From Glycera tridactyla (lineage: Eukaryota), in NCBI GenBank assembly GCA_965644265.1, contig OZ286462.1:7068001-7132000 (forward strand): DNA of 64,000 bases, read 5' to 3'. This document shows, in pieces, positions 1-64,000 of this stretch (position 1 is the first letter of the stretch; the number at the start of each line of letters is the position of its first letter). Below the pieces are notes generated by a model, which worked only from the letters and a program-made list of their open reading frames with translations, did no database searches and was not told the DNA's origin. Made by a program: the position numbers and the translations under genes.

Positions 1-1162
1 CGCCAAATAGAGAAGAATTTGGAAGACCAATATTCAACTGACTACTTGACACACAGTAATGCAGGAAATAATCTGGCAGAGATTTATTTGAAATCTACCC
101 CTGAATGTGCAAAGATTCAATCTACCTGGTTTATTTCTGCAATTCTTTTTGATAACTTCCACCCATCCATCAGATAAGTAGAATTCAAATTGACCTGCAG
201 ATCTGGAAAATCTTCTTACACTGTAAGACATCCCAGATACAAGTAATCAGGGAGGACAGCCGTGGTTCTCTCATATGTGAACAATCAGCATAAAACCATG
301 GAACATGTGCATGCATGTGAATGTACTTGTGGTGGAAAATATATAAATTGTATATTAGAATGCATAATTTATCACTCAACCAGTCTATCCCACTTGACTA
401 CTCAAGGTGTTATCCTCCAGCCATCATGCAATATAGGAACAGAATTCTTTCTAGGGAGGAACTAGTCTTATTTGGACAATATAAAAACAAAATTAGTACA
501 TAGAATTTCTCGTGAAATTTTTGTCTCCCAACAGTGCCGAATGATATCAAATTTTCTCAATGCATGTATGAGGAATGACCACCTGCATGCATTCACCCAA
601 TCACACATGCACACATCCACTGAGCAGCCTCCAGGTTCTTCCATATAAAAGGTCAACATGGCCCTTGTGCCAAGTTGAATATACATGTATATGGGCCATT
701 ACGCCAACAAAGAAGGGTACCGATAAAGTAAGAAAAATGCAGCATCATAAGTGAAGGGCATTTGACTTTCTGGTAAGATGGGAGCAAAGTAGATTTGTTG
801 GTGTTAGTTGGTTCAACATCCTCCCTGTAGACAGCTCAGCACCNNNNNNNNNNNNNNNNNNNNNNNNNNNNNNNNNNNNNNNNNNNNNNNNNNNNNNNNN
901 NNNNNNNNNNNNNNNNNNNNNNNNNNNNNNNNNNNNNNNNNNNNNNNNNNNNNNNNNNNNNNNNNNNNNNNNNNNNNNNNNNNNNNNNNNNNNNNNNNNN
1001 NNNNNNNNNNNNNNNNNNNNNNNNNNNNNNNNNNNNNNNNNNNNNNNNNNNNNNNNNNNNNNNNNNNNNNNNNNNNNNNNNNNNNNNNNNNNNNNNNNNN
1101 NNNNNNNNNNNNNNNNNNNNNNNNNNNNNNNNNNNNNNNNNNNNNNNNNNNNNNNNNNNNNN

Positions 1163-1345
1163 TGTCAGAGACATATTTCCAGATTGTACTGGCAACAGGT
1201 CCATGAAATGTGTTCCAAATGCCAAAATTATTTTTTGGCTTGTATGGGATTTGAACCATCAACCTTCCAGTTTGGCACCCTCGCCAGCAACAAACTGCCA
1301 ACGCTCTTGTCCTCCACCCCACGGCAGATCCACAAAAATGGATCT
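1163..1345 (-). mobile_element. tRNA-derived SINE fragment (related copies about 20258-20330, 21975-22045, 56965-57110)
   Basis: Minus-strand B-box GGTTCAAATCCC in a tRNA-like 3' half, with a shared body GGCAACAGGTCCATGAAATGTG. Adjacent to microsatellites and N gaps. Confidence 0.55.
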
Positions 1346-1787
1346 NNNNNNNNNNNNNNNNNNNNNNNNNNNNNNNNNNNNNNNNNNNNNNNNNNNNNNN
1401 NNNNNNNNNNNNNNNNNNNNNNNNNNNNNNNNNNNNNNNNNNNNNNNNNNNNNNNNNNNNNNNNNNNNNNNNNNNNNNNNNNNNNNNNNNNNNNNNNNNN
1501 NNNNNNNNNNNNNNNNNNNNNNNNNNNNNNNNNNNNNNNNNNNNNNNNNNNNNNNNNNNNNNNNATTTGTCCAAAGCTAAACACGAATTTGAACCCTGTC
1601 TGACCATGAAGCAACTCAAAATGTCACCAGCTCACCCCACTTCCTTAAAACAAATAAGTGACCTCACCGACAAGAACTGAAAGTGAGAGTCCTGGGAAGG
1701 GAGAAAATCAAGAGTAGAGGGTCTTTATTCCATAGATGGAGGATGAGGAGGGAGGGGCGTGAATGTGTCATATTCGGCTGCCATTAC

Positions 1788-1879
1788 CTGCATCTTGCCC
1801 TCCTGGTAGGCTGGCCAACTACACGAATACAACATCGGACGTTTTGTCGCATTTAGCCACATACTCATGGCCGGATAAG
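1788..1879 (-). CDS. NAGA: Alternative specificity exon D (alpha-NAGAL type: AYPAMSMWLNATKRPMLYSCSWPAYQEGKMQ)
   Basis: Acceptor TTTTACGCAG, donor CAG|GTAATG, 92 nt, phase 1 to 0. CSWPAY matches human NAGA. The downstream exons are not in the window. Confidence 0.9.
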
Positions 1880-2011
1880 CTGCGTAAAATAGAACATCAA
1901 CATCACTAAGAACGTGGAAGTCACACACAACACAAAAAAAAGATAAGTCTTGGAGGGGCCACATCCAACTGCTGAAAGAAAAGGCTTAAAAGGTAGGTCC
2001 ATCCGGGTACA

Positions 2012-3334
2012 CAGGGCATGACATTAGGGTTTTCGGCTGGTCGCGCGAGCGGACAAGTGACATAAGATATTTGGTTATCCGCCCAAGAATTTTACCTGTC
2101 CAATGTAATATTAAGCATACAGTCGAACCTCCCTATAACGACCACCCTCGGTCGCACGCCAGAGTGGTCGTTATTGGGAGGTGGCCGCTATAGAGAAGTT
2201 CTGATGAAAAATGCAATCACACATGTCTGTGGACGCCAAGTGACAGCTGACAAGTATACCAACTTCACAATTCCGCCTCCAAGCAAAGATGAACCCGATC
2301 TCGCAATTATCAATAAATATCATCAAATCGATGTGTGTCAGTTGTAGTCACCTATAATACATCCGAATTTGACGAAATATTGACATGATCGTCAAAAACG
2401 TGATGAATTCGTTCATTGTGCGCAAAGAGCGAGACCATGGCGGCCATTACTGTAAACATCATAAAGAACCAAAATACCCGGATGTACGAACAAAACTCGT
2501 GTTATTCACATTTTTTCGAACAAGAAGGTGATTTTAGTGGTTCTAGAAGGTGATCTTTCGAGCTGTAAAATTGGTTTGAAGAAATATGAAGAAATTTCAT
2601 TTGAAAGTAAAAACGTTAACGATTTGCGAGCAGCAAGCAAGTGAGCAAGCCGAATCTGAGCAGATTTCACGGTGTCGAGTTTGATCGGGAGGTCGCTGGA
2701 GGGTGGAGACCGGCCGCTGCTAGCGTGTAGGCAGGGGAAGTGAGTTCATCTGAGCGGCAAGCAAGCGGAATCTGAGCAGATTTCACGGTCTTGAGTACGG
2801 CCGGGTGGTCGCTGGAGGAGGGAGACCGTCCGCTGCTAGCTGCTTGGCGGGGAAAGTGAGTTCATCTGAGGGGCGAGCAAGCGGAATCTGAGCAGATTTC
2901 ACGGTCTCGGGTACAGCCGGGTGGTCGCTGGAGGAGGGAGACCGTCCGCTGCTAGCTGCTTGGCGGGGAAAGTGAGTTCATCTGAGGGGCGAGCAAGCGG
3001 AATCTGAGCACATTTCACGGTCTCGAGTTTGGCCGGGAGACCGCGAGTGGTCGTTATCAGGAGGTCCTCGAACCAAACATGGCGGTCGCTGGTCGGAGGT
3101 TGGAGGTGGTCGCTATATGGAAGACAATTATAGTGAAAAATACGTTGGTCGCGGTCATAGGCGGTCGTTATAAGGAGGTGGTCGCCCTCTGGAGGTGGTC
3201 GTTAAAGGGGTTCGACTGTACTTTAAGAAGAAAACTGCAGTTGTCCAGCGGGCAAGCTGCTTATATAATTCACTTGTCCGCCATGAATTTCTACTTGTCC
3301 CGGAAAACCAGACAACCCTTAATGTCAAGCCCTG
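2012..3334. mobile_element. hAT-like MITE (TIR CAGGGC(A/T)TGACATTA) interrupted by the 2120-3218 element
   Basis: Inverted termini CAGGGCATGACATTAGGGTT / AACCCTTAATGTCAAGCCCTG. The TSD is not clean. Confidence 0.55.
2120..3218. mobile_element. Non-autonomous Tc1/mariner-pogo-like element (TIR CAGTCGAACC, TA TSD) with internal ~116-bp tandem repeats
   Basis: TA|CAGTCGAACC ... GGTTCGACTG|TA. About four 116-bp units at 2640-3040. Confidence 0.85.
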
Positions 3335-4557
3335 GATACATCTAATCAAGCTATGTTGATCTTGACTCAATGACTTTTGGGATGAAATCAAAGAAAAGAC
3401 TGCCATATTCACAGAGTGAGGAATGGCCTCCTGCATTCATGGACATGGTATTGCACATGCAGACAAAATAGGTTCAGTAAAATTTCCAGGATATATTTTG
3501 ATATACTCTCAAAATATCTGATTTTAGGTGTTTAGACCGATACCAGCTGATTTTCGATTTCGATTTCGATTTTTGTTTTGAATCTTTAGAATTCAGGAAA
3601 TAGTTGAAAGGGGAGGCATCACTATATAGAGAGCTGATCTGTGCAGGTGATGTAGGCTCCTAAATGATTCCTTATAGAAAAAAATCTGCGATCATACGAT
3701 CTTTTCCATAATTGCTTTCAAAAGATGCACAACATGAGCCATTCAAGTGCATATTTTACTGCCAGTCAGGGCTATCGATGTGAGATCAAAGCATTGCTGT
3801 AATTTCAGATATATCTCTTTCTTTTGACTACATACACAATACACATGTACATGGGCTCAGGTTGCTCATGATCCTCAATGAATATGTAACATGCTTTCCC
3901 TAAGTACAGGGGATGAAAGCAAGAATCCATCCCCATGATCAGTTGAGCTTAGTCGACTCACATCTATCATGTGTTACATGCCAGCAACACGAGGTCACAA
4001 GGTCAGCGATGTTGTGACCAAGCGTACATACTCGACTGGTTTAGCATGTAATATCCTGACCAACACTTAGACAACACTTAAGTGAAATTGTCATCAATGA
4101 ATGAACTGACACTCATCTGATTTCTTGTGGATTTGAACCTGGATCTCCGGGGCATGGCACCAACTACCTAGCCTGTGAAGAAGCAAGCGGTCTTGGGCGC
4201 TGAGCTATGCAGATGATTTCTGAGAATGTAATTTGTACATTCCAATGGTGTATCGTGAACCATAGTTTCATTCTAACCAATTCCTAACAAATTTCACAAA
4301 CTGATCTGCCTGCTTGTGCCATTAGGGCCTTTGCTCAGAGCCTAGATATCTAGCTTTGATAGCTTTTAGAGAAGCATCTTAGGTGCAGTCTCTGATTTTC
4401 AACTCAAACTTCGAGTGGCCAGCTGGTCTTTCTCAAACGATTACTGAAATCATGTGATTAATCCGACCTTCAACAAGAGGCAAGGGATGGGTTCTTTAAC
4501 TAATGACAAAAAAGCAAAGAGTAATACACAAAAGGCAGGAAACAAACTCGTACAAAC

Positions 4558-4652
4558 CGTATATCCTTTCACGAGCTGATGAAGAGGATATTCACACGAG
4601 AAGTACATATCTCGGCCAGTCTTGTTCAGATAGAATGCAAATGGTGGGTAAC
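4558..4652 (-). CDS. NAGA: Alternative specificity exon C (alpha-GAL type: GYPPFAFYLNKTGRDMYFSCEYPLHQLVKGYT)
   Basis: Acceptor TTGTAG, donor ACG|GTTTGT, 95 nt, phase 1 to 0, intact. Close paralogue of exon B. Confidence 0.8.
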
Positions 4653-6534
4653 CTACAAGTTCAAGTCAGGCCAGCTAGCACTCAGTGGGAAAATACCCTC
4701 AAAATATCAATGAAACGAGGTACAAATAAGATTGGTCAATGGTCAGCCCGGCAGCTAAGATGAGGACGTAATGAACAATGTTGATAATCCTGGGGCTGTA
4801 CATGAGGTTTGCTAGGGTAGGATGGTTGAGTATAATGATAGAAAGAAGAGCGGGGTGTACACTAGTCATGAACAAGCAACGCCGATGTTCTTCCCTGAGT
4901 GAAACGCCCAAAGCTGCTCTCTGGATATAACCCTATAACCAGGGATGTGCTTGGCTCACAACCAAAAACCCTGAAAACCTGACCGGAGGCACATTTCACC
5001 ATGACTTTGCACACCAAGAAACCCCACAACTGCTGATTAATGGCTACTATAACTCCATGTGAACTCTGTGCTCTATCTCCACTAATACTGGTCCCATTTT
5101 CATGATATAAAACCCCCAAAAAAAAGCATAAAATGCTTTTCTCTGTCATATGCATGGATTGCTGGATTTGTTATCAAAAACCTGGAAATCCGTGGAAATA
5201 TTACATCCCTGTATAACATGGTATCTTCAAAGATCACATGGCACCAAGAGCAAACCCACCACATGGGGTTATTATTATCTACTTTCTGAGTTTGATATCT
5301 CTGCGTGGAATACATAGTAAAATCACATTTGACAATACAAGAAGCAATGAACAAAAACTCATGGAGTCCTGACACAATAATAAACAGCTCCACGTGTTCT
5401 GGTCCACAGTATCAAGAGTGAAGAATTTTATGAATAGCTCCTGTGACCCTGACCTTTAACCTATGATCACATGCCTCAAGGGGAAGGTGTCCAACCATTG
5501 CATTATTTCAGTTTGGCCTCCTGTAGCCTTTACCTTAGCCCTTTGGGCACAGAAATCAAATTTCAAAATACAATTTTTATATAGATGAAAGTTTGAAAGT
5601 TTTTTGAAAATTTGACCATCCAATCCAAGGTTAATGCTGAGGAACTGATAGAAACATCACTCAAAAGGACACAGAGGACACAGAGGTTAATGAAATATGT
5701 GCAGATGGACATACAAACAAACTTAACAACATGGTTTAAAATGGTGAGCAGGGCTGCACCTTGACAGGGTGACCAAAATGTGTAAAAGGTTCACCACAGA
5801 ACACCAGACCTGCACCATGAGAGATCCACGGGATCTGCACACCTGACAGAGGAGATGTGTCTCTGTGGAGATGACCTCTGAACTTCACCTCTCAAATCAC
5901 CCAGATGGGAGCGATACATGACTTTAGACAGTGAAAGTGACTGTGATGTGCTTAGCCCATGCAGTCAATCCGGTGTTTGTGGTTGAATACTCCTCGGGGA
6001 GATGAGAAAGGCTCAGATCTGAAAAAGCCTGCCAAGGAATGTAATTGTAAAGTCAGGAGAATATGTTGAAAATGCCTGACTGTGAAGTACTATATTTACA
6101 TCTTTTGATGTGCGCACCACTATTAGGGTGATATGGATGTACTGGACTTGCCGATTCAGAGATACATTCAATGTCAGAAGCTGCATGGGTAGGTAATAAA
6201 AGCACCGGCAATTTCAAAGTTCATGACATTTTGATATACCAGGATATGGCTTGCCATCTTTGCCACACTTAGCAAATAATCTTTTTTTTCTTCTCAACTT
6301 CAGGTTTGGTCAAATTATATTCAAGAGGTTTTGATCATATTGTTTGTTCATGAGCACATTTGTTCACCTGAACAATTATCCTTGTAGGCAGTTAGTTGCT
6401 TCAGAAAGAAAGAGGATATATACATGTATAGGAAAACATATTGCCTGGTCAGAATGACAGGTGGTCCTAGTGTGATGGTAATCATGCAAAGCAAAGAGTA
6501 AAACGCAGCAAGCAGGAGCCGAACTCATACAAAC

Positions 6535-6629
6535 CGAATGTCCTTTTGAATGCTGATGCAGAGGATATTCACACGAGAAGAACATATCTCGGCCAGTAAT
6601 GTTCAGATAGAATGCAAAGGGAGGGTAAC
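6535..6629 (-). CDS. NAGA: Alternative specificity exon B (alpha-GAL type: GYPPFAFYLNITGRDMFFSCEYPLHQHSKGHS)
   Basis: Acceptor TTGTAG, donor TCG|GTTTGT, 95 nt, phase 1 to 0, intact. Confidence 0.8.
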
Positions 6630-8466
6630 CTACAAGTTGAGGTCAGGTCAGGTCAGGAAACCCTATTCTCAAATGGACATCCTTGAAATTTCATATGGTA
6701 GATAATAAATGCCCTGTTTTCTTGAAAATTAGTTTAATATGCTAGTGGTGTCACGATTATCAGGTATATTCCATTACCGATCAATCTTGGTGGCCAAATA
6801 GACAAACGTTTGCAGAAATATGGAATCAATTTATTCAGAAGATAGTCAGCACATATATTTCGATGGAAAATCCTGCCTTTTTGATGAAAAAAGCTATGGA
6901 TTTCCTGTGAAGTCAAAATGCTGCCATCTTACTTTGCCAATAACAAACCCTACACCCTAGGAGATTGCTCTGCATACACTTGTCTATATGAATGATTCTG
7001 GAGAGAAAACACTTGGGAAACCGGGTAGTGATTGTGATGCCAGTGTTGCAAACCAATAATAATTGATTATCAATCAGTTGGGCTAACCAATAATCGATCC
7101 TGAAAATGCATTCAATTGTCAACACTATGGTGTGTCTTTTTGGTCAACCCATTTCAAGATCTGTTAAAACTCTCGTTTAGGCGACAAAATTATGTAGTGA
7201 TATGATAATTTGAGTCTGTTTAATATGCTAGTACACTCATTCTTGCTTGAAGCCGGACAGAGATGATGTAAGCATAAACAAGCTGATGTCAACCGAGTAA
7301 AGTCATCATGTTTGTGGTCAATATTTCCCTCAAATATTACCATGAAATATACATTCTGGGTCAATATACACGGGTTTGGCACCATTACCCAACACCCGAC
7401 TCTATTTATCCACTTTCAGAGAGGCTGGGATACGTTTTTGTTTTTATTTATTTGAGGTTTAACGGCTTGTATCAACACTAGGGTTATGTATGTCATGTGT
7501 TCCTGGTTAATGAAAGCTAGATGTTCTCTCCTCTGCAGACATCGCTCTCACAAACCCTGAACACAAGCTGATGGGGAACCTGAAAGCTTGTCAAGTGGAA
7601 GTAGCTGAAAGTTCAGACCCACCTCTACCTACTCTACAAGAAACATATAAGACCTGAGGATGGCATATCTAACTATGTGAGTGGCTGGAAGTGGAGAATG
7701 CTGGGATATGTGAACTCCATCATCAATATCACTTTATCTCAGTGATGTCAGTCTGGTATGAGTTGCATAGTGTCCAAATGACTACAGGTGAAAAAAGCTA
7801 TGGATTTCCTGCCATCTTGCTTTGCCAAAAACAAGCCCCATACCCTAGGAGACTGCTCTGCATACACCTGCGTATATGAATGATTCTGGAGAGAAATGAC
7901 TACAGGCGATTTCATGCATCATCAGGAGAGTGAGGGGATCAACAAAGGCTACCCATCAAAAGTTACCCGGGATAGAGGAATGCCAAGGGGAATATATCAA
8001 AGGCAAATGATCACTCAGATGCAGAGATAAGCTGCTTCAAGGAAAGTTCACTCGACAAAATTTGGGACGGTTGCATCCAAGAGTTTGAGGAGACGGGGAC
8101 ATTTCTTGGCAACATCTTCCAATGACAGTTCACTTAATGACCTGATGATGGGCCCACGCTCAAAAAAATATGTCAAATGCCCCATGCTCCCCTCTGGATG
8201 CAACCATGTAACATGGTATCGTTGAGGCACCAAGCGCAAACCCACTACATAGGCTTATTATCATCTACATTCTGGGTTTGATATCTCTGCAGGGTATACA
8301 TAATAAAATCACATTTGACAGCACAAGGAGCGATGAACAGGAATTCATGAAGTCATGACACAATAACTAACAATTCCACATGTTCTGGTCCACAGTATCA
8401 AGGGTGAAGAATTTTCCATGAGCCAAATCCAAGTACACTGCGCCACCCTCCAGTCAATGTACCAAC

Positions 8467-8564
8467 CTGGTGTTTGCCTGTTTTAGGCTGATACAGGGGG
8501 TATTCACAGCCAAGGAAAATAGGACGCCCCGTACGATTCAGGTAAAATGAAAGTGGAGGATAAC
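8467..8564 (-). CDS. NAGA: Alternative specificity exon A (alpha-GAL type: GYPPLSFYLNRTGRPIFLGCEYPLYQPKTGKHQ)
   Basis: Acceptor TTTTAG, donor CAG|GTTGGT, 98 nt, phase 1 to 0, no stops. N-x-T sequon and C-E-x-P-L-Y motif present. Confidence 0.85.
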
Positions 8565-9426
8565 CTAAAAGACAGTGACACAATGTAATGTCAAACATCC
8601 ACAATTGCCTGATATGTGACTTAGGGTTGTTCCAATGTAAAGTGGAGGATGGGGGGTCCTGACCGGAACCTCGTCAGATATTGAAGGGAGGGTGGTATTT
8701 GGACCCTGTTGAAGACAGTAGTGAAGAGCTATAATCAGTTCCACCAGTAAGAGTAAAAATTTAAGAATGAAGCTATTTAGATATTCTTGAATTAGGGGAC
8801 AAAGGTGCCAACTTATATTATTGAATTCAAATTCCGGGGTGGGGTGAGATTTTTCCACTCCCCCTTTCCACAGTAGAATTGTCCTTAGTCATTTCTGTGA
8901 TTCAGGGGTGAAAATATTCTGCCATTGCTCAAGATCCACTACTGCACTTGATTTGTCAAAGAGTAAGGCTCACTCTGCCACCCGATGCTTTTTGCTTCAA
9001 TAGTCGGAGCTTGACTCACTAATAACTGATTCATTCGACACTTCGCATTTGTTGATAATACACATTTGGAAATGCATCTCACTTCAACATCTCTTTGGGA
9101 CTAGACAGAATACAGTCGAACCTCTCTATAAAGACAGCCTATATAGGAAGGTGGTCTTTGTAGAGTTCATTTACTGTTGAAAATACTACTGCGGTCACAG
9201 CTTAGGGTGGCCTTTATAGAGAGGTGGAATTTATGGAGAGGTGGTCTTTAGAGCAGGTCTGACTGCACTTCAGTATGGATTAAACATGTTGAGGAGGTCA
9301 TGTAGGCATGTTTGCAATGCAAAGGCCAGAAGAAGTTTTATCGTATTTTAAGAAAATCTCATTATACTGAGTAGATACAAAGCATAGCGTGCGTTATGAA
9401 TCAAATTCATGTAAAAAGACACTCAC

Positions 9427-9601
9427 CATCATCGAACTGGCTGGGTTCTGAGTAGCAACCGTCGAGTTTGACATAGTCGACACCCCATTCAGCAAAAGTT
9501 TCGGCATCCATCTGCAGGTAGTACTCACTGCCGGGGTAACCGCCGCATGTGTGTGTGCCGAAATCCTCATAGATGCCAAACTTCAGTCCCTTGCTATGTA
9601 C
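9427..9601 (-). CDS. NAGA: NAGA/GLA-family exon containing the catalytic nucleophile (YVKLDGCY)
   Basis: [58 protein letters not shown]. Acceptor GACAG, donor G|GTGAGT, 175 nt, ends in phase 1. Confidence 0.95.
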
Positions 9602-10293
9602 CTGTCAACGTCAAAACATAACCAACCCAAGATAGATATATGGTAACATATTTCATTAAACGATGCATTTACTGCATTCATGTGAACTTTGAACCGTTTT
9701 TGGTTGAGCATATCTTACATTTCACCCTGCTGGGGTAAATGCCCACACTGACAAATTTCGCACTAAAAGGATTAATTTGAGAACTTTTCAGGCGCCTGGG
9801 AAAATAACCACCTGTCAACCGGTACAGGCAAGTGTATACAATGTCAGCCCATGTTTGATCCAAGTTCAAGATCCTTGTAGGGTCATCTGCTGATTTTGAT
9901 TTGAATCAGAAGTTGATAAGCCTCATCTGATCTCGAAGTCATATTGTGTTGGTACAAGAATAATATAGCAAATTTGGCTAAAGCAGCCTTTCCATTAATT
10001 TCCAAATTGATATGATTCAGCCACAAGCACAAGGATAAGACTAATTTTGACATCAGTTTTATGAGAAAAAATCCTGTTTTGCAGACCTTTTACATGATAA
10101 ACTGATATTTCTCAGGACTGTATGAGCTATATGACAGGCCCCTTCTTCATCTGCTGCCATCGAATTTCTTTCAGCCAGTTTGGCTAATGATGTAGACATG
10201 TCCATATCTTAAGCCAGATGGGAAAACATTAGCTACTTGGCAGTCATGCATAACTATTTCAATCGAGAGATAACTATGTCAAGTAGTACTCAC

Positions 10294-10468
10294 ATAATCA
10301 GCGAGTGCTTTGATTCCATTTGGGAAGCGTTGAGGGTCGGGCTGAAGACGTCGGTTCTCATCTCGCTCCTTCGCCAACCAGCAATCGTCGATGATAACGT
10401 ACTCGTACCCAGCCTCCTTGAAACCATCAGCAGCCATGCGGTCTGCATGGTCCTTGATCAACTTCTCA
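10294..10468 (-). CDS. NAGA: NAGA/GLA-family exon ([11 protein letters not shown]...YVIIDDCW...ADY)
   Basis: Acceptor CACAG, donor TAT|GTGAGT, 175 nt. Contains the GH27 IDDCW motif and is in frame with both flanking exons. Confidence 0.95.
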
Positions 10469-12330
10469 CTGTGGAAACAGAAGTAATGCATTGCATGGGA
10501 ATTGTTTATATCTTCTAATCGTCTCCCACATTCCCAGTATCTCCCTCCAAATCAAACTACCATTGCTTCACTTCACCATTGCTCAAATCCTTCCATACAT
10601 CTGGAGTATATATTCACTGATGGCAAATTGATTGACTGATTGGGCTATATTTAACATTGAGAAGACATCAAACATGAATCAAGTCAATCAATCTTTGTCA
10701 CTGAAAGCAGATTGCAGTTTTCTGTATTCATTCTCTACTCCTGCCATTTCTATGCTACATTGCAGACTAGAAAGGTGTTCATAGGACATGGATGATCCCA
10801 TTGAGACCTTGACCTTTGTGTGAGCGACACAGTTTTTGTATGCCTTACGCTGTCTTCATATGATGATCATTTGTACCAATTTATTTCAAAAACCAATCAT
10901 AGAAGATTAAGTTATAGGCCTGAAAACTCTCGGCCAATCAGAGGCCACCATTTGACAGGGGATCACTCAAGCGTGAGGGTACGCTAATCACTAGTGAAGG
11001 TGACTTGGGTGAGTTAATAGATCTGATACGGGAGGGATACAATAAGAAGTTCAGGAGGTAACGAGCAGAAACCATTCAATCAATCAGGCGACAATTTGGT
11101 GGGAAATCACTCATGCATGACTGTTTCTGCACATGACACATGCCTTCCATTTCAACATCAAGATTTTCTCTATATAGAATAAGGATGTGATTGATGAACA
11201 ACCTTATTGCCAATAGTTTGTGGACCAATAAACCCTAATTCCAAAATAATCAGCATAAAATGCTCTTTTCTGGAAAATGATCATAAATGACATGCATATA
11301 TGAGCAGGGCAGGTGGATTTTCATTATGTCTTCTCGCCCTGCATACCTGATGAAGACATGTTTTGCCACCTGAGGCACATTTAAGAAACTGGGCACACAC
11401 ACTTCCACATTCCAATGAGCCCCAAAATTAAAATATCTTATCAAAAGTTGGTAGAACTAGAATTTTAGTGAGGCACCTCCTCACTCAATATGTCTCCCCC
11501 CCCCCGACTTTGTAATTATTCACCACCTGTATACATGCCTGGCATCCCACCTGCTTGCTAATTCATCTTCAAGTAAGCATGAAAAGATAGACATTAATGG
11601 TTGACAACTATCCTTTGAGTGACCAATGTTGTAGTATACCTAGTCATAAGTACGAAAATGTGTCCTGGGGTATGAGGTGTGCTGGGGTACAGGTGGTCTC
11701 TTTGTGTAGGATTTGTCCTTGAGAATATGCCTAGGCATCAGAGAAGTTCAGTTGAATTTGCTTCAGCGGTTTGAGTGGAATTTTGCTGACAGGGGAAGCT
11801 CTTGATCAGGTCTTGATCAGTGACCCAAAAAAACAAGAACAATTCAGCAAATGAGATTTGTCCATATTCTCAAATTCTGAAAATAGCTCCTGTGACCTTG
11901 ACTTTTGACCTTTTGGCACCATCTTCAAAATGCCAGTGTATCACCACTAGCCTGTAGATGCACTCAATGGGTGTGAATGCCCTGCTGAGTGCATGATGTC
12001 ACAGGATGAGTAAATGAGAAAAGTGAAATATATGAACAAAAAAAATACATTTTCACTCTCAAATTATGAACAACCCCCCCCCCCCCCCCCCCCGTAAGTA
12101 ATTGAAAAATCGATGGGTGTGTTGCCATAGATATACAGCCTCTCATAGAGAATTGAGAAGGCTACCCCTGAAACTCAATTTATTGTCCGGAAACCATTTT
12201 GCACTCAGTGACCTTGAAATGCAAGATGTAAATCCATAGTCTAGGAAAGGAGGTATACAAACTTTGAGACAAAAACACACCAGTGGACCAACACAGGGGG
12301 ATGTGACAGTCAAATCGCTAACAGCACTTA

Positions 12331-12512
12331 CAGTCGAACCTCTCTGTAAGGACCGCCTTCGGTCACATCAAAAAGTGGCCTTTATAGGGAGGTGGTCTTT
12401 ATAGAGAGGTCATTCACTGTTGAGAATACTACCACAGTCGCAGCTCAGGGTGGTCTTTATATATAGGGAGGTGGTCTCTATAGAGAAGTGGTCTTTAGAG
12501 GAGGTTTGACTG
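12331..12512. mobile_element. Short MITE of the CAGTCGAACC family (other copies about 9113-9266, 21655-21814, 49576-49735, 50127-50260, 58811-58987)
   Basis: TA-flanked TIRs with GAGGTGGTCT/AGACCACCT subterminal motifs, repeated many times in the window. Confidence 0.8.
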
Positions 12513-12658
12513 TATATACCAATATGCCAAGTATAATAGCCATTGGATATCCACAGGTAGCAACAAGGAGCAGACACAAACAGGGAAGTTAATTAAGTTT
12601 GGGCTTTTGTTTGAGGAGAGAGGGAAAATGAAATCAACGTCTAGTCATTGGAGCAGGA

Positions 12659-13030
12659 CAAAAGAGCATTGTCAGAGACCGAAGAATATCACATAACATG
12701 AATGGAGAGGCATGAGAAATGCGTTCATTTCGGAGAGGTCACAATACAGACTGAGTTTAATTAGGGTACCTTTTTGGTGAAATTTCAGTGAAATTTTTGC
12801 CCCTGGTGATCTTGAAAATCATGTCACATAGACCAAAATCTAATCAGTTCATAAGACCCTCCCAAGGGGTATGCCTGCCAAATTTCATCAAATTCGGATG
12901 TGTAGTTTTGCTGCAATCGTGCTCATGAGGTTTTGTGACAGACAGACGGACAGACGGACAGACGGACAGACGGACAGACGGACAATACGAATTCTATATG
13001 TCTCCCCCATCAGGGGGGGAGACATAATGA
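12659..13030 (+). mobile_element. Helentron/DINE-like non-autonomous element (similar copies, reverse orientation, at about 48790-49090 and 54855-55290)
   Basis: (GACA/GACG)n tract followed by the 3' hairpin ATGTCTCCCCC-loop-GGGGGAGACAT. Confidence 0.6.
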
Positions 13031-14591
13031 ATACCGGTTTCTATAAAAAGATGAGACTCCTCAGTGAACAAATTCAATCCTCATGTCACCACAGGATTCA
13101 TGAGTGGTTGATGTTCCATGTAATTCTCTCCAACAACCATCACCATGATAGACAGGATCAATTCCAGATTAATCAGAGATACAGTAAAACCTGCGACGAG
13201 AGAAACCCTGATGAGAGACCACCTCCGACGGGGGACCGTTTTTTAGGGCAGCTTTTCTATTTGACATAGTCAAATATACCTCTGACAGGAGACCACCTTT
13301 TTTGGGAGACCACATTTTAGTGACATTCAGGGCGGTCTCTCTTCGCAGGTTTCACTGCATAGTCTCCTGAAAACAAATTGTAAAATGATGGAAGTCTACT
13401 AGAAGCATATGCATGGCACAACAGCAACGAACAGGTGGTTCCCAGATAAGCTCTAGAAAGCAAAGGGAATCTGTGGTCTGTCGCTGGCAGATTGCTACAG
13501 TTGCTACTCTTGGTTGAGTTGTTGCCACTCACGATTACCTGGATATATATGGATCAGCCCTCACATTTCTCCTGTATTATGACATCAGCTCACCGGGTCA
13601 CTGCAGGGCAGCCATTCACGAGTCTGAGCCACCTGACAATCTACCATCTGGCTGAATGAGAGTAGGTTCAATCAATCACCGGTGTACCTTATTCCCCTTG
13701 TATCAATAAATGTGAACAAAGACCTTCCAATGATATCCGAGAGACAGATTCTCATATAGTCTCTCAGGAAAGACCAGTATAGTGAAACAATGTGATCTGG
13801 TGATGGATGAAACCCCACCTCTGATGGGAGACTGCTCTTCCAGTGTGCTGCACACCTTTTGCAGAATGAGAAGACAAAGAAATCAACCTGCCCACCTGCA
13901 AAATCAACCTGCCCTGCCTATATGAGCAAGCCATTTATGATCATTTTCCTCCTGCCACCAGAAAAATCTACCTGCCCAGGGCAGGTGGGTGGCTATCTCT
14001 CCTTGCCCTGTTTATTTGAATTAGTCAAATATACCTCTAACAATAGATCACGTCTCTTGAGACCAAATTTTGGTGACATCGAGGTTGACCACTTTTTTGC
14101 GGGTTTCACTGTAATTTGCAAGAAATGCATCTGTGTGCATCCAGAGTGATCTCTGCTCACAGTACAGTTAACCTGTTTTTCATCGGCTCTTTCCTAGTTG
14201 ACAGTGAAATCTACCTCCAATGAGAGACCTCTCTCTTGAGAGGCCGTCTTCGGTTGCATCAAAAAGTGGTCTTTGTAGGCAGGTGGTCTTTATATAGAGG
14301 TCACATTGTTTCACTATACCCGGGGCGTGATACTCAACGGAGGTGTAGCCCTGTACCGTTCCAGATCCAGATCCAGAATTACTGTTGAAAAATACTACCA
14401 CGGTCCCAGCTCAGAGTGGTCTTTATAGGGAGGTGGTCTTTATAGAGAGGTGGTCTTTAGAGCAGGTTTGCCTGTATTAAAATACTATCATTGTCATTGC
14501 TCAGGTTGGCTATGGTATTTAAAGAGGTGATCTCATGGGCAGGTTTGACTGCATTCATTGTACATCGGGAGAATGATGACCAAAGACTTAC

Positions 14592-14749
14592 GCGATGCAG
14601 TTGTCCGGGTCATTGGCGCAGTCGATATTGCAGCGGAATCGTTCCCAGGTCAGCCAGCCCATGGGTGGCGTCAATCCAAGCCCATTGTCCAGACTCAGTA
14701 CTGGACAAGCTGCTATGGACAGCAATGCAACGAGCGCCCACATTTTCAT
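14592..14749 (-). CDS. NAGA: GH27 alpha-N-acetylgalactosaminidase/alpha-galactosidase, first coding exon (signal peptide + [13 protein letters not shown])
   Basis: Translates to [52 protein letters not shown], the GH27 N-terminus. Acceptor TTTTCAG ends at 14756 and the donor is GC|GTAAGT at 14591. Phase 2 matches the next exon. Confidence 0.95.
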
Positions 14750-15116
14750 TAATATCTGAAAACACAAGAATTTCCTGCATAAACACTTGTTCACATTACA
14801 TTCACAAAATTCACTTGTCAAGGTGCGACAAGATGGCCTCCCATGGGCAGGTAGATTTCAAAGGTGGGCAGGTTGATTTTAAAACCTACCTGCGCAATGC
14901 ACAGGGGAGAATGATAACTAATGCAATGAATATATAATGGGGGCATGCTGAATTTTGAAGGGGGCAGGTAGATCTGACATGTACCTGCTTGTCGGACAGG
15001 TGGAATTTTTGATGTTGCGCTCTGCTTGTTCTGTCATCTGAAATTTTTTCCATGAAAAATAGCACTTTGTGCATGGGTATTGGGCAGAATGCAGGCAAAT
15101 AGTGATGATTACACCC

Positions 15117-15147
<31 letters not shown>

Positions 15148-17371
15148 ACACACACATTCTGGCAATCAAACAGGAATGGATTTAAAACTGACGTAAATCC
15201 AGTCAAACATGTCAACGAAGACCCATCTCGATCACATGAAAAAAAGGGCTTTGTGGACAGGACAACCCTGTGGAGGTAATCTATAGTACAAAATTCAAAT
15301 GCGGTCATCTGTTTTGGTGGTCTTAGTAGGTAGGTAGCTTTTGAAAAGACTCCTCAGGAGCTGTCTATATGATCATAAAAGATGGATGACATCAAGATAA
15401 TTCATCAGTTGTCCTTACGAGGAGGACACCATATCCAGTGTGACCTGTGATGAGACCACCCTAATTCTTTGCAAAAAGTGGTCTCTGAAAAGAGGGTCTC
15501 TCATCAGAGGTATATTTGACATAGTCAAATAAGGACGCTGTCCTTCAGAGGTAGTTTTGCTGTACCTCATAAGGGGTTTCCACTTTATAGTAAGCATCAA
15601 GTCATCTACAAATTTTGGAGCAATTGATCAAAGTGAACTGGTAATTCCCAGGAGGAAAATATCGCATTCAGACGTGACAGAGAGAGAGAGATACTGGGAC
15701 TGTATGGACATACATGAACCTCGAGAGCATGTGGAACAGAACAGCTGTTTGAATACCGTTCATGTGACCATCCTGGTGTTGGATCCATCAATTACCTGAA
15801 TCACATGATCACCTGATATATATCAGCTAGTTTTTTATGGACAGCAAATGACGAGAAGGACAAGTGAGTGCCCACCAGCCATGGCAGGGTTTTACACTAA
15901 GGCCTGCCTTACTGGCAAAAACAGGCAGATTACTCGTATGGGTATGCAGAAGGGCAGGTTAGATTCCGATTCCAACTACCCTAGACAAAGCTGAAAAGCC
16001 TAATGCCCTGCATGATTTCATTCCTTTGACCACATTCCTAAGTGTACGGCCAAACTTGCCCCAAGTGCTATTCAATTCCAAACTGTTGATGGGGTACATG
16101 CCAGCATTCTAAATTCAGTGGTGGGTGGGGATGATAAATACAGAATGCCCCTCGTGCAGGGCATGGGGAGGTTGTACCCGGCACTTGGGCCATTCTTTAT
16201 AATCACCATCCCCATGTGACAAAATATGTCTTCCTCATGTGATCGATCCATCGATCTAAATAATTCCCAACTGATTAGCATTACTATGGCACTATTGCAC
16301 TGTGCACTTCAAGGTTTACAAATCCTGTGGCGACCTTGCACAGTGATATGAAAGTTGAACTAGGATGAGATAAACACTGTCTGGTCTGAAAAGCTTATCA
16401 GGGATCAGTCTGATAATGAACACTTGTAATCAACAATCACTCGATGATTTAATTTGTTGTTCCAGCATTCTCAAATTCACTTTATAAAAGTTGATTATAG
16501 TATCAAATTTTGCTAAAATATGGATATGACCTCTCAGCAACCTTTGCTCATCCTTGGATCTCTGGATCTCTAAGCTCATCAAATGTTTGTGGAAACATCT
16601 CAAATCCCTACATCTCAAGAGAAAATCCAGATTCAAATATGACAAAGTGTCAGACAATTGAAGATAAATTATCAGAAAGAATAGAGTCAAACTTCAGAAA
16701 ACAAAATTAATGTCTTACAAAGCTGAGACTCCTCCAGTGTGGGGAGATAGCCTGCCACCTACCCAAGACAGGTAGGTGCCGAGTGGGTAGGATGAATTAT
16801 AATTCACCTGCCTGATGGACAGTAAGAAAATGATAACATCTATGCAATAAATGTATACAGTTGAACCTGTCTACCAAGGTCATGCTTTGTTGCATCAAAA
16901 AGTGGTCCATATAGACAGATGGTCTTTGTAGAGAGGTTGATTACTACATTAGATACTATCATGCTTGTATCTCAGGGTGGCCTTTTTTGGCAAGTGGCCT
17001 TTGTATAAAGGTGGTCTATCAAGCAGGTTTGACAAATGGGAACAGATGGAATTTAGAGGTGGCAGGTAGATTTGAAATCTACATGTCCACTGGACAGGTA
17101 GATTTTTCATATCTTTATGCCTAGCTTCTCTCTGATAGCAAGGCATTCAAGAATAGTGCAGTGCAGAACAGCAGAATTTGCTGTTTTCAATATTAAGTGG
17201 AAAAGGTCAAACAATACATCATGATAGACCTGGGCAGAAGTTTTTAGCAGAAATTATATCATTTATAGTTATTTCTACAATATTGGAAAACAAGCCGAAG
17301 AAAATTTAAACAGAATTTGCAGAATTCCTTGTTTTCCTTTGATGTATTGCCATTGCTACGGATGTTGCATA

Positions 17372-17585
17372 CAGTGTTGGCTCTGAGGCATGGCTGAAGT
17401 GAGACATTTGTCTCGCTACTATTCAAAATTTGAGACAATTTACACAAATATTAAAGGAATGTTATAAGTGTTTGCCCTGGGGTGTGACTGAAGTGAGACA
17501 TTTGTCTAACCACTTTTCAAAATGTGAGACATTACACTCAACTGTGAGACAAATGTCTCACAATCTCCCCTGATATCCAACACTG
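17372..17585. mobile_element. MITE with CAGTGTTGG termini (inverted copy at about 59322-59530)
   Basis: CAGTGTTGG...CCAACACTG with internal GAGACATTTGTCTC repeats in both copies. Confidence 0.6.
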
Positions 17586-20030
17586 TGCATGTACATACTC
17601 TTAAATCGATCCCTTGCATGAATTGAGGTAGGTTTCGAAGAAAACAATAATTTGAACTTTTAAAATAGATAATACATACTGGTACTCCTTTTATAAAAGA
17701 TAATACATTCTGGTACTCCTTTAAAAAAAAGATAATAAATACTGGTACTCCTTTAAAAATAGCAGGGAATGACAAATTCCAACCAGTGATTTTCAAGACC
17801 CTGCATAACCAGTCAGAGCTGTATTACCTAAATAGGCTACATGCATCTAATTGAAACTCACAGATTTGTCAGAAACAAAAGTGCTTACCAAATTTCTTGT
17901 TGGATGCAGATTAGTGTGTTGAAATATAGAGTTGATTATCAGTGGAGAACCAATATGAGTCGAATGTCATGGAAGGAGTTTGAAGTAGTGTGGAGTGAAT
18001 GTATGTGCCGGTAAGCTAGGTACGTCTATTGATAACAGCTGTATGCCGACTACATGGAGGTTATGTACTGAGGGAGGCGAAGCATGTGACTTCAGCCTTC
18101 AGTCACTGAACCCAACTCTGTCGTCGCTGACTGCAGCTGAAATGAGGTCATGTGCTCCTCGATCTGTCGAAGGGTCACACATGACTGAACAACACTCGGG
18201 TCAGGTGAGAGTCATGTGAGGCACGGAACTGTCTGTTATCANNNNNNNNNNNNNNNNNNNNNNNNNNNNNNNNNNNNNNNNNNNNNNNNNNNNNNNNNNN
18301 NNNNNNNNNNNNNNNNNNNNNNNNNNNNNNNNNNNNNNNNNNNNNNNNNNNNNNNNNNNNNNNNNNNNNNNNNNNNNNNNNNNNNNNNNNNNNNNNNNNN
18401 NNNNNNNNNNNNNNNNNNNNNNNNNNNNNNNAGATAATTCATTTCAAGCCCACATAACCAGTGCTGGAAGACCTGTGCTGGAAAACTAGCCCACACTTGC
18501 GACCTGCTGTGTTGGCACAATATTTCCCTGTAGCAAATTTGGCTGAGGCAGCCATTCATTTTAGTCTGACTGTTCATGCGTTTAATGCGTTAATCAAACA
18601 CATTGTGAGGTGACTCAAATTTTGCCGTAATTGTCATTCAAATTGGGTGTATTTAGTTCCTAAAGATGAAAAATCAGTTCTGCAGCCCAAAATATCAGCA
18701 TGAGGATACAATCCATGTCTTAGTTTATTCAGACGAATTCCTTTTAGCCAGGCCCTGGCTAACTGGCTAATGGCTAGCAGGAACATTGTCACTATTGCAA
18801 TATTTTCTGTAGCAAATCTGGCTAAAGCAGTGACAATACAGGGCTTCTCACCCTGCACAAAGTTGAAATTTTTGGGAGCAGTGCAAAATTTTGGTAGCCA
18901 GTCAATACATTGCCAGTTACAACCTCTCAGGCAAGGGACAGTCACATCACGATCCCCAGGAAAATCAATCTGTAAAATCACCCTTGTTTCCAAAATCAAT
19001 CAGGCTTGTCAGCAGACCCCATCACCCATGACTGGCATTGATTGGGGAATGCTATGGATAGCAACTACAAGGATAGCGGTGCTGGTGGCAGTCACCATCT
19101 GTAGAATAATCTATCTCTGAAAGAGCGTTTTTCTCCCAAAATTCAATCAGGCTTGTTGGAGACCCAATATATGGCTGGGGTTCATGGGAGGTCGCCATGA
19201 AAAGCATTGAGTGTGGAGTCTGCTGTGGCTAGGGAAAAGGTGCCATCACCTAAAAAAGTCCATTTCTGAAAAAGCATTTTTGTCCCAAAAATCAATCTGG
19301 CTTGTTCGGGAGTCCCCATCAATAGACAGCATTCCCCAGGGAATGCTATACATCAGTGTTGAGTCTGGTGTAGCTAGGAACAGCCACCAGAGTTCACCCA
19401 TTTAGAATTGCAAAGTTCCATCATTTATCAGGGAAGAAAAACAATTTTAACCCAAAATCAATCAAGCAAAACACTGGTATACTGCCTTAACATCACTATG
19501 TTGTATGGGTGTCAGAGAACCTGGTGACCTGTCTCATTGTTTTCCCTCCTCTCCAGTTGTGCTCTGGCTGTGTTTGTATGTGGAGTTACTTTGCTGTGTG
19601 TTTTTGGCATTATCCTTCACAGGTTGGAATTTTTCAGTCTTCTATCTAAACTGGCGTAATGATGGCTGGATCCACTGGCTGATGTACAATAGCATATGTG
19701 GGCCAAGATTCATGGGGCTCTGCCCCTTGTTGCTGAGCAAAGGGAATTTGACATGTTCTCCACATGACTTTAACATGTGACCTCATGCAGCTGCTGATGC
19801 CGACGCTGATGCCAGGGCGACCACAGTTCTCCTCCTCACCTTCAATGAGGCCAGGTAAATGCTATTGCATAGCAAGTTCTAGCTGCAACTGATGTTGCAG
19901 CTATATGTTCAATGCATACAAGCCTCCACCCATCCCACAATTCGCTTTCACTTTAGGGTCTGGAACACTGTATTTTTCATGCTGAATTGTGCACCTTCAT
20001 CATTTCCTGATATGATCATGATCTCCCCCC

Positions 20031-20065
<35 letters not shown>

Positions 20066-21885
20066 CAAACTCACACTCACACCCACACACACACCAAGGA
20101 GAAGGGGAACATGGGTTGGAGGGTGTGCTNNNNNNNNNNNNNNNNNNNNNNNNNNNNNNNNNNNNNNNNNNNNNNNNNNNNNNNNNNNNNNNNNNNNNNN
20201 NNNNNNNNNNNNNNNNNNNNNNNNNNNNNNNNNNNNNNNNNNNNNNNNNNNNNNNNNAAATCATGTCAGAGACATATTTCCAGATCGTACTGGCAACAGG
20301 TCCATGAAATGTGTTCCAAACACCCAAATTATTTTTCCGTCGGAGACGGTACTGTTTTCGGTTTGGGACTCCCTCCCTTTATAGACAATAATGTCCTGAA
20401 ATATATCAGAGCCAGCCCTAATTCCACACAAGGACAGTCACAGTGAGATCAATCAGGACTCAGCTGGATCCATAGACTGAGAAGTTCACTCCCACATGGT
20501 TTAAACTCTATGGACTAACCAGGATGTCCCCCACCCACCTCCCACCATTCTACATTTTGTGGGGGTGGGGACACCCCAGGCACGGGATCCCTATATTGGG
20601 ATCCTCCGCTCCTTTCTTTGATCATTTAGGCGGTTCCCTGCTAATTCAGCCCGGTGTCAGATCTTAAACAGTTTTCACTTTGAAATCCTGAGAAACTATC
20701 TTGCATAAAAAAATGAAATCTGAAATCAATTTACTCAAAATTGAGGGTGACCATTCAGGCACCAACTCTCAAATTTTATCTCAACAAAATAATTTCTTTT
20801 GATGAGATTGGCCTGCTAAAACTCAAAATGCCAAAGGAGTCATCAGTTGATGGAGACAGCTTAGCACCTGATGAGTCCCTTGAGGGACGAAACAGCATCT
20901 TTATGTCATCATAGATGAAGGTCCCCACCACCATGGCAACCTCTGTCTCAATGCACAATGTCAACAAAACTTGTGCATCCCATAATAGCACTCTAGCTAG
21001 CTAAAACTGATTGTGACATCATCGACGTCACAGATGTCCTTCTGTGACGCCAGATTAAGTGAAACCCGAGGCAAAATTCTTCATGTAGTTTGCATGATGC
21101 ATCCCTACTAGGCTGCCTTCCATGACACTTTATTTGCTAAGATTGACATTTTACCACTTGAAATAGATTAGATCAAACTAAATTTATATCCATCAAAAAG
21201 ATGCTGATCTATCTTGATTTCTGATATCAATTCGTCGATTTCAGTCATAAGTAGTATGTTTGCTAGGAGCGAGAATGAAGTGTTTGGTGATGTAAAAAGG
21301 CTGAGTGTGGGTGAAATTCTGCCACATAGTGAGAGCAAGTGGAACCGCTACTAGGTCAACCTGCACACTGCTGACCCAAGTGGCACTCAGCAATCAGCTG
21401 GAGACTGGATGAATGGGGATAGACAGGTCTCTCACCAGAATCAATGAAATCTCTAGATTCCTTCAGTTTGTCACACTGAACACAGTGAATATCATGTCTA
21501 ATATGCATATTTATTCTCATTTCTCATTAGTTGTCAACATGTGATGAATATAGGAGCAAAACTCGCGTGGAGGATGGTCCGAACATCCTCCACGCTCGTT
21601 TGCTCCAATCTATTTATGATCCATGATGAAATATTCGTGCAAAGGCTGTAAATACAGTCGAACCTGCTCTAAAAACCACCTCTCTATAAAGACCACCTGA
21701 GCTGCGACCGTGATAGTATTTTCAACAGTAAATGACCTCTCTATAAACACCACCTGCCCATAAAGACCGCTTTTGGATGCGACCGAAGGCGGTCTTTATA
21801 TACAGGTTCGACTGTACAGTTAAAATTTGTAGATTAAAAGCACCCTCACTAAGAGTGTGATATATATATTGCGTTACATGGTATG

Positions 21886-21954
<69 letters not shown>

Positions 21955-22040
21955 ATCGACGACCATTCTTCTTTTTGGAGAAATTTCTTGTTTGGCTTGT
22001 ATGGGATTTGAACCATCAACCTTCCAGTTTGGCACCCTCG

Positions 22041-22096
<56 letters not shown>

Positions 22097-22178
22097 GAGA
22101 AGGGGAACACTAGGGTTGGAGGTTTGCTCAGCTACCACACTTCTCCTCGCTTACGCTCGTCGGCGGGTCTGTCAGCTG

Positions 22179-24115
22179 GGGGCGTCTCGATATTCCGAAT
22201 CTCGTAATTCCGAATTTTGTAATTCCGAATCTCGTAATTCCGAATTTCGTAATTCCGAAGCTCAGTACACACTGGCTGAGATTAAGTCATCGTCGCCGTC
22301 GTCGTCATCGTCATCGTCATCGTCATCAATATTCACATCAACCACCACCACCACCATCCCATCAACCCAGGTTGCAGCAGTATCAACAGATTTCGGTCTG
22401 ATACCTCTTTTTACTCCTGTTCAATCACTATGTATGCTGTCATTGCCTGGTAAATAAACGATATCTCTATTGTCTATCAACAACACCACCACCACCATCC
22501 CATCAACCACCACCATCCCATGATTCATCACCACCATCCCATCAACTACCACCGCCATCCCATCAACCACCACCACCACCATCCCATCAACCACCACCAT
22601 CACCACCTTCCCATCAGCCACCACCACAACTGCTATCCCATCAACCATCACCACCATCCCATCAACCATCACCACCACCATCCCATCAACCATCACCACC
22701 AGCATCACATCAACCAGCACCACCCCACNNNNNNNNNNNNNNNNNNNNNNNNNNNNNNNNNNNNNNNNNNNNNNNNNNNNNNNNNNNNNNNNNNNNNNNN
22801 NNNNNNNNNNNNNNNNNNNNNNNNNNNNNNNNNNNNNNNNNNNNNNNNNNNNNNNNNNNNNNNCATCATCCCATCACCCATCACCACTACCATCCTTCGC
22901 ATCGTACCAAAATGACCCTCAAATCTCTTTCTGACAGTTCTCATAGTGTGTTGCATTATTGCATGTGATGCAGTAAATCAGAATGCTACTGTTACATGTA
23001 ACATCTGATTTGCAGCTATAAATTCTGGTATAGAATGTGTCTTGTTAAATTAAGGTGGGTGGGTGGTAAGGGGCATGTAGGTAGGTGTATAGGGTAAGTA
23101 GGTAGGTGGGTGTGTGATGCCGCCATCACACTTGCATCAAATCATTCCGCGACAAGACCAGAGTGAGAAATCTTCGAAAAGTTTGCCGCACCCTTCCATC
23201 ACGTTCCATCAAATCGGTGGTGGTGGTGGTAATGGTGGTGGTGGTGATGATGGTGGTGGTGGTGGTCATTGTGGTGGTGATGGTGATGGTGGTGTGATAG
23301 CAATCCACCCACCAACCCATCCTCCCACCCACTAAACCCATCCATCTACCCACCCACCCATCCACCAACCTACCTACCCACCCATCCTATCACCCACCCA
23401 TCTAACCACCCACCCACCCACCCACTTCACTATGTCCATTTTGTGTAGGTAGAGGTGTGTGTGAACACCACCTAGGCACTAACTCAGCCACCTATCCACC
23501 CACCTGCCGACCCAGTTACCCAATCCACACCCTACCCATCTACCTACCAACCCACACACCTGCTGATCCACCTACCAACCCACTCATCTACCTACTCAGA
23601 CATCACCCATCTACTCACCCACCTATGAAGCCACTTACCCACCCTGTTTGCCCACATGCTTACCCACCCATCTACCCACCCACACACCTACCCTCCCACC
23701 CGTCTACCTACCCACCTACCTGGGCACCTACTATCCATCTATCTATCTGTTCACCTACCCACCCCTACCCACCCTTCCACCCACCTGCCTTCCCAACCAT
23801 CCATCCACCTACACACCCCTACCCACCAACCCACTTACCCAAATACACCCACCCACCTATTCATCTACCCGTTCACCCTCCTGCTTACCCACCCACCTAT
23901 TTGCCCACCCACCTATATGCTCCTAACCATCCACCCACCTACCCACCACTACCTATCCACAAACACCCCCCCCCCCCCCCACACACACACACACACCCCA
24001 GGCATCCAGTTAAGCCCACCTACTCACCCATGTGTACATCCACTTGCTGCTTACCAACTGGCCAAGTTATTCTAATATTCGGAATTACGAGATTCGGAAT
24101 ATCGACATGGAATCC
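22179..24115. mobile_element. Mutator-like non-autonomous element filled with microsatellites
   Basis: 9-bp TSD TGTCAGCTG (22170-22178, 24116-24124). TIRs contain GATATTCCGAATCTCGTAATTCCGAAT / its reverse complement. Confidence 0.8.
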
Positions 24116-24254
24116 TGTCAGCTGCCTCCAGCGACTGTGACACACACACACACACACCTAGGAGAAGGGGAACACTTGGGTTGGAGGGTGTGCTCAGCTG
24201 GCTACCTGGCTACCACACTCACAGAATTTCTTTACACACACGCGCTCGCACACG

Positions 24255-24307
<53 letters not shown>

Positions 24308-24380
24308 GCTACAACTTGGCAATGGAATCGAGAAAGGGGAGTGCGTAAACACTGGTAAAATTCGAATCATTGCGACTTAC

Positions 24381-24440
24381 CTGGCACAAATGCTACAGTC
24401 GAGACCGGCTTTGCGTCAACTGATCAGCGATCATGTGACC
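24381..24440 (-). promoter_or_regulatory. Candidate non-coding first exon/promoter of the GH27 gene with an M-box/CLEAR-like site
   Basis: Minus-strand donor CAG|GTAAGT at 24380. TCATGTGA at 24431-24438 and TGACGCAA (minus strand) at about 24411-24418. The first coding exon has an acceptor, so an upstream exon or trans-splicing is required. The assignment is inferred. Confidence 0.35.
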
Positions 24441-24729
24441 ACCACCCACTTTTCGTAGTGTAGGAAACGAAATGTGTACCGAGTTCGAGTTGGCTATGGA
24501 GGACTGACCGACTCGCCAACTGACCGCCGATTCTCGCTGGTCGACTGACCGCCGACTGTTGTACGACTAACCGCCGACTATTGGACGACTGACCGCCAAA
24601 TATGATTCATATTGTACATCATAAATAAACATTTGTTCACTTAATCAGTGAGTTTGGTGGGTTCTTGGTGGTGACAATCAATCACCTCATGACTCACCTC
24701 ATGCACCCTTATAGAGTATTGAGACCGGC

Positions 24730-27555
24730 TAAGGTTTTAGACTTGTTCTTGGAACGCAGTTTTGCAGAGTTATTACGAGAACTTAAAGTCGTAAAGATCT
24801 GGGTGGTTGACCCAGTCCTTCCTTAGGCGCATGCTGTATCCTCTGACAGGGCATTCCATTCTCTGATCACCTGAAGTGCCTGATGATACAGAACAAGAGG
24901 GCAACATTGATGATGAGGGTGAGGAGGATGGTTCGCTTGAGGGCCTAGATATTCACCCATCAGGAGCCGAGTCATATTTGAAAGAATCTGAGGAGGAGTT
25001 TGGTTTGCTGTCACGCACAGCCAGAACAGAACATTCAAAAAAGTTTCTATACTCCACTGCTAATGTTCAGCCTAAGAAACTCGTTTTACCAGGGGGTAAA
25101 GATGTGGCTTCTGAGTCAAAGACTGTATCCATGTTGGAGAGATTTTTGCAGTCTCAGTCAGCTCCTGTCAAAAACCAGAATATGGGGACATCCAGTTTTG
25201 AGAAATATTTCTTTAGTGTCCCTACATTTCGAGGAGAGAAACCAGATTTCGCTTTTGAACTTGATGCTCAACAGGTAGCAATTATCCAGCAATACTGGCG
25301 CCATAAAAATCCAACAAAACTCACAGCTTTCTCAGAAGAATCTAAGAAAATTCTTCGCGTTGAAGAAAATTTCTTTGATCTGACAAAAGTTCTCCAAATT
25401 GATGAATTCATCAGATTTGTTAATTCTGATAAGGGGACAGTAACAAAAGAGGGTATGCACAGTGCTATGTGGTCGAACTGGGAAGCTGATCTGCGTCGAG
25501 TACACACGGGGGCAAGGATAGGCACAGTTGTTCACGGTTACTCAATAGAGTTTGCTCAGATTCCAAATTTCAACAGAATCAGATACACAAAAGTGCAAAA
25601 CGAAGCTGCAAGAGAGTTAATGCACACAGGAATTCAAAATCTGTTGAGAAGAAAGGCAGTAGAAAGAGTACAGCCAAGCATGTGTTTGGACGGGTATTTC
25701 AGTACACTCTTTCTAGTGCCAAAGAGAAATTCCTCCCAGATGTGTCCAGTGATAAACCTAAATCCTTTGGATCAGTTTGTGGTAAAAAGGCATTTCAAAA
25801 TGGATCATTTGGCGGTGGTACTAAAAGCTGTGAGTCCCGGAGATCGGGCAGTGACAATAGCCTTGACAGATGCATATCTATATATGCCCATCAGACCGGC
25901 CCACAGAAAATATTTCAGATTCGCACTGAACGGAAAAATCTTTCAGTTCAGGGCTCTACTGTTTGGTCCAACCGGAGCTCCTCGGGTGTTTACAAAGGTA
26001 GTGGGAGCAGTGGTTCAACACTTCCATCAATAAGGGGTGAAAATATTGAAATATCTGGACGAATGGCTCATCTACGGCCCAGATCCAGTGTCAGTGCTAA
26101 AAATGAAGGATATAACAGTGCACCTGATAACAAGTCTGGGGTTTCTTCCGAATTGGAAGGAATCAGAACTCAATCCCACACAGCGCATCCAATGTATTGG
26201 AGAGAATCTTCAATTAGATCAGGGACGAGCAATGGTCCCAATTGACAGATTTTGTCATCTGTCAGATCTAATCGAAACATTGATTCAGAAGTCTCTGGTG
26301 ACTGCTTACGATATTCTCAGGTTGTTGGGGAAAATGGCAGCAGCAATACAGGTAGTGCCATTTGGGCGCCTTCGAATGAGGCCAATACAGATTTTTCTGT
26401 CATATCAATGGAGGCCTCAAAAATAGTCCATATGGACGCAAATTCCATTAGACCCATTGGTTGTTCCCCACATAAGATGGTGGCAAAAGAAAGAGAATGT
26501 TCTCAAAGGAGTATCACTGAATATTTCAGGCCCATCAGATATGATTGTGACATGTGATGCATCCAATCAGGGATCCCAATCAGTGCAAGGGACCTGGTCC
26601 AATCAAGAGAAAATGTGGCACATCAATGTGAAGGAGATGGGGCTGTGCTTTGGACTCTGAGACGATTCCATACTCAGATTCAGAATCATATGATTCTGAA
26701 ACGATCAGACAATATGGGAGTAGTAAGATATCTGAACCGCCAGGGGGGAACACGCTCTCCAACTCTGTGTGTGAAGACTTAGGAAGCTTTCCAGTTAGTG
26801 ATAGGCCTGAATTGCTTGATCATGGCAGCAGGACGCTTGAACCAGTGGGCAGATTGCCTGTCCAGAAGGAAGGTCCTTCCAACAGAATGGTCTCTGAACA
26901 GGGAAGTGGTGATGCAAATATTTCACTGGTTCGATTGTCCATTGATAGATCTGTTTGCATCAGCTTGGAACCACCAGTTACCAACATATTGTGCAAGGAG
27001 CAGGGACCCGGGAGCCTGGAACCTAGATGCTCTATCTGTGGCCTGGGACAGAATGTTTGCATATGCATACCCTCCAATATGTCTGGTGCCGAAAGTGCTA
27101 CAGAGGGTACAATTGTTCGAAACAGTGGTGATACTAATTACACCTTTTTGGCCGCAGAGATCGTGGTTTCCACTACTGCTCAGTCTCCTAGTAGATGTTC
27201 CATTGATTCTACCAGAGGGGGCAGACCTTCTGTCTCAGCCACAGGGCAAGTTCTCCCACCCAGACCCCGGTCTGTTCCATCTCACAGCATGGAAGGTGTC
27301 AGCCATTCCTTCAATGAGAGGATTCTTGAGAGAACTCACTCTTTGGTGGAAGCAGCCAGAAGGGAAGGTACAAGGAAAGTTTATTCCAGCAAATTCAAGA
27401 AATGTGTTGATTGGTGTGACAGATGGAATAAACATCCCAGGCATACAACTGTAGAAGATCTAGCTGATTTTCTGAGTGATTTACATGATGAAGGCCTTGC
27501 TTATAATACTATTTGCGGGTATCGGTCTATGCTTTCTTCCCATCATCCACCAGTT
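24730..27555 (+). mobile_element. DIRS-type retrotransposon A, left part (gag remnant, RT, RNase H, methyltransferase-like domain, YR N-terminus), degenerate
   Basis: RT motifs FLVPKRNSSQMCPVINL, YFRFALNG..QFRALLFG and YLDE; RNase H TCDASNQG and HINVKE; MT-like DLFAS...YAYPP. Contains a stop at 26031 and frameshifts. The left boundary is approximate. Confidence 0.9.
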
Positions 27556-28942
27556 TGAAGGGTGGTTTTTGGGCACACCTTCTAGGCCAGACAAAACTCT
27601 TGTATGAAATACATACTACACTTTAATGACAGGACACAAGTCCACAGTCAGTGCAGGGATAGCTCCTGATGGAGATGTTGTCAGGTTGAAGACCAAAGAG
27701 CGAAGACAATGGGTGAGCAGCGTCACCCAGTTTAGTCAATCAGCCAGGCCACATCAGAGCATCAGCAAACTACACATGCATGTTCCATGGCATGGAAATA
27801 TCAACAGCTTAACTATAACTTCATATGGTTACAAAGATGTTCAACAACAAAGCAGATGCAAAAAGGGATGTTAAATGAAATGACATCAATAATCAAGGAT
27901 GTATAGGATGAGTAGAGTAAGAAAACATACAGTATGAATTAACAATATAAAGGTATTTATCAAGGGTGGTATGGATAGAATAGGGAGAATTCCATATGGT
28001 AGGAACATGACTGCATGAGCAAGGTTGGAGGAGTTGGAGGTGGGGATAGGGGTGGGGGTGGTCATGGGCAATTATCAGTCAGGTACAGAGCTAAAGAAAG
28101 GCTAGAGTGGTAAGTTTTCATGGACAATAAGGGGATGTCAAACAATGGGTTGTAAACATGGCTGTTGAGTCCGCCATAATGCAACTTATGCAAGAGTGGA
28201 TACATTTGGAGTGGAGGAGAACACAACAGAGCAGAATTGACTTTTAACAGGGACTTCCTGGTTGTAGTCCACGTGGTGGGAAACATGTATGTTGTACATG
28301 TATATGTATGAGACTGACTGACTGAAACACAGGCTAGGCCTATCTCATTTTTCCATTGACAGACAGACAGACACACAGACAGACAGACATACAGACAGAC
28401 ACACATACTGTAGGATGGGAGTGATTGGTTGGTGGCCGGTAACTGGCTGGTAAATTGATTGATTGCTTGATGGTGGATGATGGATGACTAGATTGATTGA
28501 TTGATGACTTGACTGGTGGATTGATTGGTGGTGAAGGATGATGACTGGATTGATTGATGGTGAAGGATGATTGACTTGACTGATTGATGGTGGATGACTT
28601 GAGTGATCATAGGTGATGGATCTCTTGATTGATTTATGAATTTATCATTATATTATATGACTGTTGAAGGGATGGATGAATGACTTGATTGATAGACGAA
28701 TGCGATTGGATATATTGGGTATAGCTGATGGATGAATTCATTGATTGATGGATAAGTTGATTGATTGATTGATTGGCAAATGATATTGGTTGATAAATGG
28801 TAGATGACTTGATTGATTGATGGATGAATGAGTTGCATGATGACTTGCTGGATGATAGATAGTGATCAGGGTAGATGATATAATTGGCTGTGAAACGAAT
28901 GAATAGTTGTTGGGATAGACACACGTCAAAAATACGATTACA
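27556..28942 (-). repeat. 3' LTR (1387 bp)
   Basis: Direct repeat of 44359-45745, about a dozen substitutions by eye; rich in GATT/GACA microsatellite. Confidence 0.92.
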
Positions 28943-30529
28943 ACTCCTCCTCATCAAAAAGCCTTGAAGCCGGATTTGGCGAAAAGGCAACGAGTGAAGC
29001 GAAGTCAAGGGGGGGGGGGGGGGGGGGTTGATGTTGAAAGCAAGCAAGTCAATGACAAATCACATTCAAAAGAATTACTCAACAAAATGTGTAGAGGTGC
29101 AAGTGCATTAGGGAAACCAGCTAACCCAAACTACAAATCTACCTGCGTGCAATACATAAAACATTAGGTGAGAAACATTCACAAAAATAGGCAAATATTC
29201 AAGCGGATGGCAGGCAATCAGAGTCCCCCAGTGTTGTCCACTGGGTATCAACACACAAGGCAGCATGGAGTCACTGAATTCATGGGCCGAGATGACACAA
29301 CACAGGCATGGCCCATGCAAACAGGTTGGAAATGAGCCAATTCTATAGAGATTATGTCAGCTTTCTAATTGGTGTTCTCAAGCATGGCATAGGTGGTGGC
29401 GACGACATTCCGCCAACCAGGGCTTGATCTTTACCATCAGTCCACATGGTGTGCAGGCTATTCCAAGACAGTTTGACTGTACAGTGGGCAAGAGGCAATG
29501 TTAGTCACTTGGTTCAGACAGGTACGACCTGTCAAAGGCAGGCAACAGATGATGTATTGCCCACTGGTCTTGTAGCTGGTGGTAAAGGCATGAAGATAAC
29601 AGTGTATATAAAACAACGGCGGCGACGGCGACGAAGATTGACTTTTGTTGCAGTACAAGCTGCTCATGGATGTGTTCACACATCAGTATAGCATAACAGC
29701 GATGGTAAGTGCTAGGCTATAGGACATGCACGTCAGATGGAGACAATAGTCACAATAACAATGGCCTATATGTTTATGGTTTTGACCACTAGTGCATGTG
29801 GTAATCCTCCGCAACACATCAGATGATATAGTGTGGTTGAGACCAATATGGGCGCATGCCACCTTCATGAAGAGATGGCAATGTTTGGCTTGCATGCGTT
29901 GTAGATGATGCCAGCAAGATGGACGAAATGGTTGGCCACTCATTCCAGTGAGAAGTTGAGCTGGGATCAGTGATGCATGACAAGTATGGGTGTTCAAGTA
30001 AGCCCAAAATCATGAAGAAGATGTTGGCCTGAGCGGTGATGAATTTTGTCCTGTGTTGAGTGACAACAGGTGAGCCATTTATACAGAATACAGAATACAG
30101 AAATTTTTATTGCATAAGATACATAGTACAACATATGGTACATATTTACACTTGACCTGGTGCGGTCGTATTAGGTGCTTATGCAAACAATCATTTAAAT
30201 ACATGTGAGAAACACAGTATCAACATTTTAAATTAATATTTAGTATTTATATATCAAGATTACTTACATAGAGAATAGGTGGTACATGACAATAGTATAC
30301 AGATCAAAGGTGATGAAAAACAATAAGACCAATACTAGGCAGTCACACTCATGCACTCATGTACCCCATTTCATCTATTTTCGTACTGAATACACATTCC
30401 TAAATACACATACTCAAGCTACACATATTTACCCACATGAACACATTTCTAAATATATACACTCAAGCCTACTCACATTTGCTCCTGTCATGGTAGGTAT
30501 TCACAGGACTGGGGGGAAATTATTAAATT

Positions 30530-33474
30530 TTAATCTCCAGGGACAGACTTCTTAAGCAGCACTTTCAGGCCCTTGAGAGTATTTGATGCCCGAATATCAG
30601 GGGTAGATCTGTTCCAATACTGTACACCTCGAACACAAAAGTTGTCATCACAGAAGTGTAGTCGGGTCTTAGGCCTGACAAGTAGCTTTTTCTGTGAGAG
30701 TGAGCTGCTGTACCGTGTAGGAGCACCGCTCAGTCGTGCGGTCGCAAAGTTAAACAAACAATGTTATTACTATTGAGATATCGAAAAACTTCAATAATTG
30801 TATTGGCACGTCTGGTATCTTTAAGACAGGGTATTCCAAGGTTGGCATGGAGGTCAGTGGCGGAGTAATTCCAGCCGCTCTCACATATGGCACTTAAACA
30901 GCGGTTTTGCGCCACCTGGAGCCTAGATGATAAAGAGTTGGAGCAAGAATCGTAAACATAATCAAGATAAGTGAAGAGGGGATCGATCAAATTCTTATAG
31001 AGAAAAAGTGCCGTGTCCTTATTGATTGATGGGCGAAGATGATATAGGGCTCTTCTTCTGAAATTCACTTTTCTGAGTAGATATTCAATGTGGTGTTTAA
31101 ACGTAAGGGCCGGGTCAAGCTGAACACCAAGATATTTGTACTTGTCCACCTGAGTTACATGCTGGTCACCATATCTGATGTGCAGCTGCCTACATCTTAG
31201 GAGGCGTTGCTCTGTACCAAATAACATAGCATTAGACTTACTAATATTGAGTGTGAGCTTTCTGGCTCTGAACCATTTGGATATATGAACAAGGTCCAGA
31301 TTTAGTTTTGATTCTATATCATCTACGCTCTTCCCAGAGACAAGTAAGGCCGTGTCATCTGCATACAAGAATGGGGATGAAAATTCTAAACAATCACTGA
31401 TATTGTTAACATAAAGGATGAACAACAAAGGACCTAAGATGGAGCCTTGTGGGACCCCGTAGCTAATTCTTAATTCAGATGAGATTGTGTTGCCAATTCT
31501 GGTAGACTGAGTTCTGTCAGAGAGATAAGAGGAGATCCAGGCTAAACTTGAGGTACCAAAGCCAATACGTTCCAGTTCCTTGACAAGCAAGATATGGTCC
31601 ACGGTATCGAACGCTTTCTTCAGGTCCAGGAAGAGGACGCCACCAACATGTCCCCTGTCCGCCCCCTGGTAGATCCTATCCAGGAGGCTGACAAGGCACG
31701 TGCCAGTGGAGAAACCCTTCCTGAACCCGAATTGAGCAGGGTTTAACAGATTGTGGGAATTTACATAAGTTGTGATTTGCTCATGAGCAACTTTCTCCAT
31801 AAGTTTGTCCAGAATGGGCAAGAGAGATATCGGCCTAAAGTTACCAAAGTCACTAGTTGTTCCACTCTTGTGAATCACTGTGACGAGAGCACGCTTCCAT
31901 GCCAACGGAAAAGTATTGGACTGGATTGACAAGTGATAAATATGGGCAAGGATGGGACTAATAACTTGGGCAGAAATCTTTGGAAAATAGCTGGTGATTT
32001 CATCTAAGCCTGAGGATGAGGAACTGCTTAAATCAAGTATATACTTCACAATGTCATGTCGTGAGACGTCAGATAATACGAATTGACGTTCTGGTGCAAA
32101 AAGGACTTCCTGGTTGGTACATTCAGTATCCTCGACTGGTTCAATGAGATCAGCTAGTTTGGCGCCTATCTCGGTAAAATATTTGTTTACTGCTTCCGCC
32201 ACTGGGGTATGAGTTGAATCTTCAACATCAGGGGGAAAAGTAGGCAAGACAGGAGCTTTCTGAGTAAGTGGCCAGAAGCGTTTGAGCTCCTTCCATAATC
32301 TTTTGCTGTCATTGCATGCATCTTTCAAACAATTTGAGATATAAGATCTCTTGAGCTTCTTTTTCAAGCGATTCTCGATTCTCAGAGATTCCCTTTTCAT
32401 GGCTTTGTTGAAATCTGTAGGTTGGTCATTATTTACCTTGCTCCAAACCTCACAGTAGGCAATTGCGGCAATATATTCCGGTGTAACCCAGGGTTGGTGA
32501 TCAGTTTTACACATAACTTTCTTTTGAGGTGCATAAATATTCATGAGGGATACAAACGTGGCTGTGAAAGCATCGGCAGCAGAGTTCACATCTTCGGAGT
32601 CGAATACAGGACCCCAGTCCGAACTCTCAACATCATCAATAAAAGCATTGGGATCAAATTTCTTAAATGAGCGGAATAATATTTCATGCTTGTCAGGGGC
32701 TTTTTTTGAGCGACTACGGGCCATAAATACCAAGTGATGATCGCTGACACCTGGGTCAAGTTTGCCTGAGCGACAGTAATACTCAGGGCGGTTCACTGCT
32801 ACGTGGTCAATGCAAGTACTACTCCCTTGGGACACTCTAGTTGGGTCAGTGATGAGGTGTGTGAGGCCAAGCTTTTCACAGAAACGAGAATAGGACTTCG
32901 TTTTATGGCAATCAGTTTTCAAAATGTCAATGTTCAGATCACCGACAAGGATAACATCTGCCGGGTGTACTAAGCTGGGATCTGTTATGAGAGATTCAAG
33001 GATATCTAGGGATCTGTTTACAGAGCCATCTGGTGGTCTGTATGTGAGAAAGTAGTGGGTAGGTCTTGCTTTATATAGATGAAGTGTGAAGCATAATATT
33101 TCAACATCAGGTGTGCATTTGCATAAGGACTCATTCAGAGAAATGTCGTACTGAGACTGGTAGTAAACAAGGAGACCACCTCCACCAGTTTTACCACTAG
33201 CAGGTGTTCGGTCAAATCTATGAAAGCGATAGCCAGGTATGCAAAGCTCTTCATCACTAATGGATGGGTTCAGAAATGTTTCGCAGAGACAGAGTAGATC
33301 CAATTTACTGAGTAGAAGTAAACTTGAAATGTCATCTGATTTCCTTGTCAGGCTTTGTATGTTGATACAAGCACTGGCAATGCCAGGCAGGTTTGACAGT
33401 GCCATGGAGCAGTGCTCATGGTCACTGAATGATTCGATGAGTGGGAAGGTAAATTTATTCTTTCTCGGGGACAT
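30530..33474 (-). CDS. LINE ORF2, apurinic endonuclease + reverse transcriptase (one frameshift near 30760)
   Basis: APE motifs LCETFL, GDLNID and SDHHLV; RT motifs QFGFRKG, FLDLKKAFDTV, GVPQGSILGPLLF and YADDT. The main frame stops at 30730 and the C-terminal tail continues in another frame to 30530. Confidence 0.92.
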
Positions 33475-35619
33475 GGCAAACCTTTCACTGGTATTGAAAG
33501 AGTGGTATACAGTGACAGGAAGTTGAGCATAAAAGATAATGTGAGTAAGTATATGGGGAGAGCAACCCAAGAGGACGTAGACAGAACATTGGGACTTGAA
33601 AATACAGCATTTGAGGCCACATGCGGCTAAGCGAAAATTTGACTGCTTCGGGCTAGATGTAATTGAAGGGCGACACCTAGCAAAAAGCTGGCACAGGACA
33701 TAGGAAGGTTACAATGCTAGGGGCAGGGTGTGATTACATAGTGACAATGACCAAGCGTCATGACTGCCCTCTAGCGTGAGTTCCGGCGGTGTGCATATCA
33801 CCAAGAGTGCTTGTAATTCTTGAGAATGGAGACTGAAGTCACCATTACAGACTATTGTAAGATGGCTGAAATACCTTCAGATGGTCACTCACTTGTAGAT
33901 AGGTAGCAAAAAGACATAATTAAATGATCAAAGACAAGCCTGACAGGCAGCGGATAATGGCTCTATTGTGATATATAATGAGGTACATAGATGGTCAAAC
34001 GATTGACTGACATGCCACACTTGCATGGAAGATTCAGTTACGGATAATCATTTTGGACAATACACTGCAGTAGACATGCAAAATCACAATGATGAGGACG
34101 TAGGTTTGGCATTGTTAGGTGCAACTCCTTGACAGGAGAAGTATTCATGGCAACTTCAGTACAGGGCAAAGACATACAGCAGGGAGAGGAAACATACCAC
34201 AGGTTAATAGAGTCTGTCGAGAAAACAGGAATAATCAGAGATTTCATCTAGTTGTCCCTGGGACAATAACATGTACACAGCTTATATTGAATAGAGGCAT
34301 GATCGAAGTCATGAGAAACAATTGAATGACAATCCCTAGATCACTGAGAGGAGAGGAGTGATAATGCAAAAGAAGGCCCCAATTTATAATTGAGGGTGTG
34401 ATTGCTGGTACATTGTCGGCCCTGCAGAGACTGAGTTTACAGATCCGGATTGCTCTGTTAGATACCAGCGATTGTCATCTATTTAATTGCCTTCGACAGA
34501 GACAAGAATAGTGTGCTAGCACCAATGAAATGAATATCCCATGAGATATGCCAAGAAGCAAGAGAACAGTTACATCATTCGGATTCAAGAGACCTTGGTA
34601 GGGATGGGTGGTGTATGTAAGTGATGTGTAATAGTGGTTCAAATAGATAAGGTAGGCACCAGAAAACAGATTGGGTTGTAGCATATGCCCAAGGTAACAA
34701 GTATGTAATATATTGCAGATCTACATCAGTAAGCAGGATATCACTAGCCGAGTAATCAAAATCGTTTACCCCATATATGATAGAGACAAAGTACATAATG
34801 CATATAAATGATCGAGGGTTCGTCAGTAAGCATTCAACAAAAGAGTACATAATAGGTGAAATCAATAGACAAGTAAATGAGCAAATAGAAGAAACAGAAA
34901 TTTAGTCCGTAATATGCAGGTAAATGAATAAATAACTAAATGTGTAAATAGGTAAACAAATTAATAAATCAATGGTTGACCCGATTCCGCCATGTGTAAA
35001 TGCACCTCACAAGCTTGATACCCAGTTTTTCAGAGCTTTATCCTGGCAGACAAGGTCATGTGAGGATAGATACCAGGCAGTTAGGCATACGTGGCATACA
35101 CGGTCATGCACACATTAATTCAAACAAGCACACCATAGGCAGAAAGACACACATGATCTATGATCAAATAACAGGAATTGGTCACATGATGGAATCCAAG
35201 AGACACCAGAAAAGCACCAGATGATCTTCAATAATCACAGAACTACCCACAAGTAAGACAAATTGAGCATGTCCTAAAATTGATTGCATTGAAATAAAAA
35301 CCATATTTCTCAAAGACCTGTAGTGTAGCTAATAGATATGAGGAGTTACCGCTAGGGCGACATGTTTGACATGAATAATGAAATCAAAGTCCAAACTATC
35401 ACCTTCTTAGAGGCAATGATGGTGGCATATGTATACATATCTGGGACAGCTAGAGAGAGAAAGTGTGAGATGAAGGTGTCGGCATGTAGCTGGAGTAGTG
35501 GTAGAGGCAGCGGCCTTGGTGTGGTATGAAGGGTAGATGAAATGTCATGCGTGTGCCGCCAGAGCGCATATGTGCCTGCGAGTGTTGGTGATTTGTGAGT
35601 AAAGAATATATTGGCGTGA

Positions 35620-38520
35620 TTACTGGTGCCAAGAATTTTGTGGTACATGGGTCTGAGGGTTCTGATTCATATTGAATGATTGTTGCTGGAAGTTGCTGTT
35701 TTGCTTATTACCAGATTGCCAGGAGGGGGGAGGGGGTCTTGTTGGACAAAAACCTCCATTGAGAGGAAGTGACATGAGAGCAGGGATGAAAGGTGGGGCA
35801 TTAGGTTGAAGTAAACTGTGATTGAGTGGACGAGGAGGGGGTTGCTGAGATTGATAGAAGCTGTAGTCATTCCAATGTGGGTTCTGGTTTTGAAACTGAT
35901 TCTGGCCTTGAATTGGATTGTTAAAGGTGTAAGAGTTACTCCAATTCGGATTATGATTGTGAGATTGAAGAGGATTGGCAAGGTTAAAAGGAGGTACTGG
36001 CGGCATTTGTGGCGGTTGGTGTTCCGATGCATGCGGTACCTGCGGGGCAGGGCAGGGGGCGGGGGTGACAGGGGTGGTTGCCTGCTGAGGTAGTATATCA
36101 TGAGTTGGTTGGACCACCTGCTCATGCTCCACATTTAGTGGAGGTGCGACATTATCAGTGGCAGTGACAGGATTTCCTTCACCTGGATGGTGGGTGGGGC
36201 CATTTTCAATCTTTTTATTGACTGTTTGGAGGATTCCACTTGTTACAACCTCTGGTTGACTGCCATAACCTCTTGTTGCCCAGATGACGCCGTCGTGGGT
36301 CCAAACTTTATTGAACACTCGACTGCGTCTGGCTTCACGAGCCTGATAGAAAAGTGCATTTTGGTTTGAAATCAAATATTCCTTCACAAAAATGTGAGAC
36401 CCACGGAAGGAGCCCTTGCGTTTCATGATTGCTCTCTTTATATCAACATCTTTAAACTTAATTAGCACAGGTCGCTGGCGTCTGCCATGTCTGCCAACAA
36501 AAGAGCATTTGATCACATCCCTTTCAGAAATAGTCAAACCAGTTTTGTCATTTAATGCATAAAGAACATTTTCAGTGATGGAAAAATAGGGGTTCATGTC
36601 AACCCCTTCTACCAACAAACAATTCAATCTCTCAGACATTTCGAGATTGTCAAATCGCCCTTCCCCTCGATCAAGACGACTTTCAGTTGTTTTGATGAAA
36701 TTGTGTACCAGAGATTCAAGTTTAGTGACTTGATCAAGGATACTTTCATTCATTACCACACCTTGCTGTGTCTGGGTGCTATGTGCTTGGTTTTCGGCAA
36801 CTGCAGTGGCATTTGAGGCTGTTGCGGTGGGAGGGGCAGCAGTTTGACGATGTGGGATTGACAACGACTTGACTTCCCTCTGTAAATGGACCACTTGGTG
36901 TTCAATCTTCGCCACATCTTTTGAGATTTCAGTTACCAGACTTTCACGGATGCGTGCTTCAGCAAGGTTAGTCTCTGATTTGATCACACCAAACATATTT
37001 TCATGCAGTTCACGACGAATACCATCTTTCAGTGATGTCAAAATGTGATCAGTAATGGTGAAGTCAGCCTGAGTAGAGGCATCTAGCTGAGATTGAGATG
37101 TGTACTGGGTTGAGGCTGACACTGAACAGCCAGAAATTTGTGATAAGTTATGTTCTTGGACAGAGAATTGGCTGGGCAAGGGGCTACGAGAAGGACTGCC
37201 TTGGCCTGGTGGTATGGGAACAGAAGACTCTATGGAGAGTGATGAAGGAGAGGTAGCGTTATCTCCAATGTTGGTGTTTTCAACGAATTCCATCATCGTG
37301 TTACTAATGTCGGAAAGTGCGCCTACATCATCAGGTGATTTGCCACCCGCCATGTCAGCTTGACCAGCAGAGGTAACACTTAATTGCGTGTCCTCACTTC
37401 GGTCAACAGCTGTTGAAATGGACTCGTCGGGGCATGACAATAGCGAGGGGAGTGAAACACATGATTGCTGGTCACTCTGTGGAGGTGAAGTGGAGTTCAT
37501 ATTCAGGCGTTTGGGACTACTAGATTCAGTAGTTGAGTCAGGTGAACCCCTAGCACGTTTACGAACAGGTGTGTTGCTAGTGCCGGTAGCAGAAAGATCT
37601 GAATGTGAGATAGGCGGGTCCAATAAGTTGACATATGGGTCATCTGCCTTATTTGGTGATAGTTGTGAGAGTATAGGATGTCTCCTACGATGACGTATCG
37701 GTGTGTTGATAATCACTACACTGCCATCAGATGTATAGCCCGATAGATCTTGGGAAGATGCCGCGGCGCCGGCAGCCTCGAAAACAAAAGGGGGCGGGGC
37801 ACCATCCATGCTGGGTAATTCGGATTCTTGTAGGAAAGTGATAACTGATGGTACTTCAGTTTCAGGCATTACACTAGTTGATGGATTCACAGGATCACCA
37901 TCACGTTTGATGTGTAGGTAGTTAAATTCCAGTTTTTTGATGACAACACTAGTAGGTTTAGGTAATTTCAGATCCTCATTCTTGAGTGGGCGGAGAGGAG
38001 ACAATTGGCGTACATCATCGGGTAGTAGAGAAGTGGCATCTTCACTACATAGTGGCGGTAAAGAAGACTGAGTCACTGAGACAGTGGCAGCACTGGAGAT
38101 GTGTTCAGGGACATTGACACGTAATGGTAGGAGAGAAGAGTTAACAATTTTAACACCACTATCACTGGCGAAACTATTCTGGGCATTCTGGGCACCTAGC
38201 ACCGATCGTAAGTCATTTGTAGCAACAGTGGAGATTGAACGTTTCCTAGACAAATGCTGCAAGCCTCCATGATTAGACGAGCTTACGCGTGTCGGCGTGT
38301 GCGGGAGGCAGTCACCCGTACCCTGCTCGCTAGACTGGGGGAGGTCACAAGTGTCTCTAGGGCTTGATGTCGGTGACTGGGTAGCAACAGGGTAAACAAA
38401 CCCAATATCACCCAACGATTGTTCATTAGGGCTGGTGAAAAAGGAATTGAACGAGAGAGAATTGAGAAAGTTCCCACGACCCAACCTACGTCTCCCGGGG
38501 TTCTTGAGTATCTTATCCAT
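35620..38520 (-). CDS. LINE ORF1 (966 aa; coiled coil + RRM-like ORF1 core, long disordered arms)
   Basis: DNLEMSERLNCLLVEGV...RPVLIKFKD...IFVKEYL...VWTHDGVIW is the ORF1 core typical of CR1/L2-group LINEs. Uninterrupted ORF. Confidence 0.85.
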   Translation of the reverse strand: MDKILKNPGRRRLGRGNFLNSLSFNSFFTSPNEQSLGDIGFVYPVATQSPTSSPRDTCDLPQSSEQGTGDCLPHTPTRVSSSNHGGLQHLSRKRSISTVATNDLRSVLGAQNAQNSFASDSGVKIVNSSLLPLRVNVPEHISSAATVSVTQSSLPPLCSEDATSLLPDDVRQLSPLRPLKNEDLKLPKPTSVVIKKLEFNYLHIKRDGDPVNPSTSVMPETEVPSVITFLQESELPSMDGAPPPFVFEAAGAAASSQDLSGYTSDGSVVIINTPIRHRRRHPILSQLSPNKADDPYVNLLDPPISHSDLSATGTSNTPVRKRARGSPDSTTESSSPKRLNMNSTSPPQSDQQSCVSLPSLLSCPDESISTAVDRSEDTQLSVTSAGQADMAGGKSPDDVGALSDISNTMMEFVENTNIGDNATSPSSLSIESSVPIPPGQGSPSRSPLPSQFSVQEHNLSQISGCSVSASTQYTSQSQLDASTQADFTITDHILTSLKDGIRRELHENMFGVIKSETNLAEARIRESLVTEISKDVAKIEHQVVHLQREVKSLSIPHRQTAAPPTATASNATAVAENQAHSTQTQQGVVMNESILDQVTKLESLVHNFIKTTESRLDRGEGRFDNLEMSERLNCLLVEGVDMNPYFSITENVLYALNDKTGLTISERDVIKCSFVGRHGRRQRPVLIKFKDVDIKRAIMKRKGSFRGSHIFVKEYLISNQNALFYQAREARRSRVFNKVWTHDGVIWATRGYGSQPEVVTSGILQTVNKKIENGPTHHPGEGNPVTATDNVAPPLNVEHEQVVQPTHDILPQQATTPVTPAPCPAPQVPHASEHQPPQMPPVPPFNLANPLQSHNHNPNWSNSYTFNNPIQGQNQFQNQNPHWNDYSFYQSQQPPPRPLNHSLLQPNAPPFIPALMSLPLNGGFCPTRPPPPSWQSGNKQNSNFQQQSFNMNQNPQTHVPQNSWHQ

Positions 38521-38769
38521 AGTATCGCATCAGGTCGAATCTCCAGAGATATCCCAAAGCCACTAAATAAACGACAAATGCTCTCCCCTTCTCACAGGTG
38601 TTACTCAGCGTCGGCCATGTTAAATCCATTTGAAGTCATGTACAGCTCAGTAGCACTGGTGGCCCGGATATACACAATGCAGGCAGGGTAAAATTGAATG
38701 ATGAAGTTCACGTAGCACATCCGGCACACGGAGCAGACGATGCAGGTCGCAACAACACAGCAACCGGAA

Positions 38770-39600
38770 CAGGCAGCACAAATAAAGAGCAGGCGTGGCA
38801 GCAACAGCACAGCACGAGATCCAGCACAATATACAGGTACATGACATCAAACACTTTCTATCAACCGTAAAGTCAGCAGGGAAATTCTCAAGGCCGCAAC
38901 GGCACTTCAAGATGGCGTGGCACGCAACGCACCCTCTTGTTCAGCCATCATGAGCCCAACTGGTTCCAAATAAGTCACATAAATTCTTCAATCATAACAT
39001 CAAACACTCCGGATCATATGCAGGGGTTTCCTCGAGGCCGCAACGACACTTTAAGACGGCGTGGCGCGCAACGCACCCTCTTGTTCAACCATCACGAGCC
39101 CTAACAGGCAGCACAAATAAACAGCAGGCGTGGCAGCAACAGCACAGCACGAGATCCAGCACAATATACAGGTACATGACATCAAACACTTTCTATCAAC
39201 CGTAAAGTCAGCAGGGAAATTCTCAAGGCCGCAACGGCACTTCAAGATGGCATGGCACGCAACGCACCCTCTTGTTCAGCCATCATGAGCCCAACTGGTT
39301 CCAAATAAGTCACATAAATTCTTCAATCATAACATCAAACACTCCGGATCATATGCAGGGGTTTCCTCGAGGCCGCAACGACACTTTAAGACGGCGTGGC
39401 GCGCAACGCACCCTCTTGTTCAACCATCACGAGCCCTACCAGTTCCAAACAGGTCACAGAAATTCTTCCACAATTTAGCCACTTCGGCTTCACTAATACA
39501 CTAGTCCCATTGAGTAAGTACGGAGTTCCCAGCGGCCGCAACGGCGCAGACGGATGGCGTGGTGTGCAACACACCCTCATATTCAGCCATCCCGAGGCCT
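38770..39600 (-). repeat. LINE 5' UTR tandem monomers (2 x 335 bp; five copies of a ~65-bp core)
   Basis: GGCCGCAAC core at 38892, 39036, 39227, 39371 and 39534. Confidence 0.85.
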
Positions 39601-42600
39601 ACATTCTCTAGAAAGTCACAGGAGTCCTCCTGCATCTCAGACATCCATTTCCACAGTTATTTGACAATAGCAGTGTTCCGCACTGCACTAGACATTTTCA
39701 AACATGATGACAGCGAGAATGACATTAAAAGGAATGAGTGGAATTGATGATGAGTGAGGAGATGGTGTGAAAGATGAGAATGAAATGAAATGGTCTTCCA
39801 GAAGAATGTGATTGTATGAAAGATGAGGATGAAAGGAAATGGTCTTCAGAAGAGTGTGATCGTATAGAAGATGAGGATGAAAGGAAATAGTTTTCTAGAT
39901 GAATATAATGATGTGATAGATGAGGACAAAATGATATGGTCTTCTAGATGGTATTTCAAGTACAAAGATACTGGGGCGCATGTCCAAAATGTGATCCAGA
40001 GTCTCAGGAGCAGCATGCTGGATGGCATGCTATTTCTGCTATGACAGGGGACCAGATTTTGGCATATGAGGAGCCTTTGAAATGAGATGATGAGATGATT
40101 GAGTCATTATAGAAAGAGTAGAGAAGAAAGAGTGTGAATGAGGTACCGGTAAGTGATTGCATTCAGAGATGATTCAAGAGGGTGAGAAGTTACTCTAGGA
40201 GGAGTGGTTCAGTAGTAGACAATGATGAGAGCTTCCTGAGTGGTTGAAGAATTTCTCCAAGCCTTAATAAAAGGCTATGAATTTTCACTGAGATCAGTTT
40301 TGAATATTTACAAATTTGTGGTGAAGATCAAGGCTGGCAATCACAGAGCTATCTAGTTTCACCTTGAAAGGTCATAATTTACGTTCTCTGACTCCAACGA
40401 ATATCTCTGCTTCACATCAGAATATTTCTGGTGGTTATGATCAATATGGATTGATCAAGGAAGTTGGATCTTTTTCAAAGCCTATCAATTGATATTATGT
40501 GACAAAGTAAAATATGAATATCAAACCTTGATTATAAAGAAGATGTAATGCGTAAAGACTTTAAAGTGAAGATGAATCATATGAAACAGGAAAATGAGAT
40601 CAAAGAGTCAGTGAACAATGTTATCTGTGTTCTCCACTGACTTTAAATAAAGCTTATTATTAACATCAGCCTGAGTCAAGTTCAACGATTTCACAAGGAG
40701 TACTTGCAGATCTTATTCCACGATCATACAAGAATGCAGATAAGTGCCAGTTTCTCCAAATTAAGCATGGGATGATAAATTTTCGACTGTATATATTACG
40801 ACATGCGACTCAGGTATGAAACTAGCATGAAATGAATAGACACAATTAGTTGCCTAAATATCAGTCACAACTTAAGCATTTAACACTCCATTTATATTTC
40901 ACATATATCTATCATAAGTTTATGCTCATCTCTTATAATGTGTTCGTACACAAATTCAAGTAGTTATGCTCATTTTCTAGAGTATTGAATTTGTCATTTC
41001 ATGAGTTAGCACAAATGATCACTAATGGACTGAATAGTAGATTGGTCTGCAGTCCCAACAGCTGCTTTGTAAGTGCAACCCATAAATGGAACAAGTGACC
41101 TATAAGGTCTGGCTAGGGAGATGAACAGAAGATACTTGGCAATGGATGCCTCCATTTACTCAGCTTTTATGTATAGACATTTCATTGCTCGGTACATGTA
41201 TGTTTGAAGAAATCATGAATTTTAGCTTCTTGCCATTTATCAAACAGAAAAGTTGGAGATTTTTAATGCATTGCTATCATAAGATTATTTCCTACAGGCA
41301 TACATTCTAGAAACTGAACTGTTCGGAATTGAACTGCTTCTTTCCAATTGGAACAGCAATCCCCATTATATGAATTTTGTTTCCCATCCAATAGGACAGG
41401 TGCAATTGTAATTGACCTGCCTCCCCAGAAACAATTTCAATTAACCCTGGAGCAAGTGAGTGACTGTCTGATGTGCATCTAGGCAAGTGTTGATATTGAA
41501 GTAATCTACTAATACATGTTTCTCATCAGTAAGTGAGTAGCCACTGTAACCTCATGATGGACTAACTGTACAGGTGTTGCCAGCTGAGATATGATGATGG
41601 GAACAACGGATTAGTCAGCATGGCTATTTCCATCAAAGTGCTAGCATACATAATTTTCACTATTTAGGCACCAGGCTGTGGCTGAATGAATTATTCAGGA
41701 TGGTATGATTGAATAGAATGTGAAATAATCTTGGATTCATGATTGTGTCAAACACTGATTTCATATTTGTCTTCTATTCTGATCCCAGAGTTTCAATAAT
41801 TTCCTAGAATACCAGGTTATCTCACCTTAATCCTATTATTATGAAATTATTTCAGTCTTGGAGTTCAATTGAACATTTTTTGTTGTTGATTATATTATAC
41901 ATGCAAATGTGAATTCAATATTGCCAGTATTCTGCTTATCACATCTGTATACTTCAAGTTCATGATCTTGGCTACATGCTAGACTTATTATGGCTCAATA
42001 AATGCATCAGTGACTGAGCTGGTGGTAGATATTAGCTTCCACAAATTTGACACTGCATAGTTGTATTGTCAAATGTTAATTTCTATTGCAAATGCCATGA
42101 TCACTCCAAACTGAAGGTTGTCAAGTGATTGGAAGAAAGGGGATTGATAAAAAAAAATTAAAGTGAGATGGGGGAAGCCAGTGGGGTAAACAACACATTC
42201 AAGTTAGAAGCCCTGAACATGACAAATGAGAGGATTTGTAGTATACAACTCAATTTGGACCTGTTCTGTAGAACTAATATGGCTTTTGACAGCAACATGG
42301 TGTATATATCTCTCGTAGCCCATACTTGCTCATATTCCCATATTCAATTTTAGGACTTTCAAAAATTTTAAACAGGTTTGATCATAATAGAAAATGAATA
42401 CATATATGCCAATAGGTCCCATTTCCTCAAGCAATGAATAAAATCATGTATCAGCACCTTCCATAGTATATTTTTTTTGCCAGGTACTAAGCACATGTTT
42501 GCATGTAAGTACATGGATCAAATGTTCAATAAAAGCTGCGCAAATATAGATTCCATAGACTTAAGTCCTATGTGGCATGAAGATCATCGAAAGATGATGC

Positions 42601-44358
42601 CATAATCTGAGTGTAATCATTATTTTATTTTCAAGAAGTGTTCCACTAAATTCATAATCTTTTGAGGAATGCCAGGTGTAGCCTGACTGATCTATGTGGT
42701 ACAAGGCATGGCAATTTGAAAGGGGGGCACACATGACCATTCATGATGTGATCGAGAGGCACAAGCAGTTCAGGGCATTTTGATATCATTATATAGGTTG
42801 GGTCGAAATAAAATAAAATAACACACTATTGCAACAATGTGCCTTTAGATCCCATATGATTCCCATTATAAGAGAATCCATGGCAATCTATACATGATTC
42901 ATATGGACATCTGATCAAATAACTCAGTTTTGTTTGTTAAGATAATTTCTAGTACACCCCAAATCATTTCCAAATACATATATCAAATAGATTCAATTGT
43001 AGTATTCAGAATGACCAATGCATGAATACAGGTGATGATTCATAGTCTGAGGAGAATGTTCAACAGCAACTAGATTTGGTATGTCTCAATATGGGATTCA
43101 TCTTACTACAGACAGTCTCTGTAGGTGAGGATTACACTGTTCATGTAAAGTATGACACATCTCAAGTGGTTGTACTACAGTTTATCCATTTACTAATACA
43201 TGTGTTGACTAACAGGTTCTCTTGTATTCAGACAAAATGGGAAAATAACATGATTTACAAAACAATTTTGATGTGGCTGAATATTTCATAAATACAATAT
43301 TCAATCTGCTTGTGATTGCCAGTGCACACAGGGTCATCTGATTTTGATGTTCATTCAGTGAAATGTAGGTGATCAAATATATATGTGTTTCACAAAAAAA
43401 TTCACATGATTGTCCACATGATTTTTGAGCATGGTCTAAGTACCATGTAAAGTGGTACGATGTATGAAAGAAAGAAAAAGATTGAATCTGGTTGCAAAAG
43501 GGTAGCTGACATAAGTTGCAAAAGCAAGTGACCCCATGCAACAAAAATGAGATGAATTGGTTCAGATTTTAGAAACAAACTATTCTATGCACAACCTAGC
43601 ACAGCAGATATTTTCTGTAACTATGAGAATCAGAACCAAAAATACATCACGAATGATTTTCATTCACCACATGAAATTAATGTTCAAGAGTGAAAAATGA
43701 AAAAGTCAACTTAATTTCATTGATAAATTGGAGCCAAGGAAAATCAGTTTTTATCCATTGATTTGGAGACTTTTTCGATTGTTCTTGATGAATTCAGATA
43801 GGTTGTGCTGTAAAAGTGATATATCAGCAAAGAGTGTGTAAGTACTCTTTACCTCTACACTGAAGGTCTACTGATTTCAATAATTTTGAAGGAATATTAA
43901 ATTTGTTGTAATGGTACTATAGTATTTGATGAGTGAACCAAAGGTGAACTGATTATAATCTTACATTATGATGTGAAAACCAATTTCTACCATACCTCCT
44001 TCCATTTGATTCAAAATTATTGATAAAGGAGTGAGCTGAGGTTAGGTCATGATAGGTGGTTAGAGACAGGGTTTGCTGAGTGAAACAAAATGAGACAAAA
44101 ACAAGATGAGATGACTCAAGATGGATAAAAAGAGCTTGTGAAATGATCATGAAGTGAAGGCCAGTCATCAGTAGTCCAATTTTACTTTAGCACAGAATCT
44201 ATGTGGAAACATCAATCTGAGATACATGAGGTAAACATGCGACTCACCAGAGGACAGCCATGGGAGGAGAATTGGCTGGTTGTAGAGAGACTTCATGTTG
44301 TTTACTTGTTGCTTCTCAAAACCACAGGTTCTCTTTACCCTGGTGATCACGGCCCAGT

Positions 44359-45745
44359 TGAAGGGTGGTTTTTGGGCACACCTTCTAGGCAAGACAAAAC
44401 TCTTGTATGAAATACATTCTACACTTTGATGACAGGACACAAGTCCACAGTCAGTGCAGGGATAGCTCCTGATGGAGATGTTGTCAGGTTGAAGACCAAA
44501 GAGAGAAGACAATGGGTGAGCAGCGTCACCCAGTTTAGTCAATCAGCCAGGCCACATCAGAGCATCAGCAAACTACACATGCATGTTCCATGGCATGGAA
44601 ATATCAACAGCTTAACTATAACTTCATATGGTTACAAAGATGTTCAACAACAAAGCAGATGCAAAAAGGGATGTTAAATGAAATGACATCAATAATCAAG
44701 GATGTATAGGATGAGTAGAGTAAGAAAACATACAGTATGAATTAACAATATAAAGGTATTTATCAAGGGTGGTATGGATAGAATAGGGAGAATTCCATAT
44801 GGTAGGAACATGACTGCATGAGCAAGGTTGGAGGAGTTGGAGGTGGGGATAGGGGTGGGGGTGGTCATGGGCAATTATCAGTCAGGTACAGAGCTAAAGA
44901 AAGGCTAGAGTGGTAAGTTTTCATGGACAATAAGGGGATGTCAAACAATGGGTTGTAAACATGGCTGTTGAGTCCGCCATAATGCAACGTATGCAAGAGT
45001 GGATACATTTGGAGTGGAGGAGAACACAACAGAGCAGAATTGACTTTTAACAGGGACTTCCTGGTTGTAGTCCACGTGATGGGAAACATGTATGTTGTAC
45101 ATGTATATGTATGAGACTGACTGACTGAAACACAGGCTAGGCTTATCTCATTTTTCCATTGACAGACAGACAGACACACAGACAGACAGACATACAGACA
45201 GACACACATACTGTAGGATGGGAGTGATTGGTTGGTGGCCGGTAACTGGCTGGTAAATTGATTGATTGCTTGATGGTGGATGATGGATGACTAGATTGAT
45301 TGATTGATGACTTGACTGGTGGATTGATTGGTGGTGAAGGATGATGACTGGATTGATTGATGGTGAAGGATGATTGACTTGACTGATTGATGGTGGATGA
45401 CTTGAGTGATCATAGGTGATGGATCTCTTGATTGATTTATGAATTTATTATTATATTATATGACTGTTGAAGGGATGGATGAATGACTTGATTGATAGAC
45501 GAATGCGATTGGATATATTGGGTATAGCTGATGGATGAATTCATTGATTGATGGATAAGTTGATTGATTGATTGATTGGCAAATGATATTGGTTGATAAA
45601 TGGTAGATGACTTGATTGATTGATGGATGAATGAGTTGCATGATGACTTGCTGGATGATAGATAGTGATCAGGGTAGATGATATAATTGGCTGTGAAATG
45701 AATGAATAGTTGTTGGGATAGACACACGTCAAAAACATGATTACA
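44359..45745 (-). repeat. 5' LTR (1387 bp)
   Basis: Direct repeat of 27556-28942, followed on the minus strand by the PBS-like sequence. Confidence 0.92.
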
Positions 45746-45749
45746 ACTT

Positions 45750-46640
45750 GAAGGAATGGCTGTTGGGGCTCACCCTCTGATTTCATCAGTTATCAAAGGG
45801 GTGTTCAATACTAATCCTCCTCAAAAATCATTGTTTCCCAGTTGGGATGTAAATGTGGTGTCAGAGTTCCTTGCTAAGGACCCTATGTTTCCATTAGAGT
45901 TGTGTTCAATGAAATATCTAAGCTGGAAAGCTTGTTTTCTAATAGCATTGGTGTCTTTCAGAAGGGCTGATGATATTTCTAAACTTTCAGTGGTCAATAA
46001 CAAATGTGTCATCACATCTGAGAAAGTTATTCTGATCCCTGATGCTTTGCTCAAGCAAGATAGACAATCGCATTTCTGTGTACCAATTGAAATAGAATCA
46101 TTTCAGGATAAAGCTTTGTGCCCAGTATACACACTGAAAACCTACTTGGAAAGGATTGAGCCATGCAGGGGTGGTATACAAAGTCTTTTTGTGACAATGA
46201 CAAAACCATATCATAAACCTACAGCACAAACTATCTGTAGATGGATTGTTGACACTATCAAGTCAGCTTATGAAAGAGATTCCCAAGATTTGGGAGAAGT
46301 CACAGGCCATTCTTGCAGGGCTTTAGGCCCTTCCTTTGCTGAATGTAAGGGGTTGTCGGTGCTAGACATTATGCGAGTGGCTGATTGGGCATCATCAAAC
46401 ACATACATCAATCATTATAGAAGATGCATGACTGATGTTTCTTCTGTTTTGCTCTCTTGCAGAAGCTCTAACCAGTAGAGCGGATTCATGCTCTAGATAG
46501 TGTATCTACGTTGTCTACTAATATTGAATTTACTGGAGGGTCGACGAAGACCTAGAAGATTAACATCCTGGGGAAGGAATTACTAAGATACAAATTTGGT
46601 GAATCTATATTTTGGATATCACGAGGTGACCACATCTAGG
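45750..46640 (+). mobile_element. DIRS-type retrotransposon A, right part (tyrosine recombinase C-terminus + 3' end)
   Basis: ORF 45756-46478 has FRRADD (R), GHSCR (HxxR), ADW and HY catalytic positions. It continues in frame from HHPPV (27555) to EGMAVGAHP (45750). The right boundary is approximate. Confidence 0.9.
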
Positions 46641-47470
46641 AAGAGGCACATCATGGAAAACTGGGAGAAAACTACCTGATCAAGGTTAGTATGTTCCCAT
46701 CTCCAATAGCATATTACTGCTTTGATATTTTGATTCATATAATAGCTATGTTCGGGTAAGGAGACGAATGAAATGAAATTTAAAAATTTGGAATAATTTT
46801 GGATTTTATGAATGAGGATACTAACCCGAGCATAGCTACTCAGCCCACCTGCCTCCCCACAAAATACTTGATCATTTATAACGTGGTGGATCGAAAGGAA
46901 CTGAGGTTTCTGTTGTTGTCATGTGATCATTAGGCGGGAAGCAATGCATGCTTGGAGATCTCGTTCTAGACAAGAGTTCTTTTCTTTCACGCATCGCGCT
47001 TATTTCCGCTCATTTGTTGTCCCAATTGAAAGGAAATTCATATAGTGGCTATGTTTGGGTAAGTACCCTCATTCATAAAATCCAAAATTATTCCTAATTT
47101 TTAAAATTTGGCTCACAATATCTCGAGATCTACTGATCCAATTCATTTCATCTTTTTTTAAATGTTCTTAGTTTGGACAAGATCTTCACAATGAACTCAA
47201 AAATAAAGCTTTTTGCACAAGATGAATTTTTGGCCTACACACTCCAGCTGACAGTGTGTGTGGTTGGAGAAGGTGTTTTCTCTTATTCACCGGTTGCTCA
47301 CTTCTACGATGGACTGAAGAGAGTAGCCTCATCGCCACACATTCCGTCAGCTTCTGTGTCGAGGTCAGTGCCAGGTTGCTGAAGCATTTCCGGTTGACGT
47401 GGGTGTGTCTTGGGATCCGACCCTCCTGTTTCAGATTTTCCGGTCACAAGTCACAAGCAGGATCGCAATA

Positions 47471-47560
47471 ATGCCGAAAGAAAGCTTGAAGGACAAGGTA
47501 GAAGGGAATGAATTGGATTTGAGCTTGAGCGAGCTCGCGGTTATTCCCGTGAAGGAGCTG
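47471..47560 (+). CDS. LRRC59: LRRC59 exon 1
   Basis: MPKESLKDKVEGNELDLSLSELAVIPVKEL matches the LRRC59 N-terminus (GNELDLSLS..VPVKEL). Donor GTAAGT. Confidence 0.93.
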
Positions 47561-48019
47561 GTAAGTTTTCCCTCAATATCGCCCAGGTACCGGCTGCACC
47601 AAGATGTACAATAAACACCGGTTGTCCAGCTGTTACCTCAATTTCTCGGAAATTTGAATTGTATTCAGGCCCAAATTACATAATTCCTTTGCGGCAAACA
47701 GAGGAAATGCGCTTCTAGTGTCAAAAGTAATGTGTTGTCGCTTGTGAATCTGGAATTTCCATTGGACTGTATAACCATCCTCATAGTCATACACAATGAT
47801 CCTAGTGGCTGTGGCCTGGCCTATGTAAAGGATGCTCCAAAGGAAACGAATGACATCTTTCGCTATTAATTTTGATATCCTTTATTGGATATGATATGAA
47901 TCGTCGAGGTAAATTGTGACTATTGATTCAGTCAGTGATGTTGAAAGTAATTTCCCTACCGGAAGGCCAAATTTTGTTTATTCCCTCTTTGTTCATGCAT
48001 TTTCGGCTTTTTCTTTCAG

Positions 48020-48079
48020 GCTGCACTCCCAAAAGCGACTCACTTGGATTTTTCCTGCAATCTGCTCACGAGTGTACCA
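48020..48079 (+). CDS. LRRC59: LRRC59 exon 2
   Basis: AALPKATHLDFSCNLLTSVP; TTTCAG acceptor, GTAAGT donor, 60 nt. Confidence 0.93.
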
Positions 48080-51000
48080 GTAAGTGAATATCAAACATAT
48101 GTGATGTCAGTTTGTGTACTGCATCTCTATTTTCAAACATGAAATATGTGACTGTATTCTTGGTTTCAAAGTGCACTGTTTGGCATCAGTGTGTGAGAGT
48201 ATAGTGTTTGAGAAAGGCGTGAGGGCTAAGGTTAGCCATGAGACATGCTGTCTGTTGAGTACTACATCAAATATTGGTCGACATCCAACCATATAAGGTG
48301 TACAGAATTCAGTTTAGATATAGGTGGTTACTTTCATCTGGGAATATGATTTTTGGTAATGTGTTTCTCGAGGTATGTAAGCAGTAGCTTCAAAGTATTG
48401 AATTTTCACAGTAAATCTGTGAATTGCTTGATCATGTCCAAGATGCTCGAATATGTAGATTGTGGGATTGTAATGATGCATATTCAGGAAATTGTACCAT
48501 ATTTCCAGGGAAATTGTTCGCCATTCATTCACATGATTTTTTGTTGGTAGTGGTCCTGAGATTTTATGGTCCGTTTTCCATCATGCATCAAACCACTGTG
48601 AGGGGTATGAAATCATTAAAATCTTGCTGATAATGAGTCATGGCAACATTTCCTTCAAACTTGTAAATTCTTCGGCAACAATCAGAGTGAATGCCTTTCT
48701 TTCTGGTCATCATCTCATCTCCAAAGGAGATTTGATAAGATAGATGGATATTGTCCAATTCCACTGAAATTTGATAACAGGTTGTGTGATAATTATACCC
48801 CCGCCCAAACAAAGTTTGGAAGGCAGTATACTGGAGTCACTCTCTTGGTCGGATTTAGACTTGGCATATATTATCACCACAAAGTGTAGATGTGCAAGAC
48901 ACAATTTTCATGCAGATTGATCCACCCATTCCAGAGTTATTCACGAAAAAAGACATTTTTTGGTATCTGTGTATTCGGTTGTATCTGTAAGTTTGGAATT
49001 CATTGAGACAGCGGAATTGACGAGGCTCATTAAATTGTCTGTATGGTGTAAGGCCTCTCACAATCCCCTTGGCTTTTCTTTCATTGTTATGTAAGATTCT
49101 CTGGTAATAGACGTGCTACTGCTGCTCTCCTCCATGACTTGTCCATTTCTTCGCTCTCTCCACAATTACATAACACACCCTCAACACACAAACACACATA
49201 TGCATACACTCTCATAGTCAAACCTGCTTGATAGACCACCTCTCTATAAAGACCACCTGCCTATAAATGTCACCCTGAGCTGCTACCATGATTTTTTCTC
49301 CACCAGTAAATGACCTCTATTAAAACCAACTGTCTACAAAGGCCACTTCTTGCAGTGACAGGAGGGGGCCTTATAGACAGGTCAGCTGTACCTTGGCCAT
49401 ATTGCGTACATTCTTAGTCAGTGTTAGAAGTGATTCAAGAAACTTTGTTGCCCGTCAGGCCACTCAATCTCGAGTTATGGTTGCCCGAATGGACAGTGTA
49501 GTAGCCCGGAAATTTGGGAAAAAAATTGGGCACTGGAGAACAATGATTTGACCCTGATTCTAAGATCTGGATATACAGTCGAACCTCTCTATAAAGACCG
49601 CTTTCGGTTGCATAAGAAAGTGGCCTTTGTAGGAGGTGGTCTCTATAGAGAGGTCATTAACTGTTAAGAATACTACCCCAGTCGCAGCTCAGGGTGGTCT
49701 TTATAATGAGGTGGCCTTTAGAGGAGCTTCAACTGTACATGATGAAAGAAGCCCTAGTGAGTCATACTTTTGGGTTGGTTGATTGGTTGGTTGGTTGATT
49801 GGGTGGTTGGTTCTGGTTCAACATCACATCAGCACCATTTGGGCTATATTGTAATTCCCAAGCAATGGGCATGGGTGGGATCTTCCAAGACTCCTCCTTC
49901 TGGGTCCCGAAGAGGAAGGTGAAAATTTATGAAATTCACAGACACTCCAGGTGCCATTTCTGCGATGCCCACTTAGTCACCTCTTACGACATGTAGGGAA
50001 ACATGGGGCCAATTCTTCCCCGGGAGCTTATTTGGGTGAAGAAAACTCACCACACCGAGTGAGACAAGACTACTTTGATGGGACACAAATTCATTAAGTT
50101 CGATATTCTGCATGTTTTGCAATATACAGTTGAACCTCGCCCTGAGCTGCGACCATGGTAGTATTTTCAACAGTAAATGACCTCTCTATGAAGACCGCCT
50201 CCCTATATAGGCCACTTTTTGATGCGACTGAAGGCAGTCCTTAAAGAGAGGTTCAACTTTGAAAACTATGAACAAAATTCTTGCAAATAATGACCCCTCT
50301 TTTCATCTGTGAGATCATGTTATCACTGAGAACATCTTATCATATAACTCAAGCCAGCGAGTTGGAAGTTTTACCATGGCCAGTGTATACACAGAAATCA
50401 GTTGAACATAATTTTTGGAGTTGGAAATTAGAGATTGAGAACACATACAATCAGATCTATATGAATCAAAAAGTACTGAGAGTGGGGATAGTATCAAAGA
50501 GAGCATGAATCCATTCCTGATGTTGATGAATTTGGTATGTACAGGCAGTTACCATGACAACTGATCAGTAGTATCACACAGCTGGTGGCCCGATGGAGCC
50601 ACAAAATGAAGTGATCAGTTGCCCGACACCCATTCCTGGTTGCCCCGGCGCCTAGGGCCCACAACATTTCGAACCCTGTTAGTATCTAAGTGGCGGCGGG
50701 GGTATTTTAGTCACCTCTGTGACAAAGCTCTAGTTTTCCAAGTGAGATGGAAACTTATATTTTGAAAGCAAGAAAGCAACCTGCTGAGTGATACGTTCAG
50801 TTGAATGAAATTCAAGAGACCACCATGCAGAGCTTGCTAGCAAGGGTTGTCCCGTTGTCCAGTACAAGTGGAAATCCATGGTGGATAAGCAAATTTCATA
50901 ACCAACTTGCCCGTTGGACAAAGGCAGTTTTCTTCATAATCTATGTATGATAATGACTTGGACCAGTATGAATATTGGGTGGACAACCAGAAATTTTATA

Positions 51001-51284
51001 TCACTTTTCCGCTTGCACGACTGATTGAAAACCTTAATATCATGCCCTGCCACCTCTGCACAATGACCAACTGCCTACAGAGGCCAACCAGGCTGTGATT
51101 GTAATAGTATTTTCAACAGTAAATAACTTCTCAATCATTAGAATTTTTTGTGACTAAGGGTTGCTCTTGTAAATAGCATTGAATGTTCTTTGGCCATTTT
51201 TTGCACCAAATTGTTTTTTTGCCGGACATGTTTCAACAATGACAAACATGCACATCTTCAAGAGAATTTCTGTTTGTTTTTCAG

Positions 51285-51548
51285 GCTGATTTTTGCAGAT
51301 TGCAGCACATTGTCAAGTTGGATCTGAGTAAGAACTCACTGACATCATTACCAGACAACTTTGGCCAGCTGCAGAAGTTGAAACACTTGGACTTGTTTGC
51401 CAACCAGCTGACATCGCTACCAGTCAGTTTCTGTCATCTGAAGAATCTCAAGTGGCTCGACCTGAAAGACAACCCGCTGACTGAACCACTCAACACCATA
51501 GCTGGAGACTGTCTTGACAGCAATCAGTGTCAGAAATGTGCCGTTAGT
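51285..51548 (+). CDS. LRRC59: LRRC59 exon 3 (LRR repeats)
   Basis: [17 protein letters not shown]...[11 protein letters not shown]...[17 protein letters not shown]; 264 nt, canonical splice sites. Confidence 0.95.
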
Positions 51549-51962
51549 GTAAGTGTCAGGGATGGGATTGTCCATGGGTTTCCAGGATTGTGATCAATAA
51601 TTACAGGACCGAAAAGCGCATTTTGTGCTGATTAATTTGGATTTTAGATCATGAAAATTGGACCAGAATTAGTGGAGATAGAGCACATCTCATTTATATG
51701 CAGTCACAGTAGCCATTAGTCAGCACTTATTGGGGTTTTCTGGTTCACAAAATCTTGATTAAAAAGGCCTCTGGTCAGATTTTCAGTATTTTTGGTTGAG
51801 TCAATTTTGAGCTAATTTTCCGAAAAATTTTGTTATTCCAAAATTTGCACAAGAATTAGTATATGATTGTATTAAAAACTATATTCCCAAACGTTTGACT
51901 TTATCTTATCGACATCACTAATTGTAAATGATGATTCACTGCCGGATCTGAGTGGAATATAC

Positions 51963-53815
51963 TAGGGGTGAAACGATACGGTTTCGTCGCGATACGATAC
52001 GTTCCACGATACACCACTCACGATACGATACGTTCCATGATACCTCCCAAGTCATATACTGGTTATTGAAGTAGAAGTGAGCTATTGCTCCATGATGAAA
52101 TCGGCCAGGTGTTACATAATACAGGGGAGAACAACATGCCATATAGTTTTGTGTGGAATTGATTAAGTTGTGAGCATTTCACAAACAGGAAGTAACTTAT
52201 TATTCTGGATGGAGGGGGGGGGGGCATCGAATATTATGATTAACAAGAATAGAAGTTCCCTGCTCGTTGCTATGTCCTTGTTCACATGATAACTGTCTGT
52301 ATGTGAGCGAAACTGCAATGACTTAAAGTTTTGCAGGAAACTGATTAGTCTTGTGAACATCTCACAAACAGGAAGTAGATGAATAGGCTGTGATTGAGTT
52401 TGACAAGAAAGATCTTTTCCAGGGCTAAAAAATGGAGTCTGGGTGCTACAAACATGCTTAAATCTGTTTATAACTGTGAGTTGTGGGTGTTATGGTTGGG
52501 GAAATATTCCATTTGAAGCAGTTTACAAACATAGAGTTTATTGTTAGCATGTTCACATTTCACTACCCCCAATTTTGACAAGCAAAAACGATCTTTCTAA
52601 GTGCTTGAAAATGCAGTCTGACAGCTACAAGCATGCAAAATTCTGCTTTTGACTTCAAGTTATGGATGGTTTTGTGGGGGAGTAATTCATTTGGATGCAG
52701 CTTACAAACTAATGGGTGATTATCAGCACCTTCACTGGCACCACTCCTGAGTTTGACAGGTAAAAACGATCTTTTTCAGGACTATAAAATGTAGTCAGAC
52801 AGCTATAAAACACACTCTATTCTGCATGAAACTGGGGGATATTGGTGTCTTTCAAGCCTAGACACTATTATTTTGACCGCAGAAGTCTACAAGTGGTCAA
52901 ATACAGACATTTAATAACAGTAGGTGTCATGGAAACACACTCCTGCATGAAGCAGCCAATCCTCCTTCTTACCATCTTGACAGCAAAAATCACCATGTCA
53001 GCTCGAATGACATGCCACAAAATATATCCAGGAGTATTCCTGGATGATCAAATATGTATCCCACACATGACTGCATCCATAAGAATCGCGATAACAGATG
53101 AAAAACAGCAAGGAAAATACAACAAGAAACTCTGATCTCCATCTTGGGTGGGAAGTTCTGTGATGATGTCATCACTCTTTGTATACTTCCTGGTTGGGGA
53201 TCCCTCCAAAATTAGCTCTCTACTCTGCTATTCCAGGCCCTTACTCTTGATATAAAAACAAGTTTTGCCATTGTGAATAAGACTAAGGTGATGGGTGGAT
53301 CTGGTCTATCATAGAATGGGGCATCAGCAGCGTGGTTTTGCGGGCCACACCACCAGGCAGCGGGAGCAGCAGCAGCAGTGGGGCTGGCTGTCAGGCAGCG
53401 CTCTCTTCACCTCCCGAGCCGCAGGCACTGGATGCAGGCACCGGGTGGAGGGAGCAGACACAGTCGCTCGCTATGAGAGCGAGTCTTGGGGCAAGTGCAG
53501 GTGCATGCTGTCACAGGTATCGACGAACAGAGTGTTCATCGGCAGCTGCTGCTGGGCGATACACATCACCCTCCCCGCATCTACCCCTGCCCAAGACTCA
53601 CACATGTAGCAGGTGACTGTGGGAGCAGGGTAGCCTGATCTCAAGCACGCTGCTCACTCTCCTCTGCATACAGACCCGCCGGCGTGACAATAACTGCTGG
53701 CGCAATTTTTTGCCTGCGCTGTATCGTATCATGTTTTGACCGTGTGTATCGTGGTGTGAATCGATGTGTCATGTTCGGCGATGCATCGGTGTACCGGTGA
53801 ATTGTTTCGTCCCAA
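51963..53815. mobile_element. hAT-like non-autonomous element in LRRC59 intron 3
   Basis: 8-bp TSD GAATATAC (51955-51962, 53816-53823). Imperfect TIR TAGGGGTGAAAC / GTTTCGTCCCAA with CGATAC subterminal repeats. Confidence 0.8.
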
Positions 53816-53991
53816 GAATATACTAGGTTGAACAATGATTGGCAGATTTTGAGCTGCCATTGATCCTCTGGAACCTATTTTGACCAACTAGAAAAGTGAT
53901 GATGATGACCCACAATCATTTTAGGAATATTGATTGATGTGCTAGGTCATGCTTTACAAACTTCTCCTCATTTGACTGTCTCTATTTGCAG

Positions 53992-54064
53992 GTGATAAGC
54001 TACATGAAAAAAGTTGAATCAGAGCTAGAGAGAATCAAACAGAAGCGACTTGCTGAGGAACGAG
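53992..54064 (+). CDS. LRRC59: LRRC59 exon 4
   Basis: VISYMKKVESELERIKQKRLAEER; TTGCAG acceptor, G|GTGAGT donor, 73 nt. Confidence 0.9.
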
Positions 54065-55956
54065 GTGAGTTTTGGTTCCCTAATCTCAGTTTATCTGAGT
54101 ATATCTCTAGCGTGAATGCAGCAACATATGGCAGAAAGAAGTACTTTATGCGTGTTATCTTGGTTTTCATGAGATCATGAAGATGAGGCCCAGAATTTGT
54201 AGATTATTCAATACAACCTGTCATCTTACATTTCTTGTATCATGTTCATTGACAATAGACAGATTTTTTTATTTATACAGGCGTGACACAGCGTTATACA
54301 CAGAAAAACACACATATATCAATTACAAGCATTCAGACCGGGGCCTGGTTTGCTGCTGGAACCTATTTCCTGGAAAATCCTTAAATGTCAAATTTATGTA
54401 TGGATATATCACATAATAAATAAATTCACGCAGGATTATACTTATAATAGGATACTTATAATATATAGATGATGTAATTCTCCTTTCCTTCAAAACCAAG
54501 AATTGTACCTAATTAGTCACTAGGTTTCTATTGGGGGTGTGTAATGCTTGTACTCTGAGTGTTCTAACGTTCATGGTAGCTTGTTTGTTAGCTGATGGAA
54601 TGTACATGCAGTATGATGAGCAGGGCCCGTAGCCAGCCTGGAATCCTGGAAAAAATATGGAATTTGGTTTAGAGCTTTTCCAGGCCTTGAAAAAGTATGG
54701 AATGTGGCTATATCCCCATTTCAGTCTGGAAAAAGTATGGAATTTGATCTCATTTGCTCTGACCTGCCTATGAAAGGTGTTATTGTTTCCAGTTCATTTG
54801 TGGATCACTGACAAGTGAGTTGTAGATCAGTACAAGAAATATCTTTAAACAATTAGTTATACCCCCGCCCAAAAAAAGTTTGGAAGGGGGTATACTGGAG
54901 TCACTCTGTTGGTTGGTTGGTTGGTCGGTCGGTCGGTCGGTCGGTCGGTCGGTCGGTCGGTCGGTCGGTCGGTCGGTCGGTTGGTCTGTCCGCAAAAGTT
55001 TGTCCGGTGAACTACTCCCACATTTCTCAAGCTATTGGATTGAGAGTTGGCATATGTCATCACCATGAAGTGTAGATGTGCAAGACACAATTTTCGTGCA
55101 GATTGATCCACTAATTCCAGAGTTATTTGAGAAAAATGAAGATTTTTTGTATTTGTGTGTTTGGTTCTTTCTGTAAGTTTGGATTTTGAGGCAGCCGGAA
55201 ATCAACAAGTCTGATTCATTGTCTGTATGATGCAAGGCCTCTCACACTGCCCTTGGCTGTCCTTTCATGGTTATGTAACGCTCTCCGTAATAGACATGGT
55301 TCTGTTGCTGTTCTATATATGACCCCATTTATTCCTTTGCTCCCCCCCCCCCGTCACACACACAGTCAAACCTGCTCAAGAGACCACCTCTCTACAAAGA
55401 CCACCTACCTTTAAAGGCCACCTGAGCTGCAACTGTGATAATAATCTCAACAGTAAATGACCTCTATGAAATCCACCTGTCTATAAAGGCCACTTTTTTG
55501 TGACAGGCTTGCTTTCCCTTGGCCATATTGTGTACAGTCGGTGTCAAAGTGGCGGCGCTGGTATTTTTAGTCACCTCTGTGACAAAGCTCTAGTTTTCAA
55601 TAAAGACAGAGTAGACAGGCAACTCAGCCTTCAGCAGAGAATGACGAATATCCCTGTTGATTGCCATCAGGTGCATTCACTCCATGGGGGGGGGGGGCAC
55701 TTTCCCGGCATCTGACCTGAAAGTAGCCTGAAAAAAATTGGATCCAGGCCTGGAAAATTTCTGGAAAAAGTATGGAATTTGCTTTTCAAATTTGGCTATG
55801 AATCCTGAATCTTCAAGACAGACTAGATGTCATGGCGGTTGGGCAATTATTCGAACGTGAATTCTACTTGGATATCATCTCTCTTTATATGGAAATCTTC
55901 ACTGCAGAATTAGTGAGTGTACATGTACTGTAACATGAATCATTTGTCTGTTTTAG

Positions 55957-56127
55957 AACAAGAGGCTGCCAAAAAAGCAGAAGAGAAAAAGGAGATAGAA
56001 CGAGTTCGTGCTGAAAAGAAAGCAGCAAAACTGAAACGCAAACTCGAAATAGAAGCTGAGAAAGCTGCACGGGCGGCTGCACAGAGAGAGGAAAGTGCCG
56101 ACAGTGAAGAGGTGGAATCAAGTTGCA
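55957..56127 (+). CDS. LRRC59: LRRC59 exon 5 (charged coiled coil)
   Basis: E/K/A-rich helix; TTTTAG acceptor, A|GTAAGT donor, 171 nt, phase 1-1. Confidence 0.88.
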
Positions 56128-56246
56128 GTAAGTGAAGCATGGTGATTCTAAATTTGTGTGTATGAGAAACACATCACTAGTTTAAACCTGTAACAATATA
56201 ACCTTCGAGGAGACCACCTCCAGTAGGAGACCACTTTCCTAGATGA

Positions 56247-56534
56247 CATAATCAAAAATATCTATAGACCAACTCTTTTGAGACACCACTTTGGTGTCAT
56301 TCCGAGTGGTCTCTCATTCTAGATTTCACTGTGACAAATGTGACAAATCAAAAATATCTATAGACCAACTCTTTTGAGACACCACTTTGGTGTCATTCCG
56401 AGTGGTCTCTCATTCTAGAATTCACTGTGACAAATGTGACAAATCAAAAATAACTATAGACCAACTCTTTTGAGACACCACTTTGGTGTCATTCCGAGTG
56501 GTCTCTCATTCTAGATTTCACTGTGACAAATGGG
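56247..56534. repeat. Three tandem 96-bp units derived from the MITE terminus
   Basis: CCAACTCTTTTGAGACACC at 56269, 56365 and 56461. Confidence 0.9.
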
Positions 56535-56901
56535 AGAGCATCCACATCAAATATGATTACAGTGAAACCTGCGAAGAGACACTACGACAAGGGACAGCAT
56601 CCATTGAGAGACTGCTTTTGCAGGGCAGCTTTTCTATTTGACATAGTCAAATATAACTCCGACGAGAGACCACCTCTTTTGAGAGACCACTTTTTGGTGA
56701 CAGTTAGGGTGGTCTCTCATTGCAGGCACCACTGTATCCTCCAATATTTGGATGATCAGAAATCAGCCAAAGTCATGCAATTAAAGAATCAGAGAAGGTG
56801 AAATGCAGATGTGATTCTAGCAAAATTACTCTGATTGACGAACATATAATGGTTGCTGGTGCTGGGTACTGTACCTCACATGCACATTCATTTTAAGCAT
56901 G

Positions 56902-56948
<47 letters not shown>

Positions 56949-57456
56949 TTTTTGATTAATTTCATGTCAGTGACATGATGCCCAGGGAACAGGTCCATGA
57001 AATGTGTCAAATAACCAAGCCCAATTTTTAGGTTTCATACGGGGTTTGAACCCACAACCTCTAGGCAAGGCACCCATCGCCAGCAACGCACTGTGTGCTG
57101 CCTACCGCTTACCCCACCAAGGCACCCCACAAAAAGGGGAGCTCAATGAGCAGCAGCAGCAGCAGGCGAGCACTGACAATGCATCACCCCCAGCGGTCAT
57201 GGAATCATGATACCTGGCACTGGCTGTTACACACTTTTTTGATCAATTTCATGTCAGTGACATGANNNNNNNNNNNNNNNNNNNNNNNNNNNNNNNNNNN
57301 NNNNNNNNNNNNNNNNNNNNNNNNNNNNNNNNNNNNNNNNNNNNNNNNNNNNNNNNNNNNNNNNNNNNNNNNNNNNNNNNNNNNNNNNNNNNNNNNNNNN
57401 NNNNNNNNNNNNNNNNNNNNNNTGAAACTATCTAATAACATTATACTTATTTTCAG

Positions 57457-57504
57457 ATGAACTGAAAGCTAATGGAGTTCACCAACATAAACAGAAAGAA
57501 AGAA
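57457..57504 (+). CDS. LRRC59: LRRC59 exon 6
   Basis: NELKANGVHQHKQKER; TTTTCAG acceptor, A|GTAAGT donor, 48 nt, phase 1-1. An N gap lies just upstream. Confidence 0.75.
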
Positions 57505-57888
57505 GTAAGTTTTCTCTCTTTTTCTTAAAATTTCTTCACATTAACATTGGGCTAAACCTTGTGAAATTCAGTTAGGCAAATTCTAATGCAACTGCCCCAG
57601 TCAAGTGGCATATTGAGAATCCAGTTGCTGACATATGCTCGGTTGAACAGTGATGTTATTGGTCGATCAGTGTGTAGTTAAACATTCTAGAAATGCCTTA
57701 GTGGGTACCCATAATGAACTGCTTGCCTGATCACATATTTTACTTGCCCACGACAATAATGCAATTTCTATTTGCACATGAAAAAAAAAATATGCATGGG
57801 AATTCAGATTAATTTTGCTGATTTGATTTGGATAAAATCTTTGATTATTCAGTCAATCATTGACAGCTTTATGATTTGTTGCCTTCAG

Positions 57889-58094
57889 GTGGCTGGAGTT
57901 GCTGTGGTGTGTTCATATCCTTCATCTTCGGACTCATCGTCATTGCAGTCGGACTGTACTTTTACTGTGAGACACGCAAGGATGACAAGATGTGTCATGC
58001 ATGCCGTGAAGTATTGACGGACTATTATGTAATCACCCGGAGATACGTAAACAGAACCGTGGAGCAGATCAAGCAGTACTTGGACAAGAAATAA
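57889..58094 (+). CDS. LRRC59: LRRC59 last exon (transmembrane helix + lumenal tail)
   Basis: SGWSCCGVFISFIFGLIVIAVGLYFYC...YLDKK*. The joined CDS is 912 nt (303 aa), similar in length to human LRRC59. Confidence 0.9.
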
Positions 58095-61029
58095 ACAATC
58101 TCTTGAGTGCCTTTATAATTCACAGATTAAGGAAAAAACAGGTCATCATGCAGAAACCATTAATATATGTGTTTAAATGGAGTGGGTGTTCACAGTTCAA
58201 CATCGTTCCCGTACTCTGGTGTAATCTGTCAGTCAGCCTAGTACTAAGGAATGACCTCAGGACATGTGCCTTCCTGCATTTTTAGAGAAGAATTACACGT
58301 CTTATATTGCGTTTCATGGGAATTCCATGAGGGCTTTGATATGTCAGCAATGATCAGTGGTGTCAATTTTCCACAAATTTTCAAAAATCCAAAAATTGGG
58401 AGATAAATTTTAATTTAGAAAATCTTGTTAATACATGTAGTTTCGGGACTGACACTTTTGAGAAGATATAGTGGCCATAATTCCACAAATTTAGCTTTAT
58501 CTCCTTGATATCACTGGATGATACAGAGAATCACATCAAGTGGTCAGTCGTACAAAACTTTCAATGAATATTGTGTAAAAATATACAAAAAGTTTGGGAT
58601 GTGTGAGAAACGTGCTTGTTGGAAAGTGTTGAGCTGAGTTTGTCTTGCACGGTCTGAAGGCAGGCATTATTGAACACACAGCTCAGCTTCAGGCTCAGTA
58701 CATGAAGACCCATGAATAACCCCAGAATTCTTAAGGGATAATACAATAAAGTTAAAAATAGAGGGATGTAGAGCGGGAATGACCATTCCCATTGCATCAC
58801 CATCAAAATACAGTGAAACCTGTCTTGGGAGACTGCCCAAAATGCCAACGAAAAGTGGTCTCTCAAGACAGGTGGTCTCTCATTGGAGGTGTATTTGACT
58901 ATGTTGAATAGAGAAGAGTCGATAGAGTGGTCTCTCATTAGAGGGTGGTCTCCCAAAAGAGGGGTCTTCCAAGACAGGTTTCACTGTATAGTGCATATGT
59001 CACTGACACGATGTTGACTCAGAACTAACCCACCAGCGCCCCACCCCAATTTTCCAAATCATTCAATAGCATGCCTATCCAGAATTCCAAATCAGTTTCC
59101 AGTCTGCCCCTCACTTGTAGGTGGCAGAGCCAGTAAGGTAGGTGAGCTCTGCTTCAGTGTGGTGGATCAACTTCTGCTATAGTGATCAGGGTTTGTACAG
59201 CCCTGGAAAATACTTCAGATTTAATCGACTCAGTCCCGTGCTAATCCTAGTGATATAACATGCTCTGCCGTGCAATCGGGCCTCACCTGTTTAATGCATT
59301 TGATAGTTGTATATATGTCTGCAGTGTTGGATATCGGGGGAGATTATGAGACATTTGTCTCACATATGAGTGTAATGTCTCACATTTTGAAGTGATGAGA
59401 CATGTCTCACTTCAGTCGCACCCGAGAGAAAACACTTGTAAGATTTGTTCCATATTCACGTGAATTGTCTCACATTTCGAATAGTGGCGAGACGAATGTC
59501 TCACTTCAGCCATACCTCAGAGCCAACACTGTGTCTGTATTGTCAGTGGACAGCTCCGATCTAAAAATCATTTACCATTCACTGGCTGTACAGACGACCA
59601 GCAACTACAATTCCTGTTATCCTAGGTGACTCCTCTTTTAAGACCAGTTCAGATGGAAGAATCCGTCACTGATAGGTAACTTCCTATTTCACCACCTAGG
59701 CGAGTAGTGATAAGATCGCTAGATGGAAATGAATCAGTTGTGCAATGATACTGATTTTCGGGGAAACTGGATGAGAAAATTGAATTCCAAAAGTTGGTCA
59801 ATCTGCTACAAAGTTTCAAATTTAATAGCCTTGATAGTGTATGGGGTATGATGTCCTCACTAAAGATGACCATATTTCAGACAATTTTGTCTCATCCGCT
59901 GAAAGCAGCATTGGTTGCAGAGTTGGCTGGACATGAGTCCTCCTCCATGGAAAAGTTGGGGGAATATAGGAAATGCAGGTATCTGGTTGTGCCCAGGCCA
60001 TAGCAGGTTGTCTCTGGCCAGGCTTTTGAAGCACTTCAGACTATCTGCGACAAGCATTGGCTGTCATTTTCTCCCCCCCCCCCCCCCCCACCCTCCGTGG
60101 TTTGTATGGTTTGCCAATTTGGTTTAAGAGTGTTCCAAACTAGAATGTGATAATTACCAGGAAATCTCAGTATGTAGGTGTGGGATCATCTTGAACCAAT
60201 TCACTTGATTGTGTACCCCATATTCTCTGTGATGATCTAGAATTTTCTCACTTATTGGATCCCCAAAGTTGACCTTGCATTTTCTTACTGCCGTGATATG
60301 GGGGGGGGGGGGGGGAGTAATCTATTCTTGTAGCAAGAACTGCTGGCATAATCACCAATATGGGCAAGTTCAAAATTCAAAAATAAGTTTGCATTTATAG
60401 AAAAAAAAATATGGTCTACACTACAAATGCAAAACGAAATATATTACCAGCAGGCTAATTTACTCTCTTTTTTGAAGCTGTTGTTTTGGTGAGAATTTTT
60501 ATGTTGTTTGCACATTTAACAATTGTTTGTTGTTGCAATTGATTGAGTGTATGTATGATTTTACTTGATCACAGTCAAATGTCATGACGATCCATATTGC
60601 CGGTAGAAGGCTGTAAGAAACACTACATGAAGAAACGTTTTATTCTGTTTCAAAAGAATTTGTATGAAAAATCCCGACTTTGCATTTATTTGATAACAAT
60701 TTGCACATATCTTCACACTTGAAGTATGCTTTTGATTGTTTTCTGCAGAATACATGCTGTCAAATTGACACTGGTTTTGTAATGGAAGCGTAGAGAAAAG
60801 TCCTGATGGAATACATCAATGCCGGATTACTGTACTGGGCAAGGTTGTCTTGAAATCTCTCAAGTAGTACAATTTTCTAGGTGTTTCTAGGAGTTTTCGG
60901 TAATTTTACACAATAACTTGGGATGCAACCTCTAAAAATGCAATCAATCCCAATGTGTCAATTATTTAATCAAGGTTGCCATATGTTATAAAATACCACT
61001 GTCTTTATGCATTTTCAGGATATATCTTT

Positions 61030-61105
61030 AATAATAATATTAATAATAATAATGTGCATTTATATAGCGCCTTTTCCTCAAGGAGCTCGAGGGCGCTTCA
61101 CATAG
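61030..61105 (-). mobile_element. 3' tail of an L2-type LINE/SINE
   Basis: Minus strand GCGCTATATAAATGCACATTATTATT, with a (TTA)n tail. Confidence 0.5.
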
Positions 61106-61859
61106 GCATGTGAAGCCTTTTTTTCCATCTTTGTTCTTGTGGTTATTTTATTGGAGCTGTTTTGCTTCCACAAAGAAAGTGTTTTGTTGATGGTTATCCT
61201 CGCATTTGAATATATGTGCCGTTGAACCTCAACACAACCAAACCAATCTGTGAGGTCACATTATAAAGTGTTTCGTGACATTCTGAAGGTTTATTATGCC
61301 CTTGCTTGTTTTGTTGTGATGGCATTCCAGTGTTTTTGAACCAGTCAATNNNNNNNNNNNNNNNNNNNNNNNNNNNNNNNNNNNNNNNNNNNNNNNNNNN
61401 NNNNNNNNNNNNNNNNNNNNNNNNNNNNNNNNNNNNNNNNNNNNNNNNNNNNNNNNNNNNNNNNNNNNNNNNNNNNNNNNNNNNNNNNNNNNNNNNNNTT
61501 CGTGCGTGTGTGTGTGTGTCCGTTGCATCCAGAGAGGGGACATGGGTGCCTTTCATACATTCTGTTACCTATGGCCCCATTCCACGGCAATCAGGGGTCA
61601 TTATCCTTCACTACGCTGAAGGGTAGGGCTTAGAATGCAGTTCCTGGCTACTGACTGGGACTGCTCACGATTTGAATAGACTGACATGATTAATGGCAGT
61701 CATAAAACTTCGAAGCCTGCGTGTGAACCCCACTGATTCCTCCTTATTCCTCTCGTGCTCACGGGACTCGCACACGTTTCTACTTAGCTCCCGCTAAAAC
61801 ACGGTTTTGAGCAAGTTTTCGCACGAATTCTCAAGTTTTTTCACGAACTTTTGACACGA

Positions 61860-63674
61860 ATGGATAACGAAAGTACTACGCCGGCCATTGGCGAACGCCA
61901 CGAGCCTGCACAACAACAACCTTCAAGAGATCAAGATACGGACTTACAGAGGCCAGAACTGGCTTCTGACGCTGGAGAAAGGGGAAGAACTTCCCCAGCT
62001 TCTTCATACAGAGCGGAATCGGAACCGATTTCCCCTAATCCCGGCAGTATGGATTCGAGAAGCCGTGACTCCTTTGCTCGAACGAGGGATTTCTTCGGAC
62101 GGGCCCCGTCTAGAATGCCGCCCCCGAACTTGGGATATTACGAGCCAGCCTGGTCGCAAAACAGCTCCTTCACGCCAGGACATTGTGCGGGAGGAAGTTT
62201 TGGCCAGTTTCCATATCGATTTGGCCCCCAAAATGGCGATTTCAGGCGACAAGATGGATGGAATAGCGGCGATGTTTATTCGAGCAATCCCGGGGCTAGC
62301 GGCCATGTTGGATTCGCACCTCCTTCCTCGAGTGAGCAGGCCGGAAGTGGCGGGAACCCCTTACTTCCGGTGCGAAACGATAGCGAGGCTTGGCCTCGTT
62401 CTGGATTCAAAATGGCGGCGCCCACGCAGCAGCTTCCGAACCGAGAAAGTTCCAGTTTCACACGGAATACGACAAATCTGGCCGGTTTGCGAAGAGATCT
62501 CGGCCTCGAAAGGTATGATACATCCATACAGAACTTATCGGATAAAGTGAACAACCTGGTCGAGCTCTTATCTCGTCGGGAAAGGCGAAACAGTGGCGCA
62601 AGCGTGGGCGATAATAGGTCAACTAGTCGACACAGCCATCGCTCCGTTTCTCCTCTCTCTCGACGCTCCTCCCCACCTGCTTCCCCTTCCAGGGCTTCAG
62701 ATAAAGGCTCTGAACCAGGGGAAATCCTGGATGCCTCCCTTGATGAGGAGGAGGGTTTGGCGGATGCAGTAGCAGACTCTTGTGACATTTCTGTACCTAA
62801 CAACACCTCCCAGGATAGGTGGGGTGCGGCCTTTAAGAGGCCCAAGGTGGGAAAGGAGATAGAGGAGGGACTGGCTGAGTTTGTGGCGAACACATGTACC
62901 AAGGAACCGGATACAGAGTTCTTAAAATCAGTATCAGAGAAACATCTGATGCCGTCAAACACCAAGGTGGCCTGTTGCCCCACTGTGGACAAGTTAGTCT
63001 GGCGGAAACTCGGGACTAAGGGCAGGAGCTTTGACCTATCCATTCAGGACGTACAGAAAAAGATGATGCCGGCGCTGTACTCCACCATCTCGGCGCATGA
63101 ACTGGCGGGTAGACTCCGCAGGAAATACCCGGAGGACCCCGACCTCGAAACCCTAGAGGAGACTACGAAGGAGAGCGTCTACCTTCTGGGTCATGCCTCC
63201 TTTGTAGCATCACACACACGCCGGGAGAATGCACGCTTTATCTTCAAGGATGAGTTCAAGGAGCTGTGTAACAAGGGACGCCCCCCCAGTGAGGACCTGT
63301 TCGGTAAAGACTTCTCCAAGGACTGTAAGGAACTAGAGGAGAAGGCAGCAGCAACGAAGAAGGCCTTTGACGCCAGAGGCCATAACACGAGCCAATCATC
63401 TGGAAATGGTGGCAGCGGCAACAGTAACAACAACAACAACTCAGGGAAGGGCCGTCAGGGAGGCGCCAACTCCTTTCGGAATGACTCAGGGGGGAAGTGG
63501 AACAGAAAGAGATCAAACTACAGTCAACAGTCGCGCCGCGGTGGGGGCACCCCATACAACAAGGGCAAAGGGGGCCAAAAGGACGACAATCGCACCAACA
63601 AAGGTTCCAACAACAGCGGCAACACCAACAACTACAACAACAACAACAGCAACAGCTATGACTCAAAAAACTAG
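61860..63674 (+). CDS. DIRS gag-like ORF1 (about 604 aa)
   Basis: Intact ORF with first ATG at 61860. Central block PSNTKVACCPTVDKLVW...DLSIQDVQ...LFGKDF resembles invertebrate DIRS ORF1. G/N/R-rich C-terminus. Confidence 0.8.
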   Translation: MDNESTTPAIGERHEPAQQQPSRDQDTDLQRPELASDAGERGRTSPASSYRAESEPISPNPGSMDSRSRDSFARTRDFFGRAPSRMPPPNLGYYEPAWSQNSSFTPGHCAGGSFGQFPYRFGPQNGDFRRQDGWNSGDVYSSNPGASGHVGFAPPSSSEQAGSGGNPLLPVRNDSEAWPRSGFKMAAPTQQLPNRESSSFTRNTTNLAGLRRDLGLERYDTSIQNLSDKVNNLVELLSRRERRNSGASVGDNRSTSRHSHRSVSPLSRRSSPPASPSRASDKGSEPGEILDASLDEEEGLADAVADSCDISVPNNTSQDRWGAAFKRPKVGKEIEEGLAEFVANTCTKEPDTEFLKSVSEKHLMPSNTKVACCPTVDKLVWRKLGTKGRSFDLSIQDVQKKMMPALYSTISAHELAGRLRRKYPEDPDLETLEETTKESVYLLGHASFVASHTRRENARFIFKDEFKELCNKGRPPSEDLFGKDFSKDCKELEEKAAATKKAFDARGHNTSQSSGNGGSGNSNNNNNSGKGRQGGANSFRNDSGGKWNRKRSNYSQQSRRGGGTPYNKGKGGQKDDNRTNKGSNNSGNTNNYNNNNSNSYDSKN

Positions 63675-64000
63675 TTTGTCCCGGCACAGGCCCAGCCGGA
63701 TCACTGGGCCGCAATATCCAGGCTTGGCACCAGGTCACCTCGGATCCCTGGATCCTGGACACTGTCTCAGGATATACGCTGGAACTGGGGGAGGATCCAT
63801 TTCAGGACTCTCCGAGGATCACCCCAGTCCCTCGGGATCCAGGCCGACGTGCCCTGGTGCAGGGGGAAATCGACTCCCTCCTCGAAAAACAGGCAATCAC
63901 ACCCGTGGACTACCACCCCCTGGAGTACATCTCGACGATCTTTTTGGTGGAAAAGAAGTCCGGGGGGCAGAGGCCAGTTATCAACCTCAAATATCTGAAC
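63662..64000 (+). CDS. DIRS RT ORF, N-terminal part (-1 frame relative to gag, no ATG in window)
   Basis: 113 open codons with RT N-terminal motifs, overlapping the gag stop by 13 nt. Not in the ORF track because it has no start codon. Confidence 0.88.
63665..63710 (+). promoter_or_regulatory. Putative -1 ribosomal frameshift signal (A AAA AAC + H-type pseudoknot)
   Basis: Heptamer 63665-63671 in the gag frame. Stem 1 CCGGC (63681-63685) / GCCGG (63695-63699); stem 2 GGCCCA (63689-63694) / TGGGCC (63705-63710). Confidence 0.7.

Follow-up and report, generated by a model that had tools for sequence, protein, structure and literature searches.

Can one GH27 gene supply both an alpha-galactosidase and an alpha-N-acetylgalactosaminidase by choosing among alternative exons? 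In vertebrates, the difference between the Fabry and Schindler enzymes is a classic case of a new specificity reached through gene duplication and two substitutions. The 64,000 nt stretch of Glycera tridactyla DNA analysed here (the window) contains four homologous copies of a single GH27 exon, which a first-pass annotation had read as a switch between the two activities. The explanation that best accounts for the evidence, with a probability of just under 0.8, is that one of four copies of exon 4 is spliced into each mRNA, that the resulting isoforms are of galactose and N-acetylgalactosamine type, and that the array is old.

A GH27 gene with four copies of exon 4

The window covers the 5′ half of a GH27 gene on the minus strand, and the gene continues past its left end. 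Exon 1 (14592..14749, minus strand), located by tblastn matches to many GH27 proteins, carries the start codon and signal peptide and ends in phase 2 at a GTAAGT donor. Exon 2 (10294..10468, minus strand; 175 nt, the length of human GLA exon 2), with an AG acceptor and a GT donor, encodes the substrate-binding aspartates (IIDDCW) and matches the PDB sequences 1KTB and 1R46 over residues 34-94 (E 1e-20 to 1e-22). Exon 3 (9427..9601, minus strand; 175 nt) encodes the catalytic nucleophile (YVKLDGCY, with the motif K(L/F)DGC) between an AG acceptor and a strong GTGAGT donor; it ends in phase 1 and is the constitutive exon that feeds the exon 4 array. An exhaustive search with exon 3 returned 917 proteins at E < 1e-10, the named ones being alpha-GAL or NAGA. 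Further, exons 1-3 share 71-88% identity with a transcript-derived protein (P0384), a fragment (P0002) has 81% identity to exon 3, and another protein (P0300) is the product of an intronless GH27 gene from a metagenome. Judged by its structure match and its catalytic motifs, both of which are present, the predicted product is a GH27 enzyme of the animal lysosomal alpha-GAL/alpha-NAGA clade.

Beyond exon 3, on the same minus strand, lie four copies of exon 4. Copy A (8467..8564, 98 nt; peptide GYPPLSFYLNRTGRPIFLGCEYPLYQPKTGKHQ) is of the glutamate type, reads CEYPLY and has the donor GTTGGT; copy B (6535..6629, 95 nt; peptide GYPPFAFYLNITGRDMFFSCEYPLHQHSKGHS) and copy C (4558..4652, 95 nt; peptide GYPPFAFYLNKTGRDMYFSCEYPLHQLVKGYT) are also of the glutamate type, read CEYPLH and share the donor GTTTGT; copy D (1788..1879, 92 nt; peptide AYPAMSMWLNATKRPMLYSCSWPAYQEGKMQ), the last in the array, is of the serine/alanine type, reads CSWPAY and has the donor GTAATG. 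The donors of A-C are weak, and the polypyrimidine tract of C is poor. All four copies lie between AG and GT, begin in phase 1 and end in phase 0, have lengths of 2 mod 3 and keep the N-x-T sequon and the Cys; they are open in the used frame only, the other two frames holding stops. On re-reading the minus strand, every one of these properties given by the first-pass annotation was reproduced, as was its division into three CEYPL(Y/H) copies and one CSWPAY copy.

The annotation had also reported no other GH27 exons between the copies, and tblastn of the window with exon peptides and full-length GH27 proteins agrees. In particular, each exon 4 peptide finds exactly four places in the whole 64 kb (E 1e-5 to 1e-22, the next matches having E > 0.1), and more than 300 full-length animal GH27 proteins match only exons 1, 2 and 3 and the four exon 4 copies, with no match anywhere in the window to GH27 residues past about 205. 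Exon 5 was not found in the unmasked bases to the left of copy D, where 538 nt are masked, and exons 5-7, which would carry the acid/base Asp and the C-terminal beta-sandwich domain, lie outside the visible sequence. Pairwise protein identity among the copies is 42-81%. Copies B and C share 86% of their nucleotides and 81% of their amino acids, and in both of them a His replaces the active-site Tyr; by its sequence, copy C is a recent duplicate of copy B.

Proposed splicing of one copy at a time

The array is probably a genuine cluster of mutually exclusive exons. The first-pass annotation had proposed such a cassette, and the proposal is supported by the absence of intervening GH27 exons, the matching phases and the lengths of 2 mod 3, as well as by the presence of the same array in other spiralian genomes and of RefSeq isoform pairs elsewhere. 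Its argument from reading frame holds with one refinement: inclusion of zero, two or three copies shifts the frame, but inclusion of all four restores it arithmetically (8 mod 3 = 2). The second included copy, however, always falls into a frame that is interrupted by a stop, so multiple inclusion, even of four copies, still truncates the protein. The array thus has the sequence properties of exclusion by frame incompatibility, namely copy lengths of 2 mod 3 and a stop in the frame of the second copy. Exclusion by steric hindrance is rejected because the introns are too long.

According to the proposed mechanism, the spliceosome would join exon 3 to a single copy (A, B, C or D), and the chosen copy would then be joined to an assumed shared exon 5, past the left edge of the window or hidden by masked bases. 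Because the copy lengths are all 2 mod 3 and a second copy's frame contains a stop, transcripts with zero or several copies would be out of frame and presumably cleared by nonsense-mediated decay, and protein would come from single-copy mRNAs only. A scan for inverted repeats that might form docking and selector RNA pairs yielded 14 short pairs and no common docking arm. When intron 3 was paired by RNAduplex with the 400 nt preceding B, C and D, z relative to shuffled sequences was 0.2-1.0, a crude comparison in which whole sequences rather than local arms were paired. The gene's own product and its isoforms were not found in a collection of 5.8 billion proteins queried with a beetle homologue (P0035), with profiles joining a full-length relative to the window's exon peptides and, exhaustively, with the nucleophile exon.

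The same array in other spiralians

A search of related genomes, which the first-pass annotation had suggested, recovered the same array from two annelids, a gastropod and a nemertean, in each case at an identical intron position. The copies read CEYPVY and CSWPAY in Capitella; CEWPYY, CEWPLY, CEWPNY and CSWPAY in Owenia; CEWPLY, CEWPGY and CSWPAY in Haliotis rufescens; and CEWPLY and CSWPAY in Lineus. Every array begins with the glutamate type and ends with the serine type, and all copies are bounded by an AG acceptor and a GT donor that is in frame. A starfish gene and an acorn-worm gene each have a single exon 4 copy. As a separate observation, exon 5 is also multiplied in Capitella (three copies) and Lineus (two copies), and exon 3 in Owenia (two copies).

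Isoforms with exactly one copy are seen in the orthologous arrays of other species, as pairs of RefSeq gene models. For example, the Haliotis rufescens models X1 (CSWPAY) and X2 (CEWPGY) are 100% identical outside exon 4, and the Patella vulgata models X2 and X3 are identical except in exon 4; the Biomphalaria glabrata models (including X3) differ in exons 4 and 5, and the Lineus longissimus X1 model uses the glutamate copy. These gastropod and nemertean models swap the same exon as the Glycera tridactyla array, at the same position in the gene and with the same Glu/Ser dichotomy, but differ from it in copy number. Full-length transcript-derived proteins of relatives carry CEYPLY, CEYALY or CEYALH. 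In the relatives, a separate paralogue is expressed whose exon reads CEY(A/P)L(Y/H) and which clusters apart by its exon 1-3 sequence; their CEY-type proteins demonstrate a functional sequence type but not splicing from an array.

Predicted substrate specificity of the isoforms

The proposed switch depends on two residues that the first-pass annotation had described as setting specificity in the human enzymes, a description borne out by PDB sequences and by the documented S188E/A191L substitution, which raises the alpha-Gal activity of alpha-NAGAL (PMC5478728). Human alpha-GAL A (1R46) reads CEWPLY, chicken and human alpha-NAGAL (1KTB and 3H53) read CSWPAY, and 3LX9 is an alpha-GAL A that carries CSWPAY. 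The CEYPLY and CEYPLH of copies A-C align with the CEWPLY of 1R46 without gaps, so that their Glu and Leu correspond to human E203 and L206, and the CSWPAY of copy D aligns with 1KTB and 3H53, so that its Ser and Ala correspond to human S188 and A191. The best PDB match of copy A is human alpha-galactosidase A; that of copy D is chicken and human alpha-N-acetylgalactosaminidase.

Exon 4 encodes the loop carrying the two residues on which acceptance of an N-acetyl group in the 2-position pocket depends. Copy D, with Ser and Ala, would give the ancestral alpha-N-acetylgalactosaminidase-type enzyme with some alpha-galactosidase activity; by comparison with the human enzymes, the Glu and Leu of copies A-C would fill the N-acetyl pocket and give enzymes that prefer alpha-galactose. 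Copies B and C may differ further, through their active-site His. It is reasonably likely that the array switches the enzyme between alpha-Gal and alpha-GalNAc preference. The same array recurs in annelids, molluscs and a ribbon worm, so a single gene probably covers both functions that in humans are divided between the Fabry and the Schindler disease genes.

Alternatively, the array could be spliced as proposed while its isoforms differ in pH optimum, stability, glycosylation or aglycone preference rather than in the choice between Gal and GalNAc. This is unlikely. Across five arrays in three phyla, only two classes, Glu and Ser, occur at the first specificity position, with Ser always accompanied by Ala, as would be expected of a switch acting on the N-acetyl pocket; moreover, Glu sterically excludes GalNAc in human alpha-GAL A, and the engineered 3LX9 shows the converse. 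Set against this, the copies differ at many sites besides the two specificity residues. Among these, the Trp to Tyr change of A-C and the change of the conserved Tyr to His in B and C flank the specificity residues and are without a tested counterpart, so that activity could depart from simple alpha-Gal. One study found that the S188E/A191L swap in the human enzyme altered kcat/Km for alpha-Gal by only about 4-5 fold (PMC5478728), and for C. elegans gana-1 a single protein with both activities, rather than a set of alternative exons, was proposed, its alpha-GAL activity being fully inhibited by GalNAc (PMC548690).

Maintained exons or relics

Were copy D the only one used in Glycera tridactyla, copies A, B and C would be pseudo-exons, still open, left over from an ancestral array. 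By a wide margin, copy D is the closest to the full-length proteins of relatives (69-83% identity to the nearest, versus at most 77% over shorter stretches for the others), and the separate glutamate-type paralogue of the relatives could have assumed the function. The weak donors of A-C point the same way, but copies used in RefSeq models of Haliotis and Lineus have weak donors as well. Copies A-C all retain their frame, AG, GT, sequon, Cys and Glu/Leu pair. Between A and B, dN is 0.24 while dS is about 2 and saturated, and therefore the copies are best regarded as maintained coding exons rather than relics; dS is likewise saturated between A and C, and dN for A against B or C spans just 0.24-0.27. 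Copies B and C, which arose by a later duplication, are still intact and differ by 8 non-synonymous and 5 synonymous changes (dN/dS about 0.4), 13 substitutions being too few to show that both are in use; in the B/C comparison, the exon is better conserved than its flanks. Use of copy D alone is accordingly regarded as improbable.

Tandem GH27 paralogues do exist elsewhere (a neighbouring GH27 gene in Patiria; adjacent genes in beetles), but an origin of the four copies in separate, partly overlapping paralogous genes, or in an assembly or haplotype artefact, is very improbable given the lack of any second exon 1, 2, 3 or 5-7 in the 64 kb, a protein identity of 42-81% among the copies that is far too low for haplotypes, and the same layout in four independent assemblies.

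Comparison with known systems

A close parallel to the proposed one-of-four choice of exon 4 is coq-2, whose exons 6a and 6e are, as here, homologous alternatives within one enzyme gene; they differ at two residues near the substrate and change the substrate taken (ubiquinone versus rhodoquinone synthesis), and the switch is found in helminths, annelids and molluscs and is absent from vertebrates (PMC7434440). The two systems differ in that coq-2 encodes a membrane prenyltransferase and has two exons of equal length, whereas the GH27 gene encodes a lysosomal glycosidase and has up to four copies of unequal lengths, all 2 mod 3. The coq-2 switch was proven by genetics and RNA-seq (PMC7434440), whereas that of Glycera tridactyla is predicted from DNA sequence. 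If it operates as proposed, the few enzymes that choose their substrate through mutually exclusive exons, COQ-2 among them, are joined by a soluble lysosomal hydrolase.

Human GLA (Fabry) and NAGA (Schindler/Kanzaki) have the same GH27 fold, catalytic residues and Glu/Leu versus Ser/Ala code as the array gene. They also share its intron positions, and human GLA exon 4, like copy D, is 92 nt long. The contrast drawn by the first-pass annotation, that vertebrates use two genes, is a fair one: there, the two states reside in two genes on different chromosomes, whereas in the array they are alternative exons of one gene that share the rest of the protein. The same two-residue code would thereby be delivered by alternative splicing of one gene, in an arrangement kept in at least three phyla, making the array a natural test case for comparing splice isoforms with paralogues as ways of acquiring a new enzyme specificity. 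More speculatively, spiralians (annelids, molluscs and nemerteans) might ancestrally have used one GH27 gene with an exon 4 switch; the separate glutamate-type genes of some lineages would in that case represent isoforms that became "frozen" as paralogues once the gene had been duplicated and alternative copies had been lost, vertebrate GLA and NAGA could by analogy share that origin, and the additional arrays of exon 5 (acid/base) and exon 3 (nucleophile) would be combinatorial active-site cassettes in a soluble enzyme.

The first-pass annotation knew of no description of such a gene and called for a literature check. No paper describing the array was found, and no published interpretation of the automatic RefSeq GH27 isoform models was found in the literature; the arrangement is not unique to Glycera tridactyla, however, and is already implicit in public gene models. 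For annotators, the arrays are a warning that single-isoform GH27 models in spiralian genomes would hide an alpha-galactosidase. The natural variants of exon 4 (Glu with Leu, Val, Gly, Tyr or Asn, followed by Tyr or His) are useful for studying and engineering GH27 specificity, which has been explored for Fabry enzyme replacement (PMC5478728).

Age of the array

Copies of the glutamate and serine types in Haliotis are closer to one another than to those of annelids, a within-gene likeness that fits either independent duplications or co-evolution combined with gene conversion. The array is probably old, with the glutamate-type and serine-type copies having separated before the split of Glycera tridactyla and Capitella, and similar arrays occur in molluscs and a nemertean. 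When the two specificity positions are masked, copy D agrees with the serine copy of Capitella at 17/22 positions and with the glutamate copy at 10/22, and copy A agrees with the glutamate copy of Capitella at 16/22 and with the serine copy at 13/22; the closest genomic relative of copy A is the CEYPVY copy of Capitella.

Anatomy of the exon 4 array

On the minus strand, three GH27 exons are followed, in transcription order, by four homologous copies of exon 4 (A to D). Exon 1 (14592-14749) contains the ATG and a signal peptide and ends in phase 2 at a GTAAGT donor; exon 2 (10294-10468) is 175 nt long; and exon 3 (9427-9601, 175 nt) has an AG acceptor, the GH27 nucleophile motif and a GTGAGT donor, and ends in phase 1. 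The alternative copies are A (8467-8564, 98 nt, CEYPLY), B (6535-6629, 95 nt, CEYPLH), C (4558-4652, 95 nt, CEYPLH) and D (1788-1879, 92 nt, CSWPAY), all on the minus strand. AG and GT flank every copy, whose only open frame is the one set by phase 1, and the four peptides follow the pattern (G/A)YP....LN.T.......C..P.., which includes an N-x-T sequon and a cysteine. When concatenated, exons 1, 2 and 3 join in frame with any single copy. Reading the minus strand reproduced all of the exon coordinates, splice sites, phases, sequon, cysteine and CEYPL(Y/H) or CSWPAY motifs in the first-pass annotation. The array is probably a mutually exclusive cassette (a probability of about 0.8), a reading well supported by its anatomy, the selection on its copies and its conservation across phyla.

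The possibility that the copies are haplotypes or an assembly artefact is ruled out, as they are just 42-81% identical in protein. Two further alternatives, that the array is a set of tandem partial genes or that each copy has private downstream exons, were addressed by a tblastn comparison of the window with over 300 full-length GH27 proteins from animals. All of these proteins matched exons 1, 2 and 3 and all four copies, and residues beyond about 205 had no match anywhere in the window, which excludes both alternatives there and bears out the earlier statement that no other GH27 exons lie between the copies. Further, a tblastn search of all 64 kb with the A-D peptides matched the four copies themselves and otherwise gave no hit better than E 0.1, and therefore the window holds no fifth copy. 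Exon 5, the next downstream exon, was not found when the 1.8 kb to the left of copy D was searched at relaxed settings, leaving aside its 538 masked bases; it is either within those bases or past the window edge.

By substitution analysis, the copies are under selection. In particular, A differs from B with a dN of 0.24 and a dS of about 2, and from C with a dN of 0.27 and a saturated dS; the protein has therefore been retained despite turnover at synonymous sites. B and C form the younger pair, with 86% nucleotide identity and 8 non-synonymous and 5 synonymous differences, and their similarity in the introns dwindles within about 100 nt on either side of the exon.

Exon 4 arrays in other animals

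GH27 loci from public assemblies of six species were mapped in the same way. Arrays of exon 4, as sought by the first-pass annotation in related genomes, are present in the annelids Capitella teleta (L002; 5′ to 3′ CEYPVY, CSWPAY) and Owenia fusiformis (L003; CEWPYY, CEWPLY, CEWPNY, CSWPAY), the mollusc Haliotis rufescens (L001; CEWPLY, CEWPGY, CSWPAY, with a single exon 5 and no other multiplied exon) and the nemertean Lineus longissimus (L004; CEWPLY, CSWPAY). The echinoderm Patiria miniata (L006) and the hemichordate Glandiceps talaboti (L005) have only CSWPDY, fused to exon 3 in the latter, and no multiplied exon. All array copies have an AG acceptor 2 bases ahead of the Tyr codon, an in-frame GT donor and a length of 2 mod 3, and the serine/alanine copy occupies the last position in every array, including that of the window.

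Masking of the two specificity positions leaves window copy A nearest to the Capitella glutamate copy (16/22 versus 13/22 for the serine copy) and copy D nearest to the Capitella serine copy (17/22 versus 10/22 for the other type); it follows that the glutamate and serine types had separated before Glycera tridactyla and Capitella diverged. The serine copies of the window, Capitella and Owenia begin with AYPAM...W(L/M)N, and the glutamate copies of the window and Capitella share the CEYP motif. The Haliotis copies are more alike among themselves than to annelid copies, and across phyla the arrays may have arisen once and been homogenised later, or may have originated repeatedly at one position. 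Among named species, the annelids Capitella, Dimorphilus and Owenia come nearest to the window gene. Its nearest full-length relative, P0384, is a transcript-derived protein from JGI (identities of 88% in exon 1, 84% in exon 3 and 80% in copy D). On the strength of these similarities and shared motifs, the gene probably comes from an annelid or a close relative.

Other exons are also multiplied. Exon 5, with the acid/base Asp and the WRN Arg, occurs in three copies in Capitella teleta (L002:4753-5598; CNLARN, CNLGRN, CNVWRN) and in two in Lineus longissimus (L004:4823-5681), which hints that some species have a second alternative-exon array next to that of exon 4; in the window gene, the matching region is masked or falls outside the window. 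The nucleophile exon 3 is present as two tandem copies in Owenia fusiformis (L003:3233-4011), and a protein model from the tapeworm Schistocephalus solidus (P0001) contains two consecutive exon 3 peptides, as if the annotation had read through a duplicated alternative exon. The single-exon-4 gene of Patiria miniata has a second GH27 gene in tail-to-tail orientation about 1.2 kb away (L006:6940-7762), and the two forms may there be tandem paralogues rather than isoforms. A further protein, P0300 (ENA assembly ERZ25072999), is 78-79% identical to window exon 3 and copy D and its gene, which lacks introns (405 aa in 1218 nt), occurs on three long contigs from a single metagenome assembly.

Isoform models and expressed relatives

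The retrieved proteins were screened for pairs identical upstream of exon 4 yet differing inside it. The Haliotis rufescens 'alpha-N-acetylgalactosaminidase-like' models X1 (P0343, ...FSCSWPAYIVGTLKKV) and X2 (P0330, ...FSCEWPGYQRAVGIK) differ in exon 4 alone, with 100% identity either side of it; there, X1 corresponds to the third genomic copy and X2 to the second. The Patella vulgata 'alpha-galactosidase A' models X2 and X3 (P0453, P0460) show the same exon-4-only difference; in Biomphalaria glabrata, P0313 and X3 (P0362) are identical apart from exons 4 and 5, which both differ; and Lineus X1 (P0403) uses the glutamate copy. As automatic RefSeq models, these provide indirect transcript evidence for orthologous arrays, not for Glycera tridactyla.

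Further, metatranscriptomes and run assemblies yielded full-length, transcript-derived proteins with CEYPLY, CEYALY and even CEYALH exons, at 67-77% identity to window copy A, so the Tyr-for-Trp and His-for-Tyr variants are expressed somewhere. By exon 1-3 sequence, these CEY-type proteins (P0402, P0400, P0412, P0409, P0438, P0411, P0454 and P0394) form a clade of their own (support 82/86), to which neither the window gene nor its serine-type relatives belong. In their species, relatives of the window species, they are probably a dedicated glutamate-type paralogue, consistent with an isoform turned separate gene. This separate clade weakens the claim that the Glycera genome has no separate alpha-galactosidase gene.

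Predicted substrate specificity

The two-residue specificity code invoked earlier agrees with PDB sequences and known mutants. In phmmer searches of all PDB sequences, copy A matched human alpha-galactosidase A best, with CEYPLY aligned to CEWPLY at chain residues 171-176 (precursor E203, L206), and copy D matched chicken and human alpha-N-acetylgalactosaminidase best, with an identical CSWPAY. The engineered alpha-GAL A of PDB 3LX9 has CSWPAY, and the reciprocal S188E/A191L substitutions in alpha-NAGAL led to a gain of alpha-Gal activity (PMC5478728, citing Tajima 2009 and Tomasic 2010). By analogy with the human enzymes, the D isoform would have an open N-acetyl pocket and hydrolyse GalNAc, and Gal less well; in the A-C isoforms the pocket would be filled and Gal alone hydrolysed, although the Trp-to-Tyr change in A-C and the Tyr-to-His change in B and C, which lie outside the variation assayed so far, could make their activity differ from this. 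The choice of exon 4 is a moderately probable specificity switch, a strong inference from the human enzymes.

How exclusivity could be enforced

Because each copy is 2 mod 3 in length, including none, two or three of them shifts the frame, as the first-pass annotation had argued; its argument needs one refinement, as all four copies together restore the frame arithmetically, but the frame of any second copy contains a stop. Steric hindrance does not apply to introns of 0.9-2.7 kb, and a crude test found no docking/selector complementarity common to the copies. Exclusivity would therefore most likely be enforced through nonsense-mediated decay as a frame-based quality control, with weak and competing donors on A-C (GTTGGT, GTTTGT) contributing.

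Two complementary pairs could loop out an exon, and the number of such pairs is about that expected by chance: a 16-nt, 88% complementary pair around copy A (8443-8458, 9-24 nt past the donor, and 8680-8695, about 120 nt before the acceptor), and a 17-nt pair between the 3′ end of copy B (6539-6555) and the downstream intron (5655-5671).

Relation to known systems

The literature check on novelty that had been called for found no paper describing the GH27 exon 4 array in the full-text literature, which is not proof, as most subscription journals are outside its coverage. As far as can be told, the array is partly visible in public gene models, yet uninterpreted. Of the systems described so far, the coq-2 6a/6e switch comes closest: in it, mutually exclusive exons alter two substrate-near residues and redirect a prenyltransferase in helminths, annelids and molluscs (PMC7434440). 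C. elegans gana-1 is a known case of one gene with two activities and differs in encoding one dual-activity protein (PMC548690).

Repeats and other window content

At 2643-3044 and 2127-2182, the C-D intron contains a 116-nt tandem repeat of at least three units (84-86% identical) and a 20-32 nt motif, ACCTCCCTATAACGACCACC, with inverted copies at 2161, 3034, 3160 and 3194; these are probably a repetitive element, and a link to splicing is not established. A 190-nt direct repeat (86% identical) lies just downstream of copy A (8226-8415) and in the B-C intron (5240-5429), and could be either a short interspersed element or what is left of the duplication unit.

Elsewhere the window is transposon-rich (24876-27558, 30733-33570, 35623-38520, 45756-46478 and 61851-63671), and includes an intact LINE ORF of 946 aa with endonuclease and reverse-transcriptase domains (Pfam RVT_1, 8e-34). 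An ORF with a tyrosine-recombinase N-terminal SAM-like domain (under the Pfam cut-off) adjoins a reverse-transcriptase-like ORF, and the pair is possibly DIRS-like. Three large window ORFs of 966, 607 and 240 aa had no Pfam match. Near-identical 114-aa ORFs at 28062-28406 and 44865-45209, 16.8 kb apart and with adjoining sequence also repeated, probably belong either to two copies of a large element or to the terminal repeats of a single one.

Follow-up and report, generated by a model that had tools for sequence, protein, structure and literature searches.

The window, the whole 64,000-nucleotide stretch of DNA analyzed here, ends on its plus strand inside a retroelement whose left terminus (61598 to 61776) lies near an assembly gap at about 61350 to 61498. 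This terminus aligns with the left inverted terminal repeat of the relative L001 (about 515 to 660 of that locus). Downstream is a gag-like ORF1 of 604 amino acids (61860 to 63674), which starts with the ATG at 61860 and ends Ser-Lys-Asn-stop, the last codons being TCA AAA AAC TAG. The gag frame contains UCC UUU CGG (63471 to 63479), a predicted +1 frameshift site leading into the recombinase frame, and the slippery heptamer A AAA AAC (63665 to 63671), which adjoins the gag stop TAG at 63672 to 63674. From 63662, an RT ORF is open in the -1 frame, its first 113 codons reaching the window edge at 64000, and a predicted H-type pseudoknot (63681 to 63710) starts 9 nt after the heptamer. The third frame, which is +1 to gag and -1 to RT, is open on the same strand from 63337 to the window end at 64000 and would be the start of a long recombinase ORF. 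The recombinase domain, RNase H, MT, and right end of the element lie beyond the window edge and were read from relatives.

ORF1 matched no Pfam family; its core is 36 to 42% identical to ORF1 of the relatives L001 to L003. No protease is present between gag and RT in the window element, and the RT motif begins 11 codons after the RT frame opens. The 113-codon RT piece had 32 homologues at an E value of ≤0.001, 29 of them with a precomputed PF00078 match and 3 of those also with PF05869. L002 has an RVT_1 domain (E value, 3e-25), an RNase H-type sequence, and a Dam-like match below the cut-off, and L001 has a Phage_integrase match below the cut-off (E value, 0.0018) with an HSTR motif. DIRS1-like elements have inverted termini with an internal complementary region, as does L001, in which positions 506 to 558 and 627 to 651 are paired in inverted orientation with 5556 to 5608 and 5719 to 5743; no direct repeats were found beside the inverted termini of L001. 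Given the matches of the RT piece, the domains of L001 and L002, the inverted termini of L001, and the leader that aligns with the left repeat of L001, the window element is most likely a DIRS1-like retrotransposon.

Other open frames and elements are present in the window. Two open frames overlap the N-terminal half of gag, one of 231 codons on the plus strand (61855 to 62550), which had no Pfam match, and one of 255 codons on the minus strand (62276 to 63043). A second, decayed DIRS-type copy lies at 24867 to 27558 on the plus strand, with partial gag-like sequence joined in frame to RT; after these, MT-like and recombinase-like frames overlap and contain stops. Motifs inspected by eye are the basis of this assignment. 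At 45741 to 46478 on the plus strand, a 245-codon ORF resembles the catalytic end of a DIRS-type tyrosine recombinase and has a GHSCR motif. On the minus strand, 30730 to 33708 and 35620 to 38529 make up what by eye is a LINE-like element, with a 992-codon endonuclease-RT-like ORF and a 969-codon ORF1-like ORF about 1.9 kb apart.

Relatives and families of the element

A metagenome scan confirmed 122 relatives, and the best 80 of the 122 were used for the analysis. The RTs of the four best of these 80 loci, L001 to L004, are 67, 62, 58, and 51% identical to that of the window element, respectively. L001 to L003 share one assembly prefix; they are distinct families, yet a single host may carry all three, and L004 is from a different source. 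Upstream in its gag, L003 carries an indel, and 57 gag codons are visible in L004. Searches of viral and prokaryote sequence collections returned no relatives of the element. With gag as the query, two word-based searches found no homologues, and the full hidden Markov model search, built on the four gag cores, alone recovered them (2,339 homologous proteins at an E value of ≤0.001). One protein of 369 amino acids, P0044, has the gag core joined to a recombinase-like C terminus and would come from an internally deleted or spliced element.

We clustered the window element and the 80 loci at 80%, which gave 36 families. A junction was called intact when gag had at least 200 codons, RT had at least 100, and the two overlapped, a rule set after a first view of the junctions; 21 of the 36 families were intact under it, and 15 were dropped. 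The five families with the heptamer at the gag stop, namely, those of the window element and L001 to L004, form one side of a branch with support of 92/83, which is not starred (L064 was left out as too short). The four closest families are joined by a branch with support of 96/85 in the same tree.

The junction of gag and RT

The earlier note had placed A AAA AAC directly against the gag stop, and the sequence there is exactly as claimed. Its description of the RT frame was likewise borne out: the frame is -1 relative to gag, the two share 13 nt, and the 113 codons before the window edge contain no ATG. An X XXY YYZ heptamer thus lies in the zero frame at a point where the downstream ORF is open in -1. 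In L001 to L003 the gag frame ends TCA AAA AAC followed by TAA or TAG, in L004 it ends GCA AAA AAC TAG, and RT is in -1 in all four; a heptamer with the stop at the junction is absent from the other 76 of the 80 loci. An 11-nt stretch at the slip site, TCAAAAAACTA, is invariant in the window element and L001 to L003, and L004 has GCAAAAAACTAG. Third-base identity among the window element and L001 to L003 ranges from 8/32 to 16/39, which means that synonymous sites are saturated, and only 8 of the 44 RT codons with an invariant amino acid have an invariant codon. By this comparison, the heptamer appears to be conserved beyond coding needs. In-frame canonical heptamers occur at 20 of 9,451 gag codon positions as background. 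That the heptamer has been kept at the stop despite saturated synonymous sites makes -1 frameshifting to a Gag-RT fusion very likely in the window element. The proposal of the earlier note, Gag-RT by -1 frameshifting in a DIRS element, is thus supported by a heptamer and stop kept in four diverged sister families.

The gag homologues carry evidence at the protein level. A Lys-Asn C-terminal end, as expected from a heptamer next to the stop, is found in 17 of the 150 best gag homologues (50% clusters) and in 7 of the top 13, compared with an internal Lys-Asn rate of 91 in 11,545 (0.8%). The 17 include the L001 and L004 families, and in three more of the top 13, Ser-Lys-Asn stands 1 to 3 residues before the end. 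Ser-Lys-Asn, like the Ser-Phe-Arg encoded at the upstream site, could also be a protein motif. As a separate observation, 4 of the 7 other intact -1 families (L009, L045, L046, and L070) carry an in-frame canonical heptamer in the overlap (U UUU UUA, G GGA AAA, U UUU UUC, and U UUA AAC) that lies 90 to 174 nt upstream of the gag stop, and -1 shifting may therefore be wider than the window clade.

The same junction was examined for other routes to RT. Expression from a spliced or subgenomic mRNA with an acceptor at or near the gag stop, the heptamer being incidental, could use CAG at 63687 to 63689, which follows a moderately pyrimidine-rich stretch (0.6). Against this, the families share no AG position or phase, none of the three joints listed for four runs touches the junction (contigs of guessed RNA status), and 11 invariant nucleotides would be left unexplained. 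The AG of the gag stop itself was ruled out as an acceptor, the stop being TAA in L001 and L003, so that this AG is not kept. Three contigs cross the gag/RT junction colinearly (records 5 and 6 of run X1 and record 20 of run X3, both runs represented by contigs only and their RNA status guessed), and no variant at the junction was among the 40 of 371 listed; with the joint and contig tables covered in part, this is weak evidence. We consider a spliced RT message very unlikely.

Reinitiation after termination, or a non-AUG start immediately downstream of the gag stop, is, in our estimate, less likely still. A TAATG stop-start in the RT frame in the group of L015, an RT-frame ATG 11 nt after the stop in L045 and L046, and a CTG 32 nt after the heptamer in the window element would fit such a start, but the heptamer would have no explanation, and each of the five heptamer families has near-cognate codons of its own, at positions of its own. 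The window element has no RT-frame ATG in its 113 codons, and the first one comes 56 nt after the stop in L001, 215 nt after it in L002, and 110 codons into RT in L004. Near-cognate starts, AG dinucleotides, and ATGs were compared among the five heptamer families, and none is shared. For the downstream AUG or spliced mRNA that the earlier note had named as refuting its reading, there is thus no start codon or acceptor AG common to the families.

The same Gag-RT fusion would arise if RNA polymerase II inserted an extra A into the run of six. In favor of this, C AAAAAA C is invariant and the structure after it lacks conservation; against it, the run is always phased X XXY YYZ in the gag frame, which slippage does not need, and no insertion at the site was present among the 12 of 18 listed. 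Six A's are also short for slippage by cellular polymerases. Transcriptional slippage is the least probable of these routes, and ribosomal -1 frameshifting on the heptamer is the reading that we carry forward.

In the X1 and X3 contigs, 99 nt at 62325 to 62425 are skipped, with ends CT..AC, which read GT..AG on the minus strand. Either antisense splicing or a simple in-frame deletion in a sister copy may account for this.

The earlier note had drawn a pseudoknot downstream of the heptamer, and it can form as drawn. Stem 1 pairs CCGGC (63681 to 63685) with GCCGG (63695 to 63699), stem 2 pairs GGCCCA (63689 to 63694) with TGGGCC (63705 to 63710), the loops are ACA and ATCAC, and both stems are perfect Watson-Crick helices. 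Of 366 canonical heptamers on both strands of the window, this is the one with a strict Watson-Crick H-type pseudoknot downstream, and such a structure arises by chance in 6 of 3,000 dinucleotide shuffles and at 7 of 6,501 positions in RT coding DNA. In an energy-scored pseudoknot search, the window structure was matched by 2 of 150 dinucleotide shuffles; synonymous recodings matched it in 10 of 150 cases, which ties some of the signal to the protein sequence encoded there. The nested fold of the region is unremarkable (z scores of -0.43 and -0.02), and the first G in the 3' arm of stem 1 (-9.0 kcal/mol for this stem alone) is also claimed by a competing 7-bp extended stem 2 hairpin (-14.5 kcal/mol). 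No Rfam family came near its gathering score in the region.

What did not hold is conservation of this form. For the window element and L001 to L003, RNAalifold gave a consensus of -0.49 kcal/mol with 2 pairs, and the covariation in stems 1 and 2 that the earlier note had proposed to look for was absent from these four aligned sequences. The main stems of L001 to L003 start 11 to 13 nt after the heptamer, outside the 5- to 9-nt range; their 3' arm consists of the Ala/Gly-Gly codons at the RT start and the sequence of the 5' arm differs, with the caveat that G-rich arms pair easily. L002 is the sole relative offering a pseudoknot, a different possible one with a stem 2 of 7 bp in another position, and L004 has no such stem and nothing notable downstream. 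Fold z scores for the five heptamer families are -0.02 (window), -0.24, -0.58, -2.33 (L003), and -0.20, the strong hairpin of L003 being the sole relative's fold better than shuffles. Two variant contigs of run X1 break off at 63713, the following one begins at 63684, and these contig breaks suggest that sister variants differ near 63683, inside stem 1. Basal stems of 4 bp, 4 to 7 nt after the heptamer in the four closest families, were found by eye and post hoc and were given no weight. With neither conservation nor consensus covariation, this pseudoknot has about an even chance of acting as the stimulator in the window element. Some 3' structure stimulating the -1 shift is plausible.

The upstream +1 site and the recombinase frame

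UCC UUU CGG, which the earlier note did not include, sits in the gag frame 66 codons upstream of the -1 site. At this site, 8 nt, TCCTTTCG, are invariant in the window element and L001 to L003. Within the last 80 gag codons, UUU CG occurs in the gag frame in 14 of the 21 intact families and in the other frames in none of the 21, against a background of 4 in 7,855 codons; it is absent from 7 of the 21. Phe-Arg pairs in this region are written UUU CGN in 14 of 24 cases, compared with an expected fraction of 0.31 (P = 0.005, a value that overstates independence because the families are related). The codon before UUU varies outside the window clade. The window site thus has YCC UUU CG in the zero frame, an open +1 frame, and conservation at the codon level.

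Such a shift would lead into the third frame, which is open for 175 codons in the window and is kept open by 59 of 5,000 synonymous recodings. In L002, it extends from before the +1 motif across 685 RT codons without a stop and into recombinase sequence, and it stayed open in 0 of 2,000 synonymous recodings. L001 has a third-frame stop 47 nt past the start of the RT motif region, and its RT carries a frameshift farther on. On these sequence grounds, a +1 shift into the recombinase frame is likely.

The main rival for the recombinase is splicing, because of donor-like sites at the junction. An AG/GTRAG site located between 80 nt upstream and 15 nt downstream of the RT Ala-Gly motif is present in 17 of the 36 families (for example, L004, L005, L039, L046, L059, and L077), compared with 15 of 209 background windows. 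In such a scheme, RT would be made by the -1 shift, splicing or an internal AUG would supply the recombinase, and Ser-Phe-Arg would be a protein motif only. Two ATGs in the window third frame (63406 and 63481) and the 10 of 24 Phe-Arg pairs with other codons could be read the same way. The window element and L001 to L003, by contrast, have no donor-like site at the junction; a protein motif would not account for UUU CG being frame specific (14, 0, and 0 of 21) with invariant codons, nor a separate message for the third frame of L002 being kept open over RT. We regard this scheme as unlikely, although it deserves more weight than the alternatives raised for RT, and we retain the +1 shift as the preferred route to the recombinase. 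Several families with a donor-like site (L004, L053, and L070) have neither UUU CG nor an open recombinase frame, which hints at a spliced gag-YR message there.

In 11 of the 21 intact families (L038, L048, L051, L059, L063, L072, L074, L077, L078, L079, and L080), it is RT that lies in +1. The overlap holds UUU CG in 9 of these and UUU CA in 2, and therefore the motif follows whichever ORF lies in +1. The base after the gag stop is C in 11 of 11, versus 1 of 10 in the -1 families. Past the stop, the gag frame remains open for 322 to 975 codons, and it is the recombinase frame in all seven families that could be assigned. This arrangement looks like recombinase synthesis by readthrough of the gag stop. 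The stop contexts include UGA CUA and UAG CAA CCA, which we take to be readthrough motifs, an assumption that a literature check did not confirm. Ten of the 11 families form one clade (support, 100/99) and are therefore not independent.

A further layout was observed in the family of L010 to L037, L042, L056, and L069, in which TAATG joins the gag stop to an overlapping RT-frame ATG about 104 nt before the RT Ala-Gly motif, suggesting that RT may be made by termination-reinitiation. Upstream in this family, CCT TTT CGT opens into the recombinase frame.

Known recoding signals and a scheme for expression

A AAA AAC is the -1 heptamer of mouse mammary tumor virus (MMTV), IAP, EIAV, BLV, and HTLV and is listed among the most shift-prone heptamers in mammalian ribosomes (PMC3835772; PMC5009743). 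The window element shares with retroviral -1 signals this heptamer and a compact pseudoknot of <35 nt, and the EIAV row (9, 5, 5, 4, 9, 0, with the column meaning inferred) resembles its spacer of 9, stems of 5 and 6, and loops of 3 and 5. It differs from retroviruses in that it lacks both a protease and a DDE integrase, and its RT begins directly behind the shift. Its minor-groove loop is 5 nt, compared with 7 to 14 nt in the compact betaretroviral and IAP rows, its pseudoknot has no wedge A, and the structure is not conserved between families. In Ty3/gypsy-type animal elements, pol is in -1 in 28 of 51, many with a heptamer (PMC5009743); these gag-pol frameshifts, and that of PEG10, involve one shift only. 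Pol in +1 is rare there (2 of 51), in contrast to RT in +1 in 11 of 21 intact DIRS families.

For the upstream site, the PLEKHM2 +1 signal UCC UUU CGG has a measured efficiency of about 1.3% (PMC11451614), and the YCC UUU CG sites of PA-X, PLEKHM2, and amalgaviruses give a shift of about 1% with no structure needed (PMC3498833; PMC11451614). The window site is identical to that of PLEKHM2 over 9 nt and one base from that of influenza PA-X, and L001 to L003 have the PA-X sequence UCC UUU CGU itself. Unlike in those cases, the window site lies in a retrotransposon gag, is followed in this clade by a -1 site on the same mRNA, and would feed an ORF that overlaps all of RT.

DIRS1-like elements are described as having gag, RT-RH-MT, and YR ORFs, with a long RT/YR overlap in half of 28 elements (PMC3266345; PMC9210276); the available portions of these papers describe the overlaps and give no translation mechanism or recoding signal. 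Programmed frameshifting has been proposed for Ngaro (Poulter and Butler 2015, quoted in PMC13003380), where, as quoted, it concerns a short -1 overlap of RT/RH and YR with no signal named, whereas the window case concerns the gag/RT junction of a DIRS1-like element. There is no mention of DIRS in the portions available of PMC5009743 and PMC8310308 and nothing on this mechanism in those of PMC3783388, PMC6681497, PMC7192593, PMC3950715, PMC12440569, and PMC3212892. In the open full-text literature, which does not include the main DIRS reviews, neither signal was found described for DIRS1-like elements. Priority is therefore uncertain, as earlier DIRS papers may already mention gag-pol frameshifts. 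Both types of signal are already known; what would be new is their occurrence in a DIRS1-like element, where, judging from their sequence, they are likely functional.

Taken together, the motifs, frames, open ORFs, and conservation seen in this analysis fit a scheme in which one mRNA of a DIRS1-type element probably yields three proteins by two programmed frameshifts. We infer both shifts from the cases measured in viruses and PLEKHM2. The majority of ribosomes would stop at the gag stop and make Gag. Others, a small fraction, would shift by +1 at UUU C (63474 to 63477) and enter the third frame. In an intact relative, this frame has no stop over the entire RT gene and leads at its end to the tyrosine recombinase, so that the product would be Gag-(long spacer)-YR. 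At the end of gag, some ribosomes would slip -1 on A AAA AAC and, after Ser-Lys-Asn, read Leu-Val-Cys in the RT frame to make Gag-RT-RNaseH-MT. The -1 slip is probably stimulated by a 3' structure, likewise inferred, which would be a compact pseudoknot in the window element and other stems in relatives.

It is somewhat more probable than the reverse that the DIRS1-like group as a whole runs on recoding, with an old UUU CG feeding whichever ORF is in +1 and a clade-specific second device reaching the remaining ORF. That device would be the -1 slip in the window clade, gag-stop readthrough in the clade with RT in +1, and stop-start reinitiation or splicing elsewhere. Group-wide recoding would explain why the recombinase frame is open across the whole RT gene, and it would account for the expression of three overlapping genes from one RNA in DIRS elements. 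If it holds, +1 and -1 programmed shifts act in series on one retroelement mRNA, and the active forms of RT and recombinase are fused to Gag and produced in fixed proportions. Many natural cases of the poorly understood PA-X-type +1 site would be gained, and the annotation of DIRS elements and the recognition of their functional copies would change.
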